NCBI GenBank assembly: GCA_934096275.1
Contig: CAKOLK010000002.1
Location: forward strand, 43,784-107,783
Source: an uncultured Bacilli bacterium
Lineage (GTDB): Bacteria; Bacillota_I; Bacilli_A; RF39; UBA660
Direction: 5' to 3'
Length of the DNA: 64,000 nt
Of this stretch, positions 1-64,000 are shown piece by piece. Positions within the stretch are counted from its first letter, which is position 1. Each line of letters opens with the position of its first letter. The notes under the pieces were generated by a model that made no database searches, had not been told where the DNA came from, and saw only the letters and a list, made by a program, of their open reading frames with translations. The translations under genes and the position numbers were made by a program.

Positions 1-2028
1 AAAAATTTTGATGAAACTCTAGATGAGCCTGTTGTTTTACCTAGTAGATTTCCTAATATTTTAGTTAATGGGACTATGGGTATTGCTGTTGGTATGGCTA
101 CTAATATACCACCACATAATTTAGGTGAGGTTATTGATGGTTGTGTTGCTTATATTGATAATCCTGATATTGATACTTTAGGTTTAATGCAACATATAAA
201 GGGTCCCGATTTTCCTACTGGAGGAATTATTCTTGGTAATTCAGGTATTATGAGGGCTTATCAAACTGGTAAAGGTACAATTACTATTAGAAGTAAGGCA
301 GAAATAGTTGAAAATGGTAATCATTCTAGTATAGTTGTTACTGAAGTTCCATATGGTGTTAATACCATGGATTTAAAAAATAGAGTTGCTGAGCTTGTCA
401 GGGATAAGGTTATTGAAGGTATTTCTGATTATCATACTGATTTAAAGAATGGTGTTAAGATTACTATTACCTTAAAGAGAGATGCAAATCCTCAAGTTGT
501 ACTTAACAATTTATACAAACATACTAATTTTCAAATTAGCTATGGTATAACTTTGTTGATGATTGATGGAAAGACTCCTAGAACATTAGGATTAAAGGAT
601 ATTATATCTAAATATATAGATCATCAAATGGAAGTTATTATAAGAAGAACTAAGTTTGATTTAGAAAAAGATGAAAAACGTGTTCATATTTTAGAAGGTT
701 ATAAAATTGCACAAGATAATATTGATGAAGTTATTAAGATTATTAAAGCTGCTAAGAGTGATGTTGAAGCAAAAGAAAAATTAATGGATCGATTTGGTCT
801 TACTGATGTGCAAACTGATGCTATTTTAGAATTGAAATTACGTCGTTTAACTGGATTAGAACGTGAAAAGATTGAAGCTGAATTGCAAGCATTATTACTT
901 GAAATTGAGGAATTAAAATCTATTTTAGCTAGTAATGAAAAGGTTCTTGCAATTATCAAGAAGGAAATGTTAGAAATTAAGGCTAGATTTGCAGATGAAA
1001 GAAGAACTTCAATTGATATGACTGCTATTGATTATATTGAGGATGAATCGTTAATACCTGTTGAAAACATTATGATTTCTCTTACAGAAAAAGGTTATAT
1101 TAAGAGATTGTTAACAAGTACATACAGATCACAAAATCGTGGTGGTGTTGGTATTAAAGGTATGTCTACTAATGAAGAAGATTTTGTTAGTAAGTTAGTT
1201 ACATGTTCTACACATGATCATATATTATTTTTTACTAATTTTGGTAAAGTATATAGGATAAAAGGTTATGAAATACCTGAATCTAGTAGACAATCTAAGG
1301 GATTACCTATTGTTAATTTATTACCTTTGGAAAAAGGTGAAATTGTTAACTCAATTATTCCAATTAATCCTAATGATGTTGATGATAGTAAGAGTTTGAT
1401 ATTCTTTACTATGGGTGGTCTTGTTAAGAGAACTCCAATAAGTGAGTTTGAATCTATTAGAAAGAATGGTAAAATTGCTATTACTCTTAAGGAAGATGAT
1501 GAGTTGATTAGTGTTAAAATGACGTCTGGTAATGATGAAGTTATTATGGCTTCTAATAGTGGAAGAATGGTTCGTTTTGTGGAAACTGAGGTTCGTATGA
1601 TGGGTCGTAGTGCTTCTGGTGTTAAGGGTATTGATTTAACTGATTCTAAGGTAATTGGAGCAGAAATTGTAAATCCTAATGAATATATTTTAGTGGTAAC
1701 AGAAAATGGTTATGGTAAGAAAACCGATGTTGGTGAATATAGACTTACTCATCGTGGTAGTAAGGGCGTAAAAGCGCTTAATATTACTGATAAAAATGGT
1801 TTAATTATTGCATTTAAATCTGTTATTGGGGACGAAGATTTAATTATTACAACAAATAATGGTATTGTTATTAGACTTGATGTTTCTAAGATTTCTACTT
1901 TGAAGAGAAATACGCAAGGTGTTAGATTGATGAGTCTTAAAGATGGTCAGGTTGTTACTTCTGTTACTGTAACTGAAAAGGTTGACGAAGATTTAGAAAA
2001 TACCGAATCTAAAGAAAATGATGCTTAG
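1..2028 (+). CDS. gyrA: DNA gyrase subunit A, 5'-truncated by the window edge
   Basis: Frame 1 is open from base 1. Translation contains [11 protein letters not shown] and the repeated C-terminal beta-pinwheel blades. Stop TAG at 2026-2028. Confidence 0.97.
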
Positions 2029-2118
2029 GCATTATTTTTTTTATTATTTACAAAACAAATGTTTGTTATTCGCAATTTTATAGTTTTTTGTAAATTGTTA
2101 ATAAGTGTTATTTTTCAA

Positions 2119-2134
2119 TGTTTCACGTGAAACT
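2119..2134. promoter_or_regulatory. parS (ParB/Spo0J binding site), one terminal mismatch
   Basis: TGTTTCACGTGAAACT versus the B. subtilis parS consensus TGTTNCACGTGAAACA. Intergenic. Confidence 0.7.
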
Positions 2135-2331
2135 TTATGTCAATATGTTATTAAATTTTAAATAGAATTATTTTAAGTTTGATTTATTTTGTTTATATTA
2201 ACTTAATTAATTATATTTTTATTTTGCTTTTTACATAAGTTATATATTAGTTTATAGTATTTGTTTTTTAATATGTATAGTTACAATCTTAAAACTTTTA
2301 ATTTAAAATTGTTAATAAATATTTTTTTCAA

Positions 2332-2347
2332 TGTTTCACGTGAAACA
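2332..2347. promoter_or_regulatory. parS, perfect palindrome
   Basis: TGTTTCACGTGAAACA. The palindrome extends to caatg...cattg and abuts the -35 of the SRP RNA promoter. Confidence 0.8.
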
Positions 2348-2351
2348 TTGA

Positions 2352-2378
2352 TTGACTATTTTGATTTTTTGTTATAAT
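2352..2378 (+). promoter_or_regulatory. Putative sigma-A promoter of the SRP RNA
   Basis: TTGACT (2352-2357) and an extended -10, tgtTATAAT (2370-2378). The 15-nt spacer is short. Confidence 0.5.
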
Positions 2379-2384
2379 ATATAT

Positions 2385-2462
2385 TTGTGCAACGCATATG
2401 ATTGAATTAGGTCAGGATCGGAAGATAGCAGCCTTAAAGTCCTCTGTGTGTGTGCACTTTTT
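2385..2462 (+). ncRNA. ffs: Small (4.5S-type) signal recognition particle RNA
   Basis: Contains the conserved SRP domain IV sequence aGGTCAGGatCGGAAGatAGCAGCC with a GGAA tetraloop. The 5' gtgca (2387-2391) pairs with the 3' tgcac (2453-2457). A T-run follows at 2458-2465. Ends are approximate. Confidence 0.8.
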
Positions 2463-2475
2463 TTTGGAGGTTTTT

Positions 2476-2916
2476 ATGTCATTAAAGAATGATAAGTATT
2501 ACTTTAATTTAGCATTGAAGGAAGCGAAAAGGGCAACAAAATCAAATAATGTTCCGATTGGTTGTGTTATTGTTTTTAATAACAGAGTGATTGCTAAAGC
2601 ATATAATAAAAAGAATAGTAAGAACGTTTCAATTTATCATGCTGAGATATTGGCAATGATAAAAGCATGTAGATTTTTAAATACATTTATTTTAGAAGAT
2701 TGTACTATGTATGTAACTTTAGAACCTTGTAAAATGTGTATGAATGCCATAGCTGAATCACGTATTAGAAATGTTAAGTATTTGATTTTTTCTAGATATG
2801 GAAATAATTTAAAAAGCAATTATGATCGTATTAAATGTAACCAATATTCTAATAATGAATATATAGATGAATATAGTGATATGTTATCACAATTTTTTAA
2901 GAATGTAAGAAGTTAA
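2476..2916 (+). CDS. tadA: tRNA-specific adenosine deaminase
   Basis: Has the CDA-fold motifs HAE (YHAEILAM) and PCxxC (LEPCKMC). GGAGG at 2466-2470 precedes ATG 2476. The track ORF start at 2398 would run through the SRP RNA. Confidence 0.9.
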   Translation: MSLKNDKYYFNLALKEAKRATKSNNVPIGCVIVFNNRVIAKAYNKKNSKNVSIYHAEILAMIKACRFLNTFILEDCTMYVTLEPCKMCMNAIAESRIRNVKYLIFSRYGNNLKSNYDRIKCNQYSNNEYIDEYSDMLSQFFKNVRS

Positions 2917-2919
2917 CAA

Positions 2920-2935
2920 TGTTTCACGTGAAACA
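2920..2935. promoter_or_regulatory. parS, perfect palindrome
   Basis: TGTTTCACGTGAAACA, starting 4 nt after the tadA stop codon. Confidence 0.8.
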
Positions 2936-3052
2936 TTAAATAATATTACTATTTATGTTAACTAATATTAATATTCTATGACTTTTACTGTTCATATCTT
3001 TTGATTTGAATTATTAAACTATTTATTTTAAATATAAAATAGTCTTTAAATT

Positions 3053-3066
3053 ATTTCCCGGGAAAT
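3053..3066. promoter_or_regulatory. Noc-binding-site-like palindrome (NBS)
   Basis: ATTTCCCGGGAAAT is identical to the B. subtilis Noc binding consensus. It lies within the 24-nt perfect palindrome aaattatttcccgggaaataattt (3048-3071). Confidence 0.6.
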
Positions 3067-3116
3067 AATTTTGAATAATATGATATTTTTATATTGTTAA
3101 TAACTGTTTTTTTCAA

Positions 3117-3132
3117 TGTTTCACGTGAAACA
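3117..3132. promoter_or_regulatory. parS, perfect palindrome
   Basis: TGTTTCACGTGAAACA at the right end of the 85-bp repeat, copy A. Confidence 0.8.
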
Positions 3133-3257
3133 TAATTTAGTTATTAACATTTTTTGGTTAATAACTTATATATTTTATAAGTTTTGATTGCTATGGTTGA
3201 TTAATTTAATCAATTGATTACAAGAATAGATTATTAAATTATTTGTTTTAAATCCAA

Positions 3258-3273
3258 TGTTTCACGTGAAACA
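3258..3273. promoter_or_regulatory. parS, perfect palindrome with extended arms
   Basis: TGTTTCACGTGAAACA lies inside the 32-nt palindrome aaatccaatgtttcacgtgaaacattggattt (3250-3281). Confidence 0.8.
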
Positions 3274-3380
3274 TTGGATTTAACTTATTAATGAATATTA
3301 TATATTATATGTATTTAATTTTATTTTTTCTTATATGTTTAAAAAAAATATATTATGAATACAAAAATCATCAATAAATT

Positions 3381-3394
3381 ATTTCCCGGGAAAT
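3381..3394. promoter_or_regulatory. Noc-binding-site-like palindrome (NBS)
   Basis: Second identical ATTTCCCGGGAAAT, within the same 24-nt palindrome (3376-3399). Confidence 0.6.
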
Positions 3395-3444
3395 AATTTT
3401 GAATAATATGATATTTTTATATTGTTAATAACTGTTTTTTTCAA

Positions 3445-3460
3445 TGTTTCACGTGAAACA
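3445..3460. promoter_or_regulatory. parS, perfect palindrome
   Basis: TGTTTCACGTGAAACA at the right end of the 85-bp repeat, copy B. Confidence 0.8.
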
Positions 3461-3552
3461 TTGATAACAAAGCTGAAATAATTTTGATATGTCATAGACT
3501 TTATTGCACTAATTTGATACAATATTTGTAGTACTTTTTTGGGGGTGATATT

Positions 3553-5184
3553 ATTACTTATTTAGCTTTATATAGAAAATATAGACCAACTTCTTTTGAA
3601 GAGGTTGCAGGTCAAAGTTCTATTGTGAAAATACTTAAAAATTCTATTGCTAATGGTTGTGTTTCTCATGCTTATTTATTTGCGGGACCTCGAGGAACTG
3701 GCAAGACAAGTTTAGCAAAAATTATCGCTAAAACTATTAATTGTTTTAATTTAAATGGATCTAAATTTTGTAATGAATGTGATAGTTGTGTCTCTTTTAA
3801 TAATAAAAATAATCCTGATATTATTGAAATAGATGCTGCTTCAAATAATGGTGTTGAAGAAATCAGAAAGATTAGAGATAGTGTTAATTTAATGCCTAGT
3901 ATTTCAAAATATAAGGTTTATATTATTGATGAAGTACATATGTTATCTAGTGGAGCTTTTAATGCATTATTAAAAACTCTTGAAGAACCGCCAGCTCATG
4001 TTATTTTTATATTAGCGACTACAGAGTTTTATAAGATTCCAGAAACAATTATATCTAGATGTCAGTGTTTTAATTTTGAACGTATTTCAAATAATGAAAT
4101 TGTTAATAAATTACAATATATTGTTGAATGTGAAAATATTAATATTGATTATAATGTTTTGAATTTGATTGCAAAGTATAGTGATGGAGGTTTAAGAGAT
4201 TCAATTAGTATGCTGGATAAATTAGTTTCTTATTCTAATGAAATCACCGTTGATGATTATTACACTTTGAAGGGTATTGTTAATGATGAATGTCTGGTGT
4301 CGCTTACTAATTACATTTTTAATTGCGATATTCCTAATATATTGAATCTTTTAGAAGAGTTGGAAAATTCAGGCAAAGATGTTGTTGTTTTATTAGATAG
4401 TTTTATGGAACATCTTAAGTCTCGTTTGATTTCACATGATGCTAATAACTTTGATTCTATTTATAATTTAATTATTGAGTTAAATGACTTGGATATATTG
4501 TTAAAAAAGAGTAGTAATAAGAAAATTATTTTTGAGGTAGGAATTATTAAAATTGTTAATAAATTGTTTAAGAATAAAACAAATGTTTGTAATACACAAG
4601 ATATTAATGATTTTGTTGTTCAAAATAAGAAGGTTGTTTCTAATGAAGAAGATGTTGATGATGTCTCTAAAGAGGTAGTTGAAACTTATAAAATATGTTA
4701 TAATAAAGATGTCAGGATTAATAATGCTTTTGCGTTGGCTGATAAGGGTCTTTTGAATGATTTGAGAATAAAGTGGGTTTTATTTTCTGAATCTGTTTCT
4801 AGTCCTGATGATTCTTTGTTTATTTCTTATTTACTTGATAGTACTTTAAGAGTTGCAGGTAAAAATGAATTGATTTTGTCAGTTAAATATGATTCGATTC
4901 TTAAAAATGTTGATAATAATATTTCTGGTATTGAATTAGTATTTAATAATATTATGAATACTAACTATAAACTTGTTTTTATTAGTGATTCTGATTGGGA
5001 AAATCTAAAAAATGAATATATTAAAAATATTAAAAATGGAATTGTTTATAGTTATATTGATGAAGAAGCAAAAAATAGTGATGATGTTGTTTCTTCAGAT
5101 GATAATATTTCTTTTGATAATAGTAGTGATAGTGATGTTTTAGCTACTTCATTGTTTGGAGAAGATATTGTTGAATTAAAATAG
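3553..5184 (+). CDS. dnaX: DNA polymerase III subunit gamma/tau, apparent ATT start
   Basis: Has the Walker A GPRGTGKTS and the clamp-loader boxes. The conserved N-terminus YLALYRKYRPTSFEEVAGQ is in frame upstream of the first canonical start (GTG 3625). The SD GGGGGTGA lies at 3541-3548. The exact start (3550 or 3553) is uncertain. Confidence 0.9.
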   Translation: MTYLALYRKYRPTSFEEVAGQSSIVKILKNSIANGCVSHAYLFAGPRGTGKTSLAKIIAKTINCFNLNGSKFCNECDSCVSFNNKNNPDIIEIDAASNNGVEEIRKIRDSVNLMPSISKYKVYIIDEVHMLSSGAFNALLKTLEEPPAHVIFILATTEFYKIPETIISRCQCFNFERISNNEIVNKLQYIVECENINIDYNVLNLIAKYSDGGLRDSISMLDKLVSYSNEITVDDYYTLKGIVNDECLVSLTNYIFNCDIPNILNLLEELENSGKDVVVLLDSFMEHLKSRLISHDANNFDSIYNLIIELNDLDILLKKSSNKKIIFEVGIIKIVNKLFKNKTNVCNTQDINDFVVQNKKVVSNEEDVDDVSKEVVETYKICYNKDVRINNAFALADKGLLNDLRIKWVLFSESVSSPDDSLFISYLLDSTLRVAGKNELILSVKYDSILKNVDNNISGIELVFNNIMNTNYKLVFISDSDWENLKNEYIKNIKNGIVYSYIDEEAKNSDDVVSSDDNISFDNSSDSDVLATSLFGEDIVELK

Positions 5185-5195
5185 GAGGGATAATT

Positions 5196-5495
5196 ATGAA
5201 TATGCAAGCTTTAATGAAACAAGCGCAAGCTATGCAAAAAGAAATTACGAATATTAAAAATGAAATTGATAATTCTACTTTTGAAGGAAGTAGTTCATTG
5301 GTTAAGGTTGTAGTTAATGGAAAGAAAGAAGTTTTAAGTGTTAAGATTTCTTCTGATGCTACTGATTTAAGTGATGATATTTCTATGTTAGAGGATATGA
5401 TTGTTCTAGCTATGAATGATGCTTTTTTGAAAGTTGACAAGACTACTAATGAAAAAATGGGAAAATATTCTAATATGATGTCAGGATTGATGTGA
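5196..5495 (+). CDS. ybaB: YbaB/EbfC family nucleoid-associated protein
   Basis: About 100 aa, starting MNMQALMKQAQAMQ. Sits in the conserved position between dnaX and recR. Confidence 0.9.
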   Translation: MNMQALMKQAQAMQKEITNIKNEIDNSTFEGSSSLVKVVVNGKKEVLSVKISSDATDLSDDISMLEDMIVLAMNDAFLKVDKTTNEKMGKYSNMMSGLM

Positions 5496-5499
5496 TAAT

Positions 5500-6096
5500 A
5501 TGTATCCAAAGAGTTTATTAGATTTAATTGAATATTTTAAAAAATTTCCCGGGATTGGAGAAAAAACAGCTGAGAGATTAGCCTTTTCTGTTCTCAATTT
5601 TGATGTTGATGAAGTAACTGATTTTAGTAATGCTCTATGTAGTGCTAAAACAAATATCAAACCTTGTAGTGTTTGTGGTATTTTGACGGAAGCTGATTTG
5701 TGTTTTATTTGTAGCGACAATTCACGTGATTGTGATAGTATTTTAGTAGTTGAGAACTCTAAGGATGTATTCTTATTTGAAAAACTTGGAAATTACAATG
5801 GTTATTATCATGTTCTTGGTGGATTGATTTCTCCTCTTGATGAAATTGGTCCTGATGATTTGTCTATTGATTCATTGGTAAGAAGAGTTAAAGAAAAAAA
5901 TATAAAAGAAGTTGTACTTGCTATTAAAACTGGTATAGAAGCTGATACGACTGCTTTATATATAAAAAGGTTATTAGAAAAAGATGGAATAACAGTAACT
6001 AGAATAGCTAATGGTATTCCTATTGGAGCAGATATGGAATATATTGATGTTCTTACATTAGAAACAGCTTTAAATAATAGAAAGGAAGTATTTTAA
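5500..6096 (+). CDS. recR: Recombination protein RecR
   Basis: Has the FPGIGEKTAERL helix-hairpin-helix, a C4 zinc finger (CSVCG...CFIC) and a Toprim domain. Confidence 0.95.
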   Translation: MYPKSLLDLIEYFKKFPGIGEKTAERLAFSVLNFDVDEVTDFSNALCSAKTNIKPCSVCGILTEADLCFICSDNSRDCDSILVVENSKDVFLFEKLGNYNGYYHVLGGLISPLDEIGPDDLSIDSLVRRVKEKNIKEVVLAIKTGIEADTTALYIKRLLEKDGITVTRIANGIPIGADMEYIDVLTLETALNNRKEVF

Positions 6097-6132
6097 TGAA
6101 ATGTAATCATATATTTTTTTGAGGTGTTATTC

Positions 6133-6318
6133 TTGAAAGAAAGATTATATTTTATTGGAAAAAGGCTTCTTTTAGCTCCATTTATAATTTATATATATGA
6201 TTTAATAATGGGGACTTCAGTTTATTTTATTCCAATTAATATTATCACAATTTTGATTGTTGGTTTGTTTGATATTTTTGGATTAATTTTATTGATAGTT
6301 TTATTATTAATTTTATGA
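6133..6318 (+). CDS. bofA: BofA-like small membrane protein (pro-sigma-K processing inhibitor family)
   Basis: Two-TM protein with IPINIITILIVGLFDIFGL, resembling the BofA C-terminal motif. It sits after recR, as in B. subtilis. TTG 6133 follows GAGGTG. Confidence 0.45.
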   Translation: MKERLYFIGKRLLLAPFIIYIYDLIMGTSVYFIPINIITILIVGLFDIFGLILLIVLLLIL

Positions 6319-6322
6319 TGAG

Positions 6323-7234
6323 GTGATAGGCGTGTTAGAAAAATATGAAAAAATACAAAATGTATTTTATAAGTTTATTGTAAATTCTGTTAATAATGGT
6401 CATATTTCTCATGCTTATTTAATTGAAACTAATGGTGTTTCTTATGGATATGATTTAGCTATTTCACTTGCTAAGTTTTTTCTTTGTATTGATAAAGATC
6501 CTATAAAACAAAAGGTAATACTTGATGAGATAGATAAAAATATATATTCTGATTTATATATTATTAATAGCGATGATAACGAAATTAAAAAGAATGATGT
6601 TGCTTTTTTAAAACATGTTTTTTCTTTCAAATCTCAAAATAATAATAAAAGAATTTACATAATCAATAATGCTAATTTACTTAATGTGTCTTCGTCAAAT
6701 ACATTACTTAAGTTTTTAGAAGAACCAGATGATGATATAGTTGCAATTTTAGTGACTGAAAGTAAATATGATTTATTAGATACTATTGTTTCACGTTGTC
6801 AGGTTTTATCATTAATAAATAATGATTCGTTTATTGAAAAGTTAACTTGGAATGATTACGATGAAACTATGGATTATATTGATTTTGTTAATGATAAAAT
6901 TTCTAACATGATTAATTTGTATTTTCTACTAGAATTAAGTGATGTTTTTTTACTTACAAATGAATATATGTATAGTATTAAAAATAATCTTACTAATTTT
7001 TTTCTAGTTGGTCTTGCTTTTTATTATGATGTTTTTAATTTGTATTATGATAGAAAATCTCAATTTATTACTGGTTTTGATGAGCAAAAAATAAAAGTTA
7101 TGAAAAATAATGCAATTAGTGATATAATAAAGAAGATTGATGTAATTAATACATTTATTAATAAATCTAAATCTAATGTTAATAAGGATTTATTGATTGA
7201 TGATTTTACATTTAAGATGTTAGGAGATGATTAG
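6323..7234 (+). CDS. holB: DNA polymerase III delta' subunit
   Basis: Clamp-loader fold with a degenerate P-loop (SHAYL), the LLKFLEEP box and SRCQ. The start could be GTG 6332. Confidence 0.8.
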   Translation: MIGVLEKYEKIQNVFYKFIVNSVNNGHISHAYLIETNGVSYGYDLAISLAKFFLCIDKDPIKQKVILDEIDKNIYSDLYIINSDDNEIKKNDVAFLKHVFSFKSQNNNKRIYIINNANLLNVSSSNTLLKFLEEPDDDIVAILVTESKYDLLDTIVSRCQVLSLINNDSFIEKLTWNDYDETMDYIDFVNDKISNMINLYFLLELSDVFLLTNEYMYSIKNNLTNFFLVGLAFYYDVFNLYYDRKSQFITGFDEQKIKVMKNNAISDIIKKIDVINTFINKSKSNVNKDLLIDDFTFKMLGDD

Positions 7235-8014
7235 ATGGTTGAAGTGTTTGGCGTACGTTTTAATGATTCTAATAAGATATATTATTTTTTACCAAATGGG
7301 AATGAAATAAAAAAAGATGATTATGTTGTGGTTGAAACTGAACGTGGTCAACAATTTGGAGTAATATGTACTGATAAAATTGTTGTTGATAAGAAACGTA
7401 TTTCATTTGAACTTAAAAATATTTTAAAGGTTGCTGATTCTAATGATATTAGTGCTAATGAAAGAAATATTAGAGAAGCAAAAATTGCAATTGAACGTGC
7501 TAATAAGTTTGTTGAAGAATTAGGTTTGGATATGAAAATATTAGATGCATCATTTACTTTTGATCGTTCACAGCTTTTATTTAATTTTTTAGCGGATGCA
7601 AGAGTTGATTTTAGGGAACTTGCTAAGAAACTTGCTTATGTGTATAAGACTAGAATTGAGCTTAGACAAATAGGAGTTCGTGATAAAGCAAAATGTGTTG
7701 GTGGTTATGGAGTTTGTGGTAGAAAATTATGTTGTTCTACGTTTTTGAATGATTTGAATAGTGTTTCTATTAACATGGCTAAGAATCAGAATCTTACGTT
7801 AAATCCTCAAAAAATTAATGGTGTGTGTGGTAGATTAATGTGCTGTTTAGGTTATGAGAATGAATTATATAATGAGTACAAAAAAGATTTTCCTAAAGTA
7901 GGAGAAATTATATCTAATGATTCTTATAAAGGTAAAGTAGTGTATGTAGATTTATTTGAAAAAATGTATAAATTAGAATTAGAAGATGGAAAAATTGTGG
8001 ATGTGATGTTATGA
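7235..8014 (+). CDS. ricT: PSP1-domain protein, stage 0 sporulation/RNase Y regulator RicT (YaaT)
   Basis: PSP1 C-terminal domain with cysteine clusters (CGRKLCC, CGRLMCC). Follows holB, as in Bacillus. Confidence 0.85.
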   Translation: MVEVFGVRFNDSNKIYYFLPNGNEIKKDDYVVVETERGQQFGVICTDKIVVDKKRISFELKNILKVADSNDISANERNIREAKIAIERANKFVEELGLDMKILDASFTFDRSQLLFNFLADARVDFRELAKKLAYVYKTRIELRQIGVRDKAKCVGGYGVCGRKLCCSTFLNDLNSVSINMAKNQNLTLNPQKINGVCGRLMCCLGYENELYNEYKKDFPKVGEIISNDSYKGKVVYVDLFEKMYKLELEDGKIVDVML

Positions 8015-8565
8015 AACTAATTGTTGGTATAGGTAATCCTGGTAAAGAGTATAAAAATACTAGACATAATATTGGTTTTAATGTATTGGATAATTATGCT
8101 TCTTTCCATTCGGTTGAAATTACTAAAGAAAAGTTTAATGGATTGTATGTTGATTTTATTTTGAATGGTGAGAAAATTATTTTATTAAAACCTTTATCAT
8201 ATGTTAATTTATCAGGTGTTGTTGTAAAAAAATATGTTGATTATTTTAATATTTCGGTTGATGATGTTTTAATTATAAGTGATGACTTAGATTTAGATTT
8301 TGGAAAGATTAGACTTCGTTTATCTGGTTCATCTGGAGGGCATAATGGTCTTAAGAGTATTGAAGCAAATCTAGGTACTAAAAATTATAAACGTATGAAG
8401 TTTGGCATTTCTAATAATAGAAGTATTGATACTAAAGATTATGTTTTGGGTAATTTGTCTTCTTTAGAAAATAAAAAACTTAATGAAATATTACCTATTA
8501 CTGTTAATATTTTAGATGATTTCATGGTTATGTCTTTTACTAATTTGATGAATAAATATAATTAG
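8011..8565 (+). CDS. pth: Peptidyl-tRNA hydrolase
   Basis: MKLIVGIGNPGKEY..TRHNIGF signature. Confidence 0.95.
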   Translation: MKLIVGIGNPGKEYKNTRHNIGFNVLDNYASFHSVEITKEKFNGLYVDFILNGEKIILLKPLSYVNLSGVVVKKYVDYFNISVDDVLIISDDLDLDFGKIRLRLSGSSGGHNGLKSIEANLGTKNYKRMKFGISNNRSIDTKDYVLGNLSSLENKKLNEILPITVNILDDFMVMSFTNLMNKYN

Positions 8566-8574
8566 GGTGATACT

Positions 8575-11500
8575 ATGAATGTTTTAGATAAATTAAGTAC
8601 TTTTTCTTATAAAAATGACATTAGTTTATTTGGTTTAACTAATGAGTTTTTTGCTGTTATTATTAATAAGTTTTTTAATAGTATTGAAGATGGTATTTTG
8701 ATTGTTGCTCCAAGTATGTTTGAAGCAAAAAAAATATATGAGGCTATAAACAGATATAATGATAATTGCTTTTTGTTTGAGACTGATAGTTTATCTTTTG
8801 TTAATGCACTTGCTACTAGTCCTATTCTTAAAACAGAGCGACTTTCTGTTTTGAACGAACTTTTAGATAATAAAAAGAGAATTGTTGTTACAGATTTGGT
8901 TGGTTATTTAAAACATCTACCTCCAGTTAATGATTATGCGGATAAAATTATTGAATTATCTGTTGGAGATAGTATTTCTATTGAAACTATTATTACAAGA
9001 CTTGATGATTTGGGATATAAAAGAGAAGATTTAGTTGTAAAGATGGGTGATTTTGCTGTTAGGGGATATATATTAGATATATTTTTGATTGATAGTGATA
9101 ATCCGATAAGAATAGAGTTTTTTGGTGATGATATAGAATCTATCCGTTTTTTTAATTCAGATGATCAAAGATCTATTTCGAATGTTAATTCTATTAAAAT
9201 ATATCCTAATGATGAAATTGATACTAATGAATATGTAAATATTTCATCTTATTTGGGTGATTGTTATAATGTTTTTAAAGATTATAATCAAATTGGTGTT
9301 TCATATAAGAATATGGTTCAAGAGTTTTTTGATTATGGTGATGAACAATCATTGTTTTTTAAATTAGAGGATATTCCATTAAATAAGGTTATATATTATA
9401 ATGATTTTGATAACTATAAACAAAGTAATAATTTTATTGATTTTTGCTGTTCTAATTTAGATTACAATGGAAATGATATTACTTATTTTAATGATTATGT
9501 TAAAAAGCATTTATCTTTGAAAAAGACAATAGTTATTTGTTTGTCTGATAAAAAAAATATTAATGATTTATTTGATTTTCCATATGTTTTGACTGATTTA
9601 AATAATATATTTGATGAAAAAGTAAATATCGTGACTTTTCCTTTAGGAGAGGGTTTTTCTATTGATAATTATATTTTTGTTAGTGAAAAGGAATTGTTTA
9701 ATAAGGTTTTTGTTAAGAAAAGGGCGGTTAAGTTTAAATATTCTAAGAGAATAAATGATATAACAAAACTTGATATTGGTGATTATGTTGTTCATGAAGC
9801 TTGTGGTATTGGTATTTATAATGGTATTAAAACTCTTACTAAAAATGGAGTTTTGAACGATTATATAGAGGTTCTTTATGCAAATGGGGATAAATTATTT
9901 ATTCCTGCTTCTAAAATAGAGTTAATTAGTAAGTTTTCTGGAAAGGAAGGATATGTTCCAAAAGTTAATTCTTTGAATAGTAATGCATGGGAAAAAGCTA
10001 AAAGAAGAGTTAGTCAAAAAATAAAGTATGAGGCTGAAAGACTTCTTAAGGTGCAAGCTGAAAGAAAATTAAAAAAAGGTTTTGCTTTTAGTAAGGATAA
10101 TGAACTTCAAATTATGTTTGATAATGAATTTTCATATGATGCTACTGATGATCAAATTAGGGCTACTATGGAGATAAAAAAAGATATGGAAAGTGATATT
10201 CCAATGGACAGATTGCTTTGTGGTGATGTTGGTTATGGAAAGACTGAAGTTGCTTTTCGAGCTATGTTTAAAGCTGTATTAGACAATAAACAAGTTATGT
10301 ATCTTTGTCCTACTACACTTTTATCTAGACAACAATATATGAGTGCTCTTGCTAGATTCAAAAGTTTTCCTGTTAGAATAGAATTATTAAATAGATTTGT
10401 ATCTTCTAAAAATGCTAAAAGGATAATTGATGATTTCAATAAGGGAAATGTTGATATTTTATTTGGAACTCACAGAATACTTAGTGATGATATTAAACCT
10501 AAAGATTTAGGACTTTTAGTTATTGATGAGGAGCAACGTTTTGGGGTTGCTCATAAAGAAAAAATTAAAGAGTATAAGAGTAATATTGATGTGCTTACTC
10601 TTACTGCAACTCCTATACCTAGAACTTTACAAATGACTATTTTTGGTCTTAAAGATTTGTCTTTGATTGAAACTCCTCCGAAGGATAGGCATGCTGTACA
10701 GACTTATGTACTTGCATTTGATAAAAATATTATTAGGGATATTATTTATAGGGAATTATCACGTGATGGGCAAGTTTTTATATTATATAATAGAGTTGAA
10801 GATATTGAGTCTAAAGTTAGAGAAATACAGATGATTGTTCCTGAAGCTAGAGTTGCTTTTGCGCATGGGAAGATGAATAAAAATGATCTTGAAAATATAA
10901 TGAATGATTTTGTTCTTCATAAATATGATGTTTTAGTATGTACTACTATTATAGAAACTGGTGTTGATATGCCTAATGTTAATACTCTTATTGTTTATAA
11001 TTCTGATTGGTTTGGTCTTAGTCAGTTGTATCAAATAAGAGGTAGGGTTGGTCGTAGTGATAGAATTGCTTATGCTTATTTGACATATGAAAATAATAAA
11101 GTTTTGACTGAAACTTCTATGAAGAGACTTCAAGTACTTAAAGATTTTACAGAACTTGGAAGTGGTTTTACTATCGCTGCACGTGATTTATCAATCAGAG
11201 GTTCTGGTGATATTTTAGGAAGCGAACAAGCTGGTTATATTGATTGTGTTGGTATTGATTTATATATGAAGATGTTAAATGATGAGATTTTAAAATTGAG
11301 GGGAATTGAAGTTTTAGATAAGAATGATGATGTTATTAGTAATGTAGAGGTTACTAGCCATATTTCTGATATTTATACGAACAGTGATGAACTGAAGATT
11401 GAAATTCATAAACTTATAAACAGTATTGATTCCTATGAAAAGTATAACTCAGTTTATAACGAACTTACAGATAGATTTGGTAGGCTTAATGATGATATTA

Positions 11501-11769
11501 TAATATATATGAATAAAGAATTGTTTGAAAATTATAGTAAGAAAATTGGAATATCTAAAATAGTAGAAGATAGTTTTAGTGTATCTGTAGTGTTTAATAG
11601 TGTTAGGTCTAATTCACTTGATTATGAAGATTTGATTATGAGATCACTTAAGATTAGTAATAGATTTTTGTTTTCTTATAAAAATAATTGTTTATTTATT
11701 AAAATCTTGAAGAATAGTGGTGAAGATAGCCCAATAGTTTTATTCAATAAACTTTTTAAAGAAATATAG
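8575..11769 (+). CDS. mfd: Transcription-repair coupling factor
   Basis: 1064 aa with a CarD-like RNAP-interaction domain (GDYVVHEACGIG), superfamily 2 helicase motifs (GDVGYGKTEVA, DEEQRFG) and a TRG region. Confidence 0.95.
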   Translation: MNVLDKLSTFSYKNDISLFGLTNEFFAVIINKFFNSIEDGILIVAPSMFEAKKIYEAINRYNDNCFLFETDSLSFVNALATSPILKTERLSVLNELLDNKKRIVVTDLVGYLKHLPPVNDYADKIIELSVGDSISIETIITRLDDLGYKREDLVVKMGDFAVRGYILDIFLIDSDNPIRIEFFGDDIESIRFFNSDDQRSISNVNSIKIYPNDEIDTNEYVNISSYLGDCYNVFKDYNQIGVSYKNMVQEFFDYGDEQSLFFKLEDIPLNKVIYYNDFDNYKQSNNFIDFCCSNLDYNGNDITYFNDYVKKHLSLKKTIVICLSDKKNINDLFDFPYVLTDLNNIFDEKVNIVTFPLGEGFSIDNYIFVSEKELFNKVFVKKRAVKFKYSKRINDITKLDIGDYVVHEACGIGIYNGIKTLTKNGVLNDYIEVLYANGDKLFIPASKIELISKFSGKEGYVPKVNSLNSNAWEKAKRRVSQKIKYEAERLLKVQAERKLKKGFAFSKDNELQIMFDNEFSYDATDDQIRATMEIKKDMESDIPMDRLLCGDVGYGKTEVAFRAMFKAVLDNKQVMYLCPTTLLSRQQYMSALARFKSFPVRIELLNRFVSSKNAKRIIDDFNKGNVDILFGTHRILSDDIKPKDLGLLVIDEEQRFGVAHKEKIKEYKSNIDVLTLTATPIPRTLQMTIFGLKDLSLIETPPKDRHAVQTYVLAFDKNIIRDIIYRELSRDGQVFILYNRVEDIESKVREIQMIVPEARVAFAHGKMNKNDLENIMNDFVLHKYDVLVCTTIIETGVDMPNVNTLIVYNSDWFGLSQLYQIRGRVGRSDRIAYAYLTYENNKVLTETSMKRLQVLKDFTELGSGFTIAARDLSIRGSGDILGSEQAGYIDCVGIDLYMKMLNDEILKLRGIEVLDKNDDVISNVEVTSHISDIYTNSDELKIEIHKLINSIDSYEKYNSVYNELTDRFGRLNDDIIIYMNKELFENYSKKIGISKIVEDSFSVSVVFNSVRSNSLDYEDLIMRSLKISNRFLFSYKNNCLFIKILKNSGEDSPIVLFNKLFKEI

Positions 11770-11843
11770 TTTTAGAACTATGTTTTTTTTGTGAATATTT
11801 TTGCTTTTTTATGGAAAAATAATTATGAAAGTGAGGAAAGTAA

Positions 11844-12374
11844 ATGAAGACTACTGGTGTTGTTAGAAGAATAGATGAGCTTGGAAGAATTGTTATTCCT
11901 AAGGAGATTAGAAAAACATTAAAAATTAAAGATGGAGAGTCTTTAGAAATATTTTTAGAAGATGGGAATATAATTTTAAAGAAGTATTCTCATTTTGATA
12001 GTTTAAAAGATTTTTATGATAAATTTGTTGATAGTATTTCAAGTTCGATTGATAAGACTGTCTTAATTACTGATAGATGTAATGTAATTGCGGGAGCTGG
12101 TGCTTTAAAAAATAATTATATTGATTTAGATATTTCTTCTGATGTTGATAGAATTATTGAGGAAAGAACTAATACTTTTTCATATGTTAAAACTAGTTTT
12201 AGTATAGTTAAGGATAGAGTAGATGCTATTGGGTATGTTATTTGTCCGATTATAGTTGATGGTGACGCTATTGGAAGTGTAATAATAGTTTCTGATTCTT
12301 GTGATTTAGATTCTTTTGATGAACGCACTGCGATTGCGTATTCTAAATTTTTAAGTAAATATATTGAATTATAA
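11844..12374 (+). CDS. spoVT: Stage V sporulation transcription factor SpoVT (AbrB-type N-domain + GAF-like C-domain)
   Basis: N-terminus is TGVVRRIDELGRIVIPKEIRKTLKI (SpoVT/AbrB swapped-hairpin). At 176 aa it fits SpoVT rather than AbrB. Follows mfd, as in B. subtilis. Confidence 0.85.
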   Translation: MKTTGVVRRIDELGRIVIPKEIRKTLKIKDGESLEIFLEDGNIILKKYSHFDSLKDFYDKFVDSISSSIDKTVLITDRCNVIAGAGALKNNYIDLDISSDVDRIIEERTNTFSYVKTSFSIVKDRVDAIGYVICPIIVDGDAIGSVIIVSDSCDLDSFDERTAIAYSKFLSKYIEL

Positions 12375-12394
12375 TTTTTATTATGATATAATTT

Positions 12395-12598
12395 TAGTTA
12401 AATGTGATGAAGAAAAGTTAGGACAATTTTGAAATTGTAGAGAGTTTGTGTTTGGTGAAAACAAATATTTTAAATTGTTTGGTATGATTTTCGGAACAGG
12501 TTTTGCCCGCAGGGATGCGTTAAAAAAATAAGTTTGTAATTTTGCAAAATTAAGGTGGTACCACGGAATATTTCGTCCTTAGAGATATTTCGTTTTTT
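12395..12598 (+). promoter_or_regulatory. T-box riboswitch leader (Met specifier) with intrinsic terminator
   Basis: Stem I elements AGAGAG and GGTGAAA are present. The specifier AUG-A is at 12484-12487. The T-box sequence aaattaAGGTGGTACCACGg is at 12547-12566. The terminator pairs acggaatatttc with gagatatttcgt (12563-12593) and is followed by TTTTTT. Confidence 0.85.
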
Positions 12599-12617
12599 AT
12601 TTATTGGAGGGATGATT

Positions 12618-14147
12618 ATGAAAGAAAAATTTTATATTAGTACTGCGATTGCTTATACTTCTGCTAAACCACATATTGGAAACACATATGAAATTGTTTT
12701 GACAGATGCTATTGCTAGGTATAAGAGGCTTAAAGGATATGATGTTTATTTTCAAACTGGTACAGATGAACATGGTCAAAAAATAGAACAAAAAGCTATG
12801 GAAGCTGGTGTTTCTTGTAAGGAGTATGTTGATAATATTGCTAATGAAATTAAAAAGATTTGGGATGTTATGAATACTAGTTATGATAAGTTTATTAGAA
12901 CTACTGATCCATTGCACGTTGAAAAGGTTCAAAGGATATTTGAAAAGTTATATGATCAAGGTGATATTTATAAAGGAGAGTATAAAGGACTTTATTGTAC
13001 ACCATGTGAATCTTTTTGGACTGAAACTCAATTAGTTGATGGTAAGTGTCCTGATTGTGGTAGAGAAGTGCATGAAACTAGTGAAGAGGCTTATTTTTTT
13101 AGAATGAGTAATTATGCTTCATGGCTTGAAGATTATATTGAAAGTCATCCACATTTTATACAACCTGAATCTAGAAAAAATGAAATGATAAATAATTTTA
13201 TTAAACCAGGTCTTGAAGATTTATGTGTTTCGCGTTCGTCTTTTAAATGGGGAATACCTGTCTCATTTGATGAAGATCATGTTGTTTATGTATGGATTGA
13301 TGCTTTAACTAATTATATTACTTTTCTCGGATATGATCCAGATGGTGATTCAGATGAGATGTTTAATAGATATTGGCCATGCGATGTACATGTAATAGGT
13401 AAGGATATTTTGAGATTCCATACCATTTATTGGCCAATTATATTGAAAGCTCTTGATTTAGAACTTCCTAATAAGATATTTGGTCATCCTTGGATGCTTT
13501 TTGGAAATGATAAAATGAGTAAGAGTAGAGGTAACATCGTTTATGCTGATGATTTAGTAAATGAATTTGGAGTTGATGCTGTTAGATATTATATGCTTCA
13601 TGAGATGCCATTTTCATCAGATGGAACTTTTACTAGAGAGCTTCTTATAGATAGTATTAATTCTAACTTAGCAAATGTTTTAGGCAATTTAGTTAATAGA
13701 ACTATTGGTATGGTCAACAAGTATTTTGATGGTATTGTTGAAAATAAAAATGTAAATGAAGATATTGATAATGATTTAATTAATTTGGTTTTATCTAGTA
13801 GAGATGTAGTTGATGAGAAAATGAATAATTTGCGTGTTGCTGATTCTTTAGATGCTATTTTTGATATTTTTAGAAGATGTAACAAGTATATTGATGAAAC
13901 CATGCCATGGGGTCTTGCTAAAGATGAAAAGTGTTTGAATAGACTATCTACAGTTTTATATAATTTAGTTGAATCAATTAGATTTGGTGCTGTTTTACTT
14001 CAAGCATATATGCCAGATACTAGTGAAAAAATATTTAATCAGTTAAATACAGATATTAAAAATTTTGATAGTTTAGATCAATTTGGTTATTATAAGTCTG
14101 GTACAAAATTGAATGAGTCGTTTGTTTTATTTCAACGAATTGATTAA
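12618..14147 (+). CDS. metG: Methionine--tRNA ligase
   Basis: Has HIGN (class I HIGH), KMSKS and the CPxC zinc knuckles. GGAGG at 12606-12610 precedes ATG 12618. Confidence 0.95.
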   Translation: MKEKFYISTAIAYTSAKPHIGNTYEIVLTDAIARYKRLKGYDVYFQTGTDEHGQKIEQKAMEAGVSCKEYVDNIANEIKKIWDVMNTSYDKFIRTTDPLHVEKVQRIFEKLYDQGDIYKGEYKGLYCTPCESFWTETQLVDGKCPDCGREVHETSEEAYFFRMSNYASWLEDYIESHPHFIQPESRKNEMINNFIKPGLEDLCVSRSSFKWGIPVSFDEDHVVYVWIDALTNYITFLGYDPDGDSDEMFNRYWPCDVHVIGKDILRFHTIYWPIILKALDLELPNKIFGHPWMLFGNDKMSKSRGNIVYADDLVNEFGVDAVRYYMLHEMPFSSDGTFTRELLIDSINSNLANVLGNLVNRTIGMVNKYFDGIVENKNVNEDIDNDLINLVLSSRDVVDEKMNNLRVADSLDAIFDIFRRCNKYIDETMPWGLAKDEKCLNRLSTVLYNLVESIRFGAVLLQAYMPDTSEKIFNQLNTDIKNFDSLDQFGYYKSGTKLNESFVLFQRID

Positions 14148-14259
14148 TAATATGTAAAAAAGAGTGTAAAGTTGATATTTCTGCTCTTTTTTTGTTTGAT
14201 ATTGTCGAATAATGTTTTATAATTAAGGAGCAGTAAAGAATAACAAAAAGGAGATAATT

Positions 14260-14418
14260 ATGGTTGCAGAAAGATTAAAGAGGTATGCAGTAATTATGAG
14301 TGTTGTTTTTGTACTAGTTATGATTTATTTGACTAGTGTGCATTCTTTTATAGATGCATTTTATTTTCTGATTATGCTATATGGTGTATATGTATTTATA
14401 GAAACAGTAGAGGAATAG
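14260..14418 (+). CDS. Small hydrophobic protein (52 aa), not in the supplied ORF track
   Basis: SD aaaGGAGataatt is followed by ATG. The product MVAERLKRYAVIMSVVFVLVMIYLTSVHSFIDAFYFLIMLYGVYVFIETVEE has two predicted TM helices. A hairpin terminator follows. Confidence 0.4.
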   Translation: MVAERLKRYAVIMSVVFVLVMIYLTSVHSFIDAFYFLIMLYGVYVFIETVEE

Positions 14419-14424
14419 TGAAAA

Positions 14425-14447
14425 GTGGATGATTATTCATCCACTTT
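14425..14447 (+). terminator. Rho-independent terminator
   Basis: The stem agtggatga/tcatccact has a ttat loop and a trailing TTTT. Confidence 0.6.
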
Positions 14448-14476
14448 TATGATAAGATATTTTTGGAGGTATAGTT

Positions 14477-15235
14477 ATGTTTGATACACATTTACATTTA
14501 GTTAATGAAGGATATGATAATATTGATAAGGTTATAAATGATGCAGTAGAGTCAGGTGTTTTATATTTGATTCTTGGTGGTTGCAGTAAAGGTGATAATA
14601 TTTCTAATATTGATCTTTGCAAGAACTACAATAATTTATTTGTGACTGTTGGTTATCATCCTAGTGAAGTTAATAAATTAGATGATTCTGATTTTTTATT
14701 ACTTGAAAAACAAATATGTGACAATAAGAATAAAGTTTTAGGAATTGGGGAAATAGGTTTGGATTATCATTATGGTAAAGAAGACAGAGAGTTGCAGATT
14801 GAAGTATTTAAAAAACAACTTTCTATTGCTAAAAAGTATGAATTACCTGTTGTTATTCATACTAGGGATGCTATGCAAGAAACATATGATATTTTGAAAG
14901 ATAGTGGCGTTAAAGGTATTATTCATTGTTTTTCTGGAAGTAAAGAGATGGCTGATAAATTTGTTGAAATCGGTTTTTATTTAGGAATAGGTGGAGTTGT
15001 CACTTTTTCTAATAGTAAACTTGGTGATGTTGTAAAAGAAATAGATTTATCTCATATTGTTTTAGAAACTGATTCTCCTTATTTATCTCCGTTTAGAGGG
15101 GAAAGAAACGAACCTAAAAATATTAAAGTCATAGCAGAAAAAGTAGCTTTCATTAAGAGTTTGAGTTTTAATGATGTAGCAAAAATTACCAGTGATAATA
15201 CTATTAGATTATTTGACTTGAGTGGCAAAATATGA
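14477..15235 (+). CDS. tatD: TatD family metal-dependent DNase/hydrolase (YabD)
   Basis: MFDTHLHL..., GEIGLDYHY and HCFSG motifs. Follows metG, as in Bacillus. Confidence 0.9.
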   Translation: MFDTHLHLVNEGYDNIDKVINDAVESGVLYLILGGCSKGDNISNIDLCKNYNNLFVTVGYHPSEVNKLDDSDFLLLEKQICDNKNKVLGIGEIGLDYHYGKEDRELQIEVFKKQLSIAKKYELPVVIHTRDAMQETYDILKDSGVKGIIHCFSGSKEMADKFVEIGFYLGIGGVVTFSNSKLGDVVKEIDLSHIVLETDSPYLSPFRGERNEPKNIKVIAEKVAFIKSLSFNDVAKITSDNTIRLFDLSGKI

Positions 15236-15264
15236 TACTATTTTAGTAGTTGAGGTGATTTGTT

Positions 15265-15858
15265 TTGAATCATATAAAGAAAAATAGTTTTAAAATATTA
15301 ATGAGTATTTTTAGTGTACTTGGTTTTATGTTTGTATCAGTTGGTGTTGGTATAATGTATGCGTTAGAAACTGATGAATTAAACATTAACACAATTAATG
15401 ATAATAAAAATTTACTTACTTATTCTGATTTAAAGAATGGACAGTCTGAATTGTTGGAAAAGCAGTTAAAACCAGTATTTTATAATAGTATGGCAGATGC
15501 AGTGTTTTATTCAAAGAGCTATCCTACTAGTTTTAAGGCAAAGCTAGTTCATTATGGACCTGATTGTGCTTCTTGTGGTGGTCGTCTTGGTTGTAATGGA
15601 CAGAATGCTAAAAATGGCAATATATATTATAATGATAAAGAGTATGGAAAAATTAGAATTGTTGCTGCTTCAACATTATTACCATGTGGGAGTATTTTGA
15701 AAATTAATTTAGATGCTTATGATAATATGTATGTTATAGTTCTTGATAGAGGAGTGGATTCTTCGATGATTGATTTATTAAAAGAAAGTCAAAGATCTAA
15801 GTCGCCAGTTCGAACTGTAAATAATGTTGTTTTTGATATTGTTAGATATGGATACTAG
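15265..15858 (+). CDS. 3D-domain (RlpA-like double-psi beta-barrel) secreted protein, YabE-like
   Basis: N-terminal TM, and a C-terminal YGKIRIVAAS..LPCGSILKI..YVIVLDRG typical of 3D domains. TTG start after GAGGTGA. Confidence 0.7.
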   Translation: MNHIKKNSFKILMSIFSVLGFMFVSVGVGIMYALETDELNINTINDNKNLLTYSDLKNGQSELLEKQLKPVFYNSMADAVFYSKSYPTSFKAKLVHYGPDCASCGGRLGCNGQNAKNGNIYYNDKEYGKIRIVAASTLLPCGSILKINLDAYDNMYVIVLDRGVDSSMIDLLKESQRSKSPVRTVNNVVFDIVRYGY

Positions 15859-15887
15859 TCAATAGCTTATGTTATTGACTTTTTTTT
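15858..15887 (+). terminator. Rho-independent terminator
   Basis: agtcaata / tattgact stem followed by TTTTTTT. Confidence 0.7.
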
Positions 15888-15917
15888 AATTTTTTTGTAA
15901 AAAATCAGAAAAAGATA

Positions 15918-15946
15918 TTGCAATATTTTTAAAAATATATTATCAT
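15918..15946 (+). promoter_or_regulatory. Putative sigma-A promoter of the fibre locus
   Basis: TTGCAA, a 17-nt spacer, then TATCAT, about 27 nt upstream of the first gene's start. Confidence 0.45.
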
Positions 15947-15972
15947 GGTTATAGTAAAGGAGGTTAAACATA

Positions 15973-16557
15973 ATGGAAGATAATAATTCTAAGAAAATTT
16001 TGTTAACTGTTTTAGGTGTTGCAATTCTAATAGTTGCTGTTGTTGGTATTTCATTTGCATTATTTACTTCAAATGATCAAATAACTGGTGAAAATACTAT
16101 TAAGTCTGGAACAGTCACTATGAGTTTCTCAGAAAAAACAAATGGTATTACATTATCTAACGCTTTACCAATGAGCGAAGCTGATGCTTTACAACAATTA
16201 ACTAATGATGGAGATTATTTCGACTTTGATGTTGTTACTAAGACTTCTAAAGCAGGAACAGTTATTCCTTACAAGGTTTCTGTTGCTAAAATTAGTGGCG
16301 ATTTAAATGATAATCAAATAGCTATCAATCTTCAAAAATTAGGAACAGATGGTGATTATACTTCTATAATTACTAATAAAAAAGTTAGTGATTATGCAGA
16401 TGGTGTAATTGTTGATGCTACTGATAATGCAGGTACTGCTGCTGGTAAAACTGATTCTTATAGATTAAGAATTTGGATTGCTAGTGATCAAGATGCTTCT
16501 GCTATTAAGGCTGACTCTAAATATTCTTTAAGAGTTAATGTTAATGGTGGTATTTAA
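15973..16557 (+). CDS. TasA/camelysin (peptidase M73)-like secreted fibre protein, paralogue 1
   Basis: The SipW-cognate style signal LLTVLGVAILIVAVVGISFALFTSND is followed by IKSGTVTMSF (compare TasA ..TWAAFND....ASGTLDLS). Strong SD aaaGGAGG. Confidence 0.75.
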   Translation: MEDNNSKKILLTVLGVAILIVAVVGISFALFTSNDQITGENTIKSGTVTMSFSEKTNGITLSNALPMSEADALQQLTNDGDYFDFDVVTKTSKAGTVIPYKVSVAKISGDLNDNQIAINLQKLGTDGDYTSIITNKKVSDYADGVIVDATDNAGTAAGKTDSYRLRIWIASDQDASAIKADSKYSLRVNVNGGI

Positions 16558-16580
16558 AAATTATGAAAGGAGTTTAAACA

Positions 16581-17354
16581 ATGGAAAATAATAAGACTAT
16601 GATTTTATCAATTCTAGGCGTTCTAGTTTTGGTTATTGCTGTTGTTGGTGTTTCATTTGCTATGTATAGTTTTTCTGCACAAGGTACTAAAGAAAACGTT
16701 ATAACAACAGGTTCAGTTTCATTAGCTATCGACAAGAAAGGAGAATCATTATTTACACTTGACAATGTTTATGGTGTAAATGATGCTACTGGTATTGCTG
16801 GTACTAGTGAAGATGTTGGTACAGGTAATTTTACTTTATCTGCTAATTTATCTGGAACAATGAATATTCATTATGAAGTTGGATTTGTTGATTTAACTGA
16901 AGGTAATTCTAATTTAACTGATAGTATGATAATGGTTGCTATTAAAGATGAAAATAATAATTATTATACTAGTACTGGAAAAACTACTACTGCTACTGCT
17001 GTAACTTTAAATAGTTTTGCAAATAATAAAGGTTATGCTGCTGGCGATACAGGAATGACTGGAATTGATGCAGATACTTATCTATTAAATAGTTATGTAT
17101 TTGATAAAGGTATTGTTACTACTAGTGGAAATCAAAAAACTTACACTATTAATGCATGGATTAGTGATAAATATGTTTTAAAAGGTGGAGAAGAATCAAC
17201 TGCTAATAAAACTACTAATTCTTGTACAGTTGCTGGTAATGCTACTGAAGAAGCTTGTAAGGCTGCTGGTGGGCAATGGACTAATACTCAAACTAAAGAA
17301 ACTACACCAGAAACATTTAGTTTCAAAGTTAAAGTATCAGCTGCTCAATATTAA
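16581..17354 (+). CDS. TasA/camelysin-like secreted fibre protein, paralogue 2
   Basis: ILGVLVLVIAVVGVSFAMYSFS...ITTGSVSLAI. The C-terminal FSFKVKVSAAQ resembles the TasA-family C-terminal strand. Confidence 0.75.
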   Translation: MENNKTMILSILGVLVLVIAVVGVSFAMYSFSAQGTKENVITTGSVSLAIDKKGESLFTLDNVYGVNDATGIAGTSEDVGTGNFTLSANLSGTMNIHYEVGFVDLTEGNSNLTDSMIMVAIKDENNNYYTSTGKTTTATAVTLNSFANNKGYAAGDTGMTGIDADTYLLNSYVFDKGIVTTSGNQKTYTINAWISDKYVLKGGEESTANKTTNSCTVAGNATEEACKAAGGQWTNTQTKETTPETFSFKVKVSAAQY

Positions 17355-17360
17355 TGAATT

Positions 17361-17387
17361 AAGCAAGTATTATCTTGCTTTTTTTTT
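17361..17387 (+). terminator. Rho-independent terminator (possibly partial/attenuating)
   Basis: aagcaag / cttgctt stem followed by TTTTTTT. Confidence 0.65.
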
Positions 17388-17476
17388 ACATTTTTTTATA
17401 AATGTTTTGTAAAATACTTTTATTTTTTTAATATTTGTGTTATTCTATTCTTAGAATAAGAATTGGTGGTGAGATT

Positions 17477-18178
17477 GTGAATAATGATAGAAAGAATGAT
17501 AATAATGAGATTTTAGATATTTCCTCTGATAAAGAGTTAGTGAAAGTTGCTGATGAAGTGGCTTTTGAAATTTTGCATCCAGAAACTGATGATAGTAAAC
17601 ACTTTTTATTTTTATTGTTATTATTTATTATTTTTTTAACCTCTATCATTTCATTTATATGTTTTTCGATGGCAGATCGTTTTAATTCGATAAAAAATAA
17701 TACGATAACTACTGGTTCAGTTTTATTTTCATTTTCTGATGGTAGTAATTACATTAACATGATTGATGTTTATCCAGTATCTGATGATGTTGGAATGAAA
17801 TTGAATGGTAGTAATGAATTGTACGAGTTTAATGTTTCAGAGAAATATTATGGTGATACTTCAAAGAAGAAGCGTTCTGATTATTCAAATTATGAAGTTT
17901 CATTGATATTGAATGATGAGAATACTATTGCTCCTAGTTATATTAAGATTTATTTAATAAAAAATCAAGAAGAAGTTAAAATTAATGATAAAATTATTAA
18001 TAGAATATCTGAACTTCCTAAGAGTAAAGTACAAAATAATGGGTATACTTTAATTAGAAACGAAATAACTGATGATAATTTTGACACATATACTTTTAGA
18101 ATGTGGTTATCTAATGATTATAAGGTTGATAATATTTCTAGAGTGTTTAAGTGTAAAATTGTTGTTAATAGTTATTAA
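17477..18178 (+). CDS. TasA-like paralogue 3 with a long N-terminal cytoplasmic extension
   Basis: GTG 17477 follows GGTGGTGAG. About 55 polar residues precede the TM, then FSMADRFNS...ITTGSVLFSF, the same motif as paralogues 1 and 2. Confidence 0.6.
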   Translation: MNNDRKNDNNEILDISSDKELVKVADEVAFEILHPETDDSKHFLFLLLLFIIFLTSIISFICFSMADRFNSIKNNTITTGSVLFSFSDGSNYINMIDVYPVSDDVGMKLNGSNELYEFNVSEKYYGDTSKKKRSDYSNYEVSLILNDENTIAPSYIKIYLIKNQEEVKINDKIINRISELPKSKVQNNGYTLIRNEITDDNFDTYTFRMWLSNDYKVDNISRVFKCKIVVNSY

Positions 18179-18186
18179 AGAAAGGG

Positions 18187-18858
18187 TTGGTAGTAGTGAA
18201 AAAAAAGTTAAAGCTAGTTTCTAAAATTATTTCTTCAACTTTGTTTGTAATACTTTTATTTATAATGGTTTTTTTGCTTGTGTATGTTATCAGAGTAAAA
18301 ATTCTTGCAAATAATAATGATTTGGGCGAAGTAAAATTGAATTTTTATACAATACTTTCTCCGAGTATGTATCCGACGATAAAACCTGGTGATATTATTG
18401 TTACATATAAAGAAGATGCTTATTATAAAGGCGATATTATTACTTTTGTTTCTTCATCAAATATTAGTAGTGGAAAGACTATTACGCATAGAATATATTC
18501 CGAACCTATTGAAATGAATGGCAAGATGCAATATACTACGAAAGGTGATAATAATCCTACTCCAGATAGTGCTCCTGCTAATGAGGATAATGTCTTAGGC
18601 AAGGTTTTATTTAAAATACCAAAGGCTGGTTATATACAGCAATTTTTATTATCGAAAATTGGTTGGGTCTCTGTTATTTTACTTCCTTGTATTGGGGTAG
18701 TTATATATGATATTTTAAAAATATTTAGGATTGCTGGGAAAAAAACAAAGTCGGCGATTAAAAAAAATGCTAGAGTAGATGTTGCACGTGGTGAACTTAT
18801 TAAAACATTAAATGAAGAACAATATGATAAAAATAAAAAAAATGATGAGGAGAAATGA
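18187..18858 (+). CDS. sipW: SipW-type (ER/archaeal type) signal peptidase I
   Basis: SPSMYPTI (Ser), ITHRI (His) and TKGDNNPTPDSAP..EDNV..IPKAGY align closely with B. subtilis SipW as I recall it. Has a C-terminal TM. The start may be GTG 18196. Confidence 0.88.
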   Translation: MVVVKKKLKLVSKIISSTLFVILLFIMVFLLVYVIRVKILANNNDLGEVKLNFYTILSPSMYPTIKPGDIIVTYKEDAYYKGDIITFVSSSNISSGKTITHRIYSEPIEMNGKMQYTTKGDNNPTPDSAPANEDNVLGKVLFKIPKAGYIQQFLLSKIGWVSVILLPCIGVVIYDILKIFRIAGKKTKSAIKKNARVDVARGELIKTLNEEQYDKNKKNDEEK

Positions 18859-19550
18859 TTATGATGAAAGAATTTTTTAAGCTTTTTGGAAATATTATGA
18901 TGATGTTAGGAATTATGATGGCTTCATTTTTGCTATTAATTAATTTATATCACTATAGGGATTTAACTCATACTTATAATATTGATATTGATGAGAATGT
19001 TTCATATAAAAATATTAAAAATAATATTGGTAAATCTGAAAAATTATTGTCTATTGACATGGGTAAGGTAAATGCCGAAAACTATGATTCTGCTAAGGCT
19101 GTTAAAGTTTCTATTAATAAGTGTATTACCACTTTTAAAGATTCGGATTTATATAATAAATCAGGTATATATAATTTTAAGTATTATGATACTTATTTGA
19201 ACATGAATTATTTATATACTAAGATTAACTCTGATTGTAATAGTTTGCTAAAATATAATATTAAGCCTTATATTGAATCTAATGCTAATATTAAATCTAG
19301 TTATGATAATATGATGGTTAATTATGATAAAATCTTTGATGTTGTTATAAGTAACTCTAATTATATGGAGAAAAAATCATTAAATACTAATTCTTATTTC
19401 TTTACTAGTGAAATGAATAGATTTTCTATTTTTGATGATTTAAGAAGTGATACAGAGTTTACATTAAGAAATTATGATATAGTTTCATCACTTATTTTAG
19501 ATTTGTCTACTTGGTATTCTAATACTTTTGGAGGTGGTTCAAATGAGTAA
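18855..19550 (+). CDS. Single-pass membrane/secreted protein of unknown function (fibre-locus gene 5)
   Basis: The ATGA overlaps the sipW stop. Has an N-terminal TM and an N/Y/S-rich ectodomain. I recognise no family. Confidence 0.5.
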   Translation: MIMMKEFFKLFGNIMMMLGIMMASFLLLINLYHYRDLTHTYNIDIDENVSYKNIKNNIGKSEKLLSIDMGKVNAENYDSAKAVKVSINKCITTFKDSDLYNKSGIYNFKYYDTYLNMNYLYTKINSDCNSLLKYNIKPYIESNANIKSSYDNMMVNYDKIFDVVISNSNYMEKKSLNTNSYFFTSEMNRFSIFDDLRSDTEFTLRNYDIVSSLILDLSTWYSNTFGGGSNE

Positions 19551-20013
19551 TATTTTTTCGAAAATTTTCTTTTTCTTAAGATATGTCCTAATTATTATAG
19601 CATTCTTATTAATTTTTTGGGGCATTATGTTTACTTATCAAAGGCTTGAAAAACCATTATCTGAATCTATTAATGTAATACTTCCATTTGTTTTGGTTTT
19701 TATAGTTTTTATAGCTAATTTATTTGTTGCTAAAAAAGCATGTAGCGAAAATTTATTATTTAATTTTGGTTCATTTTTAATTCTGATAGTAATTATATTA
19801 ATTGGTTTGAGAGCTAAATTTGATACAAATATGTTAATTTATTATAAGTATAATATTTCATATAATTCCGCTTATTTGGCTGATAATCTTGCGATGATTG
19901 AATCAATGTTGTATATTATTTTTGGCTCAAATATTTTACTTATTATTGGAGAATTATTTAATAAAAAAGTTAAGAAACAAGATGCAAAAGATAAACCTAA
20001 TAAATCTAAGTAA
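19543..20013 (+). CDS. Four-TM membrane protein of unknown function (fibre-locus gene 6)
   Basis: GGAGGTGG precedes ATG 19543, with an 8-nt overlap onto the previous ORF. Four hydrophobic segments and a basic tail. Confidence 0.5.
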   Translation: MSNIFSKIFFFLRYVLIIIAFLLIFWGIMFTYQRLEKPLSESINVILPFVLVFIVFIANLFVAKKACSENLLFNFGSFLILIVIILIGLRAKFDTNMLIYYKYNISYNSAYLADNLAMIESMLYIIFGSNILLIIGELFNKKVKKQDAKDKPNKSK

Positions 20014-20076
20014 TATATTTTGTAATATTTGGAACAAGTTAGTGCAATTTTACTTTCTTACTTTTTGGTACTATAA

Positions 20077-20127
20077 AAGTGTAATAGTTAATTACTAAAA
20101 TGTGATTGAATATTACACTTTTTTTAT
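20077..20127 (+). terminator. Rho-independent terminator of the fibre locus
   Basis: aaagtgtaata ... tattacacttt stem followed by TTTTTT. The loop is long. Confidence 0.55.
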
Positions 20128-20330
20128 TATGATTGAAATGATTGGATAATGTGGTACTTTTAGAGATAAAGTTCTTGACATAAAGGGTGTTATTAAATTT
20201 TTATATAATATATTCGTTTAAGCAAGTTAAAATTGAAACAATTCTTGGGTAAAGAACCAAAATGAGGATATGTATGGGAATTGTAATTAATCATAATATA
20301 AAGAATAGAAAATCAAAGGGAAAGAGAAAA

Positions 20331-20730
20331 TGGAGTATGGAGTTGGAATTGTTATTCCAAAAAAAGTCCAATAACAATATTATCACTTGAGTGACAGGTA
20401 ATTGAAGATCCTTTTGAAATAAGCCATGATATTATGGACTAGAACTATTGTAAAAAAATGTAAGATATTCCAAATGAAGATTTAAAAATTATAATGAAAG
20501 TAACAGAAACCTATCATTTATCAATACTAGGTTATTTACTTAATGAAGGATATTTTGTTCTTGCAGAAAATACTTTAAGGATTAAAAAATATCTTGATAG
20601 AGGTTTAAGAAAATTCAAAACAGATAAAAAGGATTCACTAAAATTAGCAAAATATGTCTGTGATAATTGGTGTAAGTTGAATAAAGTAAGGGAAAATGAT
20701 AAAACTTATCTGAAAATAGAACTGAGTTGA
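20331..20730 (+). pseudogene. Degraded, truncated IS110-family transposase (N-terminal DEDD domain remnant)
   Basis: 20494-20730 encodes ETYHLSILGYLLNEGYFVLAENTL.IKKY...RK.KTDKKDSLKLAKY (compare the IS110 motif ATG.YH..L...L...G..V.V.NP...K......KTDK.DA..IA). Upstream MEYGVGIVIPKK resembles the VGIDVSK start but is interrupted by stops. The C-terminal transposase domain is absent. Confidence 0.7.
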
Positions 20731-20827
20731 GGTAATTTGTGTAGTAAAAATACCCTTGTTAGAAAGTAATGCGTTTTTTCTTTTGTTTTTTTTAGAAAAG
20801 TGTTATTATTTATATGGAGGTACTTTT

Positions 20828-21643
20828 ATGTTGAAAGACTTTAATTTTAAAAAAAAATATGGACAAAATTTTTTAGTTGATAAAAACATTGTTAATAAGA
20901 TAATAAATAATGTGGAATCATTAACTGATTCTTTGGTTATAGAAATAGGCTGTGGTGATGGAAAGTTAACTAATGAGTTATGTAAAAAATTTAATTATGT
21001 TCTTGGATATGAAATTGATTTAGATGTAAAGGATAGACTTATTGCAAATCTTAGCACTTTTAGTAATTATAAGATTATTTTTGATGATTTTTTAAACAGA
21101 AATTTAGTTGATGATATTAGCGATTTGTCTTATTCTAATATATGTGTTATAGCTAATTTACCTTATTATGTTACCACTGCGATTATAGAGAAATTAATTT
21201 TATCTGGTATTAATTTTGAATTTATGAATTTTATGGTTCAAAATGAGGTTGCTGATAGATTTGTTGCTAATGTTGGTACTAAAGAATATAATTCTTTGAC
21301 TGTTTTTTTAAGTTATAAATATGATGTTAAAAAGTTATTTGTTGTTAATAGAAAATGCTTTTATCCTGTTCCTAATGTTGATAGTGCTATAGTTTGTTTT
21401 AAGAAAAAGGAAAATAAATGTAATGTTTTAAATGAGGATCTATTTTTTAGATTGATAAGAGATTCATTTAAGTTCAAACGAAAAACTTTGAAGAATAATC
21501 TCTCTATGTATAATCTTGAAATTGTTTCTGATGTTTTGAAAAAATATAACTTTGATTTAAGTGTTAGGGCTGAACAACTTAGTATAGAAATTTTTTGTGA
21601 TATTGCTAATACTTTGAATATGGAGGTTTCTAATGAAGAATAA
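20828..21643 (+). CDS. rsmA: 16S rRNA (adenine1518/1519-N6)-dimethyltransferase
   Basis: KKKYGQNFLVD, EIGCGDG and NLPYY motifs. GGAGG precedes ATG 20828. Confidence 0.93.
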   Translation: MLKDFNFKKKYGQNFLVDKNIVNKIINNVESLTDSLVIEIGCGDGKLTNELCKKFNYVLGYEIDLDVKDRLIANLSTFSNYKIIFDDFLNRNLVDDISDLSYSNICVIANLPYYVTTAIIEKLILSGINFEFMNFMVQNEVADRFVANVGTKEYNSLTVFLSYKYDVKKLFVVNRKCFYPVPNVDSAIVCFKKKENKCNVLNEDLFFRLIRDSFKFKRKTLKNNLSMYNLEIVSDVLKKYNFDLSVRAEQLSIEIFCDIANTLNMEVSNEE

Positions 21644-22481
21644 TATTAATAGAAGTTGTGTAAAAAAAATAAGGACTAAAACAATATTGTTTAGTGCTTT
21701 GTTTGTTGTTTTTGCTATTGGCCTTATTATTAGTTTGCTTGAAATATTTTTTTGGAATAATGATAACAATAATATTTTAAAGCTTTCTGATGACATAAGC
21801 AGAAACACTGAGGTTAAGATGGTTGATGATAATAAAAATACTGAGGTTATTGAAGATAAAACTATAAAAAATGATAAGAATAATAGTTATTGGCAATTTA
21901 TTAAAATGCCTTTGATTGATGTTGATATTAATGGTCTAATAAAGCAAAACAGTGATACTGTTGGTTGGATTAATGTTAACAATACTAATATTAATTATCC
22001 ATTTGTGCAAACAAAAGATAATAAATATTATTTGACACATGCTTTTGATAAAAGTTGGAATGATGCTGGATGGGTATTTTTAGATTATAGAAATAGTAAA
22101 GATTTTTCTAGTAAAAATAATATTATTTATGGACATTCTAGATTAGATAAGACTATGTTTGGTTCTTTACATAATGTTCTTACTAGTAATTGGTATAATA
22201 ATAAGAATAATCATGTAATTAGATTATCTACTCAAACTGAGAATACAATGTGGCAAATTTTTTCTGTTTATAAAGTTCCCATGGAAACTTACTATCTAAC
22301 TACTGATTTTACTAGTTCTTCTGAGTATTCTGATTTTTTAAAAACTATTAAAGATAGAAGTGTTCATAGCTTTGGTGTTAGTGTTAGTTCTAGTGATAAA
22401 ATTCTTACACTTAGTACTTGTTCTAATAATAATAAACGTGTTGTTGTGCATGCTAAGTTAATTAAAAGAAGTTATAAATAA
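21633..22481 (+). CDS. srtB: Class B sortase
   Basis: N-terminal TM, DNKYYLTHAFD, IIYGHS (His), LTLSTC (Cys) and a downstream Arg. Overlaps the rsmA 3' end by 11 nt. Confidence 0.8.
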   Translation: MKNNINRSCVKKIRTKTILFSALFVVFAIGLIISLLEIFFWNNDNNNILKLSDDISRNTEVKMVDDNKNTEVIEDKTIKNDKNNSYWQFIKMPLIDVDINGLIKQNSDTVGWINVNNTNINYPFVQTKDNKYYLTHAFDKSWNDAGWVFLDYRNSKDFSSKNNIIYGHSRLDKTMFGSLHNVLTSNWYNNKNNHVIRLSTQTENTMWQIFSVYKVPMETYYLTTDFTSSSEYSDFLKTIKDRSVHSFGVSVSSSDKILTLSTCSNNNKRVVVHAKLIKRSYK

Positions 22482-22533
22482 TTTGTAGTTATTTTATTGA
22501 ATGTTTAGCATATAATTTTTTGGAGATGATTAT

Positions 22534-23328
22534 ATGCTTTTTAATATTGGTGATTTAGTTACTAGAAAATCACATAATAATGATACTGTGTTTAAGATTG
22601 TTAGTATATCTGATGATGTAGTTATTTTAAAGGGACTTAACATAAGATTAATGGCTGATGCTAATGTTTCAGATTTAGTTCATTGTGAAAATTGTGAAAA
22701 TGATTTGATTTTAGATGATGATAAATTAACTGACAGGATGATTTCTTTTTCTGATTTAGATAGAGATGAGTATTTTTATTTGCCTGGTAAAATTTTACAT
22801 ATTGATGCCGATGATGATTATTTGAAACGATGTATGAATCTTTATAAGAAACTTAATATATTATCGTATGGTGCTGTTGTGGATGAAAGAGATATGCCTA
22901 ATCAGATACTTGAACATTTAAATGAAACTAATCCTGATATACTTGTTATTACTGGACATGATGCATATTATGATAAGGAAAATACTGATATTTTAAATAA
23001 TTCTAATTATAAAAACAGTATTAGTTTTATTAAGACTGTTATGAATGCTAGAAAGTATGAAAACGATCATGAAAAACTTATTATAATAGCGGGTGCTTGT
23101 CAATCTAATTATGAAGAATTGATTAAAGCAGGAGCTAATTTTGCTAGTAGTCCAAAAAGAATAAATATACATGCACTCGATCCTGCGATTATTGCAAGTA
23201 GTGTGAGTTTATCAAATAGAAATAAACCTATAGATTTGTTAGATATTCTGCAAAAGACTAAATATGGCACAGATGGTATTGGTGGTATTATAACAAATGG
23301 TACTATGTATGTGGGGTATCCTAGATGA
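22534..23328 (+). CDS. yabG: Sporulation-specific cysteine peptidase YabG
   Basis: GKILHIDADDDYL..C, VITGHDAY and GACQS motifs. Conserved position before veg. Confidence 0.85.
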   Translation: MLFNIGDLVTRKSHNNDTVFKIVSISDDVVILKGLNIRLMADANVSDLVHCENCENDLILDDDKLTDRMISFSDLDRDEYFYLPGKILHIDADDDYLKRCMNLYKKLNILSYGAVVDERDMPNQILEHLNETNPDILVITGHDAYYDKENTDILNNSNYKNSISFIKTVMNARKYENDHEKLIIIAGACQSNYEELIKAGANFASSPKRINIHALDPAIIASSVSLSNRNKPIDLLDILQKTKYGTDGIGGIITNGTMYVGYPR

Positions 23329-23543
23329 CGATTGAAAAGATTAGAAATAATATTACTTCTTGTGTTGGCAAAAAGTATTTATTTAAAGTGAATGGTGCTA
23401 GAAATCAGACAGAAAAGTTTTATGGTGTTGTAACGGGTGTTTATAAGTTTGTTTTTTTAATAAAGTGTTCTAATGGTATAACAAAATCTTTTTCTTATTC
23501 TGATGTTTTGATTGGTAATATAGAGTTTGTTAATGTTTCTTAA
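23325..23543 (+). CDS. veg: Veg protein (biofilm/sporulation associated small protein)
   Basis: 72 aa with a Veg-like N-terminus (IEKIRNNI...GKKYLFKVNGARNQ). Synteny is yabG-veg. Confidence 0.8.
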   Translation: MTIEKIRNNITSCVGKKYLFKVNGARNQTEKFYGVVTGVYKFVFLIKCSNGITKSFSYSDVLIGNIEFVNVS

Positions 23544-23673
23544 TTTTAAAAGTTTTTATTATGTTTATTGTTTACAGTATTTGGTAAAATATTATAAATA
23601 ATATTGATTTTTTATTTTCTATCATATACAATAATATTAGGAGCGGTTTGCTTCAAAAAGGAGGAACTAAAAG

Positions 23674-23931
23674 ATGAAAATTACATCAGTAAATGTACGT
23701 AAAGTTGAAAAAGAAGGATCTCGTATGAAAGGAATTGCATCAGTTTTAATTGATGATTGTTTTGCAATTCATGATATCCGTATAATTGAAGGAGATAATG
23801 GTTTATTTATAGCAATGCCTAGTAGAAAGACTTCAACTGGTGGATATCGTGATATAGCACATCCAATTAACCCTGAAACTCGTGCATTATTTGAAGAAGC
23901 TATTTTAGAAGCGTATAAGACTGCTGAATAA
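23674..23931 (+). CDS. spoVG: Septation/sporulation regulator SpoVG
   Basis: [50 protein letters not shown] is highly conserved SpoVG. Confidence 0.95.
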
Positions 23932-23942
23932 TATAGTATCTT

Positions 23943-23967
23943 ACACACCATTGGTGTGTTTTTTTTC
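23943..23967 (+). terminator. Rho-independent terminator after spoVG
   Basis: acacacc / ggtgtgt stem, 3-nt loop, then TTTTTTTT. Confidence 0.75.
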
Positions 23968-24010
23968 ATATTTATTTTTTGTTATCATATTATTTATTGG
24001 GAGGAATAGT

Positions 24011-24292
24011 ATGAAAGATAATATAAGTTATAGTCATAGTATTAATATTAATGAAAGAAATGGTATTTATATTACTGGAGTTTTGAAGATTGATAGTTTC
24101 GATGATGAAGAATTTTTGCTTGAAACTAATATGGGATATTTAGCTATTAAGGGAGAAAATCTTGAACTTATAAGATTAGATACTAAGGATGGGGTAGTTT
24201 CTATAAAAGGATTAATTATTAGTATGAGTTATATTGAAGATTTGAAAAAATCAAATAAACAGTCTTCGTTTTTTGAAAAGGTTTTTAAATGA
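24011..24292 (+). CDS. yabP: Sporulation protein YabP
   Basis: GGGAGG precedes ATG 24011. YabP/YqfC beta-barrel pattern (ITGV.KIDSFDDEEF.LET..G.L.IKGENL). The track start at 23951 lies inside the spoVG terminator. Confidence 0.85.
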   Translation: MKDNISYSHSININERNGIYITGVLKIDSFDDEEFLLETNMGYLAIKGENLELIRLDTKDGVVSIKGLIISMSYIEDLKKSNKQSSFFEKVFK

Positions 24293-24567
24293 GTTTAAAA
24301 ATTCAGATTTATACTTTTCTTTTTCTTTTGCTTTATAGTTTTTTCTTTTGCTTGTTATTTTTGATTTTAAGGAAACAATTGATTCATTATAGAATTTTTT
24401 TTAGGCTTTTATATAATTTAATTTTTATGTTGTTATATACTTTTGTATTTATTTTTTTAATTATAAAAATAAATGCTGGAATTTTAAGTATTTACTATGT
24501 TTTTTTTATTTTTGGTGGAATAATTATTTCGTATTTTATTATTAGACACTCAAAGTGTAAACTTTAG
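24289..24567 (+). CDS. yabQ: Spore cortex biosynthesis membrane protein YabQ
   Basis: Multi-TM 92-aa protein, overlapping yabP by 4 nt. Synteny is yabP-yabQ-divIC. Confidence 0.7.
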   Translation: MSLKIQIYTFLFLLLYSFFFCLLFLILRKQLIHYRIFFRLLYNLIFMLLYTFVFIFLIIKINAGILSIYYVFFIFGGIIISYFIIRHSKCKL

Positions 24568-24643
24568 TGTTTTTTTGTCTAACTTATTGAATATTTTCTT
24601 GTCTTTTGCTATTATTTATGGTAGAAGGTAGGTGACTAGAATA

Positions 24644-24940
24644 ATGGCAAAAAAAAGAAGAAAAGTTAAAACTAATTTTAAACGTGCTTTTTTAATTACT
24701 GTTTTTTGCTTAGTCACTAATTTCTTTGTTATTACTTATATTGGTGGAACATTTAAGAATGTTATTGAGTTAAAAAAGGAACAACAAGAACTTTCTGGAA
24801 CTTTAGTGGATCTTAAGGAAAAGGAAGAAACTTTGAAAGCAGAGGTTAATAAATTACAAGATCCTGATTACATTGCTAAATATGCTAGAGAAAAGTTTAT
24901 GTATTCAGGTGATGGAGAATATATTATTAGAATTAAATAA
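24644..24940 (+). CDS. divIC: Septum formation initiator (FtsB/DivIC family)
   Basis: Basic N-terminus, one TM, a coiled coil, and the C-terminal DPDYIAKYAREKF motif. Confidence 0.85.
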   Translation: MAKKRRKVKTNFKRAFLITVFCLVTNFFVITYIGGTFKNVIELKKEQQELSGTLVDLKEKEETLKAEVNKLQDPDYIAKYAREKFMYSGDGEYIIRIK

Positions 24941-25007
24941 TAACTTTGTTATTATTTTTTCGTTGAATTTTTATATATATAAATGTATTATAGTATGTGG
25001 TGATTTT

Positions 25008-26327
25008 ATGAATGAAGTTTTTTTATATTTAGATAATCTATTAAAAAGTGATGATATTGTAGTTATTGGTTGTTCTGGTGGACCTGATTCTATGGCCCTT
25101 CTTAATATATTAATGAAATATAGGGATAGGATTGGTATTTCTATAATTTGTTGTCATGTCAATCATAATGTTAGGGAGGAAAGTTATGATGAGATGAAGT
25201 GGTTAGAGAGTTATTGCGCTTCTAATGATATAGTTTTTGAAGGAATGACTATTGAAAATTATGGAGAGGATAATTTTGAAAATGAAGCTAGAAATATTAG
25301 GTATAATTTTTTTGAAGAAGTTGTAAAGAAATATACTGCTAATTATTTAATGACTGCTCATCATGGTGATGATTTGATAGAAACTGTTTTGATGAAGATT
25401 GTTAGAGGTTCTAATTTGTCTGGTTATAGTGGTTTTAAAATGGATGTTGATAAGGGATTTTATCGAATTGTTCGTCCACTTGTTTATGCTACTAAAGATG
25501 AACTTGTTTCTTATGATAATGAAAACAATATAGATTATGTAATTGATAAAACTAATTTTATGGATATACACACTCGAAATAGATATAGAAGAGTAGTGTT
25601 ACCATTTCTTAAGAATGAAGATAAGAATGTTCATAGAAAGTTTTTGAAATATAGTAATACTTTAATAATGTATGATAATTATATTAATGAGCAAATTAAA
25701 GATATGATTGATAGTGTTTATAGTAATCATATTTTAGATGTTGATGCTTTTAAAGCTGTAGAAGATATTTTTAAAGCTAAAATTATTTATTTAATGCTTG
25801 AAGACTTTTATCAAGATGATATGATTCTTATAAATGATGTTCATGTTGATTTGGTTATTAGTCTTATTAATTCTAATAAGTCTAATGGATTTGTTAATCT
25901 TCCTAATAATGTTAAAGTTATTAAGAAATATGATAAATTGTATATTGATTTTGAAACTAAGCAAATAGATAATTATGAGATTGAACTTGGTGATAGTGTT
26001 TTACTGCCTAATAATAAGACTATAGAAAGGGTATCATTTTTAGATAAGAATGATAATTGTTGTTGCAGATTAAATAGCGAGGATATAGTTTTACCTATTA
26101 TTGTGAGAACTAGAAGATCTGGTGATAAAATGTATGTTAAGAATATGAGTGGTTCAAAAAAAGTAAAGGATATTTTCATTGATTCTAAGGTTCCAATTTC
26201 TGAACGTGATAGCTGGCCTATTGTGGTTGATTCTAATGATAATGTATTATGGATACCTGGTATTAAAAAATCTAAGTTTGATATTCCAAAAAATAAAAAG
26301 TGTGATATAATATTATGGTATAAATGA
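25008..26327 (+). CDS. tilS: tRNA(Ile)-lysidine synthetase
   Basis: PP-loop GCSGGPDSMAL. C-terminal TilS domain (RTRRSGDKM...WPIV). Start is ATG 25008. Confidence 0.92.
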   Translation: MNEVFLYLDNLLKSDDIVVIGCSGGPDSMALLNILMKYRDRIGISIICCHVNHNVREESYDEMKWLESYCASNDIVFEGMTIENYGEDNFENEARNIRYNFFEEVVKKYTANYLMTAHHGDDLIETVLMKIVRGSNLSGYSGFKMDVDKGFYRIVRPLVYATKDELVSYDNENNIDYVIDKTNFMDIHTRNRYRRVVLPFLKNEDKNVHRKFLKYSNTLIMYDNYINEQIKDMIDSVYSNHILDVDAFKAVEDIFKAKIIYLMLEDFYQDDMILINDVHVDLVISLINSNKSNGFVNLPNNVKVIKKYDKLYIDFETKQIDNYEIELGDSVLLPNNKTIERVSFLDKNDNCCCRLNSEDIVLPIIVRTRRSGDKMYVKNMSGSKKVKDIFIDSKVPISERDSWPIVVDSNDNVLWIPGIKKSKFDIPKNKKCDIILWYK

Positions 26328-26343
26328 AAAGGAGGAAATTTTT

Positions 26344-28293
26344 ATGAAAAATAATACTAAAAGAAATATATTTCAATACATATCTATCTTTATGTTTTTT
26401 GCATTAATTTTTGTTTTGTTTAATGTCTTTTCTGCTAAAGAGCATAAGTTTACATATGATGAATTTATTGATAATTTGAATAAGGGGAATGTAACGGAAC
26501 TTACTGTTGTTCCACGTTCTAATTCTTCTGTTTATGAAATAAAGGGTAAATTGTCTGATTATCAAGACAAAGAAACTTTTGTTGTGGATGTTCCTTATTC
26601 TGATAGCATAATATCAAATATAGTTGATATTGCTGAGAAAAATAGTTTAAAGGTTACTACTGATAAGAATCCTGAAAATAGTTCTTTACTTATGATTGTT
26701 GTTAATGTGTTGCCTTTTATAGTATTGGTTGGGCTTGCTTTCTATTTCTTATCTAAGCAAGTAGGAAATGGTTCTAAATCTTTTGATTTTGGAAAGAGTA
26801 AAGCAAAACTTCATACTGATAAGAATAAAGTTACTTTTGATGATGTTGCGGGTTTGAAAGAAGAAAAGGTTGAAGTTAAAGAACTTATTGATTTTTTGAA
26901 GAATCCAAAAAAGTTTCAAAAACTTGGTGCTAGAATACCAAAGGGTATTTTATTAGTTGGTCCTCCAGGGACTGGTAAAACATTACTTGCACGTGCGGTC
27001 GCAGGAGAAGCTAATGTACCATTTTACTATATAAGTGGTTCTGATTTTGTGGAACTTTTTGTAGGTGTTGGTGCTAGTCGTGTAAGAGATATGTTTAAAC
27101 AGGCTAAACAGACTGCTCCATGTCTAATATTTATTGATGAAATAGATGCTGTAGGAAGACAAAGAGGTACTGGTTTAGGTGGTGGGCATGATGAAAGAGA
27201 ACAAACTCTTAACCAATTACTTACAGAAATGGATGGTTTTGGTGTCAATGAAGGAATAATTATTATTGCTGCTACTAATAGACCTGATGTTTTGGATCCT
27301 GCTCTTCTTAGACCAGGAAGGTTTGATAGACAAGTTACTGTTTCTTTGCCTGATTTTAATGAAAGAAAAGAAATACTTAGTGTACATGCTAAGAATAAAG
27401 TTTTGGCTAAGGATGTTACATTGAATAATTTAGCTAAGCGAACTTCTGGTTTTTCTGGAGCTGATTTGGAAAACTTACTTAATGAGGCTGCACTTCTTGC
27501 AGTTAGGCGTGATAAAGACGAAGTTACTATGACTGAAATTGATGAGGCTCATGATAGAGTATTAATGGGACCTGCTAAAACTTCTAGAAATATTACTAAG
27601 GAAGATAAAAAGATTACTGCTTATCACGAAGCTGGTCATGTTGTAGCTGGATTGAAGCTTGAACAATCTAATATTGTTCAAAAGGTTACAATTATTCCAC
27701 GTGGTATGGCTGGTGGATATACTAATATTCAAAGTGAAGATGAAAGAATGCATACTACTAAGAGAGAACTTTTAGAAACTATTTCTACTTTACTTGCTGG
27801 TCGTGTTACTGAAAGTTTGGTATTTGATGATATTACAACTGGTGCATCAAACGATATTGAACGTGCTACTAAAATAGCTAGGGCTATGGTTTGTGAGTAT
27901 GGTATGAGTGAACTTGGCCCAATGCAATTAGAACAAAATGAATCTAGTGTTTTCTTAGGTAGAGATTATAATAAGTCTAGAAATTTCTCGGATCAAGTTG
28001 CTTTTGAAATAGATAAGGAAATTAGAAAGATAATAGATGAATGTTATAAGAAAACTGAAGATATTATTAAGAATAATATGAAGCTTGTTGATTTAATTGC
28101 AGAGAATCTTGTTAAATATGAAACTCTTACTAAAGAACAAATTGATTATTTAGTAGAGAATGGTAAGATGAAAGATGAAGAAATAAAAGACGATGTTACT
28201 TTAGATGAACTTAAGTCTCTTGCAAAGGAAAAAGGTATTAAGGGATATACTAAAATGAGTAAGAATGAGTTGAAAAAGGAATTAGAAGAGTAA
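26344..28293 (+). CDS. ftsH: ATP-dependent zinc metalloprotease FtsH
   Basis: Two TM helices, AAA+ motifs GPPGTGKT and DEIDA, and HEAGH zinc site. There is an extra C-terminal [30 protein letters not shown] tail. Confidence 0.97.
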
Positions 28294-28529
28294 AATTTTC
28301 TAATTTTTTTTCATTTTGGTGAAAATCGATATTTTGTTACTTTGTAGTGGTCTAAAAATGTGTTGGGAACACACTTTTTGTAACTTAAATGTCTTTTTTT
28401 TGTTCAATTTTTAATTTTGGTATTATTTTTGGTGATGAAAATTTAAAAAGTGCCATTTTACAAGACGATTTTAATAGTATATAGTGTTTGTGTAAGAACA
28501 TTATTCTTTGAATAGTTAGGAGGTGTTTT

Positions 28530-30572
28530 ATGAAGAGAATGTTTTTAGTTTTATTATTTTTTATTATTTTTTTAGAGGTTGATGCTGCTTCTTATAATGG
28601 AAAGTTATATGAGGTGCATCATCCTGATTCTGGCTTTACTGTTTTTGCGGATGAAGGTTTAGATCTCATGGATTATAATAGTTGGATAATAAAGTCTAGT
28701 GTTGATAATAGAGTTTATTATTGTATTGAACCAGAAACTAAATTAGATGGTTCTTCAAAAGGGAGTCATTCAATGATAACTGGTGATAAGAATATAATTA
28801 ATAACTCTAAGCTTACTACTAGTAAGTTTGATAAGATTAAACTTATTGCATATTATGGGTATGGATATAAAGACAATAATGTTGATCATACTGCTAAAAA
28901 ATGGTATGGAATTACGCAAGTTATGATATGGAGAATTATGAGGCCTGATCTTACTTGGACTTTTAAATCTAGTAGAAATGCTAGTTCTAATAAAAGTCTT
29001 TATAGTAAGGAAGTTGCTGAGATTAATAAGTTGGTTAAAGAACATTTAGCAAAACCTAGTTTTGTTTCAAAAAAGTATAAAATTAAATTAGGTGAATCTA
29101 TAGATATTAATGATACTAATAAGGTTTTATCTAATTATAATTTAGTTAGTTCTTTGAAAAATATTAAAGTTACAAGAAATGGGAATAAGATTAAAATTAC
29201 TGCGATTAAAATAGGTAGTGATAAATTAACTTATAAAAAGTCTTCAAGAACTACTGAATCTTTTGCTCTTTTTGCTAGTTCTAATTATCAGGATATTATT
29301 TCTGTTGGTAATCCTAGTATTCCTAGTTTTAGTTTTGATGTTGAAGTAACTGGTGGTATTGTTAAATTAAATAAGATTGATTCTTTAAATAATTCTTTTA
29401 AAGCTCAAGGTGATGCTAAGTTAGTTGGTGCAGTTTATGAGGTTTTTGATTCGGATAATAAATCAGTTGGTAAAATTACCATCAATGAGAAAGGATTTGG
29501 GGAGTTACTTTTAGATTATGGAAGTTACAAGATTAAAGAGGTTAAAGCTCCAGTTGGGTATAAAAAAAATGATAAGGTTTATGGTGCTGTTATTGATAAA
29601 GATCATTTGAATATTGATATTGATGTTTCTGATGAGGTTATAAATGGCAAGATTATAATTAAGAAAAAGAAGGGTGGTACTGGTGAGGAGTTAGTTGCAG
29701 AAGGTAATGCATGCTTTGAAATTAAAGATTCTAGTTCTAATTTTGTTTCAGAGATATGTACAAATATAGATGGAGTTGCTTCTGCTACTTTACCATATGG
29801 AAAATATAGTATTTCTCAGATTAGTGGTGCTGATGGTTATAATTTTGTTAAATATTTTAATGTAAATGTTACTGAGGAAAAAGAATATGTTTATGAACTT
29901 GAAAACTTGCGTCCTTCCAAAGTTATATTTACTAAAGTTGATAAGAGTTTAGATTTGAAACTTTCTGATGCTTTTATCGAAGTATATGATTATAATGATA
30001 AGATGGTTTTTAGTGGTAAAACTGATGATGATGGGATGTTAGAATTTGATAATGTTAAGATTGGAAAGTATTATTTGATAGAAAAGGTTGCTCCAAAGTA
30101 TTATAAATTGTCTTTAGATAAGGTTTATTTTGATGTTTTATCAGATGGAAAAGTAATTGATGTTGAAATATCTAACGAGAGGAAAAAAGGCAAATTACTA
30201 TTTATAAAGACTGATGGTAGTGGTCTTAAGAGATTATCTAATGCTTATTTTAAGATATATTTTAAAGATTTTGATAAACTTGTCTATGATGGTAAGACTG
30301 ATAATGATGGTATGATTCGATTAGATAATTTGGATGCTGGTACTTATTGTATTTATGAGTCTCTTGCTCCTTCTGGATATAAACTTGATGATAAACCTAA
30401 TTGTTTTGAAATAAAGGATGAAAATGAAGTTATTAAGATTAATATGACTAATAATATGCTTGTAAAAGTTCCTGATACAGGAGAAGTTTCTTTTTCATTT
30501 ATAGTTAAAGTGTGTTTGATATTTTTTGTTGTTAGTCTTTGTGTGGTGATTTACTATGTTAAAAAGTATTAG
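28530..30572 (+). CDS. Cell-wall-anchored adhesin: thioester (TQXA-type) domain + four SpaA/Cna-B-like repeats + VPDTG sorting signal
   Basis: Has a signal peptide. YYCIEPE (Cys65, nt 28722-28724) and GITQVMIW match the Cys/Gln thioester-domain motifs. Four repeats follow the pattern G..Y.v....APxGYK. The C-terminus has VPDTG, a hydrophobic stretch and KKY. Confidence 0.7.
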   Translation: MKRMFLVLLFFIIFLEVDAASYNGKLYEVHHPDSGFTVFADEGLDLMDYNSWIIKSSVDNRVYYCIEPETKLDGSSKGSHSMITGDKNIINNSKLTTSKFDKIKLIAYYGYGYKDNNVDHTAKKWYGITQVMIWRIMRPDLTWTFKSSRNASSNKSLYSKEVAEINKLVKEHLAKPSFVSKKYKIKLGESIDINDTNKVLSNYNLVSSLKNIKVTRNGNKIKITAIKIGSDKLTYKKSSRTTESFALFASSNYQDIISVGNPSIPSFSFDVEVTGGIVKLNKIDSLNNSFKAQGDAKLVGAVYEVFDSDNKSVGKITINEKGFGELLLDYGSYKIKEVKAPVGYKKNDKVYGAVIDKDHLNIDIDVSDEVINGKIIIKKKKGGTGEELVAEGNACFEIKDSSSNFVSEICTNIDGVASATLPYGKYSISQISGADGYNFVKYFNVNVTEEKEYVYELENLRPSKVIFTKVDKSLDLKLSDAFIEVYDYNDKMVFSGKTDDDGMLEFDNVKIGKYYLIEKVAPKYYKLSLDKVYFDVLSDGKVIDVEISNERKKGKLLFIKTDGSGLKRLSNAYFKIYFKDFDKLVYDGKTDNDGMIRLDNLDAGTYCIYESLAPSGYKLDDKPNCFEIKDENEVIKINMTNNMLVKVPDTGEVSFSFIVKVCLIFFVVSLCVVIYYVKKY

Positions 30573-31140
30573 AGGAGCTTGTATCTCGTTAATATTTTTA
30601 TTCTTATTTCTTGCTTATTCTGAAGTTTTCTTTTATGTTTCTTTTATTTATTATGATGAATCTATTCCTTTGTTTTCTGTTATGGAAGTTGATAGTATTG
30701 ATAAATCTGTATCTTCTTTGGATGAGGCTATTGGAAGAATTGTAATTGATAAGATTAATTTAGATAGAAAGTTTTATTCTTTTGATTCTGATTTAAATGA
30801 TGTGAATAAAAATGTTGCTATAATTTCTCCTTCTGATATGCCTGATGTTATTGGAGGAACTCTTATTCTTGCTGCTCATAGTGGTAATGTTAATACTGCG
30901 TATTTTAAAAGACTTAATGAGCTTGTGATTGGTGATGTTGTAAGTGTTTATTATTCTGATAACAAATATGTTTATAAAGTTTCTTCTTTTTACGAAGAAA
31001 AAAGGAATAGTTCTATAGTTATAAAAAGAGAAAAGATGAAAAATGTTTTGGTACTTACTACTTGTAAAATAGGTACAAAGAAGCAACTTGTTTATATTGC
31101 TAATCTTATTAATAAGTGTAATGTTGATGACAATTGCTAA
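30556..31140 (+). CDS. Sortase (cognate housekeeping/pilin-type transpeptidase for the adjacent adhesin)
   Basis: N-terminal TM, LILAAHSG (His) and VLVLTTC (Cys). Overlaps the adhesin 3' end by 17 nt. I did not see a clear conserved Arg after the Cys. Confidence 0.7.
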   Translation: MLKSIRGACISLIFLFLFLAYSEVFFYVSFIYYDESIPLFSVMEVDSIDKSVSSLDEAIGRIVIDKINLDRKFYSFDSDLNDVNKNVAIISPSDMPDVIGGTLILAAHSGNVNTAYFKRLNELVIGDVVSVYYSDNKYVYKVSSFYEEKRNSSIVIKREKMKNVLVLTTCKIGTKKQLVYIANLINKCNVDDNC

Positions 31141-31157
31141 TTTTTCTATAAAAACAC

Positions 31158-31187
31158 TTGCAAAAACATATAATTTATTGGTATAAT
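31158..31187 (+). promoter_or_regulatory. Putative sigma-A promoter of rpsF-ssb-rpsR
   Basis: TTGCAA, an 18-nt spacer, and an extended -10 tggTATAAT. Confidence 0.55.
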
Positions 31188-31251
31188 ATGTGCGAGTATT
31201 AAGTTACTCCTTGCCTTTGTTAAAGGCCAGAGTCCAAAAGGAGGTGCAAAA

Positions 31252-31539
31252 ATGAGAAAGTATGAAATAATGTTTATTGTTAAACCTACTCTTGATGAAG
31301 CTGCTATTAAAAAGGTTGCTGATGATGTAAAAGCAACATTTGAAAAGTTTAATAGTAATGTTTTAGAAGTTAAAGACATGGGTCAAAGAGATTTAGCTTA
31401 TGAAATTAAAAAACATAAAAAAGGTTACTATTTCCTTTTCACAGTTGAAGCTACAGTAGATGCAATAGATGAGTTTAATCATATCGTTAATATTAGCGAA
31501 AATATTATTCGTGCATTAGTAGTAAAATTAGAAGATTAA
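31252..31539 (+). CDS. rpsF: 30S ribosomal protein S6
   Basis: MRKYEIMFIVKP... Confidence 0.97.
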   Translation: MRKYEIMFIVKPTLDEAAIKKVADDVKATFEKFNSNVLEVKDMGQRDLAYEIKKHKKGYYFLFTVEATVDAIDEFNHIVNISENIIRALVVKLED

Positions 31540-31550
31540 TGAGGTAAATT

Positions 31551-32057
31551 ATGAATAAAGTATGTTTAATTGGTAGATTAACTAGGGACCCTGAATTAAG
31601 ATATACTTCAAGTAATAGAGCGGTTGCATCTTTTACTCTTGCTGTAAATAGACAATTTACTAATCAAAGTGGTGAAAGAGAAGCTGACTTTATACCTGTT
31701 GTTGTTTGGGGTAAACAAGCAGAAAACGTTAAAAATTATATTAATCAAGGAAGTCAAATCGCAGTTGAAGGTAGAATTCAAACAAGATCTTATGACGATC
31801 AAAATGGTCAAAAAAGATATGTTACTGAAGTTGTAGCTGATGCTGTTCATTTTATTGAATCTAGAGCTAGTCGTGAACAAAGAGGTAATGCTCCTGCTCA
31901 AAATAATTATTCACAAAATAATTATCAATCTGCTCCAGTAAATAATGAGGCAACACCATATGATTTTGGTAATAATCAAACTACAAATGTAGTAGATGAT
32001 CCATTCAAAGATTTTGGTGATGAAATTAAAATTGGAGACAATGAATTGCCTTTCTAA
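31551..32057 (+). CDS. ssb: Single-stranded DNA-binding protein
   Basis: OB fold ([19 protein letters not shown]), a Q/N-rich linker and the acidic tail DNELPF. Confidence 0.97.
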
Positions 32058-32071
32058 GAAGGAGGAAAATT

Positions 32072-32287
32072 ATGGCAGAATTTTATAGAAAAAGAAAAAA
32101 AGTTTGTTACATGTGTGCTGGTAAACAAATTAATTATAAAGATGTAGAAATACTTAAAAAATATGTTAATGAAAAAGGTAAGATTTTACCTAGACGTGTA
32201 ACTGGAGCTTGTGCTAAACATCAAAGATATATTGCTGAACAAATTAAAAGAGCTCGTATGATTGCTTTATTACCATTTACAAAATAA
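32072..32287 (+). CDS. rpsR: 30S ribosomal protein S18
   Basis: KKVCYMC...[13 protein letters not shown]...[16 protein letters not shown]. Confidence 0.97.
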
Positions 32288-32310
32288 ACAAGAAATTGTT
32301 TATTTTTTTT
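32282..32310 (+). terminator. Rho-independent terminator after rpsR
   Basis: aaataaaca / tgtttattt stem followed by a T-run. Confidence 0.7.
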
Positions 32311-32367
32311 CTTTGTAAATGACATATGATAAAAAATATAGTATAATAGAGTGGACAAGGAGGAGTT

Positions 32368-33327
32368 ATGGATTTTAAAAGTTTAAAAAAAATTCTAGCT
32401 AAAGAATTGTTTTTATCAAAAAAGATTTTTATTCTTGGACATAACAATATGGATATGGATGCTTTTGCATCAGTTCTTGGTTTTTCTTTAATATGTAAAA
32501 AGTATAAGAAAAAGTTTTATTTAGTTAGTGATGATAAGGAATTTGATTATGGAATAAATAAAGCTCTTGAAAAGATGAAGGGTATTAATTTTATTGATAG
32601 TAATGTTGCTGATGATTTAATTGATGATAAGAGTTTGATTGTTATACTTGATGTTAATAAGAAAAAACTTATTTGTTTAGATAAAATATCTTCTTATTCT
32701 AAAGTTATTATAATAGATCATCATGATACTAATAGTGATACTATTGATACTGATTATTTATATATTGATAAGACTGTTAGTAGTGTTTCTGAAATTGTTT
32801 CTATGTTACTTAGGAAGTTTAGGGTAAAGATACCAAAAATGTATGCAACATTGCTTTTGTCTGGAATTATTTTAGATACTAATGGACTTAGTTATAAACT
32901 TAATCGTAGGACTTTCTTTTATTGTTATTATTTACTTAGTAATAATGCTGATATGAATCAATCTCAAGAGTTGTTAAAGGATGATTTTAATAGTTATTTG
33001 AGAAAGGTTAAATTGATTGAAAAGACTACTATGTATAATGACTTTGCAGTTGTTGTTGATAAGTCTAACGACATATATTCTAGAAAGGATATAGCGATGG
33101 TAGCAGACTCTTTACTTACTTTTCAAGATATTAAGAGTTGTGTAGTTACTGCTAAGATAGATAATGATGTTATTGGAATAAGTGCTAGATCTATTGATAA
33201 GATTGATGTTAATAAATTTATGGCTAATTTTGGTGGTGGTGGCAACAAGAATGAAGGTGCTGCTGTTATTGAAAATGCTGAAATAGATGATATTGAAAAT
33301 AAAATTCTTAAACTTATAAAGAGGTGA
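32368..33327 (+). CDS. Stand-alone DHH/DHHA1 phosphoesterase (NrnA/GdpP catalytic-domain-like)
   Basis: HNNMDMDAFAS, DHHD and GGGGN motifs. It occupies the gdpP (yybT) slot before rplI but has no TM, PAS or GGDEF region. Confidence 0.75.
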   Translation: MDFKSLKKILAKELFLSKKIFILGHNNMDMDAFASVLGFSLICKKYKKKFYLVSDDKEFDYGINKALEKMKGINFIDSNVADDLIDDKSLIVILDVNKKKLICLDKISSYSKVIIIDHHDTNSDTIDTDYLYIDKTVSSVSEIVSMLLRKFRVKIPKMYATLLLSGIILDTNGLSYKLNRRTFFYCYYLLSNNADMNQSQELLKDDFNSYLRKVKLIEKTTMYNDFAVVVDKSNDIYSRKDIAMVADSLLTFQDIKSCVVTAKIDNDVIGISARSIDKIDVNKFMANFGGGGNKNEGAAVIENAEIDDIENKILKLIKR

Positions 33328-33331
33328 GATT

Positions 33332-33766
33332 ATGCAAGTTATATTTATAAAAGATTTAAAGAATCAAGGTAAAAAGGGAGAAATTAAGGAAGTAAAAGAT
33401 GGTTATGCTCAAAACTTTTTAATTAAGAATGGTTATGCTGTTAAAAAGAATGATGTTAATATGAGTATTTTAAATAAACAAAAGAAAGAGGAAAAAGAAC
33501 TTGATGATTATAATAGAAAAATGGCTCTTGATATGAAAAATAAAATTGAAGGTGAAAAAATTTCTTTTGTTGTTAAAACAGGTGAGGGGGATAAGGTTTT
33601 TGGAAGTGTTTCTGCTAAACAAATTAAAGATAAACTTGATAAGTATAATATTTCTAAGAATCAAATTGTTATAGATAGTCCACTTAGTAGTTTGGGTTAT
33701 CATGAAGTTAGAATAGATTTGTATAAAGATATTTTTGCTATTGTAAGAGTTGAATTGAAGAAGTAG
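33332..33766 (+). CDS. rplI: 50S ribosomal protein L9
   Basis: MQVIFIKDLKNQGKKGEIKEVKDGYAQNFLI. Confidence 0.95.
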   Translation: MQVIFIKDLKNQGKKGEIKEVKDGYAQNFLIKNGYAVKKNDVNMSILNKQKKEEKELDDYNRKMALDMKNKIEGEKISFVVKTGEGDKVFGSVSAKQIKDKLDKYNISKNQIVIDSPLSSLGYHEVRIDLYKDIFAIVRVELKK

Positions 33767-33771
33767 GTGAT

Positions 33772-35133
33772 ATGGTGAATAGAGAAATACCACAAAATAT
33801 AGAAGCTGAACAATCTGTTATTGGAGCAATGTTACTTTCTAAGAGTGCAATTGTTGAAGCGATAGAGAGCTTGGTTCCTGAAAGTTTTTATTTAGATAAA
33901 CATGGCAAGCTTTTTAATGCTATTAAGAAGTTATATGATAATGGCATTCCGGTTGATTTTACAACACTTACTAATGAACTAAAAGATCAAGGTTTACTTA
34001 GTGCGGTTGGTGGTGTTGAGTATATAACTGAGATTATGGAACAAACTCCGATTGCTTCGAATGTTTCTTATTATATTAATATTGTTGAGGAAAAGAGTGT
34101 TTTAAGAAGGCTTATTGATAGTGCTACTGACATTGCTTCTTTAGGATATAGTAATGAATATAATTTGGAAGAGACTTTGGATAAAGCTGAAAGTAAGATT
34201 TTGGAAGTTGTAAAAGATAGAAAGGCTACTGATTTTAAGCATATGCCTGAGGTTCTTACTAATGTTCAAACTAATTTGGAAAAGCTTGCTGCTAATAAAG
34301 GAAAGATTAGTGGGCTTTCTTCTGGTTATATTGATATTGATAAGTTGACTGATGGTTTTCATCCAGGAGAGCTTATTATTTTAGCGGCTCGTCCATCAGT
34401 TGGTAAGACTGCTCTTGCTCTTAATATTGCGCAAAATGTTGCAATTAATGATAAGAAGTCTGTTATTATATTTACTCTTGAAATGTTGGCTGAGCAAGTT
34501 GTTCCTCGTATGATTGCATCGGTTGGACAAATTGAGGCTTTTAAATTAAAGAATGGTAATTTAGAAAATAAGGATTGGTCTAGAGTAACTAGTGCTATGG
34601 CTACTCTTGCTGATACGAATATATATATAGCGGATACTACTAATATTACAGTGGGTGACATAAAGGCAAAGTCAAGAAGAGTTAAAGCTCAAGATCCTAA
34701 CTTAGCACTTATTGTTATCGATTATCTTACATTAATTAGTGGAATGAGTAGATATTCTGGGCAAAGGCAACAAGAAGTTTCTGAAATATCGCGTGCTCTT
34801 AAGGCTCTTGCTTTGGAACTTCAAATACCTATTCTTGCTTTGGCTCAGTTGTCTCGTGCGCTTGAGGCTCGTGAAGATAAAAGACCTATACTTAGTGATT
34901 TAAGGGAATCTGGTCAAATAGAACAAGATGCCGATATTGTTGCATTTTTGTATCGTGATGATTATCATAATAAAGAGGTTAGTACTCCAGATAATATTAG
35001 TAAAATAGAAGTTATTTTGCGTAAAAATAGGAATGGTAGTACTGGTACTGCTGAGTTACTTTTTAAGAAGAATACTCAATCTTTTATGAATTATACTAAT
35101 GATATTAAAGAGGTTGGTGATAAGAGTGAATAA
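33772..35133 (+). CDS. dnaB: Replicative DNA helicase (DnaB family; DnaC in B. subtilis nomenclature)
   Basis: PQNIEAEQSVIGAML, Walker A ARPSVGKTA, and the RecA-like C-domain. Confidence 0.96.
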   Translation: MVNREIPQNIEAEQSVIGAMLLSKSAIVEAIESLVPESFYLDKHGKLFNAIKKLYDNGIPVDFTTLTNELKDQGLLSAVGGVEYITEIMEQTPIASNVSYYINIVEEKSVLRRLIDSATDIASLGYSNEYNLEETLDKAESKILEVVKDRKATDFKHMPEVLTNVQTNLEKLAANKGKISGLSSGYIDIDKLTDGFHPGELIILAARPSVGKTALALNIAQNVAINDKKSVIIFTLEMLAEQVVPRMIASVGQIEAFKLKNGNLENKDWSRVTSAMATLADTNIYIADTTNITVGDIKAKSRRVKAQDPNLALIVIDYLTLISGMSRYSGQRQQEVSEISRALKALALELQIPILALAQLSRALEAREDKRPILSDLRESGQIEQDADIVAFLYRDDYHNKEVSTPDNISKIEVILRKNRNGSTGTAELLFKKNTQSFMNYTNDIKEVGDKSE

Positions 35134-36625
35134 AACTAGTACAGTTTTTACAATTTTTTTAGCTTTTGTTCTTGCAATTGGACTTGTTTTTGTTGATAAT
35201 ACTAAAGATGTTTATTATGAAGCACAAGATGTTTATCGTGTTTATTTAGAGGGTAAGTCTATTGGACTTATTAAGTCTAAGAGTGAGTTTGAATCTTATA
35301 TAAATGAAAAGCAAAATGCTATAAAGGAACAGTATAATGTTTCTAGAGTATATGAACCTAATAATTTAAAGATCGAAAAAGAAATTACTTATAATGAGAA
35401 GATTTCTTCGATTGCTGAGGTTTATAATAAGATTTCTAATGAAAAGGCTTTTACTATTGATGGTTACATTGTCACTATAAAGAAGAAAGACAATGATTTA
35501 AAGCTTTATGTACTTAATAAAAATGTTTTTACTGATTCAATAAATGAGACTGTTAGATCTTTTGTTGATAAGGATAAGTATGATGCTTATCTTAGGGAGC
35601 AACAACAAGATATAGTGGATGAAGGGACTATTATTGAAAATGTTTATATTGAGGATGAGATTACTATAAAAAAGGGAAGAGTTCCTGTTAATGAAAAGAT
35701 ATTTTATGATCATGATAGTGTTTCTGCGACAAAGGAACTTACTAAGTATTTAATATTTGGTAATTTAGATAAACAAAAGACTTATAAATGTAAGGCTAAT
35801 GATACATTGGTATCTATTGCAGAGGCTAATAAACTTAATATAAAAGAATTATTGGTTGCTAATAATGATTTATCTGGTGAGGATGCTCTTTTATATGAGG
35901 GACAAGAATTAGTTGTTAACTTGATTGAACCTCAAATTACTGTTACTGAAGTTACGCATGAGGTTGCTAAGCAAACTATTAAGTATGACACTATTGAACA
36001 AAAGGATAGCTCTATGTATGTAGGACAATCTAAAACTGTTAAGAAGGGTGAAAATGGTGTAGAAAAGGTTACTAAGAAAGTACAAAGAAAGAATGGTTTT
36101 ATAGTTAGTGCTGTTGGGGTTTCTTCTGAAGTATTAAAGGAACCTGTTGATAAGATTGTTAAAGTTGGTACTAAACGTACTACTTGGAGTGGTAGTTATA
36201 TTGGTTCAATTAATTATAGTGCACCAGATGGTTATTGGGCATGGCCTACTAAGAGTGGTTATTGTTTAACATCTAGTTATGCTGAGTATCGTTCTTATGA
36301 AAGGCATTATGCGCTTGATATTTCGTGTACAGGTCTTGGTTCTCCAATATATGCTGCTCAAGGTGGTACTGTTACTGAAATTGCTACTGGTTATGGTAAT
36401 AATACGAGTGTTGTAAGTTATGGTAATTATGTTGAAATTAATCATGGAAATGGTGTGGTAACTTTGTATGCCCATTTAAATAGTGTTAATGTTAGTGTTG
36501 GTCAAGTTGTATCTAAAAAACAAGTTATAGGAACTATGGGAAATTCAGGTTTTTCATTTGGAACGCATCTTCATTATGCTGTGTATAGAAATGGTTCTGT
36601 TGTTAACCCGTTCTCACTTTATTAA
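35126..36625 (+). CDS. Secreted LysM + G5 + M23 (LytM) family peptidoglycan endopeptidase
   Basis: GTG 35126 overlaps the dnaB stop. Has a TM, LysM (YKCKANDTLVSIAEANKLNIKELL), a G5-like segment, and the M23 motifs HYALDI and GNSGFSFGTHLHY. Confidence 0.8.
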   Translation: MNKTSTVFTIFLAFVLAIGLVFVDNTKDVYYEAQDVYRVYLEGKSIGLIKSKSEFESYINEKQNAIKEQYNVSRVYEPNNLKIEKEITYNEKISSIAEVYNKISNEKAFTIDGYIVTIKKKDNDLKLYVLNKNVFTDSINETVRSFVDKDKYDAYLREQQQDIVDEGTIIENVYIEDEITIKKGRVPVNEKIFYDHDSVSATKELTKYLIFGNLDKQKTYKCKANDTLVSIAEANKLNIKELLVANNDLSGEDALLYEGQELVVNLIEPQITVTEVTHEVAKQTIKYDTIEQKDSSMYVGQSKTVKKGENGVEKVTKKVQRKNGFIVSAVGVSSEVLKEPVDKIVKVGTKRTTWSGSYIGSINYSAPDGYWAWPTKSGYCLTSSYAEYRSYERHYALDISCTGLGSPIYAAQGGTVTEIATGYGNNTSVVSYGNYVEINHGNGVVTLYAHLNSVNVSVGQVVSKKQVIGTMGNSGFSFGTHLHYAVYRNGSVVNPFSLY

Positions 36626-37347
36626 TGAAGGTTAGAGTAATTGGAAGTGGTTCTCGTGGTAATGCTACTATTGTTGAGACTGCTTCTTGTAATATTTTAA
36701 TAGATGCAGGACTAACGTATAAAAATATTTCTGAAAGATTAGGTGGAGATGTTCCTAATATCGATATTGTTGTTATTACTCATACTCATAAAGATCATAT
36801 CGGAGGGCTTAAGTCTGTTTTGAAGAAGGATCCTATTGTTTATACTATGTCTGATCTTGGAAATTTGGTGTCTTATGATAAAATTAATAATGAGAGACAG
36901 TTTAGTATTGGAGATACTTCTTTGAAATTGTTTGATTTGTCTCATGATAGTTATTGCTGTGGAATGATTATTAGTGATGGTGATAAACAGCTTGTTTATA
37001 TTACTGATACTGGTTATATTAATAAGAATGTTTTAGAGGAAATTGGTAATAAGGATATATATATTATGGAAAGTAATCATGATGTTGATATGTTAAGGCA
37101 TAGTTCTAAACCATTTTATTTACAAATGAGAATACTTAGTGATGAAGGACATTTATCTAATGAACAAGCTCTTACTTATTTGAAAGGTCTTGTTGGTTCT
37201 AGAACTAAGTGTGTTATACTTGCTCATTTGTCTTTGGAAAATAATGATAGTAAGCTTGTATATGATATTATGCGTAATGGTTTGAATGATGAGATAGAAG
37301 TACTTGTTGCTAAACAGTTTGAAGCATTGGAAGAGGTAGTTATCTAA
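36625..37347 (+). CDS. MBL-fold metallo-hydrolase (YycJ/WalJ-like)
   Basis: HTHKDH motif. MKVRVIGSGSRGNAT is typical of YycJ. Confidence 0.8.
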   Translation: MKVRVIGSGSRGNATIVETASCNILIDAGLTYKNISERLGGDVPNIDIVVITHTHKDHIGGLKSVLKKDPIVYTMSDLGNLVSYDKINNERQFSIGDTSLKLFDLSHDSYCCGMIISDGDKQLVYITDTGYINKNVLEEIGNKDIYIMESNHDVDMLRHSSKPFYLQMRILSDEGHLSNEQALTYLKGLVGSRTKCVILAHLSLENNDSKLVYDIMRNGLNDEIEVLVAKQFEALEEVVI

Positions 37348-37802
37348 TGATAAAGATTATTTGTATTGGAAAGTTGAAGGAAAAGTATTTTAAGGATGCT
37401 GTTTCTGAGTATCTTAAAAGGCTTAGTAAGTATACTAAGATTTCTTTGATTGAAATTAATGATTTTAGTGATGTTAATGTTAAGAGTTGTTTAGCTAAGG
37501 AGAAGGAAGCTATATTAAAAAATGTTAAGGATAAAGATAATGTTGTTTTACTTGATGTTAATGGTATTGAGTATTCAAGTACTTTATTTTCTAATTTTAT
37601 TAATGATGAGCTTTCTTATAATAGTAATATTACTTTTATAATTGGATCTTCAAATGGGTTTGATGATGAAATATATAGTTTATTTAAGAAAAGAGTTTCT
37701 TTTTCTAAGATGACTTTTCCTCATCAGTTGTTTAGAATTTTATTACTTGAGCAGATTTATCGTAGTTTTAAGATAATTAATAATGAAAAGTATCATAAGT
37801 AG
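37347..37802 (+). CDS. rlmH: 23S rRNA (pseudouridine1915-N3)-methyltransferase
   Basis: SPOUT family, MIKIICIGKLKEKY...IIGSSNG...SFSKMTFPHQL. Confidence 0.9.
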   Translation: MIKIICIGKLKEKYFKDAVSEYLKRLSKYTKISLIEINDFSDVNVKSCLAKEKEAILKNVKDKDNVVLLDVNGIEYSSTLFSNFINDELSYNSNITFIIGSSNGFDDEIYSLFKKRVSFSKMTFPHQLFRILLLEQIYRSFKIINNEKYHK

Positions 37803-37843
37803 GTTAATTTCTACTTTTTTTCATATAATTAAATGGTGATATT

Positions 37844-39118
37844 GTGGAAATTGTTAATAAACTTATTTGGGCTGTTGCAGTTTCTTTTCTTTTTTTATCT
37901 AGTATTTATTTTACGTTTAAACTTAAGTTTGTTCAGCTTAAATTATTTAAAGTGTTGTCTTGTCTTAAAACAGAGAAGAGTCATAATGATATTAGTGCAA
38001 AGGATAGTTTAATTATGTCTTTGTCTTCGAAAATAGGAGTTGGTTCTTTAGCGGGTATTGCTTTTGCTATTTATTATGGAGGGTTAGGATCAGTTTTTTG
38101 GATATGGATCATTACATTTTTAACTTCTATTAATTGTTTTGTGGAGAACATTTTGTCAACTATATATAAAAAAGTTGACAATAATGGGTGTCAAGGAGGA
38201 CCTTTTTATTATATTAAATATGGTCTTAAAAAGAAGACGCTTGCCTTTTTATATGCTATTTTGTCTATTGTTTCTTATTCGACTGGGTTTTTAGCGATAC
38301 AAAACAATACTATGGTTTCTTTGATTGGAGATATGTATAATATAAATATTGTAGTAGTTTCTTTTATTATAACAATATTGTCTTGTTTTGTTTTTTTAAA
38401 GGGAATTAAGACTGTTTCTAATCTTTGTAATAAGATTTTTCCAATTATGATGTTTATGTATTTATTTATTGGTTTGATAGTGTTTGTGAAAAATATTTCT
38501 TTTATTCCGGAGTTGTTTTTAAATATTTTTTATAGTGCGTTTGATGTTAAATCAATATCCGGTGGTTTTTTATATGTGATGCTTATTGGTATCCAAAAGG
38601 GTATTTTTCAGACTGAGGCTGGTGTTGGTACTAGTGCGATGATAAGTGGAACTAGTAGTAATACTGATTTTATTAAACAAGGAAATACTGGTATTGTTTC
38701 TACTTATTTTATAGGTTTTATAGTTTCTTTTGTTACGACTTTAATTATTGCCACTAGCGACTATGGAGTGTTTTCTTCGATGAATGGAATTGAACTTACT
38801 AAGTATGCTTTTAATTATCATTTTGGTTATATTGGAGATGTTTTATTGCTTATTATTTTAGTTTTATTTGCCTTTTCTACGATTATAACTGTATATTATT
38901 ATGCTCTTAGTAATTTAAAAGGACTTACTAACAAAAAATTGTTAATAAATATTCTTAAGATTGTTACAGTTTTGTCTTTGTTTGTAGGAGGCATTGTTTC
39001 ATCTTATATTGTTTGGAGAACTATTGATATTTTTGTGGGATTGCTTACTATTATAAATACTTATTCTATATTTATGCTTAGGGATGTTGTGGTTAAGAAG
39101 GTTAGGTCTAGTAATTAG
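37844..39118 (+). CDS. Alanine/glycine:cation symporter (AGCS) family transporter
   Basis: About 10-11 TM helices. GGPFYYI and FQTEAGVGTSA motifs. Appears N-terminally short relative to typical members. Confidence 0.8.
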   Translation: MEIVNKLIWAVAVSFLFLSSIYFTFKLKFVQLKLFKVLSCLKTEKSHNDISAKDSLIMSLSSKIGVGSLAGIAFAIYYGGLGSVFWIWIITFLTSINCFVENILSTIYKKVDNNGCQGGPFYYIKYGLKKKTLAFLYAILSIVSYSTGFLAIQNNTMVSLIGDMYNINIVVVSFIITILSCFVFLKGIKTVSNLCNKIFPIMMFMYLFIGLIVFVKNISFIPELFLNIFYSAFDVKSISGGFLYVMLIGIQKGIFQTEAGVGTSAMISGTSSNTDFIKQGNTGIVSTYFIGFIVSFVTTLIIATSDYGVFSSMNGIELTKYAFNYHFGYIGDVLLLIILVLFAFSTIITVYYYALSNLKGLTNKKLLINILKIVTVLSLFVGGIVSSYIVWRTIDIFVGLLTIINTYSIFMLRDVVVKKVRSSN

Positions 39119-39155
39119 TTGTTTTTTGTTGTAAAATATTTTTGGAGGTAGTATT

Positions 39156-39818
39156 ATGCTTAATAAAAAGTGGGATGTTGTTCTTTGTGATGAGTTTTCT
39201 AAACCGTATTTTAAAAAGTTAGTTAGTGATATACGCAATGAATATAGAATACATACTGTTTATCCAAAAGCTGATGATGTTTTTAATGCTTTTAAATATA
39301 CTGATTATGATCAAGTAAAGGTTGTTATTTTAGGGCAAGATCCTTATCATGGAGAGGGTGAGGCTATGGGACTTTCTTTTTCTGTTAATGATGGAATTAG
39401 AAAGCCACCTTCACTTTTAAATATTTATAAGGAATTGCATGATGATTTAGGTTATGAAGTTGCAGAGAGTGGTAATTTGTCTAAATGGGCGAAGCAAGGT
39501 GTTTTTCTTTTAAATAGTATCCTTACTGTTGAAAAGGATAGTCCTTTGTCTCATAAAAAGTATAATTGGGAATTATTTACTGATGCAGTTATACAAAAGA
39601 TTAATGAACGTGATGTACCTGTTGTGTTTATTTTATGGGGTAGTTATGCAAGAAGTAAGAAGAAGTTTATTACTAATCCTAATCATTTGATACTTGAATC
39701 TGTACATCCTTCGCCATTTTCTTGTTATAATGGTTTTTTTGGAAGTAGACCGTTTTCTAAAGCTAATGAGTTTTTGATATCAAAAAAAATTAGTCCAATA
39801 GATTTTTCTATAGACTAA
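39156..39818 (+). CDS. ung: Uracil-DNA glycosylase
   Basis: VVILGQDPYH, LLLN-type and HPSP motifs. Confidence 0.95.
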   Translation: MLNKKWDVVLCDEFSKPYFKKLVSDIRNEYRIHTVYPKADDVFNAFKYTDYDQVKVVILGQDPYHGEGEAMGLSFSVNDGIRKPPSLLNIYKELHDDLGYEVAESGNLSKWAKQGVFLLNSILTVEKDSPLSHKKYNWELFTDAVIQKINERDVPVVFILWGSYARSKKKFITNPNHLILESVHPSPFSCYNGFFGSRPFSKANEFLISKKISPIDFSID

Positions 39819-40315
39819 TTTTTTAATATTTCATAATCATCTATTTTTCTAAGTTTAAATGATTTGTATTGAGTGAATTTTAGTATTTTATATATTAAGT
39901 TCATAGGTTTTTTTAAGAATATTTCATTGTAATTTATTACGTTTGCGTTATAGTAATCTTTTAATCCTTCGATGTCATCATCAATTTCATTTAGTTTTAT
40001 TATTTCTTTTTTAAATTTTTTATTTTTTTTAGGATTTTCTAACAAGTATTTGTTAATATCCCATCTTATGTTAAATAGGTTGTCCTCTTTTTCATGAATT
40101 GTTTCTTCTTCATTATATGTGAATTTGTTTAATTCTTCATCATTTATATCTTTTATTACTTCTTTTATTATTTCATTTTTTTCTTTTAAATGGTTTTCTA
40201 AGTTGTCTTCGCAAGTTATTATTGCATTTTCAAGGTCTTCTAATTTTTTATATTTTATAAATACTATTGCTAGTAGTGCTAGTATAATTGTTATTATAAT
40301 AATTATATATATCAT
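39815..40315 (-). CDS. LemA-family membrane protein (divergent)
   Basis: N-terminal TM and a helical body with YYNANVINYNEIF..KP, resembling the LemA YN..V..YN motif. Confidence 0.5.
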   Translation of the reverse strand: MIYIIIIITIILALLAIVFIKYKKLEDLENAIITCEDNLENHLKEKNEIIKEVIKDINDEELNKFTYNEEETIHEKEDNLFNIRWDINKYLLENPKKNKKFKKEIIKLNEIDDDIEGLKDYYNANVINYNEIFLKKPMNLIYKILKFTQYKSFKLRKIDDYEILKN

Positions 40316-40413
40316 TTTATCACCAATCCTATAAAAAGATTATATCATATTTTTTAGTATTATTTACATTAATTTTAAAAAGAAACTTTATTTGTAGTTT
40401 CTTTTGTTTTTAA

Positions 40414-40743
40414 TTAGATTACTTTGTAGTTTATTTCTTCATCAAATACAATGAAGTCAACGTATATTGATAGAAGTAAATACCATTTGCCAGTTTTTGG
40501 ATCACTTATTACAACATGATCTCTTGCTGCTTGTTCTACGACTCCGGTGAATATTCTATCTCTATATTCGTTTGAATCTGGAAAAGTCATATAGATACTT
40601 GCAACTTTTCCTTTGTTTAATCTTAAGATGTTTTCTACATATGATTGTTCCATTGGAAGATCTTCGCTTATTCCTGTTGGAATTGTGTTTAGATTTTGAT
40701 TTGGGTTGGTATTAAAACCAGGATTATAATAACTATTATTCAT
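40414..40743 (-). CDS. gerQ: Spore coat protein GerQ
   Basis: QSYVENILRLNKGKVASIYMTF......IFTGVVEQAARDHVVISDP.TGKWYLL...YVDFIVFDEEI matches GerQ (YwdL) closely. Confidence 0.85.
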   Translation of the reverse strand: MNNSYYNPGFNTNPNQNLNTIPTGISEDLPMEQSYVENILRLNKGKVASIYMTFPDSNEYRDRIFTGVVEQAARDHVVISDPKTGKWYLLLSIYVDFIVFDEEINYKVI

Positions 40744-40829
40744 TTTATCACCACTTAATTGTATGTTTTATTTTTTTATATAGTACTTTATTTTTATTTA
40801 TGATACAATTAATCTATGGAGATGATATT

Positions 40830-41396
40830 TTGAAAGTTAAAGTAGGTGTTTCGAATAGACATGTTCATTTGTCAAGGTTTGATTATGATTTGTTATTTGA
40901 TACAGAAATGGAATGTGAAAGAGAACTTTCTCAAGTTGGTGAGTATAAGTCTAATAAAAGGGTTTGTTTAAAGACTGATAAAGGTGTAATTTGTGACGTT
41001 GCTGTTCTTGGACCTTGTAGAGATTATACTCAAGTTGAAATTAGTAAAACTGATGCTTACTTTTTTGGGATTTCTCCGGAGGTAAGAAGTTCTGGTGATG
41101 TTTCTTGTGGTGAATATATTACAATAGTGGGAGAAAAAGGTGAAATAATTCGTGATTGTTGTATTATTGCCACACGTCATATTCATATTTCTCATGAAGA
41201 CAGAGTTAAGTATGGTTTGCATGATGATTTATATAGTGTTAAGGTTGATGGGGTAAAACCAGGTATACTAGGTGATGTTCATATTAAGGAACTTGATAAT
41301 GGATATTTTGAACTTCATTTGGATAGGGATGATGCTAATGCATTTATGCTTAAGAATGGAGATCTTGTTGAAATAATTGATAATATAAAAAAATAA
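40830..41396 (+). CDS. pduL: Phosphate propanoyltransferase PduL-type phosphotransacylase
   Basis: Duplicated VGVSNRHVHLS / ATRHIHISHED motifs. TTG 40830 follows GGAG. The track start at 40800 has no SD. Confidence 0.8.
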   Translation: MKVKVGVSNRHVHLSRFDYDLLFDTEMECERELSQVGEYKSNKRVCLKTDKGVICDVAVLGPCRDYTQVEISKTDAYFFGISPEVRSSGDVSCGEYITIVGEKGEIIRDCCIIATRHIHISHEDRVKYGLHDDLYSVKVDGVKPGILGDVHIKELDNGYFELHLDRDDANAFMLKNGDLVEIIDNIKK

Positions 41397-41405
41397 TCGC
41401 TTGGA

Positions 41406-41597
41406 TTATTTTTTTCTTTTTTGTCTATAGATTTCAAGGCGATCTAGGGTTTGTTCAGTTGGATTTTCCCATTCTTCGCAAGTTATGTTTGCATCATATA
41501 GTTCGCTTTCGTTTAATAGTCCTAAATCGTTCATTAAATAATATAGGTATTCTTGATTGATATCAATCGCGTTTTTCTTCATTTTCATTCTTATCAT
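41406..41597 (-). CDS. Small acidic hypothetical protein, start embedded in the ponA 3' end
   Basis: AAAGGAG plus 6 nt precedes ATG 41597. The coding sequence overlaps the last ~35 nt of ponA in another frame. Confidence 0.4.
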   Translation of the reverse strand: MIRMKMKKNAIDINQEYLYYLMNDLGLLNESELYDANITCEEWENPTEQTLDRLEIYRQKRKK

Positions 41598-43518
41598 TGG
41601 TTTCTCCTTTTGGTTCTGTACCATTTATATAGTACAATATTTTTTTGTGTTTACTGTTTTGATCTGCGGGTTCTCCAGTTATGGGGTCTACTAGTACTCC
41701 GATTACTGTTTTTGGTATTTTATACCATGTGCTTTCTTTGTCTTTTAAGTATGTTTCCATGGCATATGACCATGATTTTTTATTATCTGCTACTATTTTG
41801 TTTGATATGTTTTTGTTGTCATCATATCCTGTCCAAGATACCAGTACGTAGTCTTTTGTGTAACCTATTATCCATGAGTCTGTATCAGTGCTTCCACTTT
41901 TTAAGGCATATTTTTTTGTTAGGTCTGGTATCATACTATAACAAGTTGGATAAGTGTAGTCTACTAATTCTTTGTCGTATGATCCTGTTAATAGTTCGCT
42001 TATTATGAATGTAATCGCAGGGTCTAAAATTTGTTCTTCTTTGTACTTTTTTTCATATAAAACATTGCCATTTATGTCTTCGATTTTTTCTATGAAGTGT
42101 GGTGTTATTTTTTTGCCTTCATTAGCAAGTGTTGAATATGCTGTTGCTAGACTTAATGGACTGGTTTCAAATGTTCCTAGTGGAATTGATGGTAATTCTT
42201 TTATTTGTTCTTCTATTCCTACTTTTTTAAGTGTTTCTACTAATTCGTCTTGTCCTAGGAAAAGGTGTGTTTTTACTGCGAATATGTTGTCAGAATATGC
42301 TAGCGCCGCTGCTAGAGTTATTTCTTTTCCTGCATATATATTACCATAGTTTTTTGGAGAATAAGTTTTGTTATTGTCGAAGTTGAATGTTGTTTCATTA
42401 CTTAAGAATTTTGTTGTTGAAGTAAATCCTTTTTCTATTGCTCTATAGTATAAGAATGGTTTTACTGTTGAACCTGGTTGTCTTTTTGCTTGTGTTGCAC
42501 GATTGTATTGTGAGTATCCATAGTCTATTCCTCCGATTAATCCTAGTACTCCGCCGGTTTTTGAGTCCATCATGACTTTTGCTGTTTGAGAGTTTTTTTC
42601 GGTTATTTTTGTATTTGATTCTTCGAGTGCTTTTTGAGCATTTATATCGAGTGATGTGTATATTTTTATTCCTTTTGTTTCTAAATAGCTTTTTGGTATT
42701 TCTTTTAGGTTATATAGTTCTTCCATGGTTGCATCGTAGTAATATAGTAGGGAGGTTAGATTGTCTTTATTGTTGTTTTTTGCTATTTCTATTTTTTCAT
42801 TTTTGGCTCTTTGATATTCTTCTTTTGATATGTATTTATTTTTATACATTCTTTCTAATACTAGTTCTTGTCTTTTTTTTGATTTTTTAAAGTTGTCTTT
42901 TGGTGAGTAGTTTGCTGGTGAGTTTGGTATTCCTGCAAGCATTGCTGCTTGTGCTAATGTTAAGTCTTTTACATCTTTATCAAAGTAGTATTTGCTAGCA
43001 TTTGCTATTCCATACATTCCGTGGCCGTAGTTGATTGTGTTTAGGTAGCCTTCTAGTATTTCATCTTTTGTGTAATGGGTTTCTAGTTCGAATGTTATCC
43101 ACATTTCTTTCCATTTTCTTTTCCAACTTTTTGAGAAGTCTAGAAATAGATTTTTTGCATATTGTTGTGTTATAGTGGATGCTCCTTGAACTATTTGTTT
43201 TTGTTTTATGTTTTCTAACATGGCTTTTGTTATTCTTAGATAGTCAAATCCTTTATGTTTATAAAAGTTTTTATCTTCGACTGATATGGTTGCTTCTTTT
43301 ATATATGTTCCCATTTCATTTAAGTTTATCCATTCTTCATTGCCATTTCCTTGGAATACTAGTTGTTGTTTATTATCATATAGGTAGAATTTGTTTGCGC
43401 TTTTTATATCTAGTTTTGGTGTTATAATGGCATATATGTATCCAAATATGTTACATATTACGAAGAATAGAATAATATATATAAATATTTTTAATGTTAT
43501 TTTTGTTATTTTTTTCAT
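41563..43518 (-). CDS. ponA: Bifunctional class A penicillin-binding protein (glycosyltransferase + transpeptidase)
   Basis: GT51 motifs (EDKNFYKHKGFD, GASTITQQ), and transpeptidase motifs SxxK (PGSTVKP), SDN (YSDN) and KSG (LKSGST). Confidence 0.93.
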   Translation of the reverse strand: MKKITKITLKIFIYIILFFVICNIFGYIYAIITPKLDIKSANKFYLYDNKQQLVFQGNGNEEWINLNEMGTYIKEATISVEDKNFYKHKGFDYLRITKAMLENIKQKQIVQGASTITQQYAKNLFLDFSKSWKRKWKEMWITFELETHYTKDEILEGYLNTINYGHGMYGIANASKYYFDKDVKDLTLAQAAMLAGIPNSPANYSPKDNFKKSKKRQELVLERMYKNKYISKEEYQRAKNEKIEIAKNNNKDNLTSLLYYYDATMEELYNLKEIPKSYLETKGIKIYTSLDINAQKALEESNTKITEKNSQTAKVMMDSKTGGVLGLIGGIDYGYSQYNRATQAKRQPGSTVKPFLYYRAIEKGFTSTTKFLSNETTFNFDNNKTYSPKNYGNIYAGKEITLAAALAYSDNIFAVKTHLFLGQDELVETLKKVGIEEQIKELPSIPLGTFETSPLSLATAYSTLANEGKKITPHFIEKIEDINGNVLYEKKYKEEQILDPAITFIISELLTGSYDKELVDYTYPTCYSMIPDLTKKYALKSGSTDTDSWIIGYTKDYVLVSWTGYDDNKNISNKIVADNKKSWSYAMETYLKDKESTWYKIPKTVIGVLVDPITGEPADQNSKHKKILYYINGTEPKGETNDKNENEEKRD

Positions 43519-43616
43519 TTTTTCACCTATTTTCTCTTTAATAGTTTGAAAAAATCTATGAAAAATATGTACTTTTTAATAAATTAATATTATAATCTTA
43601 TCGAAAAGAGGTTTTT

Positions 43617-43967
43617 ATGGATAAAATTAATGTATATATATGTGTAAATGATTATAAAATAAGTACTGTTGGTACAATTTCTGATGGTGTTATTAGTTGT
43701 TTTAAGGATTCTTTGAAGATTGATTATGATATTAACAAGAAATTGTTAATAAAAGAAGATTCTTGTTATGTTATAACTATTGATTTTGAAAAGTGTGAGA
43801 TGAATGTTAGTTTAAAAGAGTTTGATGGATGTTTTATTAACAATATAGTGTTGAAAAGTTATTCTTGTTTTGATAATAGAATAGAAATTGAGTATTTGAT
43901 TGATGAAAAATTGTATAATTTATTAATTATGTATAAAACTTGTAAAAAATGCTTGCAAAATAATTAA
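43617..43967 (+). CDS. Hypothetical protein (116 aa)
   Basis: Has an ORF with an SD (aaagaggttttt ATG). I recognise no confident family. Confidence 0.4.
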   Translation: MDKINVYICVNDYKISTVGTISDGVISCFKDSLKIDYDINKKLLIKEDSCYVITIDFEKCEMNVSLKEFDGCFINNIVLKSYSCFDNRIEIEYLIDEKLYNLLIMYKTCKKCLQNN

Positions 43968-44052
43968 TTTTAATGTATAAATATGTAGTGGATGCACATG
44001 AGTGTTAAATACATATAATATTTTGAATAATAATTTGAAAGGATGTATCGAT

Positions 44053-44490
44053 ATGAAAGTGAATAAACTAAGTAAAGAAGAATTAGAGGTTATGTCTTAT
44101 AATGATATTGCTGATTTGTTACTTAATGAAGAGAGTAATTTAAATACTGCGGTTTTATTTAAGAAAATAGTTGATTTATTAGAGTTGTCTTCTTCGACTT
44201 ATGAAAGTAAAATTGGAGATTTTTATACTTCAATGTCTAATGATAAAAGGTTTATTTTATTAGAGGATGGTACTTGGGATCTTAGAAAGAATCATAAGTC
44301 TAATGTTGTTTTGGATGATGATTTAGATGATTATGATGATGAAGAATCTGATGATTTATATGATGATTATGAGTCTTATGAAGAAGATGATGTATTTGAT
44401 GAGGAACCAGATGATGATATATCTGATATTACTGAAGATTATAAGAATCTTGTAATTGTTGATGAAGAAGATTTGGATAATGAACAATAA
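44053..44490 (+). CDS. rpoE: DNA-directed RNA polymerase delta subunit
   Basis: HARE-HTH N-domain (SYNDIADLLL) followed by a long D/E-rich tail. Start is ATG 44053. Confidence 0.88.
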   Translation: MKVNKLSKEELEVMSYNDIADLLLNEESNLNTAVLFKKIVDLLELSSSTYESKIGDFYTSMSNDKRFILLEDGTWDLRKNHKSNVVLDDDLDDYDDEESDDLYDDYESYEEDDVFDEEPDDDISDITEDYKNLVIVDEEDLDNEQ

Positions 44491-44504
44491 TTAGTGGTGA
44501 TATA

Positions 44505-45566
44505 ATGATAGATAGATTGGAAAATATATTAAAAAAGTATGAGGAACTTGATTTAGAGCTTGTTAAGCCTGAGGTTATATCTGATATTAATATGCTTACT
44601 AAGTTATCTAAGGAACATAGTTCTTTAGAGGAAGTTGTTACTGTATATCGTAGATATAAGGATGTTCTTACTGGTATTAGTGATGATGAAGAATTGCTTA
44701 AAGATAGTGAGCTTAAAGAAATGGCAAAAGAAGAACTTGAAGGTTTATATAAAGAAAAGGAAGAACTTGAAGGTAAGCTTGAGATACTTCTTTTACCAAA
44801 GGATGAAAATGATAGTAAGAATGTTATAATGGAAATACGTGGTGCTGCTGGTGGAGATGAAGCAAATATTTTTGCAGGTGATCTTTTCCGTATGTATCAA
44901 AAGTATGCTGATTCACTTGGTTATAAAATAGAAGTTTTAAATGCTGAAGATGGTACGAATGGGGGATTTTCTCAAATTGAATTTATGATTAAGGGTGAAG
45001 GTGCTTATTCAAAGCTTAAGTATGAAAGTGGCGCTCATAGAGTGCAAAGAATTCCTGTTACTGAGTCTCAAGGAAGGGTTCATACTAGTATTGCTACTGT
45101 GGTGGTTATGCCTGAGCAAGAAGATTTAGAAATAGAGGTTAAAGAGTCTGATATAAAGGTTGATGTATATCGAAGTGGTGGTGCTGGAGGACAAAGTGTT
45201 AATACTACTGATAGTGCTGTTAGAATGACTCATTTGCCTACTGGTATTGTTGTTACTTGTCAAAATGAAAGAAGTCAATTACAAAATAAAGAGAAAGCTT
45301 TACAAATATTAAAAGCTAAGATTTATGAAGAAACAATTAGGAAACAAGAAGAAGAACAAGGTAATGCTAGAAGAAGTAAAATAGGAACTGGTGACAGGTC
45401 CGAGAAAATTAGGACTTATAATTATCCTCAAAATAGGGTTACTGATCATAGAATAGGACTTACTCTTAATAAGCTTGATAGGATTATGGAAGGGGACCTT
45501 GGTGATGTTGTTGAGGCTTTAATAAATGAGGATCAAAAGAGGAAGTTGGCTCAAAATGAAGATTAA
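44505..45566 (+). CDS. prfA: Peptide chain release factor 1
   Basis: The PxT-type tripeptide is PVT here (RIPVTES), and GGQ is present (SGGAGGQSVNTTDSAVR). Confidence 0.96.
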   Translation: MIDRLENILKKYEELDLELVKPEVISDINMLTKLSKEHSSLEEVVTVYRRYKDVLTGISDDEELLKDSELKEMAKEELEGLYKEKEELEGKLEILLLPKDENDSKNVIMEIRGAAGGDEANIFAGDLFRMYQKYADSLGYKIEVLNAEDGTNGGFSQIEFMIKGEGAYSKLKYESGAHRVQRIPVTESQGRVHTSIATVVVMPEQEDLEIEVKESDIKVDVYRSGGAGGQSVNTTDSAVRMTHLPTGIVVTCQNERSQLQNKEKALQILKAKIYEETIRKQEEEQGNARRSKIGTGDRSEKIRTYNYPQNRVTDHRIGLTLNKLDRIMEGDLGDVVEALINEDQKRKLAQNED

Positions 45567-46368
45567 TGATGTTTTAAGAAGACATGATGGAATTGATATA
45601 GAAAAGAAGAAACTTGCTTTAGGGCAAGTTTTGTCTTTATCTTTGATTGATGTTTCTTTGTCTTTAGATAAGGAGTTATCTTTTTATGATTATGTTAAAT
45701 ATTTATATGTTGTAAAAAGATTAGTTCGTGGTGTTCCTATTCAATATATCTCAGGTAAAGCTTATTTTTATAATAGGTGGTTTAATGTCAATAAGAATAC
45801 TTTGATTCCTAGGGTTGAGACTGAGTATTTAGTTAGTGATGTTAAAAATCTTATTGATGAGTATTTTTCATCGGATGTTAAAATACTTGATATTGGTACT
45901 GGTAGTGGTGTTATTGCAATTACTTTGTCTGAGTTTAGTGATAAGTATACAGTTTTTGCTACTGATATATCTCGTAAGGCTCTTAGGGTTGCTAAAAGTA
46001 ATGATAAGAAGTCTTTGGTTAGGTTTGTTCATACTGATTTATATTCTTCGATTGATGATAAGTTTGATGTTATTATAAGTAATCCTCCATATATTAGGAA
46101 TGATTCTTTATGTGTTTCAAAGAATGTTTTAAAATATGAGCCTCATCTTGCTTTGTTTGGTGGAGAAGATGGACTTTTGTTTTATCGTAGGATTTTTAGT
46201 GATATAAAAAGGATTGTTAATGATAAAAATATTATTTGTTTTGAGACTGGTGAAGATCAGAATGATTTAATTGAAGAGATGGCTCTTAGTTATTTTCCTA
46301 ATGCTAAAGTTATTAAAAAGAATGATTTAAATGGATTTAATAGGTATATTTTTATAATAAATGAATAA
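45556..46368 (+). CDS. prmC: Release-factor glutamine N5-methyltransferase
   Basis: DIGTGSG and NPPY motifs. Overlaps the prfA stop. Confidence 0.9.
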   Translation: MKINDVLRRHDGIDIEKKKLALGQVLSLSLIDVSLSLDKELSFYDYVKYLYVVKRLVRGVPIQYISGKAYFYNRWFNVNKNTLIPRVETEYLVSDVKNLIDEYFSSDVKILDIGTGSGVIAITLSEFSDKYTVFATDISRKALRVAKSNDKKSLVRFVHTDLYSSIDDKFDVIISNPPYIRNDSLCVSKNVLKYEPHLALFGGEDGLLFYRRIFSDIKRIVNDKNIICFETGEDQNDLIEEMALSYFPNAKVIKKNDLNGFNRYIFIINE

Positions 46369-46408
46369 ATCTTTTTAGTTTGTATCATTATGTTTATAGG
46401 TGATATGA

Positions 46409-46933
46409 ATGAAAAGGTTTTTTATTATATTTATTTTGTTTTTAATTCTTGTTATTTATATTGATAAATATGATTCTAATTATTATGTTATACCAGATGA
46501 TTCGATTAGAATTAGAATTATTGCAAATAGTGATAGTTTTGATGATCAATATATTAAGATTAAAGTGAAACAACTTATTGAACCTGTTATTGAGGAGGAC
46601 CTTAGAGATAGTTCTTCTTTAAAGGAGTCTCGTTTTATAATTAAAAATAATTTGGATAAGTATGATTCTATGATTTATTCTTATTTGGTTGATAATTCAT
46701 ATAACGATAAGTTTTCAATTAATTATGGTAGTAATTATTTTCCTGAAAAAGAATATAAGGGTGTAAAGTATGAAAGTGGAAATTATGAATCTCTTGTTAT
46801 AAAACTTGGAAGTGGAATGGGTGATAATTGGTGGTGTGTGATGTTTCCTCCGATTTGTTCGCTTGAGGTTGAAGAGAATTCTGATATAGAGTATAAGGTT
46901 TTTGTGAAAGAATTGTTTGATAAATATTTTTAA
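46409..46933 (+). CDS. spoIIR: Stage II sporulation protein R
   Basis: IRIRIIANSDS..DQ..K and WWCVMFPPIC motifs. Confidence 0.88.
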   Translation: MKRFFIIFILFLILVIYIDKYDSNYYVIPDDSIRIRIIANSDSFDDQYIKIKVKQLIEPVIEEDLRDSSSLKESRFIIKNNLDKYDSMIYSYLVDNSYNDKFSINYGSNYFPEKEYKGVKYESGNYESLVIKLGSGMGDNWWCVMFPPICSLEVEENSDIEYKVFVKELFDKYF

Positions 46934-47026
46934 TATTTAAGAAAAATTGCTTAAATATACGAAAAATAGGGCAAATGCTTTCTTTTTTTTTTTATTTGTT
47001 GTAAAATATTTGTTGGAGGGATTAAC

Positions 47027-49522
47027 ATGGCGATTTTAAAAAAGATGATAGATCATGAATACAAAGAACTAAGAAGATTTGAGAAAATTGCAAATCAAAT
47101 CGAAGCACTTGATGAAGAGTATCAAAAATTAAGTGATGAAGAATTAAAAAATAAAACTTTAGAGTTTAAGAAAAGACTTAGTGAAGGGGAAACTTTAGAG
47201 GATATTAAGGTTGAAGCTTTTGCTACTGCTAGAGAAGCATGTTTTAGAGTAATTGGTGAAAAACCTTATCATGTTCAATTGATTGGTGGGCTTGCACTTC
47301 ATTATGGTAATATTGCTGAGATGAAAACTGGGGAAGGAAAAACTCTTACTTCAGTACTTCCTGCTTATCTTAATGCTTTAGGTGGAGAAGGTGTTCATAT
47401 TATTACTGTTAATGAGTATCTTGCTACTCGTGATGCAGAATGGATGGGACAAATTCATAATTTTTTAGGTATTACAGTGGGTCTTAATTTAAGGGATTTA
47501 AATCCTGCGGAAAAAAGAGCTCAATATGATTGTGATATTTTATATTCTACTAATAATGAGATTGGTTTTGATTATTTAAGAGATAATATGGCTATTAGAA
47601 AGGAAGATAGAGTACTTCAAAGAGGGTTGAATTATGCAATAATCGATGAAGTGGATTCTGTTTTAATTGATGAGGCTAGGACTCCTCTTATTATATCTGG
47701 GGGATTTCTTGAAAGTAAGAATCTTTACTTGGAAGCTGATAAGTTTGTTAAGCGTTTAAAGAAGGATAAATCATATACTTATGATGCTAAATTAAAAAGA
47801 GTTAGTCTTACTGATGATGGCGTAAAGGAAGCTGAAGAGTATTTTAAACTTAATAATTTATATGATTTGGATAATGCTACTTTAGTACATTTTATTAATC
47901 AAGCACTTCATGCTAATTATTCAATGAAGAAAGATTTTGATTATGTTGTGCAAGATGGTAAGATTGTAATTGTTGATCAATTTACTGGTCGTTTAATGCC
48001 TGGTAGAGCATTTAGTGATGGACTTCATCAAGCTATTGAAGCCAAGGAAGGTGTTGAAATAGAACAAGAAACTAAGACTCTTGCTACTATTACTTTCCAA
48101 AATTTATTTAGAATGTATAAGAAGCTTTCTGGGATGACTGGTACTGCTAAAACTGAGGAAGAAGAGTTTAGAAATATTTATAATATGTATGTTATAAGTG
48201 TTCCTACTAATAAGAAAGTTATTAGAGATGATATGGCTGATTTAATTTTTGCTAGTAAAAAGTCTAAGCTTAAGGCAATAGTTGATGAAATTGAAAAAAG
48301 ACATAAGACTGGACAACCTGTGTTAGTTGGTACTATTGCTATTGAAGTTAGTGAGGAAATTAGTGATTTGTTAAAGAAGAGAAATATTCCTCATGAAGTT
48401 TTGAATGCTAAGAATCATGCTCGCGAAGCTGAAATTATTGCTAAGGCTGGTGAAAAGGGTTCTGTTACTATTGCTACTAATATGGCTGGACGTGGTACGG
48501 ATATTAAACTTGGTGAAGGTGTAAAGGAACTTGGTGGTCTTTGTGTAATTGGTACTGAAAGACATGAGTCTCGTCGTATTGATAACCAATTACGTGGACG
48601 TTCTGGTAGACAAGGTGATCCTGGTTATTCACAATTTTATATAGCTATGGATGATGATTTAATGACTAGATTTGGTTCTGAAAAGATTAAAAATATATTG
48701 GAAAGTATGGGCGTAGATGATGGTCTTGCTATAAGAAGTAAGGTTTTCTCTAATTCGGTTAAGTCTGCTCAAAAAAGAGTTGAAGGTAATAACTTTGATA
48801 TGAGAAAGAGTGTTCTTCAATATGATGATGTTATGAATAAGCAAAGGGAAATGATTTATAATAAGAGAAATGATATTTTGGATAAGGATAGTATTCATGA
48901 TGAGGTTCTTAAGTCTATGTATAATCATATTGCTGATGTTGTTGAGGCACATTTGGATCAAAATGATAAGTTAAGTGATAGTGATTTGGATGAAGTATTG
49001 GAATATGTTAATTCTAATTTACTTAGAACTGGTATTAATAAACAATCTCTTGATTTGAATGATGTTGATAGTGTTATTAAGACTATTTATGATGTTGTTG
49101 TTAAGGAATATGAAGATAAGATTAAGGATATTCCATCTGAAATTGCTAATGAGTTTGAAAAGGTTATTAGTTTAAATGTTATTGATAAGTATTGGATGGA
49201 ACAAATTAATACTATGTCTCATTTAAAAGAAGGTATATTCTTAAGACAATATGCTCAAGATAATCCACTTAGGGCTTATACTGAAGAAGGATTTGAGTTG
49301 TTTGATGAAATGCTTTCTAATATTGATAAGTTTATTACTTTGTATCTTTTAAGAGCAGAAATTAGACAAAATATTGAAAGAAAAGAAACAATAAAGAATA
49401 AGACTACTAATATTACTGATGATACTCAAAAGGGTCATACTAAGAGAGTTAATAAAGTTGGTAGGAATCAATTGTGTCCTTGTGGCTCAGGACGTAAATA
49501 TAAACAATGTTGTGGTAAATAA
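47027..49522 (+). CDS. secA: Preprotein translocase ATPase SecA
   Basis: DEAD motor motifs (MKTGEGKTL, DEVDS). The C-terminal SEC-C zinc motif is CPCGSGRKYKQCCGK. Confidence 0.97.
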   Translation: MAILKKMIDHEYKELRRFEKIANQIEALDEEYQKLSDEELKNKTLEFKKRLSEGETLEDIKVEAFATAREACFRVIGEKPYHVQLIGGLALHYGNIAEMKTGEGKTLTSVLPAYLNALGGEGVHIITVNEYLATRDAEWMGQIHNFLGITVGLNLRDLNPAEKRAQYDCDILYSTNNEIGFDYLRDNMAIRKEDRVLQRGLNYAIIDEVDSVLIDEARTPLIISGGFLESKNLYLEADKFVKRLKKDKSYTYDAKLKRVSLTDDGVKEAEEYFKLNNLYDLDNATLVHFINQALHANYSMKKDFDYVVQDGKIVIVDQFTGRLMPGRAFSDGLHQAIEAKEGVEIEQETKTLATITFQNLFRMYKKLSGMTGTAKTEEEEFRNIYNMYVISVPTNKKVIRDDMADLIFASKKSKLKAIVDEIEKRHKTGQPVLVGTIAIEVSEEISDLLKKRNIPHEVLNAKNHAREAEIIAKAGEKGSVTIATNMAGRGTDIKLGEGVKELGGLCVIGTERHESRRIDNQLRGRSGRQGDPGYSQFYIAMDDDLMTRFGSEKIKNILESMGVDDGLAIRSKVFSNSVKSAQKRVEGNNFDMRKSVLQYDDVMNKQREMIYNKRNDILDKDSIHDEVLKSMYNHIADVVEAHLDQNDKLSDSDLDEVLEYVNSNLLRTGINKQSLDLNDVDSVIKTIYDVVVKEYEDKIKDIPSEIANEFEKVISLNVIDKYWMEQINTMSHLKEGIFLRQYAQDNPLRAYTEEGFELFDEMLSNIDKFITLYLLRAEIRQNIERKETIKNKTTNITDDTQKGHTKRVNKVGRNQLCPCGSGRKYKQCCGK

Positions 49523-49603
49523 GCTTACAAATCCTTATAAATAAAGGGCTTGCGAGCTTTTTGCTACTTACAATATTTAGGTAATTTTGCATTGAAAAAG
49601 TCG

Positions 49604-49625
49604 TTTAGATAAGTTTTAGATAAGT
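49604..49625 (+). repeat. Tandem 2 x TTTAGATAAGT (left pair)
   Basis: Two abutting 11-mers, 62 nt upstream of the orphan ORF start. Confidence 0.85.
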
Positions 49626-49686
49626 TTTTTGGTAAATTCAACGATATATTAATTATTTATGTTATAATATAAATGGAGGGTAAAAT

Positions 49687-50412
49687 ATGAATAATAATGA
49701 GAATAATAGGACAGTGCAATTGGGAACTCAATTAGCATTTTCATATACTCAAATGGCGAGTGACTATACAAAAAAATTAGTTGATGCTTATAATGCTGCA
49801 TTGATGTTAGAAAGGGATTGGCAAAAACTATCACATTCAAGTGATGCCTTTAGTGAAGTTAGGCCTGATTATTTTCAAACAAGCTTAAAACTGTTCATAA
49901 TTAAATCTTCAGTTTTAGAACAAACAAGATCTACTTACTTAGAACAAATTAGAGGATTAGATGAAAAAAACTTAGGAGAATTAGTTGGTCAAGTCAAGAG
50001 AGTAGTACAGGCTAGAGCACAAGCTTTTAATAATCCTATCCCAGAAACTCAAAGTATCAATGTAAAACAAGAAATTCTTAATATATTTGGTAAACCAGTT
50101 TTAGGGTCAGCTTATTCAGAATTATTTGAATTGTATGTTCAGTCATTATCAGATGAAGAAAAACAAACATTAGCAGCATGTAATACTGAAAAAGCACTAT
50201 TGGATAGTGTTAGAAGTACAAGAAGAACAGGAGAAGATAGGTTTGAGCAAATACATGAACTAAAAATTGAATCAGTTAAAAGAGAGGGATTTGCTTCTAT
50301 TGAAATTCCATCTATTACTTCTACTATAGAAAAGTCTTTAGTTATCGCAACTAATGAATTAAAAAAATTAGATATTGTAAGTCAGCTGGATTCACATCAT
50401 AGATTAGTTTAG
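49687..50412 (+). CDS. Orphan hypothetical protein (241 aa), soluble and predicted helical
   Basis: GGAGGG SD and an extended -10, tgtTATAAT (49660-49668). I recognise no family. Amino-acid usage (Q/E/S/L/R rich) differs from the N/K/I-rich neighbours. Confidence 0.6.
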   Translation: MNNNENNRTVQLGTQLAFSYTQMASDYTKKLVDAYNAALMLERDWQKLSHSSDAFSEVRPDYFQTSLKLFIIKSSVLEQTRSTYLEQIRGLDEKNLGELVGQVKRVVQARAQAFNNPIPETQSINVKQEILNIFGKPVLGSAYSELFELYVQSLSDEEKQTLAACNTEKALLDSVRSTRRTGEDRFEQIHELKIESVKREGFASIEIPSITSTIEKSLVIATNELKKLDIVSQLDSHHRLV

Positions 50413-50428
50413 CATTTAAATCAAATTC

Positions 50429-50451
50429 TTTAGATAAGTTTTTAGATAAGT
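50429..50451 (+). repeat. Tandem 2 x TTTAGATAAGT (right pair, 1-nt spacer)
   Basis: Same 11-mer and same orientation, 17 nt after the orphan ORF stop. Confidence 0.85.
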
Positions 50452-50551
50452 TGTGCGAAAAAACTTGCAATTTATCAACAAAAAATTATAAGTTTTAAAT
50501 AAAAAACACCAATTTAAAAGGAAAAAATTACTTGGTTGTTTTAATATTTTA

Positions 50552-50596
50552 CCATGTGACTCAGGACGTAAATATAAGCAATGTTGTGGTAAATAA
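50552..50596 (+). pseudogene. Displaced relic of the secA 3' end (SEC-C motif codons + stop)
   Basis: 42 of 45 nt are identical to 49478-49522. It reads PCDSGRKYKQCCGK* and nothing upstream of it is secA-like. Confidence 0.85.
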
Positions 50597-50607
50597 AAAT
50601 AAATTAA

Positions 50608-50639
50608 AATGTCGACAAAAGTTTGTTGACATTTTTTTC
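50608..50639 (+). terminator. Rho-independent terminator (probably the ancestral secA terminator)
   Basis: 11-bp stem aatgtcgacaa / ttgttgacatt, aagt loop, then TTTTTT. Confidence 0.8.
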
Positions 50640-50771
50640 TTTTATATTTCTTTTAGTTTTTATAATATTAAAAAACGACTATTGTTTTCAGGAGTGAAAA
50701 TGATTGTTCAATAATTTTAATAATGGTATAATAATTATCATAAATCAATTAAATTATTTGGATAAGGAGGG

Positions 50772-51803
50772 ATGAATATGAAAGATAAATTGATTGGTAA
50801 TGAAAGAAATGTTTTATTTTATAATGATGAAGAAGGTAATACTAAGGTAGAAGTATTATTAGAAAATGAGGATGTATGGTTAAATACAGAAGCATTAGCA
50901 GCGCTTTTTAATATTGATAGAAGTGGAATTGTAAGACATATCAATAATATTTATAAAGATGATGAATTATCTGAAAAGGCAACTTGTGCAAAAATTACAC
51001 AAGTTCAAATTGAAGGAACTCGTGAAGTTAAAAGGGTTTATTCATATTACAATCTTGATGTGATTATTTCTGTTGGTTTTAGGGTTAATTCTAAAAAAGC
51101 AATTAGATTTAGAACATGGGCAAATAAAATAATTAAAGATTATATGGTTCAAGGTTTTGCTTTAAATGATGAGAGATTTTTAAAAGCAAAAAGGTCTGAT
51201 CAAGAATATTTTGAAAGATTGCTTGAAAGAATCAAATTGATTCGTACAAGTGAGAGAATGTTTTATCAAAAAATTACCGACATATTTGCTGAATGTTCTA
51301 TTGATTATGATAAAAATAGTGAAATTGCAATTACTTTTTATAAGACTATTCAAAATAAGTTTCATTATGCAATTACGGGGAATACTGCTGCTGAGATAGT
51401 TTATAATAGGGTTGATTCTAATAAAGATAATATGGGACTTACTACTTGGGAAAATTCCCCCGATGGAAAGATTTTAAAATCTGATGTAGTTATTGCCAAG
51501 AATTATTTAAATGAGAAAGAAATTAAGAGTTTAAATAGTTTAGTTAATTTGTTTTTAGATATTGCTGAAAATAATGCGGAAAGAAATATAACAATGTATA
51601 TGGAGGATTGGAAAAATGAAGTAGAAAATGCTTTAAAAGTTTTCCATTATGAAGTTTTAGAAGGAAAAGGTAAGGTATCTCATAAACAGGCAGTTAAAAA
51701 GGCAGAAAGTGAATATGAAAAATATAGGATTATACAGGACAAAAGTTATGTATCAGATTTTGATAGATTGTTAAATGAAACAAAGAGGATAGAGAATAAA
51801 TGA
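50772..51803 (+). CDS. RhuM-family protein (Virulence_RhuM)
   Basis: The N-terminus ..VEVLLENEDVWLNTEALAALFNIDRSGIVRHINNIY..EL........AKITQVQIEGTREVKR....YNLDVIISVGFRVNSKKAIRFRTWA is characteristic of the family. The true start may be ATG 50778. Confidence 0.8.
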   Translation: MNMKDKLIGNERNVLFYNDEEGNTKVEVLLENEDVWLNTEALAALFNIDRSGIVRHINNIYKDDELSEKATCAKITQVQIEGTREVKRVYSYYNLDVIISVGFRVNSKKAIRFRTWANKIIKDYMVQGFALNDERFLKAKRSDQEYFERLLERIKLIRTSERMFYQKITDIFAECSIDYDKNSEIAITFYKTIQNKFHYAITGNTAAEIVYNRVDSNKDNMGLTTWENSPDGKILKSDVVIAKNYLNEKEIKSLNSLVNLFLDIAENNAERNITMYMEDWKNEVENALKVFHYEVLEGKGKVSHKQAVKKAESEYEKYRIIQDKSYVSDFDRLLNETKRIENK

Positions 51804-51815
51804 TTTGTTTTAATT

Positions 51816-51845
51816 GTTATTAACAATGTTGTTAATAACTTTTTC
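51816..51845 (+). terminator. Rho-independent terminator
   Basis: Perfect 10-bp stem gttattaaca / tgttaataac followed by TTTTT. Confidence 0.75.
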
Positions 51846-51907
51846 TTATTGCTATGATTGTTTTTTTAGATTATAATAAGTGTGTTATTATTTTTCGGAG
51901 GTTTTTT

Positions 51908-52279
51908 ATGTATTGTAGGTTTTGTGGAAAGAAAATTAATAAAAAAGATATTTTTTGTCCTTATTGTGGTAAGTCTTTTTCTAATAAATATATTGTTATA
52001 AGTGGTATTGTTATGTTTATAATGGGTATTTCTTTGGTGTATGGTGTTAGTTTTGATGGATATGATGATAAGATTTTTATGTTTTTAGTACCTGGTATTT
52101 TGTCTATTTTGTCTAGTGTTTGTAAGTTGTTTTGTTTTAAAAGTAATAAGTTTTTCTTGATATCTGGTTGTTTGCTTTTTATTGGAGCTTTATCTAATTT
52201 TATATCGATTATGGATTTGTCTATTTATGCACTTTTATGTGTTATATTTGGTATATTTGATATTATTCATTATAGATAG
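51908..52279 (+). CDS. Zinc-ribbon domain membrane protein (4 TM)
   Basis: MYCRFCGKKI....FCPYCGK is followed by four hydrophobic helices. GGAGG SD. Confidence 0.6.
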   Translation: MYCRFCGKKINKKDIFCPYCGKSFSNKYIVISGIVMFIMGISLVYGVSFDGYDDKIFMFLVPGILSILSSVCKLFCFKSNKFFLISGCLLFIGALSNFISIMDLSIYALLCVIFGIFDIIHYR

Positions 52280-52347
52280 TATCTTTTTTTATGTGTTTTA
52301 TTGTTCTTTTTTATTTTTTTTTGTATAATGTTTTTAGGTGATATGAT

Positions 52348-53440
52348 ATGGAACTAAATGAACTTAAAGTTGTTTTGAATAGTAATCTTTCTAAGATTGA
52401 AGAGTTATGGAGGTTACTTTGACGTTGATTCTAGGTTGAGTGAGATTTCTTCTTTGGAGGAAAAGGTTAATTCTAGTGATTTTTGGAATGATGTATCTAG
52501 TGCTCAAAAGGTTATTGATGAGCTTAATGGAAAGAAGAAGAGTGTTTCTTTAATTGTTTTATTAAAGGATGATATTTGTTCATATATTGATTTTATTGAT
52601 ATGATAAGTACTTTATATGATGAAGATATTTATAAAGATATTTGTGCTTTTGTTGATAAATTACCTTCTTTGGTTTCAAAAATTGAGTTGGAAGTACTAT
52701 TTTCTGGAGAATACGATCATTCTAACTGTATAGTTGAGATTCATGCTGGTGCTGGTGGAACTGAAGCATGTGATTGGTGCAATATGCTTTATAGAATGTA
52801 TACAAGGTATTGTTCTAGTAAGGGTTATAAGCTTGAGGTTATTGATCTTCTTGATGGTGAGGATGCTGGAATTAAAAGGGTTAGTTTCTTAGTTACTGGT
52901 TTTAATGCTTATGGGTATTTGAAATGTGAAAAAGGTGTTCATAGATTGGTTCGTCTTTCTCCGTTTGATTCAAATAATAAAAGGCATACTTCTTTTGCTT
53001 CGGTTGATGTGATTCCAGAGATTGATTCTAAGGTTGATATTGAAATAAAGGATGAAGATTTAAAGATAGATGTTTATCGTAGTAGCGGTGCTGGTGGACA
53101 AAGTGTTAATACGACTGATAGTGCTGTTAGGATTACGCATTTGCCTACTAAAACTGTTGTTTCTTGTCAAAATGAAAGAAGTCAGTTAAAGAATAAAGAA
53201 AAGGCTATGCAAATTCTTAAGTCTAAGTTACTTCTTATGGAAATGGAAGAAAAAGAAAAAGAACGTCTTGCTCTTAAGGGTGAAGTTAAGAATATTGAGT
53301 TTGGTTCACAGATTCGTAGTTATGTTATGCATCCTTATTCAATGGTTAAGGATCATCGCACTAATATTGAGACTAGTAATGTTAATGGTGTTTTGGATGG
53401 GGATTTGGATTTGTTTATAGAAGGATATTTAAGGAGTTAG
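52348..53440 (+). CDS. prfB: Peptide chain release factor 2, requires programmed +1 frameshift (join 52348..52419, 52421..53440)
   Basis: ORF0 reads MELNELKVVLNSNLSKIEELWRLL and ends at CTT TGA C (52417-52423), preceded by an internal SD tGGAGG (52409-52413). The +1 frame continues DVDSRL... with SPF and GGQ motifs. Confidence 0.95.
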
Positions 53441-53442
53441 TT

Positions 53443-54300
53443 ATGGAAAATGTTTTAAGTATTGTTAATAATAAGAATAAGATTAAAAGGTTTTTGTTTG
53501 TTATACTTGGTGTTTTTATTGCTGCGGTTAGTTTTAATTTATTTATTTATCCAAATGATATTGTTTTTGGTGGTCTTACGGGTGTAAGTGTTATTATTAC
53601 TAACTTTATTGATCTTAATCCATCGTTTATAATTTTTGTACTTTCTTTTGTTTTGTTACTTGTTGGTGCAATATTTTTGGGAAAGGAATCTGTTATTAAG
53701 GCATTAGTAGTTGCTATTGTGTTTCCCCTTTTTGTTCAATTGACTGCGAATGTTGGAGATTTGATAAAGGTTGATATGGGTGATCAACTTCTTCTTGCTT
53801 TGTTTGGTGGAGTTATGTATGGTTTTGGAGTTGGTCTTGTTTTTAAGAATGGTTATACTATGGGGGGTACTGATATACTTAATCAAATTTTACATAAGTA
53901 TTTTAAGATTTCTATGGGTAATGCAATGCTTATCGTGGATGGGTCTATTGTACTTATTGGTGCATTTATATTTGGATGGACTAAGTGTTTGTATGCTATT
54001 ATTATTTTATATATTATTAGTATTTCTGTTGATAAGTCTATGCTTGGTATATCGGATAAGAAAGCTTTTTATATAGTTACTAGTGAGGTTGATAGAATTT
54101 CTTCTTTTGTAATTGATGAGTTGGGTCATGGTGTTACTGTTTTTGATGCTCGTGGTGCTTATTCTAATGAAAAGACTAAAGTTTTATTTACTCTTATTCC
54201 TACGAAGGAGTATTATAAGTTTAAAGAGGGTATAAAAACTATTGATAAAGAGGCATTTTTTACTGTTTTAGATGCTTATGAAGTGCTTGGTGGTGAGTAA
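53443..54300 (+). CDS. YitT-family membrane protein (DUF2179 C-domain)
   Basis: Five to six TM helices and the C-terminal DUF2179-like ..FTVLDAYEVLGG. Confidence 0.8.
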   Translation: MENVLSIVNNKNKIKRFLFVILGVFIAAVSFNLFIYPNDIVFGGLTGVSVIITNFIDLNPSFIIFVLSFVLLLVGAIFLGKESVIKALVVAIVFPLFVQLTANVGDLIKVDMGDQLLLALFGGVMYGFGVGLVFKNGYTMGGTDILNQILHKYFKISMGNAMLIVDGSIVLIGAFIFGWTKCLYAIIILYIISISVDKSMLGISDKKAFYIVTSEVDRISSFVIDELGHGVTVFDARGAYSNEKTKVLFTLIPTKEYYKFKEGIKTIDKEAFFTVLDAYEVLGGE

Positions 54301-54301
54301 G

Positions 54302-55189
54302 ATGTCTGATATTAAGGCTTTTATTAATGATAAGAATAATGTTAAGAGATTTCTTTATATGTCTATTGCTATGTTTTTCTCTGCTTTGTGTTTCAATCTT
54401 TTTGTTTCTCCGATTAACTTAGTTTCTGGTGGTACGAGTGGTCTTGCAATTGTTCTTAGAGAAATGTTTGGTTTTGATGCTTCGGTTAGTATTTTTGTTC
54501 TTTCTATTATATGTTTTATACTTAGTTATGTATTTTTAGATGCAATTAATTCAGTCGCTTCTCTTTTTGCGGGTATTGTTTATCCTTTGTTTATAAAGGT
54601 TACTTCTGGTATTGGGGGTATTATTTATATCGATAATTCTAATATTTTACTTCTTGTACTTTTTGCAGGGTTAATTGGTGGAGTTTGTCAAGGTATTGTT
54701 TATAAACAAGGACTTAATACTGGTGGTATTAATGTTATTGCAAGAATTATATTTAAGTATTTTCATATTTCTATTACTAAAGTTAATTTTATTATTAATT
54801 TCTTTATCGTAGGAATGGGTGTTTATTTATTTGGATTTAATATGCTTTTATATGCTTTTGTGTATCTTTTTATATCTAAGTATGTTGGAGAAAAGATTAT
54901 GCTTGGGGTTTCTTTGAATAAGGCTATTTATGTAATTAGTGATAAGTATAAGGAAATAGTCCTTGTTTTAAATAAGGAGCTTGGACATGATGCTACTATT
55001 TATAATGTTAAGGGTAAGTTTAATGATGAAAAACGTAAGATGATTATGAGTATTATTCCTAATTCTTCTTATTATGAAGCTAAGGAATTGATTAGTTTGA
55101 TTGATCCTTCTTCGTTTATATTTGTTTGTGATAGTTATGAAGTGTATAGACAGGATGAAATGATTGGAAAGGACTTAAAATGTAAATAA
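54302..55189 (+). CDS. YitT-family membrane protein, tandem paralogue
   Basis: Same architecture as the previous gene. ATG 54302 follows the upstream stop by 1 nt. Confidence 0.8.
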   Translation: MSDIKAFINDKNNVKRFLYMSIAMFFSALCFNLFVSPINLVSGGTSGLAIVLREMFGFDASVSIFVLSIICFILSYVFLDAINSVASLFAGIVYPLFIKVTSGIGGIIYIDNSNILLLVLFAGLIGGVCQGIVYKQGLNTGGINVIARIIFKYFHISITKVNFIINFFIVGMGVYLFGFNMLLYAFVYLFISKYVGEKIMLGVSLNKAIYVISDKYKEIVLVLNKELGHDATIYNVKGKFNDEKRKMIMSIIPNSSYYEAKELISLIDPSSFIFVCDSYEVYRQDEMIGKDLKCK

Positions 55190-55266
55190 GTCTTTTTTTG
55201 TTGTTTTATGGTTTTTTTCTTTTTATTTTAATGTTATAATGTTATAAGAGAGTGAGGTGCTTTGTT

Positions 55267-55962
55267 TTGGATATAATTAAAATGAAGAATGTTTTTAAAA
55301 CTTATCCTAATGGGGTAGGTGCTATATATGATTTGGATTTAAATATTGAAAAAGGGGACTTTGTTTTTATAATTGGAGGATCTGGTTCTGGTAAGAGTAC
55401 TCTTATTAAGATGCTTTATCGTGAAGAAAAGCCTTCTCGTGGTGAGATAATTGTCGGAGGGGTTAATGTTGCTAAGCTTAGAAATTCTAAAGTGTATAAG
55501 CTTCGTCGTAAGCTTGGAGTAGTGTTTCAAGATTATAAACTTCTTCCGAAGCTTACTGTTTATGAAAATGTTGCATTTGCTTTAGAGGTTACTGGTGCGG
55601 ATAATAAAACAATAAGAAAAAGAGTAGTTAGTGTTTTGGATAAGGTTGGATTAAAGGATAAGGTTAAGGAATATCCTGATAAATTATCCGGTGGAGAACA
55701 ACAAAGGGTTGCAATTGCTAGGGCTATTGTTAATAATCCTAAGATTCTTATTTGTGATGAACCTACTGGTAATTTGGATCCTAAGATAAGTATGGAAATT
55801 ATGGAAATACTTGAAAATGTTAATAAGGATGGTACTACTATACTTATGGTTACTCATGATATTAGTATTGTTGAAAAGTTTAAGAAGCGTGTTATTGCGT
55901 TAAAAGATGGTAGACTTGTTAAGAATTATGAAAGGGGGTATTTTAAACGTGAAGACTTGTAG
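55267..55962 (+). CDS. ftsE: Cell division ATP-binding protein FtsE
   Basis: Walker A GGSGSGKST, signature LSGGEQQR, Walker B ILICDEPTGNLD. TTG 55267 follows GAGGTG. The start is uncertain (55252-55282). Confidence 0.92.
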   Translation: MDIIKMKNVFKTYPNGVGAIYDLDLNIEKGDFVFIIGGSGSGKSTLIKMLYREEKPSRGEIIVGGVNVAKLRNSKVYKLRRKLGVVFQDYKLLPKLTVYENVAFALEVTGADNKTIRKRVVSVLDKVGLKDKVKEYPDKLSGGEQQRVAIARAIVNNPKILICDEPTGNLDPKISMEIMEILENVNKDGTTILMVTHDISIVEKFKKRVIALKDGRLVKNYERGYFKREDL

Positions 55963-56848
55963 GACTTTTTTTAGATGTTTACGTGATGCTTTTAAGAGTG
56001 TTTTTCGTAATTTTAGTTTGTCTTTAGCTAGTGTTTCTTGTATTACAATTACTTTGATTATAATAGCAGCAGCTTTACTTTTATCAGATAATGTTCAAAA
56101 CTTTACTAAGGAGATTGAACGTGATGTTACTATTGTGGCTTTTTTAAAGTCTGATGTTTCTGATTTAGATCGTGAGAATTTTGAATCTGCGGTTAAGACT
56201 AATAGTAATATTGATACTTTTACATATAAGTCTAAAGCTGATGTTAAGAAAGATATGCAAAAGGAAAATGATACTTTTAGTTCTGTCTTAGCAGAGTGGG
56301 ACGATGCTAATAATCCTCTTAAAGATACTTATACTATTAAAGTAAGGGATGTTAAAAAGATTGGTGAGACTGCTAAAGAGCTTGAAGCGATTGACTGTGT
56401 TAGTACAGTTCAATATGGTGAGGGATTAGTTGAAAAGTTGGTTGGAGTATTTGATGCAATTAAAAAAATAACTTATGCTATTGCTCTTTCTTTAATAGTG
56501 GTAACTGTGTTTTTGATTATTAATACTATTAAACTTACTATATTTTCTAGAAAAAGAGAAATTGGTATTATGAGACTTGTTGGAGCTTCTAATCTTAGAA
56601 TTAAACTTCCATTTGTTATTGAAGGAATATTTTTAGGAATGATTGGTTCTATTATACCAATACTTATAGTTGTGTTTGGATATAAAGCTTTATATGATTA
56701 TTTTGGAGGGATTTTATTCTCACCAGTAATAAAACTTGTTGCTCCGATGCCGTTTGTAATTAATGTATCAGTAATTATATTAATTATTGGTATGGTTGTT
56801 GGTATGATTGGTAGTGGTCGTGCTGTAAGGAGGTATGTAAGAGTATAA
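55949..56848 (+). CDS. ftsX: Cell division permease-like protein FtsX
   Basis: GTG 55949 overlaps the ftsE stop. Has 4 TM helices and a large first extracellular loop. Confidence 0.9.
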   Translation: MKTCRTFFRCLRDAFKSVFRNFSLSLASVSCITITLIIIAAALLLSDNVQNFTKEIERDVTIVAFLKSDVSDLDRENFESAVKTNSNIDTFTYKSKADVKKDMQKENDTFSSVLAEWDDANNPLKDTYTIKVRDVKKIGETAKELEAIDCVSTVQYGEGLVEKLVGVFDAIKKITYAIALSLIVVTVFLIINTIKLTIFSRKREIGIMRLVGASNLRIKLPFVIEGIFLGMIGSIIPILIVVFGYKALYDYFGGILFSPVIKLVAPMPFVINVSVIILIIGMVVGMIGSGRAVRRYVRV

Positions 56849-57972
56849 TGAAAAAGGTAAGGGTTTTGATGATATTGCTTGCAATAGTTATGATTGCTCC
56901 TTGTACTGTTAATGCTCAGACTATTGCAGATTATAGAGCTAAAATAAAAGCTATTGAGGCTGAAAAAGCTGAGAATGAAAAGAAGAGTGCGGAGGTTCAA
57001 GCTAGAATTGATGCTGCGAATAAAAGAATTAGTGAAATTACTAATCAAATAGTTCAAGCTAGAAAAGATCAAGAAAGTACTCAAAAAGAGATAGAAAGAC
57101 TTGATAAGGAAATTGATGCTAAAGAAGAAGAAATAAAGGATTTAGTTGCTTTTTATCAAATATCTAATAGTGATAATTTCTATTTAAAGTATATATTTGG
57201 TGCAGATAGTTTTGAAGATTTTATATATAGATTTTCTGTTGCTGAACAACTTACTGAAGCTAATGATAAATTGGTTGATGAAATGAATGCTTTAATAAAG
57301 GAAAATGAGACTAAAGTAAAAGAGTTAAAGGAACAACAAAAGAAACTTAGCGGTCTTAATGACGAAATAAAAGTTGAAATAGAGAAACTGGGATCTCAAA
57401 AGAGAAAGTATTCTGAAAATTCTTTGGATGCTGATGAAGAAATAAAAGCATTGGAAGATCAAATAGCATTTTTTAAGAAGGAAGGTTGTTCTGAGAATCA
57501 AGATGTAACTAGATGTTCTATAAATGCTCCTTCTGCTAACGGGTTTATTAAACCTACTCCATATGGATATATAACTTCATATTATGGTGGTAGAATTCAT
57601 CCGATATTTGGTAATGCTAGTTATCATGATGGAATTGATATTGCCGCTGCTACAGGGACAACTGTTTATGCTTCTGGTACTGGTAAAGTAATATTTTCGT
57701 ATGCTGATAAATATGAGAATTATGGCGGATTTGGTAGAGCTGTTCTTGTAGTACATAATGTTAAGGGACAAACTTATACTACTTTATATGGACATTTGAG
57801 TAAAGCTACTGTTAGATCAGGACAAATTGTTCAAAGAGGAGAAAAAATTGGAGAGGTTGGATCAACTGGATGGTCAACTGGGCCACACTTACATTTTCAG
57901 TTTATGTATGGAAGTGGTTATGGGACTACACTTGATCCTATGGATATGGTTGATTTGCCACTTTCTTGGTAA
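56848..57972 (+). CDS. Coiled-coil + M23 peptidase (PcsB/EnvC/CwlO-like FtsEX-associated hydrolase)
   Basis: Has a signal peptide, a long heptad-repeat region, and the C-terminal M23 motifs YHDGIDI and GSTGWSTGPHLHF. The ATG overlaps the ftsX stop. Confidence 0.85.
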   Translation: MKKVRVLMILLAIVMIAPCTVNAQTIADYRAKIKAIEAEKAENEKKSAEVQARIDAANKRISEITNQIVQARKDQESTQKEIERLDKEIDAKEEEIKDLVAFYQISNSDNFYLKYIFGADSFEDFIYRFSVAEQLTEANDKLVDEMNALIKENETKVKELKEQQKKLSGLNDEIKVEIEKLGSQKRKYSENSLDADEEIKALEDQIAFFKKEGCSENQDVTRCSINAPSANGFIKPTPYGYITSYYGGRIHPIFGNASYHDGIDIAAATGTTVYASGTGKVIFSYADKYENYGGFGRAVLVVHNVKGQTYTTLYGHLSKATVRSGQIVQRGEKIGEVGSTGWSTGPHLHFQFMYGSGYGTTLDPMDMVDLPLSW

Positions 57973-57998
57973 AAACACTGAATTTTCAGTGTTTTTTA
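57972..57998 (+). terminator. Rho-independent terminator
   Basis: aacactg / cagtgtt stem followed by TTTTT. Confidence 0.8.
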
Positions 57999-58088
57999 TT
58001 GACTTTTTATATTCTTTGTGCTATTCTTTAGTTGTGAGCACGAAAGTGTTTTTATTTTGGAATAAAACATATAATTAAGAGGTGGATT

Positions 58089-58253
58089 ATGAAAGCGTTA
58101 AAAAATGTAAGAAGTGAAATGTCAAAGGTGAAATGGCCTGATAAAAAATATATGGTTAAATATTCAGTTGCATGCTTTGGTATGACAATATTTTTAGCTT
58201 TATATTTTTATGGTTTAAATGTTTTAATGGCATTTTTGAAAGGATTAAGATAG
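58089..58253 (+). CDS. secE: Preprotein translocase subunit SecE (54 aa; not in the ORF track)
   Basis: MKALKNVRSEMSKVKWPDKKY... followed by one TM. Lies immediately upstream of nusG. Confidence 0.85.
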   Translation: MKALKNVRSEMSKVKWPDKKYMVKYSVACFGMTIFLALYFYGLNVLMAFLKGLR

Positions 58254-58254
58254 T

Positions 58255-58788
58255 ATGGATAAAAAGTGGTATGTTGTTAATACTTATTCTGGACATGAAA
58301 AAAAGGTTCAAGAAAAGTTACTTATGAGAGCTTCTTCAATGGGGATGGAAGATTATATTTTTAGAGTAATCGTTCCTGAGACTACTGAGGTTGAAGTTAA
58401 AGAGGGAGTAACTAAGGAAAAAACTAAAAAGTTGTTTCCTGGATATGTTCTTGTTGAGATGATTATGACAGATGAAGCTTGGTTTGTTGTACGTAATACT
58501 CCAGGTGTTACAGGATTTATTGGTTCAAGTGGTAAGGGGGCTAAGCCTACTCCATTGCAACCATATGAAGTTGATAAAATACTTAATAATATGGGTATGT
58601 CAAGACTTGAAGTTTCTACCGACTTAGCTGTTGGAGAACTTGTTAAAGTTACATCTGGTCCATTTGCAGGAATGGAAGGTAAGATTGAATCTTTAGATTT
58701 ACCAAATCAAGTTCTTACAGTGTTACTTGACTTATTTGGACAAGAAACTTCGGTTGAAGTTGAAATATCTCAAATAGAAAAAGCGTAA
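58255..58788 (+). CDS. nusG: Transcription termination/antitermination factor NusG
   Basis: KKWYVVNTYSGHEKKV (NGN domain) and a C-terminal KOW. Confidence 0.96.
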   Translation: MDKKWYVVNTYSGHEKKVQEKLLMRASSMGMEDYIFRVIVPETTEVEVKEGVTKEKTKKLFPGYVLVEMIMTDEAWFVVRNTPGVTGFIGSSGKGAKPTPLQPYEVDKILNNMGMSRLEVSTDLAVGELVKVTSGPFAGMEGKIESLDLPNQVLTVLLDLFGQETSVEVEISQIEKA

Positions 58789-58854
58789 AATACTTGCATT
58801 TTTTCTGATTTAGTGATATTATTTAAACGCTATATATTTTTTAAATATATATTT

Positions 58855-58900
58855 AGTGGGAGGCATTTAGCTATTTGCGGTCATGCTATTAAGACCACTC
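58855..58900 (+). promoter_or_regulatory. Possible L1-binding autoregulatory hairpin in the rplK leader
   Basis: aGTGGGAGGc...aaGACCACt forms a stem agtgg/ccact enclosing a GGGAG...GAC motif. This resembles the L1 rRNA/mRNA site, identified from memory only. Confidence 0.3.
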
Positions 58901-58934
58901 GCGAATTAACAAAAAAATTATGGAGGTGTTTTTC

Positions 58935-59360
58935 GTGGCAAAAGAAGTTACTAGAAAGGTTAAATTACAAATTGCTGCAGGAAAGGCTACACCAGCTCCA
59001 CCAGTTGGTACAGTTTTAGGTCCTACAGGAATTAATTTAAGTGAATTTTGTACAAAGTACAATGATGCTACAAGAGAAAAAATGGGAGATGTATTACCAG
59101 TTGAAATATCTATTTATGATGATAGAACATTCGATTTTGTAATTAAAACTCCACCAGCTGCATTCTTAATTAAAAAGTATGCTAAGGTTCAAAAAGGATC
59201 TGTTAAGGGTTCTAAGGAAGTTGTTGGTACTTTAACAAAAGAACAATTGAGAGAAATTGCTGAAATTAAGTTACCTGATTTAAATGCTTACTCTGTTGAA
59301 GAAGCAATGAAAATCGTTGAAGGTACTGCTAAAAACATGGGAATAACTATAGCAGAATAA
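58935..59360 (+). CDS. rplK: 50S ribosomal protein L11 (GTG start)
   Basis: VAKEVTRKVKLQIAAGKATPAPPVG... GGAGG lies 8 nt upstream of GTG 58935. Confidence 0.95.
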   Translation: MAKEVTRKVKLQIAAGKATPAPPVGTVLGPTGINLSEFCTKYNDATREKMGDVLPVEISIYDDRTFDFVIKTPPAAFLIKKYAKVQKGSVKGSKEVVGTLTKEQLREIAEIKLPDLNAYSVEEAMKIVEGTAKNMGITIAE

Positions 59361-59390
59361 ATAAATTAGTTATTATACATAGGGTTACCC

Positions 59391-59423
59391 TATGTGGGAG
59401 GTAAAACCGCAATTACCACATAA
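59391..59423 (+). promoter_or_regulatory. Possible second L1-binding hairpin immediately before the rplA SD
   Basis: taTGTGGGAGGtaaaaccgcaattaCCACAta has a 7-bp stem closing a GGGAGG-containing loop, the same GTGGGAGG core as at 58856. Confidence 0.3.
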
Positions 59424-59436
59424 GGAGGTTAAAACA

Positions 59437-60135
59437 ATGAAAAATAGAGGAAAAAATTATAAAACTCTAGTTGCAAAAGTTGAAAAAGGAAAACTTTATA
59501 CTAGTGAAGAAGCTATTTCATTAGTTAAAGAACTTGCTAATACTAAGTTTGATGCAACAATTGAAGTTGCTATGAATCTTAACTTAGATGTTAAAAAAGC
59601 TGATCAACAATTAAGAGGTGCTATTACATTACCAAAAGGTACAGGTAAGACTTGTAGAGTATTAGTTCTTGCTAAGGGTGATCATGCTAAAGAAGCAGTT
59701 GAAGCTGGTGCTGATTATGTCGGAGATACTGATATGATTGAAAAGATTCAAAAAGAAAATTGGTTTGAATATGATACAATTATAGCTACTCCTGATATGA
59801 TGCCTCAACTTGGTAAATTAGGTAAAGTTTTAGGACCAAAGGGTTTAATGCCAAATCCTAAGACTGGTACAGTTACTAATAATGTTAAACAAGCTGTACT
59901 TGAAGCTAAAGCAGGTAGGGTTGAATATAGAACTGATAGTTATGGAAATGTTCATGGAATTATTGGTAAGGCTTCATTTAGTAATGAAGATTTAGCTGAA
60001 AACTTAAATGCGTTTGTTAAAACTATTTTAAGAGCTAAACCTCAAACTGCTAAAGGAACTTATGTAAAATCTATTAGTGTTTCTGCTACTATGAGTCCAT
60101 CTGTAAGAATTGATCAAAATAGTTTTGACAATTAA
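59437..60135 (+). CDS. rplA: 50S ribosomal protein L1
   Basis: AAGGAGG precedes ATG 59437. [21 protein letters not shown]... Confidence 0.95.
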
Positions 60136-60174
60136 TATAAAATAGTGTATAATATTATTGAATTTGATTTTTAA

Positions 60175-60268
60175 GTGCCAAAGACAGTAGGTGTTTTAGT
60201 AAATCCTACCGAGGACTTTTATAAAGTATCTGGAGTCTTTGCATATAAAGACTCTTTTATTTAGGCAC
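60175..60268 (+). promoter_or_regulatory. Ribosomal protein L10(L12)4 leader
   Basis: The closing helix gtgcc/ggcac encloses cagtagg...cctaccgagg. An attenuator hairpin gagtcttt/aaagactc is followed by TTTTATTT (60233-60262). Confidence 0.6.
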
Positions 60269-60292
60269 GTAAATATAATAAGGAGGTGTCTT

Positions 60293-60784
60293 ATGCCAAG
60301 TGTTAAAGTTTTAGAAATGAAACAAGGTGTTGTATCTGAAATTAAAGATAAGTTAAATAATAGTAAATCATTTGTATTGTTTGATTATCGTGGTATGACT
60401 GATAATGATACTAAAGATTTAAGAATTAAGCTTAGAGAAAATGATTCAGATTACAAAGTTTATAAAAACACATTACTAAAGATTGCTCTTAAGGATTTAA
60501 ATATTGACTTAGACAGTTACTTGGAAGGACCTACTGCTATTGCTTTTTCAAATGATGATATAGCGGCAATTAAAGTACTTAGTGAATGTTCTAAAAAGAA
60601 TAGTGCTTTAGTACTTAAAGCAGGTATGGTTGAAGGTAATGTGGCAGATAAAGATAAACTAGATGAGTTTGCTAAGATTCCATCACGTGAAGGATTATAT
60701 ACAATGCTTGCTGGTGGTATGATTCAAATTGTTAAAGATTTATCTATTGCTTTAAATCTTTATACAGAACAAAAAGAAAATTAA
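60293..60784 (+). CDS. rplJ: 50S ribosomal protein L10
   Basis: AGGAGG precedes ATG 60293. MPSVKVLEMKQGVVSEIKDKL... Confidence 0.95.
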   Translation: MPSVKVLEMKQGVVSEIKDKLNNSKSFVLFDYRGMTDNDTKDLRIKLRENDSDYKVYKNTLLKIALKDLNIDLDSYLEGPTAIAFSNDDIAAIKVLSECSKKNSALVLKAGMVEGNVADKDKLDEFAKIPSREGLYTMLAGGMIQIVKDLSIALNLYTEQKEN

Positions 60785-60820
60785 TAATTAATAAATTAAA
60801 TTAAGGGAGGAAAAAATATT

Positions 60821-61186
60821 ATGGCAAAAATTACAAAAGAAGAATTTATTAGCTCTTTAAAAGAAATGACATTATTAGAAGTAAAGGAATTAGTTGATGC
60901 AATGAAAGAAGAATTTGGTGTTGATCCAAGTGCAGTTGCAGTAGCAGCAGCTCCTGCAGCAGCAGCTGAAGAAGGACCATCTACATTAACTGTAGTTCTT
61001 AAAAATGCTGGTGCAGCAAAAATCAATGTCATTAAAATAATCAGAGAAGTTACTGGTTTAGGATTAAAAGAAGCTAAAGATATCGCTGATGCTGGTGGAA
61101 ATATTAAAGAAAATATTCCTGCTGAAGAAGCTAATGAATTAAAAGCTAGATTAGAAGAAGCTGGCGCTGAAATTGAATTAAAATAA
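60821..61186 (+). CDS. rplL: 50S ribosomal protein L7/L12
   Basis: Alanine-rich hinge [14 protein letters not shown] and the C-terminal domain KEAKD... Confidence 0.97.
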
Positions 61187-61197
61187 TTGATTGATTT

Positions 61198-61225
61198 AAA
61201 GCCTGTTTTTACGATGGGCTTTTTG
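61198..61225 (+). terminator. Rho-independent terminator after rplL
   Basis: aaagcc / ggcttt stem followed by TTTT. Confidence 0.6.
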
Positions 61226-61245
61226 TCGTATAAAAGGGAGGAAAA

Positions 61246-61830
61246 ATGACTCACTATTTTACTAATGATAATATTGAAAGTAATATAAAAGAAATATTGG
61301 TAAAAGTTAAAGATAAGACTTTTAGTTTTTATACTGATAATGGAGTGTTTTCTAAACGTGGTCTTGATTTTGGCAGTAGAAGTTTAATTGATACTGTTCT
61401 TGATATGGACATACATGGAAATATTTTGGATATTGGTTGTGGCTATGGTGTTATTGGAATCATTTTATCTTCTTTTTTTCATGGCAATTATGATTTGGTT
61501 GATGTTAATAAGAGGGCTATTCATCTTGCTAAGATGAATGTGTCTAAGAATAAAGTTGTTGCTAATGTTTTTTATAGTGATATTTATTCTGATATTTCAA
61601 AAAAATACGATTTTATTATTACTAATCCACCTATAAGAGTAGGTAAGGATATTTTGTATAAGTTTTTATTTGATGCTAAAGATTATTTAGTACCTGGTGG
61701 TTCTTTGATCTTTGTTATTAACAAAGATCAGGGTGCAAAAAGTGTTATTAAAGATTTATCTTTAGTGGGGGAAGTAGAAGTTTTGAATAAAAATAAAGGT
61801 TTTTTTGTAATAAAATGTATTTTTAATTGA
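61246..61830 (+). CDS. Class I SAM-dependent rRNA methyltransferase (RsmC/YbxB-like small MTS domain)
   Basis: DIGCGYG and ITNPP motifs. Occupies the same slot as B. subtilis ybxB, between rplL and rpoB. Confidence 0.8.
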   Translation: MTHYFTNDNIESNIKEILVKVKDKTFSFYTDNGVFSKRGLDFGSRSLIDTVLDMDIHGNILDIGCGYGVIGIILSSFFHGNYDLVDVNKRAIHLAKMNVSKNKVVANVFYSDIYSDISKKYDFIITNPPIRVGKDILYKFLFDAKDYLVPGGSLIFVINKDQGAKSVIKDLSLVGEVEVLNKNKGFFVIKCIFN

Positions 61831-61924
61831 CAAATTGACTAAATTGTGGTAATAATATAAGTTGGTTATTTGTCTATTTGAGGACAAATTGTTGTTTAAA
61901 AATTTGAAAGTAGGGGTGATTTTT

Positions 61925-64000
61925 GTGGCATTTAAAGTAGTAAGCTGTGGTGACCATAGAAAAAGAAGAAATTTTTCCAAGATTAAAAACACTTATGAAT
62001 TAAGGGATTTATTGGAAATACAAAAGAAATCATATAATTGGTTTATTGAAAAAGGTATTGAAGAAGTATTCAATGATTTATTCCCCGTAGAGAACTTTGC
62101 TGGTACATTATCATTGGAATTTGGTGATTATCATTTTGATGAGCCTAGATATTCTATTAAGGAATGTAAGGAAAGATATGCAACTTATGCTGCTCCATTG
62201 AAGGTTGATGTAAGACTTTTTAATAATGAGACTGGTGAAGTAAAAGAACAAGAAATTTTCTTGGGTGATATGCCACTTATGACTGACAGTGGTACTTTTG
62301 TCATAAATGGTGCAGAACGTGTAATAGTTTCACAACTTGTTAGGTCTCCTTCAGTATATTTTAATAAGGAATTAGATAAGAATGGTAGACTTTTAATTAC
62401 ATCACAAATTATACCAACTCGTGGTACTTGGTTAGAGTTTGAAACTGATGCTAGGGATATTTTATATGTACGTATTGATAGAACTAGAAAAGTTCCTTTA
62501 ACTACATTGCTTCGTGCATTTGGTTTGTCTAGTGATGATGATATTATTAAGTTATTTGGAGATAGTGATTTCCTTGAAAATACTATTGCTAAGGATTCTA
62601 CTAGAAATACTGATGAGGCTTTAATTGAAATATATGAAAAGTTAAGACCAGGTGAACCTGCGACTCTTGATAGTTCTAAGAATCAAATTATTACTAGATT
62701 CTTTGATGAATTTAGATATGATTTAGCTAAGGTTGGTAGATATAAGTTTAATATTAAATTAAATGTTCTTGATAGAGTACTTAATCAAACTTTAGCTGAA
62801 GATATTAAAGTTGATGGAGAAGTTGTTGTTCCTAAAGATACAGTTGTTACTAAGGAAGTTCTTGAAGTATTAAAACCAATATTTGCAAATGGTTATGGTG
62901 TTAAAGAAGTTAAGATTAATGATGAATTAGATACTTATAATAAAGTACAAATGGTTAAGGTTTATAAACCTGGTACTAAGAAGAAATTAGTAGTTATTGG
63001 TAATGATCAAAGTATTGATTCTAAAAGACTTACTATTTCTGATGTTTACGCATCTTGTTCATATTACTTGAATTTACTTGATGGTGTTGGTAATTTTGAT
63101 GAAATTGACCACTTAGGAAATAGAAGAATTCGTCAAGTAGGAGAACTTTTACAAAATCAATTTAGAGTAGGGGTTACTCGTATGGAAAGAGTTATTCGTG
63201 AAAGAATGACTACTCAAGATATTAATGAAGTTACTCCAAAGACTCTTATTAATATTAGACCTATTACTGCTATATTGAAGGAATTCTTTGGTAGTTCTCA
63301 ATTGTCACAATTTATGGATCAAATTAATCCAATAGCAGAGTTAACTCATAAGAGACGTCTTTCTGCTTTAGGACCTGGTGGACTTTCTAGAGATAGAGCG
63401 GGAATGGATGTACGTGATGTTAATGAATCGCATTATGGTAGAATTTGTCCAATTGAGTCTCCAGAAGGACCTAATATCGGACTTATTACTACTTTAGCTA
63501 GTTATGCTAAGATTGATGATTATGGATTTATTAAGACTCCATATCGTAAGGTTGTAGATAGTGTTATTACTGATGAAGTAAAATATTTTACTGCTGATGA
63601 AGAAGGAGATTTAATTATATCTCAATCTACTGTTCTTACTGATGAAAATAATAAGATTATTGATGAGTCAGTGGCAGCTCGTTATCATGGTGAAAATATT
63701 ATGACTACTCCAGATAAAGTTGATTATATCGATGTTTCACCTCAACAAGTTGTATCTATTACTACAAGTTGTATTCCATTCTTGGAACATGATGATGCGA
63801 CTCGTGCACTTATGGGTTCTAACATGCAACGTCAAGCTGTACCGCTTCTTAGTCCTGAAGCTCCATTCGTAGGAACAGGTGTTGAATATATTGCTGCTAG
63901 AGATTCTGGTTCTACAATTGTTGCTAAGGCAGACGGTGTTGTTACTTATGTTGATGGTAGAAAAGTTATTGTTAAGAATAAGGGTGGAGTAGATGAGTAT
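61925..64000 (+). CDS. rpoB: DNA-directed RNA polymerase beta subunit, 3'-truncated by the window edge
   Basis: GTG 61925 follows AGGGGTGA. The frame is open to base 64000. Contains LLEIQKKSYNWF..., GDMPLMTD.GTFVINGAERV and SQLSQFMDQ.NP motifs. Confidence 0.96.
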   Translation, partial: MAFKVVSCGDHRKRRNFSKIKNTYELRDLLEIQKKSYNWFIEKGIEEVFNDLFPVENFAGTLSLEFGDYHFDEPRYSIKECKERYATYAAPLKVDVRLFNNETGEVKEQEIFLGDMPLMTDSGTFVINGAERVIVSQLVRSPSVYFNKELDKNGRLLITSQIIPTRGTWLEFETDARDILYVRIDRTRKVPLTTLLRAFGLSSDDDIIKLFGDSDFLENTIAKDSTRNTDEALIEIYEKLRPGEPATLDSSKNQIITRFFDEFRYDLAKVGRYKFNIKLNVLDRVLNQTLAEDIKVDGEVVVPKDTVVTKEVLEVLKPIFANGYGVKEVKINDELDTYNKVQMVKVYKPGTKKKLVVIGNDQSIDSKRLTISDVYASCSYYLNLLDGVGNFDEIDHLGNRRIRQVGELLQNQFRVGVTRMERVIRERMTTQDINEVTPKTLINIRPITAILKEFFGSSQLSQFMDQINPIAELTHKRRLSALGPGGLSRDRAGMDVRDVNESHYGRICPIESPEGPNIGLITTLASYAKIDDYGFIKTPYRKVVDSVITDEVKYFTADEEGDLIISQSTVLTDENNKIIDESVAARYHGENIMTTPDKVDYIDVSPQQVVSITTSCIPFLEHDDATRALMGSNMQRQAVPLLSPEAPFVGTGVEYIAARDSGSTIVAKADGVVTYVDGRKVIVKNKGGVDEY

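What the first reader, a model, noticed from the sequence alone, without database searches (positions are those of the whole stretch)
49478..50639. 1032-bp insertion into the secA 3' end that regenerates the SEC-C tail and strands the old tail plus terminator downstream
The last 45 nt of secA (49478-49522, ...CPCGSGRKYKQCCGK*) recur at 50552-50596 with 42 of 45 identities. One difference is Gly to Asp, one is silent (AAA/AAG), and one is silent in the preceding Pro codon. The two copies are 1074 bp apart in direct orientation. Only the downstream copy is followed by a strong intrinsic terminator (50608-50639). The live secA stop has no convincing terminator. This is the footprint of a site-specific integration into the 3' end of an essential gene, with the incoming DNA supplying a replacement 3' end (attL/attR-like 42-45-bp repeats). 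The intervening 1032 bp encodes only one orphan 241-aa protein and no integrase. The element is therefore an unusually small cassette, a satellite mobilised in trans, or the decayed stump of a larger element.
Basis: seen in the sequence. Interest (0 to 1): 0.7.

Follow-up and report, generated by a model that had tools for sequence, protein, structure and literature searches.

The report
Integrase-less gene cassette in secA's tail
A 1.07-kb one-gene cassette was inserted by phage-type site-specific recombination into the last codons of the essential secretion gene secA. It brought a replacement gene end with it, and related uncultured gut bacteria stack up to five such small cassettes at this site, which I did not find reported as an attachment site.

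Summary
The last 45 nt of secA (49478-49522) recur at 50552-50596 with 42/45 identities, against zero expected by chance.

- In 80 secA loci from related genomes, extra tail copies lie only downstream of secA and only on its strand. Metagenome contigs add arrays of up to five.
- Every junction has a lambda-type attachment-site layout: arm repeats, about 100 nt, the core (the secA tail), a hairpin, then arm repeats.
- The arm motif matches at the two ends of a cassette and differs between cassettes.
- Recombination breakpoints cluster at CC(A/T)TGTGG, at the start of the tail.
- Tyrosine integrases with arm-binding domains sit directly after the tail in many relatives.
- The window's TTTAGATAAG doublets are identical to those abutting the integrase of an IMG/VR prophage.

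The cassette is 90.5% identical to a copy in a host whose secA is only 71.6% identical. A same-species MAG diverges from the window exactly at the tail.

The window's cassette has no integrase, and there is none in the 64 kb. Its right-hand core carries a rare mutation, so it may now be fixed. The cargo, ORF241, is an orphan helical protein of unknown function.

It is a new variant of a known kind (tandem accretion, CIMEs).

The parts
47027..49522 (+). secA (831 aa) with its SEC-C zinc-binding tail. From about 49487 onward the sequence is inferred to be element-derived.
   Evidence: Pfam SecA_DEAD, SecA_PP_bind, SecA_SW and SEC-C. It is 96.0% nt identical to L012 over the gene body, but only 77.8% over the last 36 nt.
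49478..49522 (+). attL core: the live secA tail (PCGSGRKYKQCCGK*). The inferred crossover lies in CCTTGTGGC (49478-49486).
   Evidence: Breakpoint clustering. Core conservation.
49521..49564 (+). Hairpin plus U5 of the P' arm. This is the terminator supplied by the element for secA.
   Evidence: Fold of -12.0 kcal/mol. It is collinear with the hairpins of L001, L034, L046, L054, L056 and prophage L092.
49604..49628 (+). P' arm-type repeats (2 x TTTAGATAAGTTTT).
   Evidence: They are identical to the doublet that abuts the integrase of prophage L092/L093. In 56 of the 80 metagenome loci examined that carry this motif (120 or more matched), a secA tail or a related gene lies in the same locus.
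49660..49679 (+). Candidate extended -10 promoter (TGTTATAAT, 49660-49668) and Shine-Dalgarno GGAGG (49675-49679) of ORF241.
   Evidence: Read directly from the sequence. Inference only; the consensus scan did not flag it.
49687..50412 (+). Cargo gene ORF241, an orphan all-alpha protein of unknown function.
   Evidence: No Pfam, PADLOC or PHROG hit. Seven cluster representatives among 1.84 billion proteins. AlphaFold pLDDT 63, helical, with no fold match. Homologues are paired with a HEPN gene in L001 and L003.
50429..50454 (+). P arm-type repeats (TTTAGATAAGTTTT, then TTTAGATAAGTTGT, one mismatch).
50455..50551 (+). P arm spacer, a module shared with cassettes that carry other cargo.
   Evidence: Window 50501-50596 is 80-95% identical to P arms in L186, L099, L097, L095, L100, L001 and others.
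50552..50596 (+). attR core: the stranded tail copy. It reads TGTGA where 97% of copies read TGTGG.
   Evidence: Homology to L001, L002 and L004 ends exactly at 50596.
50606..50645 (+). Hairpin terminator after the stranded tail. It is probably the distal hairpin of an older Int1-type P' arm that has lost its arm repeats.
   Evidence: It resembles the '...tttgttgacat...' hairpins of L015, L026, L030 and L058. This is a weak inference.
50697..51807 (+). RhuM module (gene 50772-51803), the remnant of an older integrase-plus-RhuM element.
   Evidence: Pfam Virulence_RhuM and PADLOC PDC-S05. It is 83-84% nt identical, with sharp ends, to L146, L205, L193, L051, L036 and L030. In L030 and L051 it directly follows the integrase and precedes a tail copy.

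Best explanation
The codons for the SEC-C zinc-binding tail of SecA are the chromosomal attachment site (attB core) of lambda-type tyrosine integrases in a clade of uncultured gut and rumen Bacilli.

How integration works (steps inferred from the anatomy):
- An incoming circle carries attP, laid out as P arm, then a copy of the tail, then P' arm.
- Strand exchange occurs at or next to CC(A/T)TGTGG, at the 5' edge of the tail.
- The element's P' side then supplies SecA's last 11-12 codons, the stop codon and a hairpin terminator.
- The previous tail is pushed downstream and becomes the attR core. Repeated events stack cassettes.

In the window, about 49487 to 50560 is one such unit, 1074 nt long. 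In order it holds the hairpin, a TTTAGATAAG doublet, its own promoter, ORF241, a second TTTAGATAAG doublet, and a roughly 100-nt P arm. It has no integrase.

Its arms are those of a prophage integrase family, here called Int2 (374-387 aa, transcribed toward attL). The cassette therefore entered, and could only leave, with an integrase supplied in trans.

The G>A change in its right-hand core suggests it may now be locked in place.

Downstream of the cassette lies the stump of an older integrase-plus-RhuM element.
For: Shown here:
- The repeat is real and not due to chance.
- In 80 secA loci with 10-kb flanks, extra tail copies occur only on the + strand downstream of secA, in 12 loci. At most 2 weak matches lie anywhere else.
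- The junction layout is the same everywhere.
- The arm motif agrees between the two ends of a cassette. Over 82 unique cassettes, the median longest common substring is 13 for cognate arms against 9 for non-cognate arms (p = 2e-14).
- Breakpoints between shared and unshared flanks cluster within about 10 nt of TGTGG in 49 of 71 pairs.
- L001 and L004 carry the cassette at 99.9% identity over 896 nt. Their tails then differ at 12 of 36 positions right after CCATGTGGC.
- The window and the same-species L012 are 96.0% identical in secA, but 77.8% in the tail remainder, and unrelated after that.
- The cassette is 90.5% identical between the window and L001, while secA is 71.6% identical.
- Int1 integrases (PF14657, PF14659 and PF00589) start about 190-250 nt after the secA stop in L020, L022, L028, L036, L037 and L039.
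- An Int2 integrase (PF00589, PHROG 1) abuts a TTTAGATAAG doublet and a tail copy in prophage L092/L093.
- Near-identical 1-kb cassettes (99%) occur with different neighbours on both sides.

Inferred, not shown: that the arm repeats bind integrase, the exact crossover position, and mobilisation in trans.
Against: - There is no integrase in the cassette or anywhere in the 64-kb window.
- No circular or empty-site junction was observed. Read mapping was not available, and no circular contigs were found.
- The attR core has A at a position that is G in 97% of copies.
- The P' region is less conserved between the window and L001 (81.8%) than the cargo is (90.5%). This is not expected if P' always travels with the cargo.
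- The link between Int2 and the TTTAGATAAG arm rests on one prophage seen in two metagenomes, plus one related element with TAGAACCA arms.
Confidence: 0.82

Rival explanations
1. In-situ stump. A full TTTAGATAAG-type prophage integrated here once, and an internal deletion removed everything except the two arms and a terminal moron gene. On this view the 1-kb unit was never mobile as such.
For: - A prophage with the same P' arm exists.
- The window has no integrase.
- The attR core is mutated.
- Decayed integrase and RhuM remnants are common in these arrays.
Against: - The same compact unit, with the same ends, is found in at least four contexts and hosts: the window, L001/L002, L004 and L005.
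- Eighty-two cassettes are uniformly compact, with medians of 208 nt before and 174 nt after the cargo.
- Other 1-kb cassettes at 99% identity have different neighbours on both sides. Independent deletions would not reproduce the same boundaries.
Confidence: 0.25
2. Homologous recombination. Cassettes are swapped between strains by RecA-dependent recombination after DNA uptake, using secA and the conserved tail and arm modules as portable homology. This is how Neisseria minimal mobile elements move. No integrase would be involved.
For: - The tail, hairpin and arm modules are 80-95% identical among cassettes with different cargo, which gives usable homology.
- The window has no integrase.
Against: - Breakpoints cluster within about 10 nt at the 5' edge of the tail. 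They are not spread over the 150-300 nt of shared sequence.
- Arm motifs co-vary between the two ends of a cassette.
- Integrases of two families sit at the junctions.
Confidence: 0.1
3. Local duplication, a decayed SEC-C-domain gene, or an assembly artefact.
For: Short repeats can be created by misassembly. Several MAG contigs break at the secA tail.
Against: - The same architecture appears in many independent assemblies.
- The sequence upstream of the stranded copy is a conserved non-coding P arm, not a gene.
- The contig breaks are what a genuine repeat would cause.
Confidence: 0.02

Closest known systems
CIMEs and site-specific accretion with ICESt1/ICESt3 at the 3' end of fda in Streptococcus thermophilus (from my own knowledge: Pavlovic 2004, Bellanger 2011; reviewed in PMC5704250, found by search but not read)
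   Same: - Tyrosine-integrase elements target the 3' end of a housekeeping gene and duplicate it.
- Integrase-less derivatives flanked by att sites persist.
- New elements integrate next to them, giving tandem arrays, and can mobilise them.
   Different: - The target here is the secA SEC-C tail.
- The units are mostly one-gene cassettes of about 1-2.5 kb with complete arms on both sides.
- Arrays reach five units.
- The integrases belong to phage or satellite-like elements, not conjugative ones.
- Two integrase families share one core.
SCCmec / pseudo-SCC composite islands at the 3' end of rlmH (orfX) in staphylococci (own knowledge)
   Same: - Cassettes stack at the 3' end of a conserved gene, separated by direct repeats that copy that gene end.
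- Some units lack recombinase genes and depend on recombinases supplied in trans.
   Different: - SCC elements use large serine recombinases (Ccr) and simple att sites.
- SCC units are 20-60 kb.
- Here the recombinases are tyrosine integrases with arm-type sites, and the units are about 1 kb.
Integrons and CALINs (own knowledge)
   Same: - Co-oriented arrays of mostly single-gene cassettes separated by recombination sites (142 of 148 ORFs are co-oriented; 47 of 82 cassettes hold one gene).
- Identical cassettes occur in different array contexts.
- Some arrays have no integrase nearby.
   Different: - There is no IntI-type integrase and no attI, Pc promoter or folded single-stranded attC.
- Each cassette starts with a terminator and appears to have its own promoter.
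- The recombination sites are roughly 300-nt lambda-type att sites whose core is coding sequence.
Temperate phages integrating into the 3' end of a protein gene while restoring it, such as e14 at icd in E. coli, with lambda-type att sites carrying arm-type sites (own knowledge)
   Same: - attP carries a copy of the gene end, so the target gene stays intact.
- Arm-type repeats flank the core.
- The integrase gene lies next to attL and is transcribed toward it (Int2 in L092).
   Different: The window's unit is not a phage: it has one cargo gene and no integrase. I found no report of secA as an attachment site.

Membership tests
Integrative element of a lambda-type tyrosine integrase (att-flanked insertion in a gene's 3' end) | Direct repeats at both ends that duplicate the 3' end of the target gene, with the target gene kept intact | tested here: met
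   A 42/45 repeat. The secA reading frame is intact with a full SEC-C motif.
Integrative element of a lambda-type tyrosine integrase (att-flanked insertion in a gene's 3' end) | The element encodes its own integrase | tested here: not met
   There is no integrase in 49523-50551 or anywhere in the 64-kb window (tblastn). Relatives at the same site do encode Int1 or Int2.
Integrative element of a lambda-type tyrosine integrase (att-flanked insertion in a gene's 3' end) | Arm-type repeats on both sides of the core that match between the two ends of one element | tested here: met
   TTTAGATAAG doublets at 49604-49628 and 50429-50454. Cognate arms match better than non-cognate arms at p = 2e-14. 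Protein binding was not testable.
Integrative element of a lambda-type tyrosine integrase (att-flanked insertion in a gene's 3' end) | Unoccupied or differently occupied sites in related genomes, with the breakpoint inside the repeat | tested here: met
   - L012 is the same species (96% nt) and diverges at the tail.
- L040, L044, L047 and L048 have no arm or hairpin after the stop.
- Breakpoints cluster at TGTGG.
- No clean empty site was found in the window's own species.
Integrative element of a lambda-type tyrosine integrase (att-flanked insertion in a gene's 3' end) | Excision to a circle and regeneration of attB | not testable with these tools
No circular contigs were found among 215 loci.
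CIME (cis-mobilisable element) | Flanked by functional att sites of an integrative element, but lacking integrase and transfer genes | tested here: met
   The anatomy is as above. Whether the att sites still function is unknown, because the attR core carries a rare G>A change.
CIME (cis-mobilisable element) | Mobilised together with an adjacent complete element after accretion | not testable with these tools
   Only static arrays could be examined. The element next to the cassette in the window is itself decayed: RhuM with no integrase.
Integron | IntI-type integrase next to attI, with a Pc promoter | tested here: not met
   The integrases here have Arm-DNA-bind_4, SAM-like and catalytic domains, or are phage-type. 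They lie inside the arrays as cassettes or prophage ends.
Integron | attC sites: imperfect palindromes recombined as folded single strands, on promoterless cassettes | tested here: not met
   The junctions are about 300 nt, in the order arm, core, hairpin, arm. Each cassette begins with a terminator hairpin, and ORF241 has its own -10 box and Shine-Dalgarno sequence.
SCC-like cassette chromosome | Ccr large serine recombinases | tested here: not met
   The recombinases identified at the junctions belong to the tyrosine Phage_integrase family. No serine-recombinase search was run.

The most novel reading that the evidence does not exclude
Uncultured gut Bacilli have an integron-like gene-capture platform that has no integron parts. 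One- or two-gene cassettes each keep a complete phage attP (P arm, secA-tail core, P' arm). They are inserted, excised and reshuffled one at a time at secA's last codons by integrases of resident or infecting temperate phages. On this reading the cassettes are minimal satellites of phage integration. Their cargo includes spare aminoacyl-tRNA synthetases, acetyltransferases, methyltransferases, nucleases and candidate defence genes.
Probability: 0.45. Interest if true: 0.8.

Novelty: new variant of a known kind. Interest (0 to 1): 0.62.

Why it matters
- It identifies the SecA zinc-finger codons as a heavily used docking site for mobile DNA in a large clade of uncultured gut and rumen bacteria. 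The last dozen residues of an essential protein are routinely encoded by foreign DNA there.
- The small, compact, co-oriented cassettes with intact phage-type arms suggest a way of capturing and exchanging single genes in Gram-positive-type bacteria, a group in which, to my knowledge, integrons have not been reported.
- It explains why MAG contigs so often break at secA.
- It gives a simple sequence handle (a tail copy plus arm doublets) for finding accessory genes in these genomes.

Tried and rejected

ORF241 function:
- No hit in Pfam, PADLOC or PHROGs.
- Only 7 cluster representatives in the exhaustive profile search.
- The AlphaFold model was of moderate quality (pLDDT 63), and Foldseek against the PDB gave nothing below E = 0.05.

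Looking for the prophage's attR in IMG/VR:
- An exact P-arm segment found nothing.
- An exact P-arm doublet gave only a chance hit inside an unrelated phage gene (L094).
- The Int1 protein found no relative in IMG/VR.

Other dead ends:
- No contig among 215 loci has a circular signature. L145, which has the motif at both ends, is just a linear cassette fragment.
- Four literature searches on secA as an attachment site, and one on slippage or frameshifting in tyrosine integrases, returned nothing relevant.
- prfB adjacency cannot serve as an empty-site yardstick. Only the window and L019 have prfB within 10 kb of secA.
- L012's downstream region gave no clear cassette end.
Full report
**Observation**

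The last 45 nt of secA (47027-49522, + strand) are CCTTGTGGCTCAGGACGTAAATATAAACAATGTTGTGGTAAATAA. They recur at 50552-50596 with three mismatches, 1074 nt away in direct orientation. A search allowing 3 mismatches finds just these two sites in 64 kb, and none in 100 shuffles.

A hairpin terminator follows the second copy (50606-50635; -13.3 kcal/mol).

Two details need correcting:
- The DNA between the copies is 1029 nt, not 1032.
- The live stop codon is followed by its own imperfect hairpin plus U5 (49521-49564, -12.0 kcal/mol).

Two TTTAGATAAGTTTT doublets bracket the only ORF, at 49604-49628 and 50429-50454.

**The cargo**

ORF241 (49687-50412) has no Pfam, PADLOC or PHROG match. Its family has only 7 cluster representatives among 1.84 billion proteins. 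The model is all-helical with moderate confidence and has no structural match.

Its homologues gave the first comparative evidence:
- In a rumen contig (L001), an 85%-identical gene also lies just after secA. There it is preceded by a HEPN-domain gene, and the same doublets and a second tail copy flank it.
- The same cassette lies next to a tyrosine-integrase gene in L004.
- It lies between other cassettes in L005.
- A 38% homologue lies after a tRNA array with its own tandem repeat (L008).

ORF241 is therefore an accessory gene that travels on integrative DNA. Its function remains unknown.

**Is the site used repeatedly?**

I fetched 80 secA loci with 10-kb flanks from one genome per species. 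I then scanned them for any 33-nt secA tail, allowing up to 7 mismatches.

- Extra copies occur in 12 loci. They lie only downstream of secA and only on its strand. The scan found at most 2 weak matches anywhere else, one on the minus strand of L059 and one upstream of secA in L083.
- Several MAG contigs break inside or just after the tail, as expected for a genuine repeat.
- A metagenome scan for the TTAGATAAG doublet returned at least 120 loci. Of the first 80, 56 have a secA tail or a related gene in the same locus, and arrays reach five tails.

**Anatomy of the junctions**

Every junction has the same order:
1. two direct arm-type repeats
2. about 100-125 nt of spacer
3. the core, which is the tail
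4. a hairpin plus a T-run
5. about 30-45 nt of spacer
6. two or three arm-type repeats

The arm motif is the same at the two ends of one cassette and differs between cassettes. Examples are TTTAGATAAG, TAGATACAG, TAGAACCA, TTGTCCAC, TGTTTCC and ACATACG. Over 82 unique cassettes, cognate arms share a median longest common substring of 13 nt, against 9 for non-cognate pairs (Mann-Whitney p = 2e-14). This is the layout of a lambda-type attP split into attL and attR.

**Integrases**

Two tyrosine-integrase families sit at these junctions.
- **Int1** (412-448 aa) has Arm-DNA-bind_4, SAM-like and Phage_integrase domains. It starts about 190-250 nt after the secA stop, on the same strand, in L020, L022, L028, L036, L037 and L039. 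It also follows internal tail copies in L004, L023 and L030. Its arms are of the TTGTCCAC or TTGACCAC type.
- **Int2** (374-387 aa; PF00589 and PHROG 1) is transcribed toward attL. In an IMG/VR prophage it abuts a tail copy, a hairpin and exactly the window's TTTAGATAAGTTTTAGATAAG doublet. That prophage carries, in order, int, a CI-like repressor, cro, a recombinase, an exonuclease and SSB (L092/L093). A 9.2-kb relative with TAGAACCA arms carries int, a repressor, replication genes and a restriction-modification system (L113).

The P' arms of the integrase-less cassettes, including the window's, align collinearly with the prophage attL. The window itself has no integrase anywhere in its 64 kb.

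**Where the exchange happens**

- L001 and L004 share the cassette at 99.9% identity over 896 nt. Their tails then differ at 12 of 36 positions immediately after CCATGTGGC.
- The window and L012 are the same species, with secA 96.0% identical. They drop to 77.8% identity over the remainder of the tail, and are unrelated from 22 nt past the stop.
- A change-point analysis covered 55 pairs with the same left flank and a different right flank, and 16 pairs of the converse kind. It places 49 of these 71 breakpoints within about 10 nt of TGTGG.
- C(A/T)TGTGG is the best-conserved part of 178 unique tail copies that were detected using only their 3' part.

It follows that the live SecA's last 11-12 codons, its stop codon and its terminator are element DNA.

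It also follows that the stranded copy is what preceded this cassette, not the species' original tail. Its terminator resembles the distal hairpin of an Int1-type arm (a weak inference). It is followed by a RhuM module (50697-51807) that is 83-84% identical to modules lying between the integrase and a tail copy in L030 and L051. The window therefore holds one intact-looking cassette plus the stump of an older element.

**Mobility of small units**

- Between the window and L001, the cassette is 90.5% identical while secA is 71.6% identical.
- Cassettes are short (median 1574 nt) and compact (medians of 208 nt before and 174 nt after the cargo).
- Most hold a single gene (47 of 82).
- Their genes are co-oriented with secA (142 of 148 ORFs).
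- Among 19 pairs of near-identical cassettes found in different contigs, 4 have different neighbours on both sides. One example is a 1002-nt NUDIX cassette at 99.1% identity in L121 and L152. A further 9 pairs differ on one side.
- The cargo is diverse. It includes GNAT acetyltransferases, methyltransferases, MetRS, TyrRS and a class II aminoacyl-tRNA synthetase, a NERD nuclease, phosphoesterases and RhuM.

This favours cassette-level insertion and excision over independent in-situ decay of prophages. No circle or empty junction was seen, however, because read mapping was unavailable.

**Caveats for the window's copy**

- Its attR core reads TGTGA, where 97% of copies read TGTGG. It may no longer be excisable.
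- Its P' region is less conserved against L001 (81.8%) than its cargo is.
- The link between Int2 and this arm type rests on few loci.

**Comparison with known systems**

The process is of a known kind: integration into a gene's 3' end with restoration of that end, tandem accretion, and att-flanked integrase-less derivatives (CIMEs, pseudo-SCC elements). It is not an integron, since there is no IntI, attC or Pc.

Three features appear undescribed in the literature I could search:
- the target site
- the one-gene size and compactness of the units
- two integrase families sharing one core

Earlier notes of this scan describe similar secA-tail arrays in other genomes. I read them after my own reading had formed. 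They agree with it, but they are not independent evidence.

**Verdict**

It is a new variant of a known kind.

Noticed in passing
L030:9597-9604 (also L030 about 13500, L051 about 14110, L023 about 21370, L101, L138, L203; A7 in L015 and L027): A subclade of the secA-targeting Int1 integrases is split at a conserved A-run, exactly between the DNA-binding half (arm plus core-binding domains, about 168 aa) and the catalytic domain. Seven copies have A8 and would need a -1 shift. Two have A7. None is in frame. More distant Int1 genes are contiguous. This looks like programmed frameshifting, transcriptional slippage or phase variation, as in IS3-family transposases. One literature search found no report of this for tyrosine integrases.
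   Followed up: partly
window 50697-51807: The RhuM gene (PADLOC candidate defence family PDC-S05) is a sharply bounded module. It is 83-84% identical in at least six other secA arrays. In the window it has lost the integrase that precedes it in L030 and L051, and it has no tail copy after it.
   Followed up: partly
L113 (MetRS), L203 (TyrRS), L193 (class II aaRS), inside secA-tail cassettes: Several cassettes carry a full-length extra aminoacyl-tRNA synthetase gene as their only cargo. These could be spare or inhibitor-resistant copies.
   Followed up: no
L013, L016, L024, L025, L029, L035, L038, L045 (contig ends): MAG contigs end inside the secA tail or within 150 nt after it. This is a systematic assembly break caused by the repeated tail.
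   Followed up: no
L008:4320-6000: A 38% homologue of ORF241 sits right after an array of about 12 tRNA genes and a TTTTGATCTTGTTTTTGATCTTGTTT doublet. The same cargo family therefore also rides on an island at a tRNA site in another lineage.
   Followed up: no
L113 (reverse complement 180-9460): A 9.2-kb Int2 element lies between a degenerate tail and an intact tail copy. It carries int, a CI-like repressor, replication genes, an HNH gene, two DNA methyltransferases and putative restriction genes, and has TAGAACCA arm doublets. It looks like a satellite or defence island rather than a full phage.
   Followed up: partly
window 51854-52279: A 141-aa zinc-ribbon membrane ORF lies between RhuM and prfB. 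It has no nucleotide match in any of the 215 fetched loci, and no att remnant separates it from prfB.
   Followed up: partly
same genome, other windows (earlier notes e1-1165678, e1-4811737): Earlier notes of this scan report cassettes headed by copies of the comEC 3' end, and a duplicated rbgA 5' end bracketing a RhuM gene, elsewhere in this genome. If correct, gene-end duplication by cassette insertion is not limited to secA in this organism. I did not check this.
   Followed up: no
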